A stretch of 32,000 bases of DNA from Candidatus Saccharimonadota bacterium (lineage in GTDB: Bacteria; Patescibacteriota; Saccharimonadia; Saccharimonadales; Saccharimonadaceae), in contig NZ_CP045921.1 in assembly GCF_025273655.1 (NCBI RefSeq), positions 540,001 to 572,000 of the forward strand, given 5' to 3'. The position numbers and the translations under genes were made by a program. This document shows positions 1 to 32,000 of this stretch, in pieces; position 1 is the first letter of the stretch, and each line of letters begins with the position of its first letter. The notes under the pieces were generated by a model. That model was given only the letters and a program-made list of their open reading frames with translations. It did no database searches and had not been told where the DNA came from.

Positions 1-290
1 TGCGCAATCTCGAAGCACTCGATAGCATCGGGAAATGCCTGCTGCTTGGCATAGAGAATGCCAAGACGGTTGTACGCGGTAGCATTGCGTTCATCGACGC
101 GGAGAATAGTCAGTAGCGCCTTCTCGGCACGAAGATACTTTTTGTCGCGAAGCGATTCTTGGGCGATATCCCAGAGGCGATCAAGTTTGTCGGCAAATTT
201 GAGCTTTGTCTCAGAAGCCACTTCGTGAATCGTCTGGCGATGAAACACCACGGCGATACCTATAATTACTAGCAGGAGTAATCCAAACAT
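1..290 (-). CDS. TPR-repeat protein with N-terminal membrane helix (partial; C-terminus beyond window start)
   Basis: Not in the ORF track because there is no stop in the window. Own translation from the ATG (cat at 288-290): MFGLLLLVIIGIAVVFHRQT...NATAYNRLGILYAKQQAFPDAIECFEIA. It has a hydrophobic N-terminus followed by a TPR-like motif. It starts 10 nt after the holB-like stop. Confidence 0.45.
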   Translation of the reverse strand, partial: MFGLLLLVIIGIAVVFHRQTIHEVASETKLKFADKLDRLWDIAQESLRDKKYLRAEKALLTILRVDERNATAYNRLGILYAKQQAFPDAIECFEIA

Positions 291-299
291 TACAATTTA

Positions 300-1049
300 T
301 TATACCACAGCCCGGAGGAGCTGCAGTTTGATGTTGCCGTTTTGCTTGATGGCAATCTCTGCAGCCAGCAGCTTCTCGGTTTCGTCGCGAAGCTTCGGTG
401 TAAATCGTGACTTCATGAGTGTTGTATATGTCACCAAACAGGCGTCGATAAACTGCAGCGCCTCATCACGCTTGTCACTCGTCTGTTTGATAACAACCAG
501 GCGATCATATGCAGAACCCCCTACGTAGCGTTTCGCAAACTCAAACAGCTTACTGCGCCGTGCGAAATATCGCTCATCGCGCGCCAGTCTGGCTTCTTCG
601 GACGCTATGCCGCCCGCCATGAAGCGGATGCGCGCTGCTTTGTCATCTGGCAACTGCACCGACTGATCACTTACAACCGTCGCACGTTGACAGCGTGAGC
701 GAATCGTCTCAAGCAATACGTCTGGTGAGTACGTCTCGAGTATGAAGTGAAGATCGGGTCGCGGCTCTTCGAGCAATTTCAGTAGTGCGTTTTGCGACTG
801 AACGGTCATGGCTGCGGCGTCGCGAAGTATCACGACCGTGCGTATGTGTGGCTTGGCCGAGCGTACAGCTTGCTGTAGGGCGCGGATGTCATCGATATAA
901 ATACCGGTACTTGTCTTGGATGTGTTAGGGTGCTCGTCAATACGGAGCACTTCGTCGGTTGGCTGCTGCCGCATGCTGTAGTATGCGCCAAGATCTTCGC
1001 CTGGAGTGCCACTGACTATCATAGCCTGCGGCAGCTCGGCCCCGCTCAT
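300..1049 (-). CDS. holB: DNA polymerase III delta'-like clamp-loader subunit (short, degenerate P-loop)
   Basis: 249 aa. Contains the NALLKLLEEP box and the SRC motif (IRSRCQ) typical of clamp-loader AAA+ subunits. The Walker A position reads SGTPGEDLG, with no GK[ST]. Its ATG overlaps the upstream TGA stop (ATGA at 1046-1049). Confidence 0.6.
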   Translation of the reverse strand: MSGAELPQAMIVSGTPGEDLGAYYSMRQQPTDEVLRIDEHPNTSKTSTGIYIDDIRALQQAVRSAKPHIRTVVILRDAAAMTVQSQNALLKLLEEPRPDLHFILETYSPDVLLETIRSRCQRATVVSDQSVQLPDDKAARIRFMAGGIASEEARLARDERYFARRSKLFEFAKRYVGGSAYDRLVVIKQTSDKRDEALQFIDACLVTYTTLMKSRFTPKLRDETEKLLAAEIAIKQNGNIKLQLLRAVV

Positions 1050-2200
1050 GCCAATGCCTCACGAAACTCCGGTGGTATAGGCGCTTCAAACACTTTGCGT
1101 ACCCCACCTGGAAGTGTAACTTCAAGCTTGTAGGCGTGCAGGTACATGCGGTCTGCCGATTCTTCGCCATAGACTTTGTCGCCTACGATAGGTGTACCAA
1201 GATATGCCATGTGCACACGTAGCTGGTGGGTGCGGCCGGTACGGGGCCTCAGCGCCACTAGCGAACGTGGAGCGCCAGACTCTAATACTTCGTACACCGT
1301 TTCGGCCGATTTGCCGCCAGCGTCGACTCTAAAAGTACTTGGTGCATTGGGGTTACGGCCTATAGGCAAGTCGATCTTGGCCTTGAGTTGCTCCGGTGTG
1401 CCGCTTACGACGGCCACGTATTCTTTTTTCGTAGTGCGATTGGTAAATTGTTTGCCGATAAGCGCCGCAGTCTCGTCGTTTTTCACCATCAGTAGCACGC
1501 CGCTTGTGTCGCGGTCGAGCCGATGAACGATACCCGGACGGTTTGTGTCTGCTTTGTAGCTTGTCTTAGGCTTCACGAAGTCGGCAGCGGTAAATTCTTC
1601 CACCATAGCGCCCTTGGCGTGTGTCAGCAGTCCAACGGGCTTATTGATAACAAGCACATTGTCATCTTCGTAGAGCACCGCTATATCTGGTGTCTCATAC
1701 GCTACATCTAGTGTTTCTAGCGTAATCACATCGGTTGCTTTTACGGCATGTTTGGCAGACGTGTGTACTTCGCCGTTGACCAGCACTTCGCCGCGGGCGA
1801 TGCGCTTCTGATACGTGCTGCGCGACTCGTCCCCAAATTGCTCTACGAGCGCTTGGTCGAGGCGCTTGGTCTGCGGCGCATCGCGGAGCAAATAGACTTC
1901 TTTGGCGCGGTATGGCAATGCATAGGTGGTGAGGCCTGTGTCGCCTGGGAGGGCGATGAGTTCATAGTGATGTACCACCCCGGACTCTTCCACCATGTCG
2001 TAGATGTAGTCTTCGTCGTCTTCGGCAGCGCTATCTATAAGTACCACGTAGTGTTTTTTGCCTACGGCGAACCGGATGGCAACGTTTTTGTCGTGTGGCT
2101 TAGATTTGGCGATGCGCTCGATGTGGCGTGGCATCACTTCATCGCCTACTTCGTGAAACAGTCGCAGTATGGCGACGAGATCGGAGGAATCAAATTTCAT
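1046..2200 (-). CDS. RluA-family (RluD-like) pseudouridine synthase with S4 domain and about 105-aa N-terminal extension
   Basis: 384 aa. Carries the catalytic HRLDRDTSG motif, an S4-like segment (RLDQALVEQF...IARGEVLVNGE) and a PRTGRTHQLRVH motif. The first ~105 aa are unassigned. Confidence 0.75.
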   Translation of the reverse strand: MKFDSSDLVAILRLFHEVGDEVMPRHIERIAKSKPHDKNVAIRFAVGKKHYVVLIDSAAEDDEDYIYDMVEESGVVHHYELIALPGDTGLTTYALPYRAKEVYLLRDAPQTKRLDQALVEQFGDESRSTYQKRIARGEVLVNGEVHTSAKHAVKATDVITLETLDVAYETPDIAVLYEDDNVLVINKPVGLLTHAKGAMVEEFTAADFVKPKTSYKADTNRPGIVHRLDRDTSGVLLMVKNDETAALIGKQFTNRTTKKEYVAVVSGTPEQLKAKIDLPIGRNPNAPSTFRVDAGGKSAETVYEVLESGAPRSLVALRPRTGRTHQLRVHMAYLGTPIVGDKVYGEESADRMYLHAYKLEVTLPGGVRKVFEAPIPPEFREALA

Positions 2201-3242
2201 CGTATTCTTTCGGTGGCCTCAATCCAACTGCTCGTTGTACACGCAGCAGTGTCGCACCGGCTTGCTCGTTCATGGCGCGCTCAGATGCTTCGAGCTTAGC
2301 CACAATAGTTGCGCTATCGTACGTATCGTAGCTTTTTTGCAGATCGATCAAAAACTTCTGCATCTCATCGGCTACGATCTTCTTGAAATCACCATAACGG
2401 TCCATGCCTGCATATTGGCTCGCGACTTCGGCGACAGGTTTACCACGTAGCAATGCCAAGATGTCGAGTAGGTTTGAGATACCGGGCTGCTCGGCTGGGT
2501 TGTAGTTTACAGACGCCTTGTCATCGGTGGTTGCAGACATAATCTTCTTGGCTGCGGTTGCCGGTTCGTCACCCAGGAAGATGACACCTTTGCCTGTCTC
2601 GTCGCTTTTGCTCATCTTCTTCGTTGGATTTACAAGGTCCATGATGCGGAGGCCTTGCTCTTTGCCAAAGAACTCGTGCTGCGCTTTCACCGGTTCTGGC
2701 ACGACAAATAGTTCACCGAAGCGGTTGTTCATACGTTCGGCGATATCACGCGCGAACTCGAGGTGCTGAGTCTGGTCATCGCCGACTGGGACGTATTTCG
2801 CGTCGTATAGCAAGATATCGGCAGCCATGAGCACAGGATAGTTAAAAAGGCCAACACTAATTTGCGAGTCTCCTAGTTTGCCCGACTTGTCTTTGAACTG
2901 TGTCATCCGGCTCATTTCGCCGAAGCCCGTAAAGCAATCCAAAATCCATGTCAGCTCGCTATGTGCTGGCACATAGCTCTGACGATAGAGATGAATATTA
3001 TCGTCATCCAGTGGCAAGCCCGCAGCTGCATACAGCCGCGCGTTGTGTAGTATCTGTGCCTGCAGCTCGCTGTGATCGATCGGCGTCGTGAAGCTATGGA
3101 GATCTGGGATAAACATGTTCACTTGGTAATCGTGTGAGCGTGACTTCGCCATGTCGATAATAGGCAGCATCGCGCCAAAGTAATTGCCGATTTGCAAATC
3201 GTTGTTGGCACGCAGGCCAGTGAGGATCACGGGGTTTGTCAT
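2190..3242 (-). CDS. trpS: tryptophanyl-tRNA synthetase
   Basis: 350 aa. Has the class I KMSKS motif, a HIGH-equivalent LQIGNYFG, plus YPVLMAADIL and GDDQTQHLE, which are typical of TrpRS. Confidence 0.9.
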   Translation of the reverse strand: MTNPVILTGLRANNDLQIGNYFGAMLPIIDMAKSRSHDYQVNMFIPDLHSFTTPIDHSELQAQILHNARLYAAAGLPLDDDNIHLYRQSYVPAHSELTWILDCFTGFGEMSRMTQFKDKSGKLGDSQISVGLFNYPVLMAADILLYDAKYVPVGDDQTQHLEFARDIAERMNNRFGELFVVPEPVKAQHEFFGKEQGLRIMDLVNPTKKMSKSDETGKGVIFLGDEPATAAKKIMSATTDDKASVNYNPAEQPGISNLLDILALLRGKPVAEVASQYAGMDRYGDFKKIVADEMQKFLIDLQKSYDTYDSATIVAKLEASERAMNEQAGATLLRVQRAVGLRPPKEYDEI

Positions 3243-3253
3243 AATTACCTCTT

Positions 3254-3262
3254 ATTATAGCA
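3254..3262 (-). promoter_or_regulatory. possible extended -10 element TGCTATAAT upstream of trpS
   Basis: The minus strand reads gaaagaTGCTATAATaagaggtaattATG. There is no good -35. The -10 lies only 11 nt from the ATG, so a transcript would be nearly leaderless. An AAGAGG SD is also present. Confidence 0.25.
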
Positions 3263-3275
3263 TCTTTCTAAACTG

Positions 3276-4109
3276 TTACACCTCTGGATTCTGCGCAAAA
3301 AGCAAAGACCGTACTGCGTCTGCATATGGCTTACTACGATTGATCTCATGGGCTGCAACTATGGGGTACACTGCGACATTTGGATTGTGTTTGGCGAGTG
3401 TTTTGTAATATTTCTTGATGACATACGGGTCGAGACGACCATACACGAGTGATGTGGGCACTTTTGTCTCGATAAGCCATTCAAATGCAGACTGGTTCTC
3501 TATAGCCATCTCGATAGAACGCACTACACTGCGCATATTTTTGTCATCTACTACGAAATCCTCATCTATAAATTTGGCGCGGCGTGCGTAGTAGTTCAGC
3601 TTCTTTGTGAAGTCGGGTTTTTCGCGGAAATTACGCAGCATCGATTTGTAAAACGTCTCGCCATCTGGCAACTTGAATTTGTTGAACACGTAGCGTGGCT
3701 CGGATTTGTAGAGGGGCGTACTGCAGAGAATGAGCGATTTTAGACGTGCGGGGTACTTCTTGGCGTATTCTATAGCCACGAGCGCCCCCAGCGAGTGCCC
3801 TACGATGATGATATCACCGGTCACGCCGCATTTACGTAGTGTCGTATGGAGGCTGATTGCCTGCTCTTCGGCGTTGTAGCTGCGCCAATCCGGTTTGGGT
3901 GATTCGCCGAACCCTAGTAAATCGACGGCAATCACGCGTGACGAGCTGGGCAGATCTTTGAGTGCAAGGTTCCATACTTTGTGCGTACGTGCCAACCCAT
4001 GAATCAATACGATAGTTGGTGCCTCTATGTCCGCGCCCGTACGATCCACACCCACATGCAGTGCATGCGGGATCCTCAGTACCTTGTGCACCAGTTTGTC
4101 ACGTAACAT
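3276..4109 (-). CDS. alpha/beta-fold hydrolase
   Basis: Contains the GHSLGA nucleophile elbow and an HG oxyanion motif (VLIHGLA). The start was trimmed from the ORF-track 4253 to Met49 (cat at 4107-4109). The long form overlaps rpsI and crosses a terminator, and GGAGG sits just upstream of 4109. Confidence 0.7.
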   Translation of the reverse strand: MLRDKLVHKVLRIPHALHVGVDRTGADIEAPTIVLIHGLARTHKVWNLALKDLPSSSRVIAVDLLGFGESPKPDWRSYNAEEQAISLHTTLRKCGVTGDIIIVGHSLGALVAIEYAKKYPARLKSLILCSTPLYKSEPRYVFNKFKLPDGETFYKSMLRNFREKPDFTKKLNYYARRAKFIDEDFVVDDKNMRSVVRSIEMAIENQSAFEWLIETKVPTSLVYGRLDPYVIKKYYKTLAKHNPNVAVYPIVAAHEINRSKPYADAVRSLLFAQNPEV

Positions 4110-4125
4110 ACCCTCCAGTCTGACA

Positions 4126-4157
4126 CCAAAAATCCCTATCGTCAATCGATAGGGATT
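4126..4157 (-). terminator. rho-independent terminator after rpsI
   Basis: An 11-bp stem AATCCCTATCG/CGATAGGGATT (4131-4141 with 4147-4157) with a 5-nt loop. On the minus strand it is followed by TTTTTGG. It lies 20 nt downstream of the rpsI stop. Confidence 0.6.
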
Positions 4158-4176
4158 CTGGATGTAGGCAAACGAA

Positions 4177-4575
4177 TTAACGCTTACTAAATTGTTCACG
4201 CTTACGAGCAGAACGAAGACCGTATTTCTTGCGTTCTTTCTCACGTGGATCACGCGATAGCAGCTCAGCTTTCTTCAATGTTGGACGCAGATCGGCGTGA
4301 CCAACCGTGATTGCTTTTGCAATCGCCAGTTTGATCGCATCCACCTGACCAGCTACACCACCACCACTCACGCGGACAGTGATATCGAAGTCTTTCTGCT
4401 TGCCAACAACAGCAAGTGGGTCGGTAATCTCAGCGAGAAGCGGCTTGTTGCCAGAGAGGTACTCTGCTGCCGGCTTATCGTTAATAGTCACGTTGCCCTT
4501 ACCCTTGTATAGACGAGCTCGAGCTGTAGCGCTTTTGCGACGACCGAGACCGTAAAAGTATGTAGCGTCAGCCAT
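4177..4575 (-). CDS. rpsI: 30S ribosomal protein S9
   Basis: 132 aa with an YGLGRRKSA... start and a ...RKREQFSKR end, both typical of S9. It directly follows rplM. Confidence 0.93.
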   Translation of the reverse strand: MADATYFYGLGRRKSATARARLYKGKGNVTINDKPAAEYLSGNKPLLAEITDPLAVVGKQKDFDITVRVSGGGVAGQVDAIKLAIAKAITVGHADLRPTLKKAELLSRDPREKERKKYGLRSARKREQFSKR

Positions 4576-4576
4576 A

Positions 4577-5017
4577 TTACTTTACCTCAACTTTCTTTGG
4601 GGTTTGTGCGGTGTGCGCGTGTTCTGCGCCAGGAAACACCTTCAGGCGAGCCATGCGGTCGGCCTGGAGCTTGTTCTTTGGCAACATACCACGAACAGAT
4701 GCTTCGATAATGCGCTCTGGGAACTTCTCGCGAACTTCTTCGAGGCGTGCATCTTTGATGCCACCAGGGAAACCAGAGTGGCGATAGTAGATCTTCTGGA
4801 GCTCTTTATCGCCAGTTACTGGCACGTCTTTGGCGTTGATGACCACAACGTAGTCACCGGCGTCCATATGCGGAGTGTAAGTAGGCTTACCCTTGCCCGT
4901 GAGCAGCTGCGCGATGACAGTGCTGAGGCGTCCAAGTGGAAGCTCTGTTGCGTCAATCAGGTGCCACTCGCGAGTGATTTCTGATGGTTTCTGAGAGTAA
5001 GTTTTAGAATTGACCAT
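4577..5017 (-). CDS. rplM: 50S ribosomal protein L13
   Basis: 146 aa. The segment REWHLIDA...LGRLST.IA..L.GK is characteristic of L13. Confidence 0.93.
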   Translation of the reverse strand: MVNSKTYSQKPSEITREWHLIDATELPLGRLSTVIAQLLTGKGKPTYTPHMDAGDYVVVINAKDVPVTGDKELQKIYYRHSGFPGGIKDARLEEVREKFPERIIEASVRGMLPKNKLQADRMARLKVFPGAEHAHTAQTPKKVEVK

Positions 5018-5403
5018 TACTTAGTCTCCTTTCCGGCAGGCTTGAGTTCGTCTACAAACTCAATTGTTGCCATCTGTGCAGCATCACCTACGCGAAGACG
5101 CGTGCGTGTCACGCGGACGTGACCGCTAGTGCGACCACCGAGCTGTGGGGCGATTTCGTCCACTAGCTTGTAGGCTGCAGCCTGTGTCGACAGGCCAGAG
5201 ATGACCAGGCGACGGTTATGAAGGTCGCCCTTCTTTGCTTTTGTGATGAGCTTTTCGATGTAACGCACCAATTCTTTGGCTTTTGGCAACGTGGTTTCAA
5301 TCTTGCCGTGCTCGACAAGGCTCGTCGCCAGACCCTTCATGAGTGCGCGGCGTTGGTCGCGCTCACGACCGAACTTACGCCCTTTGTATCCATGTCGGTG
5401 CAT
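5017..5403 (-). CDS. rplQ: 50S ribosomal protein L17
   Basis: 128 aa beginning MHRHGYKGRKFGRERDQRRAL, a typical L17 start. It follows rpoA. Confidence 0.9.
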   Translation of the reverse strand: MHRHGYKGRKFGRERDQRRALMKGLATSLVEHGKIETTLPKAKELVRYIEKLITKAKKGDLHNRRLVISGLSTQAAAYKLVDEIAPQLGGRTSGHVRVTRTRLRVGDAAQMATIEFVDELKPAGKETK

Positions 5404-5404
5404 A

Positions 5405-6328
5405 TTACAGTTCTAACTCCGCTAGTTTATCTTTTACTTCATCAAGGGCTTTTGAGCCAAAGCCTTTGAGTTCACGAAGATCCTGCTCAGTCAAAGTCAC
5501 GAGGTCTTGGACGGTGCGGATTTCGTTGTTGATCAGCGCATTGGCTGTACGTGCTGTCAGGTTGAGCTCTTCGATAGGAGTGTTGAGCTCGTTAGCATCT
5601 TCGGCATCAGACTGACCGAGTGCAGGTGCAGCTTCGACAATCGTACTACCAGCCAGGGCTGTGTACTGATTAACCAAGATAGCCGCAGCTTCTTCAAACG
5701 CTTCACGCGGGCTCAATGTGCCGTCTGTGTCGACAGTGACTACTAGCTTGTCCAGGTTTGTTTCCTGACCAACACGAGTAGGGTCAACTTTGTAGCGTAC
5801 GCGAAGTACTGGGCTGAACACTGCGTCGAGCGCGATGTGATCTGAGTGTACACGAGACTCGCTTGACTCTTCGATAGTGCGGTAACCACGACCTGCGTCG
5901 ATGACGAGATCGATAGCGACAGCGCCCTTTGGATCATCAATTGTGCAGATAACCTGCTCTGGATTGATCACTTCTACATCTGCAGTCGTCTTGATATCGG
6001 CAGCAGTGACGACACCAGCACCCTTCTTCTCGAGGCGCAGCTCAACTGGCTGGTCGGCGTGTACTTTGACACGAACGTTTTTGAGGTTCAGGCTGATGTC
6101 GACGACATCCTCTTTGATCCCCTTTACCGTTGTGAACTCGTGCGTCGCACCTTCGATTTTGAACGAAACAATAGCGCCACCGGCGATGCTCGAAAGCAGT
6201 ACGCGGCGAAGGCTGTTGCCCAGGGTGTTACCGTAGCCAGCGTGTAGTGGCTCGATGACAAATGACGCGCTCGTAGCCGAATGATCATCGACGCTTGCAA
6301 GTGCAGGGTTGTGAATAACTTTTGTCAT
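5405..6328 (-). CDS. rpoA: DNA-directed RNA polymerase alpha subunit
   Basis: 307 aa. Has the N-terminal GNTLGNSLRRVLLSS motif and a C-terminal domain with LNLTARTANAL...I.TV.DL. Sits in the canonical position between rpsD and rplQ. Confidence 0.93.
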   Translation of the reverse strand: MTKVIHNPALASVDDHSATSASFVIEPLHAGYGNTLGNSLRRVLLSSIAGGAIVSFKIEGATHEFTTVKGIKEDVVDISLNLKNVRVKVHADQPVELRLEKKGAGVVTAADIKTTADVEVINPEQVICTIDDPKGAVAIDLVIDAGRGYRTIEESSESRVHSDHIALDAVFSPVLRVRYKVDPTRVGQETNLDKLVVTVDTDGTLSPREAFEEAAAILVNQYTALAGSTIVEAAPALGQSDAEDANELNTPIEELNLTARTANALINNEIRTVQDLVTLTEQDLRELKGFGSKALDEVKDKLAELEL

Positions 6329-6346
6329 TATATAGGCTCCTTACCC

Positions 6347-6964
6347 TTATCGTGAGTAGTACTCGACGATGAGCTGTTCGTTAATATCTACTTCTGCTTC
6401 TTCACGTTTCGGATTGCCCGTTACGGTAATCGTCAGTTTCTTTGCATCTGTCTTCATCCAGCTGAGTGGACCTTGTGTCGAATTGCCAATCACGTCGTTA
6501 ATCTGTGTGAAATAGCCACTCTTGGTACTCTTTGGGCGAACTTCGATCACATCACCGGCTTTGAGGCGGATAGATGGGATGTCGACTCGGCGACCGTTGA
6601 GTAGGAAATGTCCATGGCCGACGAGCTGACGTGCAGCACGGCGACTGGTAGCAAAACCTGCGCGGTAGACTGCATTGTCGATACGGCGCTCGAGGAGCTG
6701 GAGCAAGTTTTCACCGGCCAGACCTTCTTTGCGGCTTGCTTCGTTCATAAGACGTGCGAACTGCTTCTCGAGCAGGCCGTATGTGCGGCGAACTTTTTGC
6801 TTCTCGCGGAGCTGTGTCAGGTACAGGCTAGGCTTGCCCTGGCGGCCATGTGCGTGTTGACCTGGAATACCAGATTTTCGCGCCATGATTTTGTGCGCTT
6901 TTGGATGCAGCGCGTAGCCTTCGCGGCGAGACTGCTTGACAATAGGAGATGTATCTCGTGCCAT
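6347..6964 (-). CDS. rpsD: 30S ribosomal protein S4
   Basis: 205 aa. The YGL.EKQF, LE.R.DN.VYR and S4 RNA-binding domain pattern is present. Confidence 0.93.
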   Translation of the reverse strand: MARDTSPIVKQSRREGYALHPKAHKIMARKSGIPGQHAHGRQGKPSLYLTQLREKQKVRRTYGLLEKQFARLMNEASRKEGLAGENLLQLLERRIDNAVYRAGFATSRRAARQLVGHGHFLLNGRRVDIPSIRLKAGDVIEVRPKSTKSGYFTQINDVIGNSTQGPLSWMKTDAKKLTITVTGNPKREEAEVDINEQLIVEYYSR

Positions 6965-6967
6965 CGC

Positions 6968-7360
6968 TTATGCCCTCCGTGCTTTCTTAGGACGGACACC
7001 ACCGTGTGGCACACCCGTCACGTCTTTGATACTGTCTACAGCGATGTCAAGATTGCTCATCGCGCGAATCGCTGCATCACGTCCAAGGCCCACACCTTTG
7101 ACGAACACGTCGACAGTGCTTGTGCCATGGAGGCTTTTGACAGCTTCTGCAGCTTTTTCGGCTGCGACTTGTGCTGCATACGCAGTACCTTTTTTGCTTC
7201 CGCGGAAGCCACAGGCACCAGCGCTCGCTGCAGCGAGGACATTACCTTTTTTGTCGGTAAACGTCACGATTGTATTGTTGAATGTTGCTTGGATGTGCAG
7301 CTGACCAGCAGGAACTGATCGGCGTTGCTTCTTCCGAGCGGATGTTTTAGCGTCTGCCAT
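6968..7360 (-). CDS. rpsK: 30S ribosomal protein S11
   Basis: 130 aa. The segment HIQATFNNTIVT.TD..GN....SAG..GF.GS.K is typical of S11. Confidence 0.93.
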   Translation of the reverse strand: MADAKTSARKKQRRSVPAGQLHIQATFNNTIVTFTDKKGNVLAAASAGACGFRGSKKGTAYAAQVAAEKAAEAVKSLHGTSTVDVFVKGVGLGRDAAIRAMSNLDIAVDSIKDVTGVPHGGVRPKKARRA

Positions 7361-7380
7361 AACTCTCTTGTTCCTTTCCT

Positions 7381-7767
7381 TTAGGTCTTGCTTGCTGCCT
7401 TAGGTTGTGTACCGCCGACCGACTGTGCGCGTCCCTTACGAGTTCGTGCATTCGTGCGGGTTCGCTGTCCACGTACCGGCAATCCTGCCTTGTGACGTAG
7501 ACCGCGATATGCGTTCACGTCTTTCAGGCGCTTAATATTGTTTGTTACCAAGCGCTGTAGGTCGCCTTCCGTGGTGTAATCGCCGTCGACGATTTCACGA
7601 ATACGCTGTTCTTCAGCCTCGGTGAGATCTTTCACCCGAGTGGTCGGCTCAACTTTTGCCGCCGCAAGGATGTCTCCAGCAAATTTCGGACCGATACCAT
7701 ATATATAGGTAAGAGCGATCTGAACTTGCTTCTCTGATGGGATGGTTACCCCAGCAATTCGAGCCAT
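7381..7767 (-). CDS. rpsM: 30S ribosomal protein S13
   Basis: 128 aa beginning [10 protein letters not shown]....[11 protein letters not shown], typical of S13. Confidence 0.93.
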
Positions 7768-7769
7768 GC

Positions 7770-7886
7770 TTAACCCTGCCTTTGCTTATTCTTAGGTTTT
7801 TTCTTGTTGATGACACGGAGGCGGCCTTTACGGCGTACCAACTGGTCATCTGGGCTGATTTTTTTCACACTCGCACGAACTTTCAT
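7770..7886 (-). CDS. rpmJ: 50S ribosomal protein L36 (Cys-less form)
   Basis: Below the ORF-track cutoff. Own translation: [38 protein letters not shown] (38 aa). The MKVRASVKK start and KQRQG end match L36. All four usual Zn-ligand positions are S/D/N/N. Confidence 0.85.
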
Positions 7887-7939
7887 GAGCGTCTACAAAA
7901 ACTCCCTTTCCTTAAATTTGATGCGTATTGGAGGCTTCC

Positions 7940-8185
7940 CTACGCGGCTGTGCGCACAGGTTCATCTCGCAGTCGGAAGCTGATACGGCCCTGTGTGAGA
8001 TCATACGGGGTCATCTCTACTTCCACTCTATCGCCTGGTACCAGACGGATATAATGCTTGCGCATCTTGCCGCTGATGTGAGCGATAATTGTATGGCCAT
8101 TCTCAAGTTCTACCTTGAATTTAGTACCAGGCAGTGCTTCCACTACCTTTCCTGTCATCTTAATTACTTCCTTTTGACTCGCCAT
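7940..8185 (-). CDS. infA: translation initiation factor IF-1
   Basis: 81 aa. The S1-like core G.V.E.LP...F.V.LENGH...[12 protein letters not shown]...GD.V.VE..PYDL..GRI is present. Confidence 0.9.
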
Positions 8186-8286
8186 AAATTACAATCCTAG
8201 ATTATACAGTAAATTTTCGTAAGAGTAAAGCACTTTTAGAGCACTCCGCGTGAGGCACTCGATGCACGCGTTATAAACTTGTATTT

Positions 8287-8314
8287 ATTGTAGCAAAATG
8301 TAAGCGTAGGTCAA
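8287..8314 (-). promoter_or_regulatory. candidate sigma70-type promoter for the infA-to-rpsI unit
   Basis: The minus strand reads TTGACC-16 nt-TACAAT with an extended -10 (TGCTACAAT). It lies about 95 nt upstream of the infA ATG. A weaker second candidate, TTTACT-17-TATAAT, is at 8201-8229. Confidence 0.45.
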
Positions 8315-8459
8315 GGCGTACCGCCTTCTATTAGAAATGATTATATTATTCATAGATGAGTTTGGAGGGCACACTCAACTCAAATTCAATTATTCTACTA
8401 TAATTTTTATATTTACAATAGTAGGGTTAACACAGCTAATTATTAACAATTGGATTCGC

Positions 8460-9146
8460 TTACTCTACCGCAACGGCACGAATAGTAATACGCTTATCAT
8501 ATGTTTGCTGCGCGGGGATCCAGTTGCCAGTACAACTGATAAGATTGAGACCTTCTGCTATATCACTAGCCGACTCGGACATGCGTTTCATGCCGCCGTT
8601 ATTGAGATCGTCAAGTGTCAGAGTCTTGACCTCTTGTACTTCGTAAGTAAACTTCTGGCCATCACCGCGCTCTACGGTAATCTCGTCGCCTTCTTTCATA
8701 TCCGGCAGCTTCTCGAACACCCCGCCTTTTGTAGGGCCGCCGTTATGCCCGTCGAGCAGCAATGCGCTACTGCCGCTGCCCGGAGTAGCGGATTTGGTGT
8801 ACCAACCCACGTCGTGAATGTTATGCGGTGTATCGAGCTCGCCATTTGCTTTTGTACCTACCGACAAGACCCTCGCTTTGTCGATACCGAGCGACGGGAT
8901 TGATATATAACGCGGCTGATTTGGCGCAACCTTGTGACCCTCTGTCTGTACTGTAGTGACATCTGCTTCGTCGACTTCTGGATTTGCCGCAGCCAGGGCG
9001 ACTGGCACAGGTGGCTGCTCACCTGTCGTGTAGTAGCGATAGCCATACCATGCACAAGCAGCCACTAGCGCTGCGCCGAGTAAGATAGAGAGCCATAGTC
9101 CGAAATGCGATTCGCTTTTTTGTTCGATACGCAGTCCAGTTACCAT
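8460..9146 (-). CDS. sortase-family transpeptidase (class E/F-like), membrane anchored
   Basis: 228 aa with an N-terminal TM helix (FGLWLSILLGAALVAACAWYGY). Contains IPSLGID, GWY...PG, the catalytic His context LLLDGHNGG, the catalytic Cys in LISCTG, and a conserved Arg in KRITIRAV. Confidence 0.7.
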   Translation of the reverse strand: MVTGLRIEQKSESHFGLWLSILLGAALVAACAWYGYRYYTTGEQPPVPVALAAANPEVDEADVTTVQTEGHKVAPNQPRYISIPSLGIDKARVLSVGTKANGELDTPHNIHDVGWYTKSATPGSGSSALLLDGHNGGPTKGGVFEKLPDMKEGDEITVERGDGQKFTYEVQEVKTLTLDDLNNGGMKRMSESASDIAEGLNLISCTGNWIPAQQTYDKRITIRAVAVE

Positions 9147-9179
9147 ATACCCTCCCGTTTTTTCGTATTAATGGTGTGT

Positions 9180-10592
9180 TTATTTGTAGTCGTCGTAGGT
9201 AACCATGAGCGCGCGACTGTTGATCTGGCGCAGGCTTTCGAGTGCGACTGTGACGATGATGAGCAGTCCCGTACCGCCGATTGCAAGATTTGCGTTGGAT
9301 ATACCTGTGAAATTATACAGCAGATACTCTACCGCAAACGGCGTGATAGCAATGAGGCCAAGCACGAGCGAGCCGAAGAGCACAAGGCGATTGACTACCT
9401 TATTCAGATACTTCTCTGTCTGCAGGCCAGGTCGCACACCTTCGATGAACGCACCTTGCTTTTGCAGGTTTTCGGCAATCTCGTTGCTGTTGAACACAAT
9501 ACCCGTGTAGAAATACGTGAATAGGATGACAAGCAGGAAGTACAGTGTTGGGTAGATAAACGCCTCAGCGGATGCACCTGTGAATTGACCTGGGTTTGGA
9601 GCTTGGAACCAAGTGATAAGCTTGTCGGCTGTTTCGGTATACGCTGGATTACCAGTAGATTTAAGGACCTGCCCCACAAACGCCGGTAGGCTGAGGAATG
9701 CAACTGCGAAGATGACAGGAATCACGCCCGCAGCAATCATCTTGATAGGCAGCACACTTTTGATACCTCCATAGCTGCTGTTACCTTGTACACGCTTGGC
9801 GTAGTTAATCGTGATGACGCGCTGGGCTTCGTTCACCTTCACAAGCAGATATAGCAGTAGCAGCGATGCTGAAAGTAGCGCCAATATGACGTAGAAGATC
9901 GTCGGGTTGACCGGCACGGCGAACCATCCAAAAACACTCAGTGTACCCTGAGAGGTATCGATCAATGATGTCCACAGCGTAGACAGTGTCTGTGGCATCT
10001 GGCTAATGATACCAGCGAAGATGAGCATACTAATACCATTGCCGATACCCTGCTCGGTAATAAGCTCACCCAGCCACATCAGCAACATAGACCCAGCAGT
10101 CATAGCGCTCACCGCCACTATCCAATCCGTAATAGAGGCAGCACCAAGCGTAGTAGTGTTGCCCGCTAGGACAGACTGTCGAAGAATGTAGATGAAGGCA
10201 ATCGATTGTATGATCGCAAGTGGTAATGTCAAAAGACGTGTCCACTGATTGATCTTGCGGCGACCAGATTCACCGTCCTTGTGAAGTTCCTCAAGCTTTG
10301 GCACTGCCTTTGTAAGCAACTGAGTAATGATACTCGCGGTAATGAATGGACTCAGACCAACCAGCACGATCGAGAGCTGGCTGAGTGCACCACCAGACAG
10401 TAGATTCAGGAAGCCTCCGAAGTCGCTTGCAGACAAGAAGCTCGAGATCACGTCTTTGAGCTTACTCGGCTCTGCCAGTGGCACTGGAATATGTGCGAGG
10501 AATCGATACACGGCGATAAGGCCAAGTACGATCAGGAAACGCTTCTGCATATCCTTGTTTTTTAGTGATTTGAAAATGTTTTTCCAGTTCAT
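9180..10592 (-). CDS. secY: preprotein translocase subunit SecY
   Basis: 470 aa polytopic membrane protein. The typical SecY N-terminus (L..KI.FT...L..YR....IP.PG-like) and GI.PIF-like segments are present. Confidence 0.93.
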   Translation of the reverse strand: MNWKNIFKSLKNKDMQKRFLIVLGLIAVYRFLAHIPVPLAEPSKLKDVISSFLSASDFGGFLNLLSGGALSQLSIVLVGLSPFITASIITQLLTKAVPKLEELHKDGESGRRKINQWTRLLTLPLAIIQSIAFIYILRQSVLAGNTTTLGAASITDWIVAVSAMTAGSMLLMWLGELITEQGIGNGISMLIFAGIISQMPQTLSTLWTSLIDTSQGTLSVFGWFAVPVNPTIFYVILALLSASLLLLYLLVKVNEAQRVITINYAKRVQGNSSYGGIKSVLPIKMIAAGVIPVIFAVAFLSLPAFVGQVLKSTGNPAYTETADKLITWFQAPNPGQFTGASAEAFIYPTLYFLLVILFTYFYTGIVFNSNEIAENLQKQGAFIEGVRPGLQTEKYLNKVVNRLVLFGSLVLGLIAITPFAVEYLLYNFTGISNANLAIGGTGLLIIVTVALESLRQINSRALMVTYDDYK

Positions 10593-10713
10593 TGTATGTA
10601 ATCTCTACCCTTTATATTCAGTCTCTATTCGCCACACTTGTTACTCCCAGGGCGTATTCTAGAGCCATTATACAACAAAAACCTCCTAGCTGCTATGGAA
10701 CTTGTAGTGTAAA

Positions 10714-11250
10714 TTACGATTCGCACAACTTTTCAACCTCTTGCAAAATTTCTGACTCGAGATCCTCCGTTGTATCAACAACAATAATTCCACGGTCTCT
10801 ACAGAGGCTTCTTATGTAGCTCTCACTACCTCCACCCATTTTTTCGTAGTTTTGATCAAAGCCTACCACTATCGGGATCGACATGTCGTACGTTCGCCAG
10901 CCTATCGCCCCACCAAGCTCAATGCGGCTAGTCTGCGCATATGCACGACTGGTTTTATAGGGAATAGAAGCATCTTGCGCAGCCCACCAAAATGCGGTCA
11001 CGCCTAATTGTCTCGTATAATCTCTTGTCGTAAACTCCCAGAGTTTCTGCTCATCAGCATCAAACTTCTTTTGGTCATCTTCGGTTCTTCGTGGAGACAT
11101 GACAACAATGTCATCTCTTGCGCCTAGCAGTTGACGCGCAAGCGGTGTTTGCCAATCCGATGCTCCCTGTACAGGACCGGCGAGGAATACTGACGGCTTG
11201 TTATCATGAATATCTGGGTAGTGCGGAGGAGTATACAATCTCTCTATCAT
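10714..11250 (-). CDS. nucleoside 2-deoxyribosyltransferase-like fold protein (tentative)
   Basis: 178 aa. SVFLAGPVQGASDW near the N-terminus and a later TSRIELGGAIG resemble the FLAG...W and (T/S)xxExG motifs of NDT/Rcl-like families. Recalled from memory, not searched. Confidence 0.4.
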   Translation of the reverse strand: MIERLYTPPHYPDIHDNKPSVFLAGPVQGASDWQTPLARQLLGARDDIVVMSPRRTEDDQKKFDADEQKLWEFTTRDYTRQLGVTAFWWAAQDASIPYKTSRAYAQTSRIELGGAIGWRTYDMSIPIVVGFDQNYEKMGGGSESYIRSLCRDRGIIVVDTTEDLESEILQEVEKLCES

Positions 11251-11264
11251 AAGTAAATGGTAGC

Positions 11265-11295
11265 AAAGAAGCCTGTATTACACAGGCTTCTTTTT
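11265..11295. terminator. bidirectional-type hairpin terminator after rplO
   Basis: A 12-bp stem AAAGAAGCCTGT/ACAGGCTTCTTT (11265-11276 with 11282-11293) with a 5-nt loop. A and T runs flank both sides. It lies 13 nt downstream of the rplO stop and ends 14 nt before the next start. Confidence 0.5.
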
Positions 11296-11307
11296 GTCAG
11301 CTACTGA

Positions 11308-11790
11308 CTATTTCTCGGCTTTTTCTGCAGCCTTAGCAGACTGTTTGATCGGTGTCGGTACTTTTTCAAATGTACCACCAGCCTTGGTGATAGCTGCCTG
11401 TACGCTCGCAGATGCAGCCTGCACCTTGAGCGTTACCTTTTCTGTCAGCTCACCACGAGCAATTACCTTTACAGTGTGAAAAGGTGTCGCTACGTAGCCC
11501 GCCTCAAACAGAGTCATGTTATCGGCAGTTTTACCCTTGAACGCGTTGAGGTGATCAAGGTAGACGACTTGTGCAGGAGCCTTGAAGCTCTTGAAGCCAC
11601 GGTTTTTTGGTGCGCGCTGCGCCAGTGGGCCTGAGCCACCCTGGAACATAGCGTTGAGCTTCTTGCCTGTACGAGCCTTCTGACCCTTTGTACCACGACC
11701 AGCAGTTTTACCACCGCCAGCAGAGATACCTCGGCCGACTCGCTTCTTTGTCTTATTGGCAGAAACGTTGAGTTCGTTGTACTTAGTCAT
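11308..11790 (-). CDS. rplO: 50S ribosomal protein L15
   Basis: 160 aa. The segment K.KKRVGRGISAGGGKTAGRGTKGQKAR is typical of L15. Its ATG overlaps the rpsE stop by 1 nt (TAATG). Confidence 0.9.
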   Translation of the reverse strand: MTKYNELNVSANKTKKRVGRGISAGGGKTAGRGTKGQKARTGKKLNAMFQGGSGPLAQRAPKNRGFKSFKAPAQVVYLDHLNAFKGKTADNMTLFEAGYVATPFHTVKVIARGELTEKVTLKVQAASASVQAAITKAGGTFEKVPTPIKQSAKAAEKAEK

Positions 11791-12392
11791 TATTTAGTCT
11801 CCTCTTTGTCTGCTTTTTTAGCAGCCTTTTTTGGAGCGTTCAGCCACTGGTCTCGGGGAACAAGTGTCTTGAGCGCATCGATAGTTGCGTAGGCGATGTT
11901 GACCTTGTTGGTGCTGCCCAGGCTCTTCGAGAGCAAGTTACGTACACCAGTTACACCAATTACCTGTCGCACTACACCACCGGCGATAATGCCGGTACCA
12001 GGTGCAGCTGGCTTGATGAGGACTTGTGCGCCACTTACCTTCACTTCTGCATCATGTGGAATCGTCTCATTTGCGATAGGCACAGTGATGAGATTTTTCT
12101 TTGCTACATCAGTTGCTTTTGCGATAGCAGTCTGGACATCTTGTCCTTTACTCACGCCAACGCCGACCTTGTCTTTGCGGTTACCCACTACGACAAGCGC
12201 CTTGAAGCGGAAGCGACGGCCGCCTTTGACCACACGGGCCACGCGGTCGATGTTGATCACTACTTCTTCAAATTCTTTCGGCGCAGCATCGGCTGCGTTT
12301 CGTCGGTCATCGCGACGACCACCACGCTGAGGACCGCGACCGCGGTTGTCTGAGCGAGGGGTAGTAGTTGCTGGTGCTTGTGCGTCAGCCAT
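11790..12392 (-). CDS. rpsE: 30S ribosomal protein S5
   Basis: Start trimmed to Met30 of the track ORF (cat at 12390-12392), 1 nt after the rplR stop. The core VVKGGRRFRF.ALVVVGN and G.GIIAGG are S5 motifs. Both termini carry Arg/Lys-rich extensions. Confidence 0.9.
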   Translation of the reverse strand: MADAQAPATTTPRSDNRGRGPQRGGRRDDRRNAADAAPKEFEEVVINIDRVARVVKGGRRFRFKALVVVGNRKDKVGVGVSKGQDVQTAIAKATDVAKKNLITVPIANETIPHDAEVKVSGAQVLIKPAAPGTGIIAGGVVRQVIGVTGVRNLLSKSLGSTNKVNIAYATIDALKTLVPRDQWLNAPKKAAKKADKEETK

Positions 12393-12393
12393 A

Positions 12394-12747
12394 CTAGAAC
12401 TCCAATCCTTCTTTACGTGCAGCGTCGGCGAGTGCGCTGAGGCGACCAGCGTACTGGCGGCCATTGCGATCGAACACAACTGCGGTTACTTTAGCTTTCT
12501 TTGCTTTTTTGGCAATGTCTGTACCAACTTTTGCTGCTAGTTCAGTTTTGCTACCGGTTGCTTTGGCGCCGACGGTTGTCGCAGCAGCAAGCGTATGACC
12601 CGCAACGTCGTCGATCAGCTGTGCGCTTACGTGCACATTGCTGATAGTAACAGTGAGGCGTGGACGTTCAGCGGTGCCGGTAACCTTGGCGCGGACACGG
12701 CCTTTACGAAGTGACTTGTTCAGTGCTTTTTTAGCGAGATCTGCCAT
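12394..12747 (-). CDS. rplR: 50S ribosomal protein L18
   Basis: 117 aa. RPRLTV..SN.H..AQ.IDD and VVFDRNG..Y.GR..A.A.AAR..GL.F are typical of L18. Confidence 0.9.
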   Translation of the reverse strand: MADLAKKALNKSLRKGRVRAKVTGTAERPRLTVTISNVHVSAQLIDDVAGHTLAAATTVGAKATGSKTELAAKVGTDIAKKAKKAKVTAVVFDRNGRQYAGRLSALADAARKEGLEF

Positions 12748-12749
12748 GA

Positions 12750-13283
12750 TTACTTACCAGCCTTTCCTGCTTTTCGAAGGATCACTTCGTCGACATATTT
12801 AATACCCTTGCCCTTGTACGGCTCAGGCTTCTTAAGAGCACGGATTTCCGCAGCGACCTGACCAACTTGCTGTTTGTCGATGCCGCTCACGCTGATCACC
12901 ATCTTGTCATTTGATACCGTCACGCCCGCTGGTGCAGTGTATTTGACGGGGTGGCTAAAGCCGAGACTCATTTCGAGCGTGTTGCCCTGTGTAGCTACGC
13001 GGAAGCCGACACCGTTGACTTCGAGTTTTTTCTCGAAACCTTTTGTCACGCCTACTACAGCGTTGTTGAGAAGTGCGCGCTGCAAACCGTGCTGGGCACG
13101 AGCGACACGCTCTTCGTTGTTACGGGTTACGGTAGCAACACCATCTTCAACAGTCACGGTTACGTCGCTCAGATGTGGTACGGTCAGCTCGCCTTTGCTA
13201 GCTGTGACCTTGATCACTTCTGAGTCGACCGTGATTGTCACGCCTGATGGAATCTCAATTGGTAGTTTTCCGATTCGACTCAT
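12750..13283 (-). CDS. rplF: 50S ribosomal protein L6
   Basis: 177 aa beginning MSRIGKLPI.IP.GV, with EPYKGKGI.Y near the C-terminus. Confidence 0.92.
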   Translation of the reverse strand: MSRIGKLPIEIPSGVTITVDSEVIKVTASKGELTVPHLSDVTVTVEDGVATVTRNNEERVARAQHGLQRALLNNAVVGVTKGFEKKLEVNGVGFRVATQGNTLEMSLGFSHPVKYTAPAGVTVSNDKMVISVSGIDKQQVGQVAAEIRALKKPEPYKGKGIKYVDEVILRKAGKAGK

Positions 13284-13390
13284 ACTTACCTTTCGTTATG
13301 GCAAGCGAAATGTTTGTTTCTGGGCTGACATATCCTTGAGGATATGAGCGCAAAATCTCCCGATTTCACTCGCAAATTATTATCTAGGTA

Positions 13391-13419
13391 ATTGTAGCAT
13401 AGATACAAGGTTACGTAAA
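13391..13419 (-). promoter_or_regulatory. candidate promoter for the rplF-rplR-rpsE-rplO unit
   Basis: The minus strand reads TTTACG-17 nt-TACAAT with an extended -10 TGCTACAAT. It lies about 100 nt upstream of rplF. The leader contains a 7-bp hairpin CATATCC/GGATATG (13329-13346). Confidence 0.45.
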
Positions 13420-13423
13420 GACC

Positions 13424-13768
13424 GTGCGGCAGTCTTGCTGGCGTATCGGAATAGGCCTGGTTCTCAGCTACGGCTACGAGATTGCAGCCGGTAGAATGGT
13501 TGCTAGCCTAGAGGGCGAGAAAGAAATTCCGTACATCGGCGGCTTCGACTGGGTCGACATCGTCGCCTACACAATCGGAGCTGTGCTCGCTATCGGACTG
13601 TGCCAGCCTCTATACAAAGCTGAGCTCGAGCTTGCTGCTCGAAAGGATGAAGCCGTTCGAGCAGAAAAAGCACGAATCCGTGAACTACGCAGTGAGCGGA
13701 AGAAAGCTACGATTACGGCCGGGGCAAGAAGCAAGCACGGCCGCAAACGAAGTCGCAAGCGGCAGTAA
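13424..13768 (+). CDS. hypothetical small membrane protein with poly-basic C-terminal tail
   Basis: 114 aa from a GTG start; an alternative ATG is at 13496, and no clear SD is present. Two hydrophobic segments are followed by a charged helix and the tail ARSKHGRKRSRKRQ. A GAAA-tetraloop terminator lies 22 nt after the stop. It is antisense to all its neighbours. Confidence 0.4.
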   Translation: MRQSCWRIGIGLVLSYGYEIAAGRMVASLEGEKEIPYIGGFDWVDIVAYTIGAVLAIGLCQPLYKAELELAARKDEAVRAEKARIRELRSERKKATITAGARSKHGRKRSRKRQ

Positions 13769-13789
13769 AGGCTGTAGCGTGAAGGTACT

Positions 13790-13812
13790 AGGGGCACGAA
13801 AGTGCTCCTTTT
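13790..13812 (+). terminator. rho-independent terminator after the 13424 ORF
   Basis: AGGGGCAC-GAAA-GTGCTCCT forms 8 bp including one G.U pair, followed by TTT. Confidence 0.5.
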
Positions 13813-13992
13813 ACCTTCTCTGAAGGCAATAATTATATCTAGTAACGTGACAATTCTCACAGACAAATCCCATAACCGGGTCTAAATTCAAGATGGTAAG
13901 TATAGCAAAACGAGGGCTATGATGACAGCTGCGCACAGAGAAGAGATGAAAGATCTCGAAGAAGGCTAGTTCTCGAACATTAGTCGCATAAC

Positions 13993-14022
13993 AAAATCTC
14001 CCTCACTATTGAGGGAGATTTT
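13993..14022. terminator. bidirectional terminator between rpsH and rplF
   Basis: A 13-bp perfect stem AAAATCTCCCTCA/TGAGGGAGATTTT with a CTAT loop and T-runs on both strands. It lies 18 nt downstream of the rpsH stop. Confidence 0.65.
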
Positions 14023-14040
14023 GTGAATTAGCGAGTAATT

Positions 14041-14442
14041 CTAGTATACCTTGAGCAGGAGTTCACCGCCGAGGCGAGCTTTGACAGCTTCTTGGCCAGT
14101 GATCACACCTTGCGATGTACTCACCAGAACGATACCGCGGCCAGATTTGACGCGTGGAATCTCGTCGGCTTTCACATAGACACGACGACCAGGCTTGCTG
14201 AGGCGTGTAATCTCGTTGATAGTGCTGTTTTCACCGGCTTTGTTGATAGTGATAACAAGTGTGTCACGTGGTTTGCCAGCTTCACGTTTGACGTCTGCGA
14301 GGTAGCCGCTTTTGGCCAGCTTCTTCGCGATGACTTCTTTCATGTTGCTTGCAGGTACGCGGACTTCTGTTTTGCCAACCATTTTCGCGTTACGAATGCG
14401 AGTCAAGAGGTCGGCGATTGGATCTGTAGTTTGCATAGACAT
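14041..14442 (-). CDS. rpsH: 30S ribosomal protein S8
   Basis: 133 aa. DPIADLLTRIRNA at the N-terminus and GGE.L..V at the C-terminus are typical of S8. Confidence 0.92.
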   Translation of the reverse strand: MSMQTTDPIADLLTRIRNAKMVGKTEVRVPASNMKEVIAKKLAKSGYLADVKREAGKPRDTLVITINKAGENSTINEITRLSKPGRRVYVKADEIPRVKSGRGIVLVSTSQGVITGQEAVKARLGGELLLKVY

Positions 14443-14460
14443 ATCTGTTCTCCTTCCCTC

Positions 14461-14730
14461 TTACCAACTACTCTTTCGCACACCAGGAATCTTACCTTTT
14501 GAGGCAAGCTCGCGGAAATTGATACGGTTGAGACCGAATCGGCGCATGTAGGCGTGCGGACGGCCACTCAGTACATCGCGGTTTTTCCAGCGAGTTGGGC
14601 TACTGTTTTTTGGCAGTTTCTGAAGACCGTCTTGGTCGCCCATTTCCTTGAGTTCAACACGCTTGGCAGCGTATTTCTGGATCATCTTCTTGCGCTTCTC
14701 GTCGCGAGCGACTGCAGATTTCTTAGCCAT
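14461..14730 (-). CDS. rpsN: 30S ribosomal protein S14 (long, Cys-less form)
   Basis: 89 aa. Has an MAKKS...R..KR start and an R.FGL.R..FRELA..G.IPGV.K.SW end. No CxxC motifs are present. Confidence 0.9.
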
Positions 14731-15314
14731 TAGCGTCGTCCTCCTTCTTTCTCAAACGGTACGCCGAATTTCTCGAGCAGTGCACGGCTGTGTGCTTTGT
14801 CTTCGTTTGCAATCACAAATGTGACCTGTAGGCCATGAATGACCTGAGTTTCCTCAAATGTCAGCTCTGGAAAAATTGACTGATCGTTGATACCAACGTT
14901 GTAGTTACCACCTTTGTCGAATGCCTTTGCGCCTACACCGTGGAAGTCACGGATGCGTGGCATAGCGACGTTGACAAAGCGATCCATAAACTCGTACATC
15001 TGCGCACCGCGGAGAGTGACGCTAATACCAATACGGTTCATACCTGCACGAATTTTGAAACCAGCGATTGATTTCTTGGCCATGCGATCGATAGGTGCCT
15101 GACCTGTAATCTTGGTCAGGGTATTTTTGACGACTTCGTAGTGACGCTTGTCGTCTTTGTTTTTACCAAGTCCTACGCTCACAACGATTTTCTCGAGCTT
15201 CGGTACTTGATGTACGTTAGTGAGTCCGAGTTCGGTCTGGAGTTCTTTCTTGACAGTAGTGTCGTAGAGAGCTTTCAGACGAGGAGTGTAGGCAGTTTCT
15301 GTAGCTTTTGCCAT
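14730..15314 (-). CDS. rplE: 50S ribosomal protein L5
   Basis: 194 aa. The MPRIRDF.G, GNYN.GI.DQ.IFPE pattern is present. Confidence 0.92.
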
Positions 15315-15631
15315 TATTTGATCTCCTTGTTCTTTAGCTGACGCGCAACACGGACAGTACCGGCGTCAGTTTTGTTGTAGCCAACACGGCTGGTTGTACC
15401 AGCTTTTTCGTCGACGACGAGGGCTACTTTGTGCAGTGGGGTTGGAACATGAATGTCTTTGACGCCACCGCGTGGGTTGAGTTGACTTGGCTTGACCTTG
15501 CGGCTACCGACACCGACTCCTTCGATGAGAACGGCATTTTGCTTCGGTAGTACAGCCAGTACTTTACCGGTCTTGCCTTTGTTCGTGCCGCTTACAAGCT
15601 TCACGATGTCACTTTTTCGGATACGTGCCAT
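15314..15631 (-). CDS. rplX: 50S ribosomal protein L24
   Basis: Start trimmed to Met52 of the track ORF (cat at 15629-15631), 1 nt after the rplN stop. MARIRKSDIVKLVSGTNKGKTGKV contains the KOW motif. Confidence 0.9.
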   Translation of the reverse strand: MARIRKSDIVKLVSGTNKGKTGKVLAVLPKQNAVLIEGVGVGSRKVKPSQLNPRGGVKDIHVPTPLHKVALVVDEKAGTTSRVGYNKTDAGTVRVARQLKNKEIK

Positions 15632-15632
15632 A

Positions 15633-16001
15633 CTAGAGTACCTCCGGTGCCAAGCTAATGATCTTCGAATAACCAAGGTCACGCAGTTCTCGTGGCACTG
15701 GACCAAAGATACGGGTAGCCTTAGGATTTTTGTCGTCGCCGATAATAACAGCGGCGTTGTCATCGAAGCAGATGGTCGAGCCATCTTTGCGCTTGATTTG
15801 GCTGCGGGTGCGAACGATCACTGCTTTTTGGACAGTTTTCTTTTTGATGTTACCACCTGGGTTAGCATCTTTGATCGTCACGACCACGATATCACCAACA
15901 GCAGCAAAACGGCGACGCGTACCACCGAGTACACGGATGATCAACGCTTCCTTTGCACCACTGTTATCAGTGATTTTGATACGTGATTCTTGTTGCAACA
16001 T
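15633..16001 (-). CDS. rplN: 50S ribosomal protein L14
   Basis: 122 aa beginning [18 protein letters not shown] and ending ...LAPEVL, typical of L14. Confidence 0.93.
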
Positions 16002-16285
16002 TACGCAGCCACCTCCTCGACGTCATCTTTCAGCTCTACTGCACCGCGAGATTTCTCTTCGATGAGGTCGAGTTTGAACGATTTGGTCTTAGAAATAGGA
16101 CGTGTCTCCACGATACGGACTTTGTCTCCTATCTTCGCTTCGTTTTCTTCGTCGTGCGCAGTATATTTACGACTCACAGTGTACTGCTTGCCGTAGATAG
16201 GGTGCGTTTCACGACTAGTTACAGTGACGGTGATTGTCTTGTCGCGAACATCCGATGTCACGATACCGGTCAATGTCTTGGCCAT
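16001..16285 (-). CDS. rpsQ: 30S ribosomal protein S17
   Basis: 94 aa. G.V.S....KT..V.V......HP.Y.K.....K...HDE.N....GD.V.I.E.RP.SK is present. It has an acidic C-terminal tail. Confidence 0.9.
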
Positions 16286-16286
16286 A

Positions 16287-16520
16287 TTACTTATCTCCCT
16301 TTTCTGCCAACTCCGCTGCTCGGATAGCAGTTGAGAGGCGTGCGATTTCTTTGCGAGTCGCCGTGATGACGCGAGGGTTCTGCAGTTCGCCAGCAGCTAG
16401 ACCGCGACGTGCGTCGATCAGGTCTTGGCGCTTAGTAGCGAGCTCTGTACGCAGAGTCTCGAGAGTCTTCACTTCAGAAGCTTCTTTGGCTTTTTTGGTG
16501 GTTGCTTTTGCAGTTGCCAT
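16287..16520 (-). CDS. rpmC: 50S ribosomal protein L29
   Basis: 77 aa, in the canonical position between rplP and rpsQ. Contains an L.EL...R..LF.LR-like helix and an RK.IAR motif. Confidence 0.85.
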   Translation of the reverse strand: MATAKATTKKAKEASEVKTLETLRTELATKRQDLIDARRGLAAGELQNPRVITATRKEIARLSTAIRAAELAEKGDK

Positions 16521-16523
16521 AGC

Positions 16524-16937
16524 CTAGGCCTCCTCTCGCTTGATGAACTTAGTTTTCACTGGTAGTTTGTGAGCTGCCAGGCGCATCGCCTCGCGAGCCA
16601 CTTCTTCTTCGACGCCCTTCATTTCGAACATGACGGTGCCGGCTTTTACCTTGGCTGCGAAGAATTCTGGGTTACCTTTGCCCATACCCATTTTGAGACC
16701 AACAGGTTTGCGGGTCACTGGAATATGTGGAAAGATACGAATCCAGATTTTACCGCCACGTTTGATGTAGCGGGTCATCGCCTGACGAGCAGACTCTATC
16801 TGGCGGCTGGTGATGTCGCTGTTTGACTGTGACTGCAGGGCATAATCGCCAAACGCGATGTAGTTACCGCGGGTTGCGCGGCCATCATTCTTGCCTTTAA
16901 ATGTCTTGCGGTACTTGGTTCGTTTCGGGAGTAGCAT
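16524..16937 (-). CDS. rplP: 50S ribosomal protein L16
   Basis: 137 aa beginning [11 protein letters not shown], with G.....G..FGDYAL. and ...R.FP..P.T.KP...RMG.GKG. Confidence 0.93.
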
Positions 16938-17575
16938 TATGCATCACTCCTTTCGCCTTTGTAGATCCACACCTTTACACCCACAATACCGACACCGGCA
17001 CATTCAGCACGAGCTGAATGGAAATCGATGTCCGCACGGAGTGTGTGAAGTGGCACAGAGCCTTCGATAATCTTTTCGCGGCGAGCCATCTCAGCATTGT
17101 TGAGACGACCAGCAACCTCGATACGAATACCTTTGGCACCGGCATTGATAGTGTTTTGCGCAGCCATCTTGGTGGCGCGGCGGAAGTTGATACGGCGCTC
17201 AAGCTGACGAGCGATGTTCTCGGCGACGAGTTTCGCAGACAGCTCAGGACGTTTCACTTCTTCGATATTGATACGTACCGGCAGGCTCGCGATTTTCTCA
17301 AGCTGAGTCTTGAGCTCCTGTACGCCAGCACCGCCACGACCGATCACAACACCAGCTTTGGCGGTGTGAATCGTCACAGTCACTTGGTTAGCAGAACGCT
17401 CGATCTCGATACGATCGATAGTTGGGCGAGACGCAAATTTCTTTTCGATTACTTCGCGAATCTGGATGTCTTCTGCGAGCCACTTACTGAAATCACGCTT
17501 GTTGGCAAACCAGCGAGAATCCCAGTTTTTGTGCACTTGCAGACGGAAGCTGATTGGGTTAACTTTCTGTCCCAT
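16937..17575 (-). CDS. rpsC: 30S ribosomal protein S3
   Basis: 212 aa beginning [11 protein letters not shown], with a KH domain GVVIGRGG. Confidence 0.93.
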
Positions 17576-17577
17576 GT

Positions 17578-17994
17578 CTACTTCTCCTCTTCTTTCTTAG
17601 CTGGTTTTGCAGCCTCAGCCTTTTTCGTAGCAGGTTTCTTCTTGGCCTTTTCAACACCAGAAACTTCTACCAAAATATGACTTGTCTTCTTCTGAAACGG
17701 CAGCGCCATGCCACGCATATGTGGCTTGAAACGCTTGAGGCGAGGACCGGCAGTCACGCTCAGTGTCGTGATCTGGAGTGACTTCGCGTCAAGACCGTGG
17801 TTGTTAGTGGCGTTGGCAGCTGCAGATGCAATTGCTTTACGCACCGGAGTAGCTGAGCGGCGAGGTGTGTGCTCGAGAATCACGAGCGCGTCTGCCACAG
17901 AGCGGCCGCGCACCAGCGCAGCGACGACACTTACCTTGCGGGGTGTCAGGTCGATGCCTTTGATGTAGGCGCGAACTGTAAATGTCTCAGCCAT
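17578..17994 (-). CDS. rplV: 50S ribosomal protein L22 (Lys-rich C-terminal extension)
   Basis: 138 aa. SPRK...VA.LVRG..V..A...L and GP.LKR..P...G.A....K..SHI.V are present. The tail is KAKKKPATKKAEAAKPAKKEEEK. Confidence 0.9.
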   Translation of the reverse strand: MAETFTVRAYIKGIDLTPRKVSVVAALVRGRSVADALVILEHTPRRSATPVRKAIASAAANATNNHGLDAKSLQITTLSVTAGPRLKRFKPHMRGMALPFQKKTSHILVEVSGVEKAKKKPATKKAEAAKPAKKEEEK

Positions 17995-18260
17995 TATTTT
18001 TTATCCTTTCCACCGTGCTTGCGGAACTTGCGAGTTGGGCTAAACTCACCGAGTTTGTGACCAACCATGTTTTCCGTCACGAGCACAGGTACGTGGACGC
18101 GACCGTTATGTACGGCGATAGTACGACCCACCATGTCTGGTGTAATAGTACTTGCGCGAGCCCACGTCTTGATGACGGTACGATCATCTAGACCAAGCGC
18201 CGCAACTTTGCGCGCGAGCTTGAAGTCGACAAACGGACCCTTCTTCAGTGAACGACTCAT
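17994..18260 (-). CDS. rpsS: 30S ribosomal protein S19
   Basis: 88 aa beginning [12 protein letters not shown], with I.VHNG......V...[11 protein letters not shown]. Confidence 0.93.
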
Positions 18261-18263
18261 GTG

Positions 18264-19103
18264 TTACCTCTTCCTCTTCGCGTCATGGCGACTGCGGACG
18301 ATTAGTTTACCAGTATCTTTGCGACGTCGGGTACGGAAACCGAGTGTCAGTTGACCCCATGGTGTGCGTGGTGGTTTACCACTACCATGACGACCACCGT
18401 CACCACCACCATGTGGGTGATCTGCGGCGTTCATGACAACACCACGGACAGTTGGGCGAATACCTTTACGGCGTTTGCGACCAGCGCTACCGATTTTGAC
18501 GTTTTGGTGCTGGACGTTACCTACCACACCGATTGTTGCATCGTTTTCGAGGCGGACGCGGCGAACTTCACCAGATGGAAGCTTGATTTGTGCGTACTCG
18601 CCTTCTTTCGCCATGAGCTGAGCTTTTGCACCGGCACTTCGTACCATCTGCGCACCTTTGCCCTTGGTGATTTCGATTGCGTAAATCTGTGTACCGACAG
18701 GTATACGGCTGAGCGGCATACGGTTAGATGCTTCAATAGGAGCTTCTGCACCACTGGCAATTTTCTTGCCTTTTTGCATCTGAGTATCTGCAAGTACGTA
18801 GTGATAAAGACCATGCTGATCTTTAACGCGTGCGATACGAGCTGAGCGGTTTGGATCATATTCGATCTCTTCGATCGTCAGCTCCAGGCCTGCCGCCAAC
18901 TTATGGTCAAGTAGACGGTAGTGTCGCTTAACACCACCACCGCGGTGACGAGTCGTGATGCGACCCTGGTTGTTGCGTCCTGCGTTTTGTTTCTTTGACT
19001 TGATCAAGCTTTTGAGTGGTTTACGCGTGGTGATTTCACTCAAATCCTGAGATGTCATACCACGGCGTGCAGGAGTTGTAGGATTGTACTGCTGAATAGC
19101 CAT
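18264..19103 (-). CDS. rplB: 50S ribosomal protein L2
   Basis: 279 aa. GRNN.GRIT.RHRGGG.K and MN..DHPHGGG.G are L2 signatures. Confidence 0.95.
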   Translation of the reverse strand: MAIQQYNPTTPARRGMTSQDLSEITTRKPLKSLIKSKKQNAGRNNQGRITTRHRGGGVKRHYRLLDHKLAAGLELTIEEIEYDPNRSARIARVKDQHGLYHYVLADTQMQKGKKIASGAEAPIEASNRMPLSRIPVGTQIYAIEITKGKGAQMVRSAGAKAQLMAKEGEYAQIKLPSGEVRRVRLENDATIGVVGNVQHQNVKIGSAGRKRRKGIRPTVRGVVMNAADHPHGGGDGGRHGSGKPPRTPWGQLTLGFRTRRRKDTGKLIVRSRHDAKRKR

Positions 19104-19420
19104 TACTTCTTCTCCTCACTTTCTGCTGGCTGATCGAAGACCTGGATCGAGCTACCTTCGGCGAGCTTGACGTAGGCTTTCTTTGTATCTTTACGCTTAG
19201 TGGTACCAGGGTAGCGGTTTTTTCCACGAGAGAAACGAACTGCCTTGCCTTGTTGCACCAGCGTTTTGATGCCAGCAACCTTTACCTCGAACTGCGCTTC
19301 TACGGCTGCAGCGATCTGCTGCTTGTTGGCTGTGAGTGGCACATCGAAGATGTAAGTGTTTTTATCTGTAATCTGTGTGTACGCCTTTTCGGTTGGGCGT
19401 GGGATGATTAGGATCGACAT
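19103..19420 (-). CDS. rplW: 50S ribosomal protein L23
   Basis: Start trimmed to Met9 of the track ORF (cat at 19418-19420), which forms a TAATG overlap with the rplD stop. Contains I.RP..TEKA. Confidence 0.88.
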   Translation of the reverse strand: MSILIIPRPTEKAYTQITDKNTYIFDVPLTANKQQIAAAVEAQFEVKVAGIKTLVQQGKAVRFSRGKNRYPGTTKRKDTKKAYVKLAEGSSIQVFDQPAESEEKK

Positions 19421-20031
19421 TATGCTTCTCCTCCTACCAGCCATGCTTTGATCTGGTCGATAGCTTTGGCGCTGATCACGATATGATCGGCGTTGAGCAC
19501 GTCGTAGACATTGAGAAATGTCGGGCTGACCAATTTTACCTGCTGAACGTTACCGGTTGCACGGATCAACTCTGGAGTTTTTTCTGTGACAACCAAAACT
19601 TTACGTTCAAGTTTTTTGTCAGCGAGGTATTTCGCAACTTCGGCTGTTTTGCCAGTAGTCTTGATATCGTCGATAACAATCTTCTTGGCTTCGTTTGCAA
19701 GCGTAAGTGCTTGCTTTACAGCTACACGTTTTGAAGTCTTAGAAAGCTTCTTAGTGTAGTTTTCGTTGCCACGTGGACCAAATACAATACCACCAGTACG
19801 CCAGATAGGGTTGCGGGTGCTACCAAATCGTGCGCGGCCGGTACCTTTTTGCTTCCATGGCTTCTTACCACCACCGCTTACTTCGCCACGAGTTTTCGTG
19901 GTTGCGCTCGCGAGGCGGTTGTTTGCCAGATACGAATCGTACGCCAGCTTGAGTAGATCGTGGCTTGGCACTTCTACTGCGAAAACTTCTTTGGGCAAAG
20001 TCGTCTTCTTGGTTGTAGTGGTTTCTGCCAT
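19420..20031 (-). CDS. rplD: 50S ribosomal protein L4
   Basis: 203 aa. RGEVSGGGKKPWKQKGTGRAR.GS.R.P.W..GG..FGP is typical of L4. Confidence 0.9.
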   Translation of the reverse strand: MAETTTTKKTTLPKEVFAVEVPSHDLLKLAYDSYLANNRLASATTKTRGEVSGGGKKPWKQKGTGRARFGSTRNPIWRTGGIVFGPRGNENYTKKLSKTSKRVAVKQALTLANEAKKIVIDDIKTTGKTAEVAKYLADKKLERKVLVVTEKTPELIRATGNVQQVKLVSPTFLNVYDVLNADHIVISAKAIDQIKAWLVGGEA

Positions 20032-20645
20032 TACGCCTTACCTCCGATTACTACCAGACCCTTACGAGGGCCGGGTACTGCACCTTTGAGGCCGATGAGA
20101 TTGGTCTCGGCGTCGATGTACGCGACTGCCAAGTTTTTCACCGTCACTTGATCGTGACCCATGCGGCCAGGCATGCGCTTACCCTTGAAGACTTTTTGTG
20201 GGTACATCGAGCCGATTGAACCGACGCGACGCACATCACCGTTGCCACCGTGGGATTTTGCGCTTGTATTAAAGTTGTGTCGTTTTACCGTACCGGCAAA
20301 ACCTTTACCTTTTGATGTACCGGTTGCCTGGACGAGTTCACCCAGCTCAAACGTATTTACATCGATCGTATCCCCTACCTTGAGGCCTTCAGGTAGTTCA
20401 TTGACACGAAATTCCCGAATGTGCTTCGGAGTCACTTTGGCGGATTTTACATGTCCAGCCACGGCCTTGCTCAGGTTCTTACCCTCACCATATGCTACCT
20501 GAACTGCGTTGTAACCGTCGCTTTCGACAGTCTTCACCTGAGTCACAGTCACAGGGCCAGCTTGGATGAGTGTCACGGGTGTCACACGACCATCTTCGCC
20601 GATGATTTGGGTCATACCAATTTTGGTACCGAGAAGTGCTTTCAT
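20031..20645 (-). CDS. rplC: 50S ribosomal protein L3
   Basis: Start trimmed to MKALLGTKIGMTQI (cat at 20643-20645; alternative start at 20654), with GGGAGA 9 nt upstream. The upstream in-frame extension lies in the leader. Confidence 0.9.
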   Translation of the reverse strand: MKALLGTKIGMTQIIGEDGRVTPVTLIQAGPVTVTQVKTVESDGYNAVQVAYGEGKNLSKAVAGHVKSAKVTPKHIREFRVNELPEGLKVGDTIDVNTFELGELVQATGTSKGKGFAGTVKRHNFNTSAKSHGGNGDVRRVGSIGSMYPQKVFKGKRMPGRMGHDQVTVKNLAVAYIDAETNLIGLKGAVPGPRKGLVVIGGKA

Positions 20646-20775
20646 TGCCTTCATTCTCCCACTTAAAACCCTTGGTGGCCGACGGTTTCCCTGCTGCTTG
20701 GACTCCTCCACGCTCCGGGACCTTTCGATTCACCAAGGTCGCTTGCTATTGTTTGTACATAAAAGTAACCTTCTC

Positions 20776-20805
20776 ACTATAGCACGGAATAGGGGTGGGC
20801 GTCAA
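20776..20805 (-). promoter_or_regulatory. candidate promoter for the rplC-to-rpsH unit
   Basis: The minus strand reads TTGACG-18 nt-TATAGT. It lies about 125 nt upstream of the rplC ATG. Confidence 0.5.
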
Positions 20806-20839
20806 GAGACATTAGCTAAGTCACTAAGATGTGTCTTTA

Positions 20840-20868
20840 TTGACATTGTTATGTAAAAGTTGTAATAT
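20840..20868 (+). promoter_or_regulatory. candidate promoter (divergent from rplC promoter)
   Basis: TTGACA (20840-20845), a 17-nt spacer, then TAATAT (20863-20868). Confidence 0.55.
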
Positions 20869-20909
20869 ATATCTGCGATATGCACCCACACCTACGGAAG
20901 GCTGCAGTC

Positions 20910-21152
20910 ATGAAAGATCAAACCACACCACGCGCGACAACCCACGAGACCATCAAGCTCGACGAGCTAATTCAAGGGCTTGTCCGACAACTCGAAGCAA
21001 ACAAGATTCCGCTCGACGATGCTCTGCCGGCACTGCTTCTAGAGGCAATGGAGCATAACGAATCGCTCGGCGTTTTGTTTCGTCGACAAGCGGACACGAG
21101 CATGTACGACAGTCCGGCTTTCCAGGCGCTTCATCGTACGCGCTGCTGCTAA
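20910..21152 (+). CDS. hypothetical small protein (80 aa, mildly acidic, helical-looking, ends RTRCC)
   Basis: Start trimmed to the ATG at 20910, which has GGAAGG 8 nt upstream. The track start at 20880 lies only ~12 nt after the -10. No recognisable family. Confidence 0.4.
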   Translation: MKDQTTPRATTHETIKLDELIQGLVRQLEANKIPLDDALPALLLEAMEHNESLGVLFRRQADTSMYDSPAFQALHRTRCC

Positions 21153-21167
21153 GTGAGGAGTCTCTGA

Positions 21168-21317
21168 ATGATTTTCGGGTATAGACCCCTCGCGCAACAC
21201 ATACATGCCCTGCAACTTAGAATGCCGCGAGCAAAGACGAGCGGTAAACTGCCAAGGCACAACGATACGCGCATAGCGCGTCCGTTCGGACACATCCAAA
21301 GTGTCCGAAAGAAATAA
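21168..21317 (+). CDS. possible 49-aa strongly basic small ORF (may instead be structured non-coding RNA)
   Basis: Below the track cutoff. GAGGAG, 7 nt, then ATG. Translation: MIFGYRPLAQHIHALQLRMPRAKTSGKLPRHNDTRIARPFGHIQSVRKK. Its 3' half overlaps two hairpins at 21267-21281 and 21285-21309. Confidence 0.25.
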   Translation: MIFGYRPLAQHIHALQLRMPRAKTSGKLPRHNDTRIARPFGHIQSVRKK

Positions 21318-21333
21318 CGCCCCATACGGGTTC

Positions 21334-21384
21334 GAGAACCGCCCCACCAGGCTTGATCTCCCCGGTGGGGCGGTTCTCATTTTT
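21334..21384 (+). terminator. strong rho-independent terminator
   Basis: A 15-bp perfect GC-rich stem GAGAACCGCCCCACC/GGTGGGGCGGTTCTC (21334-21348 with 21364-21378), followed by ATTTTT. Confidence 0.75.
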
Positions 21385-21411
21385 GACATATTGATTTTTA
21401 GGTTTTACAAT
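21383..21411 (+). promoter_or_regulatory. near-consensus promoter for the Cys-rich ORF
   Basis: TTGACA (21383-21388), a 17-nt spacer, then TACAAT (21406-21411). The -35 overlaps the T-run of the preceding terminator. Confidence 0.6.
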
Positions 21412-21451
21412 AGCCTTTATCACGTGATCGCCACGTGAAGGAAGGAGCGCC

Positions 21452-21697
21452 ATGTGCGCCGATAAAAATCCGTGCGGCTCGCCGGACTTCTGTCTGGATG
21501 ACGGCGGATGCGCCTGCGGCATACCCGGCAACAGGGATCGAGTCAGTCCAAGAGTGACCCTCATCTATGGCCACGACACAGAAGAGCCAGCTTTTCTGTG
21601 TGCGAGCGGCAACGAGCGTTGCCCCACATTGCAAGCATGCGCGGAAGATCCCGACAACTGCATGCCCAATGTACCGCATATCCCGATAGTCCGGTGA
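21452..21697 (+). CDS. hypothetical Cys-rich small protein (81 aa, 9 Cys)
   Basis: SD gaAGGAGcgccATG. Cys at positions 2, 8, 14, 20, 22, 50, 57, 63 and 70. No signal peptide or TM helix. The frame choice rests on the promoter, SD and terminator context, because several other frames are open here. Confidence 0.45.
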   Translation: MCADKNPCGSPDFCLDDGGCACGIPGNRDRVSPRVTLIYGHDTEEPAFLCASGNERCPTLQACAEDPDNCMPNVPHIPIVR

Positions 21698-21710
21698 TGC
21701 ATAACTTCTC

Positions 21711-21750
21711 GTGCCGGAGGCTCGCTCGTATGAGCGATGACCTCCGGCAC
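21711..21750. terminator. convergent-gene hairpin (no U-tract)
   Basis: GTGCCGGAGG/CCTCCGGCAC (10 bp) plus an inner TCGCTC/GAGCGA (6 bp) with a GTAT loop. It lies between the Cys-rich ORF stop (21697) and the stop of the 576-aa gene (21777). Confidence 0.4.
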
Positions 21751-21776
21751 GATGATCAATTCCACCACTAGGGTAT

Positions 21777-23507
21777 TTATTGATTTCTGAGCTTTTCTAT
21801 TTCTTTTGTCAAATCGGCAATAGTCGCCCATGAACTTTTGTCTGTCATGATACTTAGCGCATACGTGCCGCTTGGGCTATATACAATCGCCGCATCGTGC
21901 AAGAGACCGTCCAAGAATCCGACTTTGTCGGCCACCTGTCCGCTCGCTCCTGCAGGGATACCTTGTCGATACACGTTACGTTTCAGTGCATCGAGAAAAC
22001 GTGCTTTGCTATCGGCATTCAGTGAAATCTGCCCGGTGGCGAGCGATGCCATAAACGTGCTCAGGTCTCCTGCTGTCGTCTTGTAGCTCTCCTTGTCGAG
22101 AAATGTTGTACTTGCGCTCACGATAGTTTGCGCGTCTTTCGTCAGTGGCGCATAGCCTATGCGAGCTACCAACGCCTCGGCACAGGCGTTGTCCGACTTC
22201 ACGATCATGTCGTCGAAGCACCTGGTGAGATCTCGACCGCCAGCCACCTGGTCGCTCCATTTGTACTCCCCTGATTCGATTCGCTTCAGTGTACTAAAGG
22301 CAACGTAGAGTTTATAGGTACTCGCAGTGGTGAATTTTTGCGTATCGTTATACGCGGCTCGGCGACGCTTACCGTCGAGCTCTACGAGCGACACACCGTA
22401 GACACCCGGGTGACTTTCTGCGTAGTTCTTCATGAGCGCAGAAAGACCAGTGTCGGTATTACTGTAGCTGCGCGCGTATTGCACTGTCGGCTGTACGAGT
22501 GCTTCGCCGAGTGGCACGGTTGCAGACTTAGCAAGCAGAAATTGCTTGAGATTCACATACGTCTTAGCTGTATCGAGCTGGCGACCCGTCTGGCCATCTT
22601 GGCGAGATACTTCTACAAAATCTTGGGTGGTTACTTTACTCACGCCTGCCTGCCTAGCAAGTGCGGCGCCGTATTTGTCTGTCAAATACTTGTCAGCTTG
22701 GGCCCCGTCAAATCGTATGTCAAACACATCTCCTTCAGTACTAAATGCCAACCATTCGCGAATCGTCTTGCTAGGCAGCATATCCGTCTTACTGTCGTAA
22801 GTAAGAGTTGCTGGCTGCGCCAGCTGATGGTTAAGAGTTGCAACAACGGGTTTCACCGTGTCTGCAGTAAGTTTGGCTGGCAGCGGGTCCATCGCAATGC
22901 GTGCGTTCGTCTGTGCAGTCAGAGTAGGGCTAACAGATTTAAGGGTTTTAGCGACATCTTGCCGCTGGCAGTTACCGCCATCCTCTTCTGCTACGACAAC
23001 GACCGAGTCGCCAGATACTTTAGCAGTAGCGTTGCGCGGCTCAACATGACACTCAGTACCAAACTGCTTCGTGAGATACGCATCGAGCTTTTTGTTATCT
23101 CGCGTATAGCTAGGTGCGCTAGGCTTGACCACCATATGCGACCAGAGAATCGAAGTAGGCACAAGACGAAGGTACCATGGATACGAGGCTTGTGCGACGC
23201 GCGAAGTATTGTCGACTCCGAGACCAAACTCAGCAAACTTTGGCTGGTACTGTGGAGTGGATGTCTTGCCAAAATAGAGTGCAAGTGTACGCTCGCTATA
23301 CTGCGAATCAAGCCGCTTCGCAGCCTGGTCAATGGTCACGGCGCCAAGTTGTTGACCATCTATTTGCTGCCAAGGCGCAAGTCTGTCGTACGGATACACA
23401 AGCTGCACGACGAGAAACAGACCCAAAATACCGGCCGGTACACCAATAGCAAGCTGCTTCTTGTGTGTCCGCAGCCACGCTCTCACCCCTCCCGTGCGAA
23501 TATTCAT
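21777..23507 (-). CDS. membrane-anchored serine hydrolase with C-terminal class A beta-lactamase-like domain
   Basis: 576 aa with one TM helix (residues ~19-38). The C-terminal ~220 aa carry S396-T-Y-K, S438-D-N, E473 followed by a KTTAGDL..FM segment, and K528-V-G. These correspond to the SxxK / SDN / omega-loop Glu / KTG motifs. The N-terminal ~340 aa are unassigned. Confidence 0.7.
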   Translation of the reverse strand: MNIRTGGVRAWLRTHKKQLAIGVPAGILGLFLVVQLVYPYDRLAPWQQIDGQQLGAVTIDQAAKRLDSQYSERTLALYFGKTSTPQYQPKFAEFGLGVDNTSRVAQASYPWYLRLVPTSILWSHMVVKPSAPSYTRDNKKLDAYLTKQFGTECHVEPRNATAKVSGDSVVVVAEEDGGNCQRQDVAKTLKSVSPTLTAQTNARIAMDPLPAKLTADTVKPVVATLNHQLAQPATLTYDSKTDMLPSKTIREWLAFSTEGDVFDIRFDGAQADKYLTDKYGAALARQAGVSKVTTQDFVEVSRQDGQTGRQLDTAKTYVNLKQFLLAKSATVPLGEALVQPTVQYARSYSNTDTGLSALMKNYAESHPGVYGVSLVELDGKRRRAAYNDTQKFTTASTYKLYVAFSTLKRIESGEYKWSDQVAGGRDLTRCFDDMIVKSDNACAEALVARIGYAPLTKDAQTIVSASTTFLDKESYKTTAGDLSTFMASLATGQISLNADSKARFLDALKRNVYRQGIPAGASGQVADKVGFLDGLLHDAAIVYSPSGTYALSIMTDKSSWATIADLTKEIEKLRNQ

Positions 23508-23528
23508 GGTATCCAGTATAGCAAACTA

Positions 23529-23882
23529 CTAGATGACGATGCCAGCGTTGAGGAAGAAGCCAATAATCGTCACGACCACGAGTACCGCATAGAGGATCTT
23601 ACGGTTAAACTGTGCGTGCTCAAGCCACGCGATTAGTACCAACGCAATCACCGCTCCAGCTGGAAATGCGCCGACAGGCAGCACGCCACCTATCATGACT
23701 GGATCTGCCAGACGTAGCCACATCAGACCGGCGAGTGTCACTACGACTAGCTTGAAGAGATATACACCATCTGGCTCGAAAACGTTTTCGAGACCTTTAC
23801 GGCTGACAACGGGGCGATTGCGAGCGTAGGTACGGGCTTTGTTGGATTTTTGTGTTGCCATAAGTACTTTGTAGTATAGCAT
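23529..23882 (-). CDS. hypothetical small integral membrane protein
   Basis: 117 aa (110 aa if it starts at the ATG at 23861). A basic N-terminus is followed by three hydrophobic segments. It ends 21 nt before the hydrolase start, so it is probably co-transcribed. Confidence 0.5.
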   Translation of the reverse strand: MLYYKVLMATQKSNKARTYARNRPVVSRKGLENVFEPDGVYLFKLVVVTLAGLMWLRLADPVMIGGVLPVGAFPAGAVIALVLIAWLEHAQFNRKILYAVLVVVTIIGFFLNAGIVI

Positions 23883-23883
23883 A

Positions 23884-23912
23884 TTGTAAGTTTTGTATAA
23901 ACATGATATAAT
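23884..23912 (+). promoter_or_regulatory. near-consensus extended -10 promoter
   Basis: TTGTAA (23884-23889), a 17-nt spacer, then TATAAT (23907-23912) preceded by TGA. This gives TGATATAAT, matching TGnTATAAT. Confidence 0.55.
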
Positions 23913-23951
23913 ATACTCCGTCCTACACCGACTACTGGGAGTACACTAATC

Positions 23952-24251
23952 ATGACTCTTGCGATCTTTATCATCAAGCCTGATGGCCGCGAGCTGCAAG
24001 TACCGATTGCCGAATCTGAGATTGGCAGCCGAGTCGTGGAAGTGACGCTTGACACAGAGACATTCCATATCTCGATGTCGGCACACACTTTTGTCCCTAC
24101 GGCTATCAACATCCGAGCCATGCGTGAAGGCATCGATGGCAGCCAAGTTTTCGGCATCAAGGTACCAAAACAGGTATTACGAGATGATTGTGCCTTTCGC
24201 GTTCATCTCACGTCCGGGACTGAAATCCATATCGCGCGGTCGAACATGTAG
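23952..24251 (+). CDS. hypothetical protein (99 aa, soluble, beta-rich looking)
   Basis: GGGAG lies 10 nt upstream of the ATG. The ORF is bracketed by a strong promoter and a terminator. No recognisable motif. Confidence 0.45.
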   Translation: MTLAIFIIKPDGRELQVPIAESEIGSRVVEVTLDTETFHISMSAHTFVPTAINIRAMREGIDGSQVFGIKVPKQVLRDDCAFRVHLTSGTEIHIARSNM

Positions 24252-24314
24252 CGACACGGCGAGGAGTCATACGACGATTGAGTCGCAAGGCTCTTCGTCG
24301 TTATGACGCCTACC

Positions 24315-24343
24315 AAAAACCACCCTGTGCAGGGTGGTTTTTT
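24315..24343. terminator. bidirectional terminator shared by rpsJ and the 99-aa ORF
   Basis: AAAAACCACCCT-GTGC-AGGGTGGTTTTTT. It lies 16 nt downstream of the rpsJ stop. Confidence 0.7.
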
Positions 24344-24358
24344 GTGATGACCGACTAG

Positions 24359-24673
24359 TTACATGCGAATTTCTGCATCGACACCAGCTGGGAGGCTGAG
24401 GTTTTGCAGGCTATCGATTGTCTTTGGCGACGCGTTGGTAATGTCGATAAGGCGCTTGTGTACACGCATCTCAAATGCTTCACCACCTTTTTTGTAGACG
24501 TGCGGGCTTTTGACGACCGTGAACGTACTACGACGAGTTGGCAAAGGGATGGGACCTGCCACATCAGCGCCGGTACGAACGGCAGTGTCGATAATTTGTT
24601 TTGCTGATTGGTCGATCACTTTGTGATCATACGCCTTGAGGCGAATGCGGATTTTGAGACCTGCGTCTGCCAT
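24359..24673 (-). CDS. rpsJ: 30S ribosomal protein S10 (NusE)
   Basis: Start trimmed to [18 protein letters not shown] (cat at 24671-24673), with AAGGAG 8 nt upstream. IRI.L.A.D....D and the PLPT loop are typical of S10. Confidence 0.92.
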
Positions 24674-24772
24674 GAGTAAAACTCCTTCTGCTTTCCGTAA
24701 CCTCTGCTCTGAATCGTGTCGGTACCCGCTCACGTCTGGCCGAGTTCTCGGAAAAATTAATAATACCTAGGT

Positions 24773-24801
24773 AGTATATAAGAAAGCGCTGGGTATTGCA
24801 A
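24773..24801 (-). promoter_or_regulatory. candidate rpsJ promoter
   Basis: The minus strand reads TTGCAA (24796-24801), a 17-nt spacer, then TATACT (24773-24778). Confidence 0.5.
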
Positions 24802-24824
24802 GCATTTCACCTCTGGTGTATACT
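24796..24824 (+). promoter_or_regulatory. candidate promoter of the plus-strand cassette, sharing the same -35 hexamer
   Basis: The plus strand reads TTGCAA (24796-24801), a 17-nt spacer, then TATACT (24819-24824). TTGCAA is its own reverse complement. Confidence 0.5.
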
Positions 24825-24908
24825 GCCACAATACTCCAGGTATCCAGAAGACGCCGCCGGAGTCGCCTCGCCGCAGATCGCGCGCGAGTCATAGGACAGG
24901 GAGATGAA

Positions 24909-25238
24909 ATGAACCTGCACGAAGAACTCGTCAATCAGATCGTAGACATCGCAGACAACAACGCGAGCGACCACCTCGAGATCTCAATGCGATATCTTCT
25001 CGAGCGAGTTGCAGATGCAGTTCAGCAGACGACAATATTGCCGGCGCCTCATGAAGAGCGAGCCAGTTTTTTGCAGTCCGTGGCCATCCAGGCCTCGAGT
25101 CGACTAAAACAGCGGACTGTCACTTACGAGGAGCCTGTATCCCAAGAGGGATTTTGGCAGCGAAGCCCGAAGGGCAGGCGTACAATCGTGCCCATACGGC
25201 CATCTCAGCAACGTTTCCATGTCAGGTACGCCGCCTGA
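24909..25238 (+). CDS. hypothetical protein (109 aa; acidic helical N-half, basic C-half)
   Basis: Start trimmed to the ATG at 24909 (GGGAGA 4-5 nt upstream), because the track GTG start at 24816 lies inside the promoter. No known motif recognised. Confidence 0.45.
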   Translation: MNLHEELVNQIVDIADNNASDHLEISMRYLLERVADAVQQTTILPAPHEERASFLQSVAIQASSRLKQRTVTYEEPVSQEGFWQRSPKGRRTIVPIRPSQQRFHVRYAA

Positions 25239-25250
25239 GCACACAACGGA

Positions 25251-25287
25251 GACGAGCCGGGGGACATCGTTGTCCCCTGTCCTCGTC
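25251..25287 (+). other. two-tier GC hairpin in intercistronic gap
   Basis: Outer GACGAG/CTCGTC (25251-25256 with 25282-25287) and inner GGGGACA/TGTCCCC (25260-25266 with 25271-25277), with a TCGT loop. No U-tract follows. Confidence 0.4.
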
Positions 25288-25367
25288 ACCCAAGCTGTCA
25301 ATAGTTTGACGATTTGGGTGACGTATTATTTACATTCCTATCAAGCAAGCGTACACTAGCAGTAACC

Positions 25368-25850
25368 ATGAGTGCCATGCCACTTTCTCACGAGTTTGCC
25401 TCGGCCGACGAGGGCGGCGGCACCGTGCCTCATCACTTGCTGCGAATAGCAGAAAAACATAATGTTTATGAAACCGAGCGCATGCGCATACTTCGCGCGC
25501 AGCTCACACATATAGCCATAGCTGATAGCGAAAAGATGGCCGACCTACGCGTCGAATACCTCGAGGAGCTCAATCGCCCAGAGTTTGACGCACGAAGATA
25601 TGATACACCCGAAAAGTTTTTTATTGCCAGAGGCCATACCGCACTTCGCGCGCTCCTGTTCTATATAGCTCATTTATACAGTGAGTCCTGGCAAGAGCAC
25701 GGGTGGCTTATCGATGATCTCAAGATCGCACAAGATGACCAAGAGTCACTCGCACTTGCCTATACATCACGCTCAGAAATTGAGACCGTCCTCAAACAGC
25801 ACTATGCGACACATCTTCCAGCAAACTCTCAGCTCTATAGCATAGACTGA
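25368..25850 (+). CDS. hypothetical protein (160 aa, helical-looking, soluble)
   Basis: The first ATG is at 25368; the track uses a TTG at 25314. There is no clear SD. No known motif recognised. Confidence 0.45.
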   Translation: MSAMPLSHEFASADEGGGTVPHHLLRIAEKHNVYETERMRILRAQLTHIAIADSEKMADLRVEYLEELNRPEFDARRYDTPEKFFIARGHTALRALLFYIAHLYSESWQEHGWLIDDLKIAQDDQESLALAYTSRSEIETVLKQHYATHLPANSQLYSID

Positions 25851-25908
25851 TATGCAGCGGCCACCATGGACGCTACCGACTCAAAGTCGGTCAACACGAG
25901 GAGGCTAG

Positions 25909-26349
25909 ATGCTCCCGGCACCTACACAAGTTCTCTCGCGCATGGGCGCATTCGACCCCGAGTGGATGAATTTCAGACTCGAAGTAAAACCTTTGGTCAA
26001 TACGAGTGAGCCCATCTACTGCAACAATGAAAGTGCAACTGTTGAACATGTGATACGCAGAACCGTGTGCAATGACGCGCTGACACGAGCCTCCGCCGTG
26101 CTCGCAAACCCCGACACACGTTTTAATGTCGATATCGAGCTCATAGATACCGACAAAGTGCCCGACTTCTCACTCAAGTTGGGACTTCTGACGGACATGC
26201 TTTTCTACAGTAACCTTAGCCAGAGTCTGCAGGTAGAGAAAGGAGGGCTCGGCATACTCGCATTTGAGTCACCCGCCAACATTCGGCGCGGCCGCCCTGC
26301 CATAGTTACGATTGGGCTGAACCACTATCCAGAAGATCAGCTTCCCTAG
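25909..26349 (+). CDS. hypothetical protein (146 aa, soluble)
   Basis: A strong SD, GAGGAGG, lies 4 nt upstream of the ATG. A 7-bp hairpin ACCGACT/AGTCGGT (25875-25891) lies just upstream. No known motif recognised. Confidence 0.55.
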   Translation: MLPAPTQVLSRMGAFDPEWMNFRLEVKPLVNTSEPIYCNNESATVEHVIRRTVCNDALTRASAVLANPDTRFNVDIELIDTDKVPDFSLKLGLLTDMLFYSNLSQSLQVEKGGLGILAFESPANIRRGRPAIVTIGLNHYPEDQLP

Positions 26350-26404
26350 CTAGAAGAGGTTCCGAAGATGCATCGCCTCCTCGGTCACCTTCTCGTTTCA
26401 TAAC

Positions 26405-26432
26405 AAAAACCTCCGAGTTACCGGAGGTTTTT
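26405..26432. terminator. bidirectional terminator shared by tuf and the plus-strand cassette
   Basis: AAAAACCTCCG-AGTTAC-CGGAGGTTTTT. It lies 17 nt downstream of the tuf stop. Confidence 0.7.
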
Positions 26433-26449
26433 GTCGCTACTGCAGTAGA

Positions 26450-27631
26450 CTATTTGTTGATCTTGGTAACGACACCAGCACCAACGGTACGGCCACCTTC
26501 GCGGATAGCGAAGTTAAGACCCTGTTCCATCGCGATTGGAGCGAGAAGTTTGACCTTGAATGTCAGTGTATCGCCAGGCATGACCATTTCTTTGTCCGCT
26601 GGAAGCTCTACTTCACCAGTTACGTCCGTAGTACGGAAGTAGAACTGTGGCTTGTAGCCCTTGCTAAATGGAGTGTGGCGACCGCCCTCTTCCTTCTTCA
26701 AGATGTAGACTTCAGCTTCGAACTCTGTATGTGGAGTGATGCTACCTGGTTTGGCAAGCACCTGACCGCGTTCGATCTGATCGCGCTCGATACCGCGGAG
26801 GAGCAGACCGGCGTTGTCACCAGCCTGACCTTGGTCGAGCTGTTTCTTGAAGGCTTCGATACCAGTCACAACTGATTTCTGAGTGTCTTTCACGCCGACG
26901 ATTTCTACTTCGTCATTGAGTTTGACAACACCCTGCTCGATACGACCGGTAGCAACAGTACCACGACCTTTGATCGAGAAGACGTCTTCGATAGGCATCA
27001 GGAATGGCTTGTCCATGTCACGAGCTGGCTCCGGTACGTAGTCGTCGAGGGCCTTGACAAGCTCCATAACAGCATCTTCGTACTGAGCGTCACCTTCGAG
27101 AGCCTTAGTAGCAGAACCCTTGATGATAGGTGCACTTGCGTCGAAACCGTTCTTTTCGAGCAGTTCTTGGATGTCCATCTCTACGAGTTCGACGAGTTCT
27201 GGATCAGCGATGTCCATCTTGTTGAGGAAGACGACGATCTTTGGCACACCAACCTGCTTTGCGAGCAGTACGTGTTCGCGAGTCTGTGGCAGTGGGCCGT
27301 CAGTTGCAGCAACCACGAGGATTGCGCCGTCAACCTGTGCAGCACCAGTGATCATGTTTTTGACGTAGTCGGCGTGACCAGGCATGTCGACGTGAGCGTA
27401 GTGACGCTTCTCTGACTCGTATTCCTGGTGAGAAGAAGCAATGGTGATACCACGCGCTTTTTCTTCTGGAGCGTTGTCGATCTCGTCATAGTTACGAGGT
27501 TTGTTGACATCGCTAGGAAGGCGCTTTGCAAGCACGTGAGTGATTGCAGCTGTTAGAGTTGTTTTACCGTGGTCGACGTGGCCCATAGTACCGACGTTGA
27601 CGTGTGGTTTGCTACGATCAAAATCTGCCAT
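26450..27631 (-). CDS. tuf: elongation factor Tu
   Basis: 393 aa. [18 protein letters not shown] and NKMD GTPase motifs are present, with full-length EF-Tu architecture. Confidence 0.97.
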
Positions 27632-27707
27632 TGTGGATTTTTCTCCTGATTACTTATATTTTCGCGCGGGCGGTCTAAAGCAAAAGACTCTCACGGCGTA
27701 TAGATTT

Positions 27708-27736
27708 AGTATACAGGTTTTTAAAGAATACGTAAA
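27708..27736 (-). promoter_or_regulatory. candidate tuf promoter
   Basis: The minus strand reads TTTACG (27731-27736), a 17-nt spacer, then TATACT (27708-27713). It lies about 70 nt upstream of the tuf ATG. Confidence 0.45.
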
Positions 27737-27760
27737 GTATGTTCTCTGTAAAAACACGTT

Positions 27761-28297
27761 TTAGCCGTTTTGGCTAGAATCACCCGATTCACTCGACTGG
27801 CTTGTGCCCTGGGTACCTGCGCCTGGGCCACCGCGCATTTGCGGATTCAGTTCAATTGTAGTTGCAGTGTCCGAGCTACTATTCGACGTCTCGACACGTA
27901 CTGTATCACCAGTCTTGATATCACTAATTGCGGCGGCCTCCCCGTTGTTCGTCACTTTAGTATCGCTAGTGATCTTGTACGTCGTCGTGCTACCCTCGGA
28001 GTTACTGTCACTATCACCTTGCCCCATGCGCATCATGCGAGACTCGATAGTGACACTTGAGTCCGACACAGTTGTAACTGTGCCAAAGCCACCACGCATC
28101 ATGCCCGAGCCACCGCGCTGCCCAGACATCGAGTCCATGCCCTGCATGCCCGAGCCATTACTCGCCTTGCCGATCTGCATTCCGGCGAACAAACCAGCTC
28201 CCGCTGAAACCACTATCGCCACGACGATAGCGATATACCATTTTGCCGAACTCTCCTGTCTCGCCACACTTGGCGGTGTTGTCATTTGTTCTGTCAT
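27761..28297 (-). CDS. membrane-anchored or secreted Gly/Met/Ser-rich protein with beta-rich core (possibly DUF5666-like)
   Basis: 178 aa with an N-terminal TM/signal helix (WYIAIVVAIVVSAGAGLFAG). Met/Gly-rich repeats are present (GSGMQGMDSMSGQRGGSGMMRGG; MMRMGQGD; PQMRGGPGAG). The core TVTTVSDSSVTIES...KITSDTKVT..G..A.ISDIKTGDTV.V follows. The family call is from memory only. Confidence 0.5.
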   Translation of the reverse strand: MTEQMTTPPSVARQESSAKWYIAIVVAIVVSAGAGLFAGMQIGKASNGSGMQGMDSMSGQRGGSGMMRGGFGTVTTVSDSSVTIESRMMRMGQGDSDSNSEGSTTTYKITSDTKVTNNGEAAAISDIKTGDTVRVETSNSSSDTATTIELNPQMRGGPGAGTQGTSQSSESGDSSQNG

Positions 28298-28300
28298 AGT

Positions 28301-28342
28301 TTCCTTTCGTTGCTTATACTACCAGCAACTGTACGAAAGGAA
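28301..28342 (-). promoter_or_regulatory. hairpin sequestering the SD of the 27761-28297 gene
   Basis: TTCCTTTC (28301-28308) pairs with GAAAGGAA (28335-28342). An inner GTTGCT/AGCAAC stem forms from 28309-14 and 28324-29. On the mRNA, the 3' arm CGAAAGGAAact immediately precedes the ATG and contains the only SD-like sequence. Confidence 0.35.
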
Positions 28343-28355
28343 TGTTAATGCCTGC

Positions 28356-30053
28356 TTAATCCGCGAGTGATTTGTGGCGAAGCGCTGCTCGGCCGAGCTT
28401 GACCATATGCTTCTCGCGGTAGCGCTCAAAACTCTGCTTACTAATACCATGATTGGATATAAACATACTCATGCGTTCTGAGCCTATGAAGTGGGGTAGC
28501 ATGACATAGCTGACACCCAGTTGATAGAGTTCGGCCGCTTCATTGTACGAGTTAGCATAGCAGACTATAGCCGCTTCAGGATTGCGTTTGAGAATATACT
28601 TACTGAGCGAAACGTTGATAGTATGGTCGCCGATAGTATTTACTACCAGTTTGGCCGCGTCCATCTCAAGCTCCGCCAGTAACTCGGGGTCGGTGGCATC
28701 GCCATAGAGATAGTCCACATTTGCTTTGTGGAGATCTTCGATAACTTCTGGATCGTAGTCCACCACCACAAACTTCTTCTTAAGCTCTCTGAACGTGCGG
28801 AGGTACTGATGGCCACCGTTTTTGAACCCAAAGAGGATAAGCGGATATTCCTTAGCCTCATGGTGTGCATCGACAGCTCCACGGCGCTCAAACATACGCA
28901 ACCGGTGATCGATCTTCTGGTAGATCTTGTTGTCATACTGCATGAGGTACGTGGAGATAGTGATGGTAATCAGTGCCACTAGTGTCACAACCGCGCTCAA
29001 TCGCTCGCCTACCATACCAGTCGATGCCGCCAGTACGATCATGATTATTGAAAACTCACTAATCTGCGATAAATTGATGCCCGTCTTGAAGCTCGTGCGG
29101 CGCGTGTACCCCAGCAAGCCAAGCGAGGTCATGACGACGAGCGGCTTGAGTATTACCACCAACGCCGCGATGATCAGTGCCGGTACGAGTGCAGCACCAA
29201 GATTGGCAAAGTTGAGGTTTTCGCCCAGACTAATAAAGAAGAGAACGACGAAGAAATCTCGCAGCGGCTTGAGCCTCGCACCAATCTGGTGCGCATATGG
29301 CAGATGCGCAAGCGCCACACCGGCGAAGAGTGCGCCGATTTCGATTGAGAAGCCAACCGCACTCACCAGTGATGCTACACCAAAGCCCCATGCCAGTGCA
29401 AAGAGAAATAGCAACTCCTGAGACTTCGCCACCGATTTGACGACACGCGGTAGCACTTTGATCGCCACAAGCGCCAACACGCCGATGACCGCCACACCTT
29501 TGAGCAGCAGCATACCGATCTCAAATGGCCCGAGTACCTCGCCACTACTCGACGTCGCCACAAACAGCAGCGCAAACGTTGCCACTATGTCGTCGAGCAG
29601 GATGACACCGATGGCGATTTGACCGTTGAGTCGCGAGATCTCCTTTTTGTCACTCAACACCTTAGCGATGATGATCGTACTACTAAAGAACATGGCAAGC
29701 CCAAGCAGTATCGCTTCTTGCGTAGTAAAGTGAAATGCCGAACCTACTAGGAAACCGATCGTACCCACCGTTGCTAGAATTGCTGCAGCGGTGAGAAAGA
29801 CTGGCTTACCCAACCTCCGGATCACCGATACACTCAGTTCTAACCCGATGATAAAGAGGAGGAGTGCAATACCCAACTCGCTAAACGTCTCAAACGAATG
29901 CTTGTCTTGTATGAGATGGAGCATACTCGGCCCCACCAAAATACCCGTGAGAATATGCCCGACAATAAGAGGCTGCTTGAGCCGGCGCATGAGCAACGCC
30001 ATAAGCGTCGCGACGACAAGCACTACCGCCAGTTGTGTAAAAACATCCCCCAT
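28356..30053 (-). CDS. CPA2-family monovalent cation:proton antiporter (Kef-type) with C-terminal RCK/TrkA-N domain
   Basis: 565 aa. About 12 hydrophobic helices begin at a typical Na_H_exchanger N-terminus (QPLIVGHILTGILVGPS). A cytoplasmic Rossmann-like segment follows (ILFGFKNGG...VVVDYD). AAGGAG lies 8 nt upstream. Confidence 0.8.
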   Translation of the reverse strand: MGDVFTQLAVVLVVATLMALLMRRLKQPLIVGHILTGILVGPSMLHLIQDKHSFETFSELGIALLLFIIGLELSVSVIRRLGKPVFLTAAAILATVGTIGFLVGSAFHFTTQEAILLGLAMFFSSTIIIAKVLSDKKEISRLNGQIAIGVILLDDIVATFALLFVATSSSGEVLGPFEIGMLLLKGVAVIGVLALVAIKVLPRVVKSVAKSQELLFLFALAWGFGVASLVSAVGFSIEIGALFAGVALAHLPYAHQIGARLKPLRDFFVVLFFISLGENLNFANLGAALVPALIIAALVVILKPLVVMTSLGLLGYTRRTSFKTGINLSQISEFSIIMIVLAASTGMVGERLSAVVTLVALITITISTYLMQYDNKIYQKIDHRLRMFERRGAVDAHHEAKEYPLILFGFKNGGHQYLRTFRELKKKFVVVDYDPEVIEDLHKANVDYLYGDATDPELLAELEMDAAKLVVNTIGDHTINVSLSKYILKRNPEAAIVCYANSYNEAAELYQLGVSYVMLPHFIGSERMSMFISNHGISKQSFERYREKHMVKLGRAALRHKSLAD

Positions 30054-30280
30054 CCGCTAGGCTCCTTTTTGTGTTGAGTGTAGCATTAGAACTATTGTAC
30101 CATATGGCTTAATTATAAGATTCACCGCCTTACTATCTATAGTTCTCTGCGGTGGTTGTTTCGGTACAGGTATACTGGATGAGCACACAGCTGATGCGGC
30201 AACGTTATGAAGTCAGCTACAAACTGTATACTTGTTCGTGCCAGACTAGCATGATGCGCATCCCAGATAGCCATGTCATA

Positions 30281-30318
30281 ACATAAAATAAATACACCAC
30301 CTTTTCAGATGGTGTATT
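30281..30318 (-). terminator. rho-independent terminator after fusA
   Basis: A 9-bp stem AATACACCA/TGGTGTATT (30291-30299 with 30310-30318). On the minus strand it is followed by TATTTTATGT. It lies 17 nt downstream of the fusA stop. Confidence 0.6.
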
Positions 30319-30335
30319 CCATGTTGATCAAAAGG

Positions 30336-32000
30336 CTACTTGCTGCGCTTTTCGATGATCTCCTGCGCGACGTTTGGCGGTACTTCTTCGTACTGCGCCA
30401 GCTCCATAGTCGAAGCGGCACGACCTTGGCTCATCGAGCGCAGGTCACCGGTGTAGCCAAACATGCTCATGAGTGGCACAAACGCCTTGATAAGCTTGGC
30501 GCCACCTTGTAGATCTTCCATGGCGTCGATACGGCCACGGCGGCTGTTGAGGTCACCGATCACGTCGCCCATGAAGTCTTCTGGAGTCGTCACTTCGACT
30601 TTCATGACAGGCTCGAGCAGCACTGGCGTTGCTTTCTTGATACCTTCGCGGGTCGAGAGGCTACCGGCAAGTTTGAAGGCCAGCTCGCTCGAGTCGACAT
30701 CGTGGTAACTACCATCGTAGAGCGTTGCTTTGACATCTACTACTGGGTAGCCAGCAATAACACCGCCTTCGAGGGTCTCTTTGACGCCCTGTTCGACAGG
30801 CTTGCGGTACTCAGCTGGTACGACACCACCCTTGATTTCGTCGAAGAACTCAAAGCCTTTGCCGGGTTCGTTTGGTTCGAAACGGATCCAGACATCACCG
30901 TACTGACCGCGTCCCCCAGATTGCTTGGCATGCTTACCTTGTGCTTCGGCAGTACCCTTGATCGATTCGCGGAATGCCACCTGCGGCGCACCGATGTTCG
31001 CCTCCACGTTGAATTCGCGTTTCATACGATCGATGAGGATGTCCAGGTGCAGCTCACCCATACCAGACATAATCGTTTGACCAGTCTCTTCGTCGGTGTG
31101 CACACGGAAAGTTGGGTCTTCTTCGGCTAGACGTTGCAGAGCGATACCCATCTTCTCTTGGTCGGCCTTGGTCTTTGGCTCGACGGCGATGGCAACTGGT
31201 GGCTCTGGGAATGTGATGCTTTCGAGAGCGATAGGATGCGCCAAGTCAGACAGTGTATGACCAGTAAACGTACTCTTGAGACCCACTACAGCTGCGATGT
31301 CGCCAGCTACAATCTGGTCAATTTCTTCGCGCTTGTCGGCGTGCATACGCACGATACGACCGACGCGTTCTTTTTCGCCGGTAGCCGTGTTAAGCACGTA
31401 GCTACCCGATTTGAGTACACCAGAGTAGACGCGTACGAAGATGAGCTTACCGACAAATGGGTCAGTCGCGATCTTGAACGCCAAGCCAGCCATAGGCTCT
31501 TTGTCGTCTGGCTTGCGGCTAATCTCGTTGCCAGTCTTAGGGTCAACACCCCAGATCTCGTCGACATCGAGTGGACTTGGCAGATAATCAGCCATGATAT
31601 CGAGCAGTTTCTCCACGATCACACCGCGACCGTCACCACCACTTACTAGGAAGAAGTCGCCAGCCAATACACGCTTACGCAGTGCTGCTTTGAGTTCTGG
31701 CTCAGTGATCGAATCTTCACCCTTGTCGAGGAAGCGCTCGAACAGTTCGTCGTCGGCTTCGACGGCCGCTTCGACGAGCAGGCTGCGTGCGTGCTTCGCC
31801 TTCTCAAGCATATCTGCTGGTATTTCACCCTGGATAAGCTCGTGGTCAGCGTAGTCATTGTATGTGTAGGCTTTCATGTCGACGAGATCGACCACACCGT
31901 TGATCTCTTTCTCAAACCCGATAGGCAGGTGCACTGGCAACGCGTGCTTGCTCAGGCGATTGTGGATTGTCTCGAGGCTCTTGTAGAAATCGCCACCAGT
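30336..32000 (-). CDS. fusA: elongation factor G (partial; N-terminal GTPase domain beyond window end)
   Basis: The frame stays open to nt 32000. Own translation upstream of the track start reads TGGDFYKSLETIHNRLSKHA-LPVHLPIG. The track start at 31940 is an internal TTG. EF-G domains II-V are recognisable. Confidence 0.95.
   Translation of the reverse strand, partial: TGGDFYKSLETIHNRLSKHALPVHLPIGFEKEINGVVDLVDMKAYTYNDYADHELIQGEIPADMLEKAKHARSLLVEAAVEADDELFERFLDKGEDSITEPELKAALRKRVLAGDFFLVSGGDGRGVIVEKLLDIMADYLPSPLDVDEIWGVDPKTGNEISRKPDDKEPMAGLAFKIATDPFVGKLIFVRVYSGVLKSGSYVLNTATGEKERVGRIVRMHADKREEIDQIVAGDIAAVVGLKSTFTGHTLSDLAHPIALESITFPEPPVAIAVEPKTKADQEKMGIALQRLAEEDPTFRVHTDEETGQTIMSGMGELHLDILIDRMKREFNVEANIGAPQVAFRESIKGTAEAQGKHAKQSGGRGQYGDVWIRFEPNEPGKGFEFFDEIKGGVVPAEYRKPVEQGVKETLEGGVIAGYPVVDVKATLYDGSYHDVDSSELAFKLAGSLSTREGIKKATPVLLEPVMKVEVTTPEDFMGDVIGDLNSRRGRIDAMEDLQGGAKLIKAFVPLMSMFGYTGDLRSMSQGRAASTMELAQYEEVPPNVAQEIIEKRSK

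Follow-up and report, generated by a model that had tools for sequence, protein, structure and literature searches.

The open reading frame at positions 21452-21697 on the plus strand of the window, the 32,000-nt stretch of Candidatus Saccharimonadota contig NZ_CP045921.1 analysed here, is a genuine conserved protein-coding gene. Its product, assigned from an ATG start, from homologues and from the pattern of substitutions, is an acidic, cysteine-rich protein of 81 aa (hereafter the Cys protein, encoded by the Cys ORF). The family is new, while its general kind, the small cysteine-rich protein, is familiar, and so far it has turned up only in a handful of near relatives within Candidatus Saccharibacteria. 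Our tentative reading, held with somewhat less than even confidence, is that the Cys protein is a putative cytoplasmic metal-binding protein of the Fe-S or Zn type.

Assignment of the reading frame relied on a DNA-level comparison of eight coding sequences from six distinct lineages. The frame of ORF 21452-21697 is the sole frame free of stop codons in all eight sequences; each other frame, the antisense one included, is broken by stops in four or more of them. Differences at codon positions 1/2/3 number 13/11/32 between the window and lineage L002, 22/19/45 between the window and L001, and 20/21/52 between L002 and L001, and the third-position excess is seen in each pair with more than three differing sites. 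For pairs without saturated dS, the Nei-Gojobori method gave dN/dS of about 0.17-0.32. In the antisense frame that is open in the window, the wobble position falls on position 1 of this frame, which shows no enrichment for changes. A stop-free frame, a third-position excess and a low dN/dS together indicate a protein-coding gene under purifying selection, as the first-pass annotation had supposed in calling a stand-alone gene in this frame. That annotation had named selection on another frame or strand as the finding that would undo its call; no other frame is open in all eight sequences or carries the third-position excess.

The same annotation had warned that at least four other ORFs of more than 60 aa overlap this one, and the ORF listing does contain four further ORFs of at least 60 aa: 21217-21564, 21398-21679 and 21565-21831 on the minus strand and 21508-21771 on the plus strand. 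When all six frames were scored for codon usage against 32 local genes, every log-likelihood was negative, with -33.8 bits for the frame of the Cys ORF and -11.6 bits, the best of the six, for the antisense frame that is open in the window. The training genes contain few Cys, Gly and Pro codons, which makes such scoring uninformative here, and the case for the frame therefore rests on the comparative evidence. Taken at face value, the scores would favour a non-coding reading, in which the ORF is a chance product of a GC-rich spacer or part of a structured RNA, as would the apparent lack of a call for the ORF in the source genome. Against this reading stand the stops in the other frames, the concentration of changes at position 3, a dN/dS of about 0.2 and a length of 80-81 codons that is kept in all members but one, and an Rfam search found nothing at gathering thresholds and just chance-level matches at E <= 10. 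We assign the non-coding reading next to no probability, and given the comparative data it is effectively refuted.

The homologues consist of eight further sequences, all from metagenome contigs, that are 46-98% identical and 71-81 aa long as aligned. Protein searches gave P0001, P0002, P0003, P0004 and P0005, with 98%, 75%, 69%, 59% and 47% identity to the 81-aa protein, respectively; P0010 is 71 aa long and 53% identical, and P0044 and P0045 are further members obtained as cluster mates. For one homologue the gene call began at a start further upstream and gave 95 aa. When 1.84 billion representatives were searched exhaustively by HMM, the search returned just two family clusters together with long repeat proteins (P0006-P0009), which were rejected as spurious on an hhalign probability of 5% and unaligned Cys residues. 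Scans of a metagenome contig set and of a viral contig set with the family profile found no relatives, and tblastn found no paralogues within the window. The sole match among genome contigs, locus L008 in Geodermatophilus tzadiensis, was likewise discarded as spurious: in that high-GC genome it runs antisense and out of frame to a genuine gene, and it crosses a stop codon.

Searches against known families were negative throughout. Six family members had no Pfam match at E <= 10 (PF02082 included), three had no NCBIfam match at E <= 1 (the SCIFF precursor model included), and the Cys protein matched nothing in PHROGs or PADLOC, and nothing in the PDB, whether by sequence profile or by Foldseek. 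Two AlphaFold2 runs, with pLDDT of 52.6 and 48.3, gave no confident fold and almost no predicted secondary structure. A search of the literature on cysteine-rich proteins, or on Fur together with iron-sulfur, in Saccharibacteria found nothing relevant. The exact 81-aa sequence is absent from a collection of 15 billion proteins in which the flanking 80-aa and 576-aa proteins of the same contig are present, so the gene was probably never called; it appears to have been overlooked in the annotation of the source genome.

Most properties first read from the ORF itself were confirmed. The protein has nine Cys in 81 aa (C2, C8, C14, C20, C22, C50, C57, C63 and C70), and the ORF has 144 G+C in 246 nt (58.5%), with 51.1% for the whole window. 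Its acidity is borne out by a pI of 4.5 and a net charge of about -6, and pI lies between 4.0 and 4.5 across all family members. The N-terminus, MCADKNPCGSPDFC, is polar, with a mean Kyte-Doolittle value of -0.32 over the first 20 residues, and the maximum over 11 residues anywhere in the protein is 0.94, in line with the reported lack of a signal peptide or TM helix; sequence inspection and hydropathy also revealed no lipobox and no double-glycine-type leader. As each listed ORF opens with the earliest start codon that follows a stop, an in-frame N-terminal extension is impossible. No CxxC motif occurs anywhere in the 81-aa sequence.

Alignment of the nine sequences defines the conserved framework. 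The residues M1, A3, G9, D12, L15, C20, C22, I24, P25, H41, E44, F48, L49, C50, N54, E55, C57, C63, C70 and P78 are invariant in all nine. Lack of conservation of the Cys positions had been put forward as grounds for rejecting the gene; six Cys columns are invariant and two are nearly so, with C8 substituted once (Y in P0010) and C14 twice (S in P0010, R in P0045). C2 is present in three of the nine sequences. The N-terminal module thus reads C8-x5-C14-x5-C20-x-C22-GIPGN, and after a freely varying linker (residues 28-39) the C-terminal module reads H41-D-x-E44...F48-L-C50-x6-C57-P-x4-C63-x6-C70...P78. F13, like F48 and L49, is conserved, and most members end in a C-terminal W (W81). The Cys periodicity described earlier holds for the spacing of C8, C14, C20 and C22; it fails for its proposed start at C2, which is unconserved, so that the conserved regular spacing is C8-x5-C14-x5-C20-x-C22, and the x6 between C50 and C57 is x5 in the P0005 clade, the most distant one. 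The substitution pattern thus describes a six-Cys core with an accessory C8/C14 pair, not a set of hexad repeats based on C2.

The minus strand of the window carries fusA, tuf and the S10, spc and alpha ribosomal protein clusters, with no L30 gene between rpsE and rplO in the window. A variable insert of about 3.6 kb parts rpsJ (24359-24733) from rplC (20031-20711) and contains a 117-aa ORF without known identity, a 576-aa PG_binding_4 and beta-lactamase-like protein (21777-23507, minus strand) that is convergent with the Cys ORF, the Cys ORF itself, and an 80-aa ORF with no family match (20910-21152). In L001, two VanY genes and a PGA_cap gene replace that of the 576-aa protein, and in L012 the 80-aa ORF is missing; the Cys ORF lies at the rplC-proximal end of the insert wherever this is visible. 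Among these lineages S10 and EF-Tu are 96-98% identical, the 576-aa protein 67% and the Cys protein 59-76%, and the last is an accessory protein that, on sequence comparison, evolves moderately fast.

The elevated GC of the ORF had been taken as a hint of foreign origin, an idea that is not supported. The amino acid composition and local codon usage predict 55.6% GC, and the observed 58.8% over the 243 nt of sense codons lies 8 nt above this composition-based prediction. The excess is mainly at codon position 2, where GC is 53.7% versus 35-51% in other genes. Synteny beside rplC is also kept in lineages with 96-98% identity of S10 and EF-Tu. Viral contigs, PHROGs and PADLOC all came up without a match, giving nothing to suggest a phage or defence-system source.

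The Cys ORF is preceded by a sigma-70-type promoter on the plus strand, TTGACA-17-TACAAT, with the -35 hexamer at 21383-21388 and the -10 hexamer at 21406-21411. The promoter noted in the first reading is upheld, as 11 of its 12 positions match the consensus and it recurs in relatives: the hexamers and spacing are identical in L007, L002, L005, L010, L011 and L012, while L009 has TTGACG-17-TATGAT and L001 a less canonical version. Promoter-like sites number three in this 1.3-kb region versus 1.2 expected. Just before the promoter lies a GC-rich hairpin (21334-21378, plus strand; feature 21334-21384 with its T-run, -35.2 kcal/mol, z = -6.8), and the T-run at 21380-21384 overlaps the -35 hexamer. 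The loop and 3' arm of this hairpin (GATCTCCCCGGTGGGGCGATTCTC) are almost invariant across lineages, L012 included, which has no plus-strand gene upstream. The hairpin with its T-run looks like an intrinsic terminator or insulator. The stretch GGTTCGAG...CCCCACCA (21329-21349), which is the 5' arm of the same hairpin, was considered as a tRNA-like 3' end and rejected, as ARAGORN detected neither a tRNA nor a tmRNA anywhere in the window and Rfam was null.

Between promoter and start codon, a stem-loop in the 5'-UTR (21420-21438, plus strand; TCACGTG-atcgc-CACGTGA, -15.5 kcal/mol with flanks, z = -3.2) reaches from a few nt past the inferred transcription start to just before the Shine-Dalgarno sequence. 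Across seven sequences 89% of its cells are paired, with compensatory double changes in three of the eight pairs, while control registers slid by 1-3 columns pair at just 11-61%. The Shine-Dalgarno sequence reported earlier as AGGAG reads AAGGAG (21442-21447, plus strand), 4 nt before the ATG, and either GAAGGAAGGAG or GAAGAAGGGAG is conserved at this place in all lineages. Downstream of the ORF, a hairpin had been described with a 16-bp stem; the hairpin is there (21707-21755, plus strand), and its length is 21 pairs including a 6-bp inner stem. It is very stable (-36.8 kcal/mol, z = -7.2) and lacks a U-tract. All six lineages have such a hairpin, of 17-21 bp and -33 to -37 kcal/mol, 9-17 nt past the stop codon, and in L001, L009 and L012 its sequence is unrelated to the others while the structure is kept. 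It also stays with the Cys ORF where another gene lies downstream, namely VanY on the plus strand in L001 and a membrane protein in L009. This element is probably a terminator and 3' stabiliser of the Cys-ORF transcript and a barrier towards the convergent 576-aa gene. Because promoter, 5' stem-loop and 3' hairpin travel with the gene, we regard the Cys ORF as a self-contained monocistronic unit. Its mRNA would be short, insulated, stable and strongly expressed, with both start site and level predicted from sequence.

In the proposed metal-binding role, the fold of the Cys protein would probably be organised by the conserved cysteines C20, C22, C50, C57, C63 and C70, and the accessory pair C8/C14, H41 and conserved acidic residues would complete the set. 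The protein would remain in the cytoplasm, a location we infer because signal and TM segments are absent, and its thiolates would hold one or two metal centres, either Fe-S or Zn. It may then serve as a small metalloprotein in redox or electron transfer, as a metal buffer or as a sensor. High and stable expression would be favoured by the promoter, which is close to consensus, by the 5'-terminal stem-loop, by the strong Shine-Dalgarno sequence and by the very stable 3' hairpin.

Several observations favour this role. The Cys protein is strongly acidic and leaderless, and its family has invariant Cys, His and Glu residues. Ferredoxins and rubredoxins are small acidic metalloproteins as well. 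The N-terminal Cys-x5-Cys-x5-Cys with a nearby fourth ligand mirrors the spacing of the Fe-S ligand motif of IscR, Cys-X5-Cys-X5-Cys-X2-His (PMC9218516). In L009, the most divergent lineage, the -10/+1 region of the promoter carries TGATTATCATTATCA, which has 13 of 14 matches to the consensus of the Fur-type 7-1-7 box (PMC4506495); it is the sole match with two or fewer mismatches in 61 kb, and the chance expectation at one or fewer mismatches is 0.03. Other observations count against metal binding. The Fur-like box is limited to that one lineage, and the Cys protein has neither a CxxC nor a CxxH knuckle, of which one or the other is present in nearly all structural Zn sites and in most Fe-S motifs. 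Spacings of 5-6 residues, such as it has, occur more typically in disulfide-rich mini-proteins. There is no confident AlphaFold2 fold, and profile, PDB and Foldseek searches gave no match. As C8 and C14 are replaced in P0010 and C14 in P0045, an Rrf2-like three-Cys motif is not essential in every member.

The main rival to metal binding is an exported, disulfide-stabilised mini-protein that would exit the cell without a leader and independently of Sec and act at the interface between epibiont and host, as an effector, an adhesin modulator, or a signalling or antagonistic peptide. Cys spacings of 5-6 residues, the CxC, inter-Cys loops rich in Gly, Pro, Asn and Asp, and the scant predicted secondary structure all fit such a protein, and most CX5CX5C patterns in the literature belong to venom, granulin or knottin types. 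P0010 has lost C8 and C14 at once, which is what a disulfide pair would lead one to expect, whereas the loss of C14 alone in P0045 would leave C8 without a partner. The Cys protein far outpaces the core genes in divergence, at a rate similar to that of the neighbouring cell-wall protein, and its gene sits within a variable island of cell-envelope genes; however, no transporter or thiol-oxidoreductase gene adjoins the Cys ORF at any locus. The absence of a signal peptide, lipobox, TM segment or double-glycine-type leader also argues against export, as does an acidity that is strong, unlike that of most antimicrobial peptides. On balance we consider export rather unlikely.

Two further alternatives keep the cysteines reactive or modify them. 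PerR boxes resemble Fur boxes. The Fur-family-type box of L009 could thus equally be a PerR-type operator that ties expression to peroxide stress, and a leaderless, acidic, Cys-rich protein would suit a cytoplasmic thiol redox buffer or sensor that cycles between thiol and disulfide under oxidative stress without a stable metal centre. That such a box occurs in one lineage only, that the CxxC redox motif is absent, and that conserved His, Asp and Glu beside the Cys point to ligand sets make a thiol buffer very unlikely. The other alternative is a RiPP precursor with Cys cross-linked by a maturase encoded elsewhere, in the manner of thioether, sactionine or ranthionine peptides; the protein is small and Cys-rich and has no signal peptide or family match. 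The window had been said to contain no adjacent maturase, radical-SAM enzyme or transporter, which proved correct, and across the window and the readable related loci the adjacent genes include no radical-SAM enzyme, LanM/LanB/LanC, cyclodehydratase, protease or ABC exporter. The neighbours found across loci are rplC, the 80-aa ORF, the PG_binding_4 and beta-lactamase-like protein, VanY, PGA_cap and the membrane protein. Both halves of the Cys protein are conserved and include invariant non-Cys residues, with no split into a conserved leader and a variable core, and the NCBIfam precursor models, SCIFF included, are unmatched. We therefore regard a RiPP precursor as highly improbable.

Known systems resemble the Cys protein in part. 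The Fe-S ligand loop of IscR (Rrf2 family) likewise has Gly-rich stretches between three Cys that lie five residues apart, with another ligand following after 1-2 residues; the corresponding C8-x5-C14-x5-C20-x-C22 spacing occurs in seven of the nine sequences, with C8 and/or C14 substituted in P0010 and P0045. The Cys protein differs in that it has no winged-helix DNA-binding domain and no PF02082 match at E = 10, adds a second four-Cys module and tolerates replacement of C8 and C14, and the likeness does not go beyond spacing. Small bacterial ferredoxins (2x[4Fe-4S], eight Cys) and rubredoxins are also about 55-80 aa long, strongly acidic and leaderless, and the eight conserved Cys of the Cys protein fall into two groups of four with one Cys-Pro (C57-P58); however, it lacks the CxxCxxCxxxCP and CxxCG motifs and matches neither the Fer4 and rubredoxin models of Pfam nor the PDB. 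Bacterial metallothioneins (SmtA/BmtA type, MymT) are also small, Cys-rich and cytoplasmic (a location predicted here for the Cys protein), and one CxC and possible metal buffering add to the likeness, but its Cys density is just about 10%, CxxC and CC clusters are absent, aromatic and hydrophobic residues are kept (F13, F48, L49 and, in most members, the W), and no Pfam or NCBIfam model matches. Knottin, granulin and defensin-like proteins share the 5-6-residue Cys spacing, the CxC, loops rich in turns and a scarcity of regular secondary structure, whereas they are mostly eukaryotic proteins that carry signal peptides and are secreted, and the Cys protein is leaderless and bacterial. SCIFF and ranthipeptide precursors are, like the Cys ORF, short and Cys-rich without another recognisable domain; the Cys ORF is longer, is conserved over its full length, has no adjacent radical-SAM maturase and has no NCBIfam match.

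The Saccharibacteria (CPR/Patescibacteria) have tiny genomes in which many genes lack an assigned function. A more far-reaching possibility, which we consider distinctly unlikely, is that the family represents a new type of small protein specific to one clade of Saccharibacteria, either a CxxC-free metal fold or a disulfide-knotted effector, made from an insulated and highly expressed cassette beside the ribosomal protein operon and systematically overlooked by gene callers. The CxxC-free fold of that possibility would bind Fe-S or another metal through a framework of CxC plus C-x5/6-C-x5-C-x6-C. The effector would be leaderless, and the epibiont would employ it on its actinobacterial host or against it.

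The practical upshot is modest but concrete: the Cys ORF deserves annotation, and protein databases give only a minimum count of its homologues, since it can escape gene callers. Genuine small proteins of Saccharibacteria can be recovered when intergenic regions are read comparatively. If the Cys protein does bind a metal or an Fe-S cluster without CxxC, small metalloproteins would gain a new scaffold; an exported Cys protein would instead be a candidate for a part in the interaction between epibiont and host.

The S10 operon is split in the window, where some 3.6 kb of accessory genes (20712-24358) lie between rpsJ (24359-24733) and rplC (20031-20711), both on the minus strand. Gene content of this insert differs among close relatives. 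In the window the accessory genes include one for a PG_binding_4 plus beta-lactamase-like protein; at L001, a metagenome contig locus with a homologue of the Cys-rich ORF (Cys ORF), two VanY genes and a PGA_cap gene take its place. The str/tuf region is likewise interrupted (24816-30053): between fusA and tuf are a DUF5666-like ORF (27761-28297) and a gene for a TrkA_N-domain Na+/H+ exchanger (28356-30053), and between tuf and rpsJ three plus-strand ORFs without a family match (24816-25238, 25314-25850 and 25909-26349). Elsewhere in the ribosomal-protein region (8460-12479), there is no L30 gene between rpsE (11790-12479) and rplO (11308-11790), an ORF between rplO and secY (10714-11250) weakly matches nucleoside 2-deoxyribosyltransferase-like proteins, and a sortase gene (8460-9146) follows secY. 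Across the entire 32 kb (1-32000) we detected neither tRNA nor tmRNA genes, and zero Rfam families, ribosomal-protein leader families included, at the gathering threshold.

The exact protein encoded by the Cys ORF (21452-21697) is missing from a collection of 15 billion proteins that does include the products of neighbouring genes on the source contig (NCBI, 1.08 Mb); the ORF appears to have been left unannotated in the source genome. Upstream of it, an 80-aa plus-strand ORF (20910-21152), preceded by a promoter-like site (20840-20868), is fast-evolving, the window and L002 copies having 39% identity and differing at 41, 31 and 52 first, second and third codon positions, respectively. Some 190 nt of weakly conserved DNA, with a 9-bp hairpin at approximately 21287-21311, separate this ORF from the terminator-like hairpin that precedes the Cys ORF (region 20840-21330).

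The 80-aa ORF is absent from L012, a locus whose Cys-protein homologue (P0010, 71 aa, L012 408-623) carries Tyr in place of C8 and Ser in place of C14, has 6-7 residues deleted from the linker and is 3 residues shorter at the C-terminus; P0010 is perhaps a copy in decay or a simplified one. Common to L012 and the window is rplC's own promoter-like site, TTGACG-18-TATAGT (20805-20776, minus strand). As mechanically called, the window rplC starts at GTG 20711, and the L012 gene call begins with MKALLGTKIGMTQ, corresponding to an ATG at ~20645 in the window. This ATG is probably the real start (region 20643-20711), which would make the 5′ leader longer.

In L009, the most divergent lineage, TGATTATCATTATCA (L009 482-496) matches the Fur-family 7-1-7 box at 13 of 14 positions and overlaps the -10/+1 region of the Cys-ORF promoter; no comparable site was found in the window or the other loci. 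In the upstream hairpin, the DNA of the loop and 3′ arm (GATCTCCCCGGTGGGGCGGTTCTC followed by the T-run, 21355-21384) is nearly invariant across all lineages, whereas the 5′ arm drifts between them. L012 retains this element with a gap of only ~20 nt to the divergent rplC promoter, so that the hairpin is possibly more than a terminator, for example a protein-binding site just 5′ of the -35.

Follow-up and report, generated by a model that had tools for sequence, protein, structure and literature searches.

A strain-variable slot between tuf and rpsJ carries an orphan operon with a structured RNA element in Candidatus Mycosynbacter amalyticus

The gap between tuf and rpsJ in Candidatus Mycosynbacter amalyticus contains three plus-strand genes, for proteins of 109, 160 and 146 aa, within positions 24796-26434 of the window, by which we mean the whole 32,000-nt stretch of contig NZ_CP045921.1 (540,001 to 572,000) that was analysed. 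Both neighbours lie on the minus strand, rpsJ at 24359-24673 (Pfam Ribosomal_S10, E 1e-33) and tuf at 26450-27631. The genes, all annotated as hypothetical, are ORF1 (GII36_03195 / WP_260762389, 109 aa, 24909-25238), ORF2 (GII36_03200 / WP_260762390, 160 aa, 25368-25850) and ORF3 (GII36_03205, 146 aa, 25909-26349; the RefSeq version has 135 aa). The intergenic gaps of this cassette (~130 and 58 nt) bear hairpins, its GC content is native-like, and its codon usage is worse than that of neighbouring genes. Neither a signal peptide nor a transmembrane-like stretch was found in any of the three proteins, and the locus shows neither an integrase nor a tRNA gene, and neither flanking direct repeats nor a target duplication; insertion by a mobile element was rejected on these grounds. 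A whole-cell proteome of this strain exists (bioRxiv 10.64898/2026.03.03.709456; PRIDE PXD078107). An initial annotation, made from the letters of the window, had placed the three frames in this gap and judged their organisation non-random; the frames are there as it described them, and the promoter, Shine-Dalgarno sequences, intercistronic hairpins and shared terminator to which it pointed are all conserved. Related loci are designated below by L numbers.

Transcription of the cassette would start from a promoter found by consensus scan, P1 (TTGCAA-17 nt-TATACT, plus strand, 24796-24824). It had been called near-consensus; a promoter is present, but with 9 of 12 consensus positions it is better described as decent. 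P1 is conserved in four diverged alleles (L004, L049, L054 and L055), and its block is 83-86% identical among alleles whose protein-coding parts cannot be aligned as DNA. Back-to-back with it on the minus strand the same scan places a candidate rpsJ promoter (24773..24801; -35 TTGCAA at 24801-24796, -10 TATACT at 24778-24773), whose function we infer; the palindromic -35 hexamer TTGCAA is common to both. This block is likewise kept in the four diverged alleles and differs in cassette-less loci. Alignment of the ORF1 5'UTR (24831..24908, plus strand) reveals conserved blocks GCCGCAGATCGCG and TAGGACAGGGAGAT, with no significant fold (z = -0.5). Since an in-frame stop precedes the ATG in the L004 sequence as we read it, the ORF1 start is set at 24909. 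Shine-Dalgarno sequences precede ORF1 (GGGAGA, 24899-24904) and ORF3 (GAGGAGG, 25898-25904), as first reported, and are conserved; ORF2 has none. The scan also gives a candidate internal promoter, P2 (TTTACA-17 nt-TACACT, plus strand, 25329..25357), conserved in L049, the other ORF2-bearing allele. P2 ends 10 nt upstream of the ORF2 ATG, and ORF2 would therefore be leaderless or nearly so.

Directly after ORF1 lies a two-hairpin RNA element (plus strand, 25251..25322). The two-tier hairpin initially noticed at 25251-25287 is real (hairpin 1, 25254-25284, with an outer stem at 25251-25287); a second one that had been missed follows it (hairpin 2, 25285-25322), and the pair, with strong GC-rich stems, jointly has z = -5.7 against shuffles. 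A conserved tail, TATTTACATT, extends to ~25341. The U-rich stretch UAUUAUUUACAUU begins 3-8 nt past hairpin 2, with none immediately after the stem, and the scan called no terminator there. The copies of the element in L049, L054, L055 and L004 retain 77-85% nucleotide identity even though the coding DNA around them cannot be aligned. Its five copies give the same fold (z -3.7 to -6.6); in their alignment 96% of cells are paired and seven pairs carry compensatory changes, a result reached by 0 of 500 shuffles. Conserved G-U pairs imply that the structure forms only in sense-strand RNA. Hairpin 1 is near-invariant in sequence, bulges included, beyond what a generic stabiliser would need, which hints at a specific binding partner. 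Exactly one copy occurs per cassette-bearing locus, and only in such loci (765 kb searched). The element has no match in Rfam.

The gap between ORF2 and ORF3 folds into a 7-bp hairpin upstream of the ORF3 Shine-Dalgarno sequence (plus strand, 25875-25891), also described at the outset; it is real but modest (z = -2.2), and L049 preserves it with a single compensatory change (ACCGAC/GTCGGT to GCCGAC/GTCGGC). At the far end a bidirectional intrinsic terminator, AAAAACCTCCG-loop-CGGAGGTTTTT (26403-26434), is shared with tuf, as had been proposed; its 13-15 bp stem with A/U tracts folds on either strand, and it is found in all relatives, empty sites too. An extra imperfect hairpin folds between the ORF3 stop and the terminator (plus strand, 26353..26394), and reading of the sequences shows hairpins at the equivalent place in L049, L055, L054, L059 and L005. 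The only Rfam match in 24700-26460 is a sub-threshold rimP-leader at the terminator (26351-26438).

We compared the contents of the tuf-rpsJ slot among genomes with identical or near-identical S10 (100% in L050-L059 by exact look-up). The slot is empty, at ~240 bp, in L019, L052, L053 and L057. It holds the full cassette in the window, L001, L051, L058 and L049, ORF1 and ORF3 only in L055, and a short ORF1-slot gene with ORF3 in L054 and L056. Elsewhere it holds other genes: an unrelated 'family B' gene in L059 and L007, family B together with three tail-fibre-like or adhesin-like genes (DUF5907 and PKD domains) in L005 and L050, and another orphan gene in L006. Slot size ranges over 0.24-3.9 kb. 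The cassette had been described as lying between two of the most conserved adjacent genes in bacteria; it is not a fixed insertion there, but shares a strain-variable slot with several alternative contents, and in close relatives this slot is empty. Nor does the three-gene unit stand as the module. Every cassette-bearing lineage has an ORF1-slot gene together with an ORF3-family gene, and the two change type together, whereas ORF2 is absent from L055, L054 and L056, that is, from two of the three allele types; it is an optional extra that comes with a candidate promoter of its own and is confined to a single allele type. Five parts make up the conserved core: the bidirectional promoter block (including the candidate rpsJ promoter), the ORF1-slot gene, the RNA element (~70-90 nt), the ORF3-family gene and the tuf-shared terminator.

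The coding parts of this core comprise at least three very divergent allele types (types I to III) on a conserved non-coding scaffold. Between the window and L054, EF-Tu is 99.5% and a beta-lactamase-like protein 86% identical, yet ORF3 is only ~24-28% and the ORF1-slot protein ~14% identical; the segment from rpsJ through the promoter to the 5'UTR is 85.5% and the RNA element 84.9% identical, while the ORFs have no blastn match. More generally, proteins drop to 14-30% identity where promoter, 5'UTR and RNA element hold ~85%. The deep lineage L049 has a beta-lactamase-like protein of 62% identity, yet ORF1 is 67% and ORF2 45% identical. Matrices for EF-Tu and the beta-lactamase-like protein, set against cassette type, show that the distribution of the cassette conflicts with genome phylogeny. 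With variable content, empty sites and this phylogenetic incongruence, the tuf-rpsJ gap is a hotspot flanked by core genes.

All three ORFs are genuine genes. Homologues at the same site keep length, start and stop, and pN < pS holds only in the annotated frame. The initial annotation would have been wrong had there been no homologues outside this genome and only neutral substitution; homologues exist and are under purifying selection (omega ~0.2-0.3). ORF1 homologues have 63% (L004), 67% (L049) and 31% (L055) identity, with in-frame omega of 0.28 against L004 and 0.22 against L049, compared with 0.4-1.6 in other frames. ORF2 has pN 0.39 versus pS 0.71 in frame, and ORF3 pN 0.47 versus pS 0.79; for ORF3, pN ~ pS in shifted frames. 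Overall, shifted frames gave omega of ~1.0-1.6. Non-synonymous polymorphisms are numerous in the cassette genes within the species (omega ~0.4, against ~0-0.01 in the flanking genes).

The N-terminal half of ORF1 is acidic and helical, the C-terminal half basic and conserved. The proposed bipartite charge split is borne out (residues 1-50, pI 4.4; residues 51-109, pI 11.7). The basic half had also been thought probably disordered, but it is likely not simply so, because the C-terminal tail is among the best-conserved parts of the type I ORF1 proteins, in which it carries the motifs RTVxYEE, PKGRRT and FHVRYAA. The tail has a charge of +7.9, against -9.6 for acidic ORF2 and -5.3 for ORF3. The ORF1-slot gene of L054/L056 encodes 65 aa, is possibly truncated, and adjoins an intact ORF3-type gene. 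ORF2 is acidic, is predicted to be all-alpha and contains an internal repeat whose copies lie 51 codons apart. HMMER, run exhaustively over 1.84 billion representatives, finds a single divergent homologue, P0005 (45% identity), which is encoded at the same position in L049. An AlphaFold2 model of ORF2 from a 3-sequence alignment is all-helical, with a pLDDT (45.6) too poor for use.

ORF3 is acidic and mixed alpha/beta, and is the most widespread and fastest-evolving member of the cassette. Its homologues have 33% (L049, E 1e-13), 27.5% (L055, E 4e-12) and 28% (L054/L056, E 2e-7) identity. The 146-aa start is supported by the MLPxP N-terminus, conserved in four of five aligned family members, and by the Shine-Dalgarno sequence kept in L049. 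Among these five sequences no conserved catalytic-looking residues were found, T44 and E46 being the only invariant polar positions; the single-sequence AlphaFold2 model (pLDDT 44.2) is too poor to use. Alignment of the ORF3 family with family B by hhalign gives E 0.008 and a probability of 5%, and its score of 23.0 exceeds all 120 column shuffles (mean 12.2, sd 2.3, maximum 21.4), which is suggestive only of a relationship between the two. The L006 orphan gives no significant score by this test (9-11 of 120 shuffles reach it). To the eye, family B and ORF3 resemble bL17, and family B against bL17 in the PDB gives E 0.5. This candidate was rejected: hhalign of the ORF3-family and family B alignments with the organism's own L17 scores at background (~12.5), and Pfam Ribosomal_L17 is not matched.

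The initial reader had recognised no family in these proteins, and no described family was matched in any library searched. Pfam, NCBIfam, PADLOC and PHROGs gave no significant match, the PDB none by sequence or profile, phage and plasmid collections no homologues, and IMG/VR and JGI metagenomes, scanned with ORF1 alignments, nothing. A word-indexed search of 5.8 billion proteins returned same-genus copies only, as did the exhaustive HMMER search with ORF2. Library matches to Pectate_lyase and Cas11 (ORF3) and to CHAD (P0005) lie far below curated cut-offs and are noise, and so is the PADLOC match of ORF2 to AbiEi (15.4 bits, E 0.0025 within the PADLOC library), which is not significant. The cassette is confined to Mycosynbacter-like Saccharibacteria, the close kin of this wastewater parasite. 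Its novelty is real but modest, being limited to one genus-level group.

Several known systems resemble the locus in part. Chromosomal hotspots, or regions of genome plasticity, are flanked by conserved core genes and house defence and accessory islands. The tuf-rpsJ slot likewise has near-identical flanks, differing contents and a phylogeny-discordant distribution, and the lack of an integrase at the slot is in keeping with homologous recombination in the flanks as the means of exchange. It differs in being very small, in lying inside the str/S10 ribosomal block, in including the candidate promoter of essential rpsJ, and in that several of its alleles share a conserved non-coding scaffold.

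Type II toxin-antitoxin systems, including toxin-antitoxin-chaperone forms, offer a further parallel: a small self-promoted operon, a small first protein with a charged tail, a partner of ~145 aa, patchiness in close relatives, a variable core-gene slot, partners that switch type together and an optional third gene. The ORF1-slot/ORF3-family pair provides the co-occurring adjacent small genes, with putative co-transcription. The differences are that searches of Pfam, NCBIfam, PADLOC and PDB gave no significant match of a cassette protein to toxin-antitoxin or defence families; that the cassette genes are set apart by long, structured spacers instead of overlapping or being coupled; that the shared -35 TTGCAA is the only promoter palindrome; that the family is confined to one genus and not spread by horizontal transfer; and that in L054 an ORF3-type gene sits beside a possibly truncated partner, while the possible relatives in family B stand alone. 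A type III (ToxIN-like) system is not indicated: the RNA element is single-copy, has no tandem repeats, and there is no ToxN/AbiQ match.

Intercistronic mRNA hairpins set differential expression within operons as attenuators or 3'-end stabilisers. Our RNA element is similarly GC-rich, lies directly after the first cistron, is followed by a distal U-rich stretch and candidate promoter, and covaries; it differs in the near-invariant sequence of hairpin 1, in the missing U-tract immediately after the stem and in belonging to no Rfam family. The locus shares with integron cassettes a variable ORF and, after it, an imperfect inverted repeat that is conserved and has bulged bases, but attC was rejected as an identity: no integrase is apparent among the window ORFs (32 kb, by non-systematic scan) or the called genes of related loci, and RYYYAAC/GTTRRRY core sites were not seen on reading the RNA-element alignment. 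Moreover attC recombines as folded bottom-strand DNA, whereas pairing in the RNA element is sense-strand-specific, with one copy per locus, between genes of a promoter-equipped operon.

The best explanation overall, which we hold tentatively and as well short of established, is an accessory orphan operon in a swap-prone slot that works as a polymorphic two-partner module of conflict or addiction type. The function itself is a best guess of low confidence, drawn only from architecture and evolutionary pattern. Strains may swap the whole tuf-rpsJ interval through homologous recombination, with the near-identical tuf and rpsJ flanks as anchors. ORF1, as regulator or neutralising partner, might bind, regulate or neutralise the acidic ORF3 protein, the proposed effector, with its own RNA element as a possible further target of ORF1. 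The two hairpins that follow ORF1 might act as an attenuator or mRNA-stabilising 3' end, leaving ORF1 in excess over the downstream gene or genes, and ORF2 might be an accessory adaptor. A partner pair is consistent with the constant co-occurrence of ORF1-slot and ORF3-family genes and their joint changes of type, with the basic ORF1 tail facing acidic ORF2 and ORF3, and with the within-species polymorphism. Family B occurs alone in L059 and L007, which, if it is a distant relative of ORF3, argues against an obligatory neutralising partner. A bolder version, which we consider unlikely, is that ORF1, the two-hairpin RNA and ORF3 form an undescribed polymorphic conflict system of candidate-phyla-radiation (CPR) bacteria (for example abortive infection or strain incompatibility), the pair diversifying or being swapped on the RNA scaffold, and that ORF3, family B and the L006 orphan belong to one hypervariable superfamily of the tuf-proximal slot throughout the genus. 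On this reading, a site beside tuf and the rpsJ promoter would couple expression or inheritance of the system to genes essential for translation.

Among other explanations, a possible if rather doubtful one is that the genes are niche-specific accessory proteins for the parasitic life cycle (regulators, adaptors or host-tuned cytoplasmic factors) and not selfish, their divergence reflecting host adaptation. Mycosynbacter amalyticus lives as an obligate parasite of Gordonia (PMC11880426), the proteins evolve fast and are restricted to their lineage, and the tail-fibre-like genes in the L005/L050 slot suggest that the slot collects host-interaction cargo. Yet proteins with neither signal peptide nor transmembrane segment would need an unknown export route for direct host contact, distribution and phylogeny conflict even among near-identical genomes, and nothing ties the genes to attachment or lysis. 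We think it quite improbable that the cassette is a slowly decaying remnant of mobile-element or phage cargo, transcribed and kept open with no current function in the cell. Relaxed constraint within the species, poor codon usage, empty slots in several relatives, the short ORF1-slot gene of L054/L056 and the absence of ORF2 from two allele types would suit decay, but there are none of the marks of integration sought at the locus, no phage, plasmid or IMG/VR homologues and no foreign GC content, and the frames are intact with pN < pS across lineages with saturated synonymous sites, next to a strongly conserved promoter, 5'UTR and RNA element.

A housekeeping or regulatory role in translation, acting on EF-Tu or the S10 operon, is very improbable, being largely refuted by the patchy distribution. 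It would draw on the location, on the -35 hexamer common to P1 and the candidate rpsJ promoter, through which the two could compete for RNA polymerase, and on the weak family B match to bL17; but that similarity is background, close relatives whose S10 is identical and whose EF-Tu is 93-97% identical lack the cassette, unrelated genes replace it in others, and it is 10-100 times less constrained than its neighbours. Chance open frames in a long non-coding spacer can practically be dismissed: in L049 and L054 gene callers did pick antisense ORFs where the ORF3 homologues lie, and codon-usage scores are low, but the frame-specific pN < pS of all three genes refutes this, as do length, start and stop kept at 33-67% amino-acid identity and conserved Shine-Dalgarno sequences.

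The genomes of CPR bacteria, Saccharibacteria among them, are tiny, and a large proportion of their genes has no known function. What is new here is three protein families and one structured RNA motif with covariation support. Because Mycosynbacter amalyticus is one of the few cultured CPR members and has a tractable host, this is a rare case of an orphan module open to experiment. The locus shows that accessory genes of a reduced genome can be exchanged at the tuf-rpsJ junction, whose conservation is textbook knowledge, and the exchanged segment carries the candidate promoter of an essential ribosomal gene, rpsJ. If the cassette is indeed a conflict or addiction system, it would be a CPR-specific system invisible to homology-based defence and toxin-antitoxin finders.

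The window belongs to the genome of Candidatus Mycosynbacter amalyticus, a Saccharibacterium that has been cultured and parasitizes Gordonia. Three plus-strand genes lie there between rpsJ (24359-24673, minus) and tuf (26450-27631, minus): ORF1 (24909-25238, 109 aa), ORF2 (25368-25850, 160 aa) and ORF3 (25909-26349, 146 aa). They are GII36_03195 (100% identity to ORF1), GII36_03200 and GII36_03205, all annotated as hypothetical; the protein accessions are WP_260762389, WP_260762390 and QHN42847. RefSeq starts ORF3 at Met12 (135 aa, leaving out 25909-25941); a conserved MLPxP N-terminus (4/5 aligned sequences) and a Shine-Dalgarno sequence support the 146-aa start.

The arrangement is unchanged in a strain with 98.9% DNA identity (L001). 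On a 594-bp contig (L004) there is a 63% identical homologue of ORF1 whose length, start and stop are unchanged; against it, dN/dS comes to 0.28 in frame, compared with 0.4-1.6 for the remaining five frames. An exhaustive HMMER search of ORF2 against 1.84 billion representatives brought up nothing besides a nearly identical copy and a single 45% homologue (P0005), whose contig, L049, holds a complete cassette at the equivalent site, in the gap from rpsJ to the 3′ end of tuf (protein identities 67% for ORF1, 45% for ORF2 and 33% for ORF3). Between the window and L049, pN/pS in the annotated frames is 0.19/0.54, 0.39/0.71 and 0.47/0.79, respectively, and shifted frames give roughly equal pN and pS. 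On this evidence ORF1, ORF2 and ORF3 are genes. Antisense ORFs had been called in place of ORF3 homologues (L049 3766-4200; L054 3767-4198, minus; L056 likewise), which is why, as in L049, protein-level searches missed ORF3-type homologues.

The initial annotation had recognized no family in these proteins, and that judgement held: neither the window proteins nor their divergent homologues gave a significant match in Pfam, NCBIfam, PADLOC or PHROGs. Sequence and profile searches of PDB, tblastn against phages and plasmids, an IMG/VR scan and two JGI metagenome scans likewise found no match. The three proteins are undescribed and make up three new orphan families. The AlphaFold2 models are unusable (pLDDT 45.6 for ORF2, 44.2 for ORF3) and suggest no more than an all-alpha ORF2 and a mixed alpha/beta ORF3. 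As first described, ORF1 is bipartite (pI 4.4 in the N-terminal half, 11.7 in the C-terminal half) and no protein has a transmembrane-like stretch. ORF2 contains an imperfect repeat 51 codons apart, RILRAQLTHIA / TALRALLFYIA (25490-25516 and 25643-25669), also discernible in P0005, that suggests an internally duplicated helical unit.

Related loci were gathered via the neighboring beta-lactamase-like gene and via the exact S10 protein. Among genomes with identical or nearly identical S10, the tuf-rpsJ interval is variable. Four loci have an empty slot of ~240 bp (L019, L052, L053, L057). Type I cassettes, ORF1-ORF2-ORF3, occur in the window, L001, L051, L058 and L049, and in part in L004. Type II (L055) has an ORF1-like gene of 106 aa and an ORF3-like gene of 144 aa, and type III (L054, L056) a 65-aa ORF1-slot gene and an ORF3-like gene. 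ORF3 homology is supported in a small local database by E-values of 4e-12 (L055), 2e-7 (L054) and 1e-26 (L049 versus L055). ORF1-slot and ORF3-family genes co-occur, and ORF2, lacking in types II and III, is optional; a fixed three-gene module is not supported.

Other slots hold an unrelated family B gene, alone (L059, L007) or with three tail-fibre-like genes (L005, L050), or a different orphan of 170 aa (L006). The three additional genes (L005 6198-9017, L050 1959-4778) are co-directional and encode proteins of 260, 342 and 336 aa; the products contain DUF5907 repeat and PKD-like domains and resemble surface proteins of tail-fibre or adhesin type. In hhalign, the ORF3 family and family B align over one and the same set of 59 columns, which form a strand-turn-helix motif; the score, 23.0, exceeds every one of 120 column shuffles. 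The alignment of the L006 orphan, at this motif too, is not significant. These alignments suggest, without establishing it, that in nearly all filled slots the tuf-proximal position belongs to a single hypervariable family. By eye only, an upstream promoter-like block, TTGACTT...TATTATA..ATATGTGC, is apparently common to the L059 family B gene (~4770-4900, minus) and the L006 orphan (~6120-6240, minus); it would appear to be another instance of regulatory sequence conserved ahead of different ORFs.

The noncoding parts of the cassette are conserved across types. Between the window and L054, DNA identity is 80-93% in the flanking genes, 85.5% from rpsJ across the promoter and 5′UTR, and 84.9% in a ~90-nt element after ORF1; the ORFs have no blastn match. 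The element (25251-25322, with a conserved tail to about 25341) also occurs in L049, L055 and L004 at 77-85% identity. The hairpins originally listed are present, but the listing was incomplete, a second hairpin (25285-25322) lying directly after the first. Two adjacent hairpins form in 5/5 lineages (fold z -3.7 to -6.6). In the alignment, 96% of cells are paired (38-53% in slid controls), and 7 pairs have compensatory changes, a count reached by 0/500 shuffles. Several conserved pairs are G-U, possible only on the sense transcript, so the element is structured as RNA. Searched with a covariance model, each cassette-bearing locus has exactly one copy, and there is none in cassette-free loci or elsewhere within 765 kb; nothing in Rfam matches. 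It is a new structured RNA motif with covariation support.

The promoter-like site, TTGCAA-17-TATACT (24796-24824, plus), is where the initial annotation placed it, but ‘near-consensus’ overstates its 9/12 matching positions. Shine-Dalgarno sequences upstream of ORF1 and ORF3 and the bidirectional terminator at the unit's end (26403-26434, both strands) are likewise present. ORF2 may be leaderless, since it has no Shine-Dalgarno and a second promoter-like site (25329-25357), kept in L049, ends 10 nt 5′ of its ATG. The promoter block is common to all three cassette types, and cassette-free loci have other sequence. Its palindromic -35 hexamer TTGCAA (24796-24801) doubles as the -35 of a candidate rpsJ promoter on the minus strand, giving back-to-back candidate promoters (24773-24824), only one of which RNA polymerase can probably occupy at once; the rpsJ promoter therefore travels with the exchanged segment. 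The rpsJ 5′ leader (24674-24770), CTCTGCTC.GAAT.GTGTC...GCTCAC.TCTG.CCGAGTTCTC, is kept in most related loci, empty sites included, the L006 copy being recognizable and more diverged. It may serve as a regulatory leader of the S10 operon, and has no above-threshold Rfam match.

Clades drawn from beta-lactamase-like protein and EF-Tu identities disagree with slot content. The window and L054 share 86% and 99.5% identity in these two proteins, yet only ~24-28% in ORF3 and ~14% in the ORF1-slot protein. Type I is retained in the deep lineage L049, and type II L055 clusters with the family B carriers L005 and L059. Within the genus, therefore, the interval is subject to exchange or replacement. 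Neither a tRNA gene nor flanking repeats are present, and the genes near the locus include no evident integrase; the simplest exchange route would be recombination in the near-identical flanks. The cassette is best described as an accessory operon in a hotspot, exchangeable and restricted to one genus, and not as a fixed three-gene module.

The surrounding fusA-tuf-rpsJ-rplC block (20031-31940) is broken several times by nonribosomal genes, encoding a Na+/H+ antiporter with TrkA_N (28356-30053), a DUF5666-like protein (27761-28297), a 117-aa membrane protein (23529-23882), a 576-aa PG_binding_4/beta-lactamase-like protein (21777-23507) and small ORFs (21039-21564). The content of several such gaps also varies among relatives: in L054, for instance, the beta-lactamase-like gene and rplC are separated by a gene for an AI-2E transporter. 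The space between rpsJ and the gene for the membrane protein holds a 99-aa ORF (23952-24251, plus), which is a called gene in contigs of the same species. No other related locus, the close relative L054 included, yielded a homologue, so the ORF may be confined to the species or spurious.

Within the species, substitutions in cassette genes run from 3N:2S to 7N:5S (omega ~0.4), compared with 0N:9-12S in tuf, 2N:46S in the antiporter and 1N:25S in fusA. Cassette codon usage is poorer than that of neighboring genes, and GC content is native. From the substitution counts and codon usage, the cassette genes are constrained yet fast-evolving, as expected for accessory or conflict-related proteins.

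We propose a two-partner module. ORF1 would be made first, possibly in excess if the hairpin pair attenuates read-through or stabilizes the upstream mRNA; through its basic conserved tail it would bind or regulate ORF3, an acidic protein, and perhaps also its own RNA, with ORF2 as an adaptor. The evolutionary pattern resembles that of toxin-antitoxin, immunity or defence loci in hotspots, but homology is absent, the intergenic spacers are long, conserved catalytic residues are not seen, and the possible distant relatives in family B occur alone. In L054 (4285-4768, minus) an intact ORF3-type gene adjoins a possibly truncated partner: the 65-aa ORF1-slot gene (also in L056) is followed by ~230 nt with no clear ORF before the RNA element, and may be frameshifted or truncated. 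A conflict-type two-partner reading by this analogy is tentative, somewhat short of an even chance, and its main rival is a non-conflict role in host adaptation.

With a cultured organism and an existing whole-cell proteome (PRIDE PXD078107, about 75% coverage; bioRxiv 10.64898/2026.03.03.709456), the remaining questions are directly testable. Alongside the three protein families and the RNA motif, the swap-prone slot inside the str/S10 block, carrying the rpsJ promoter, is new here.
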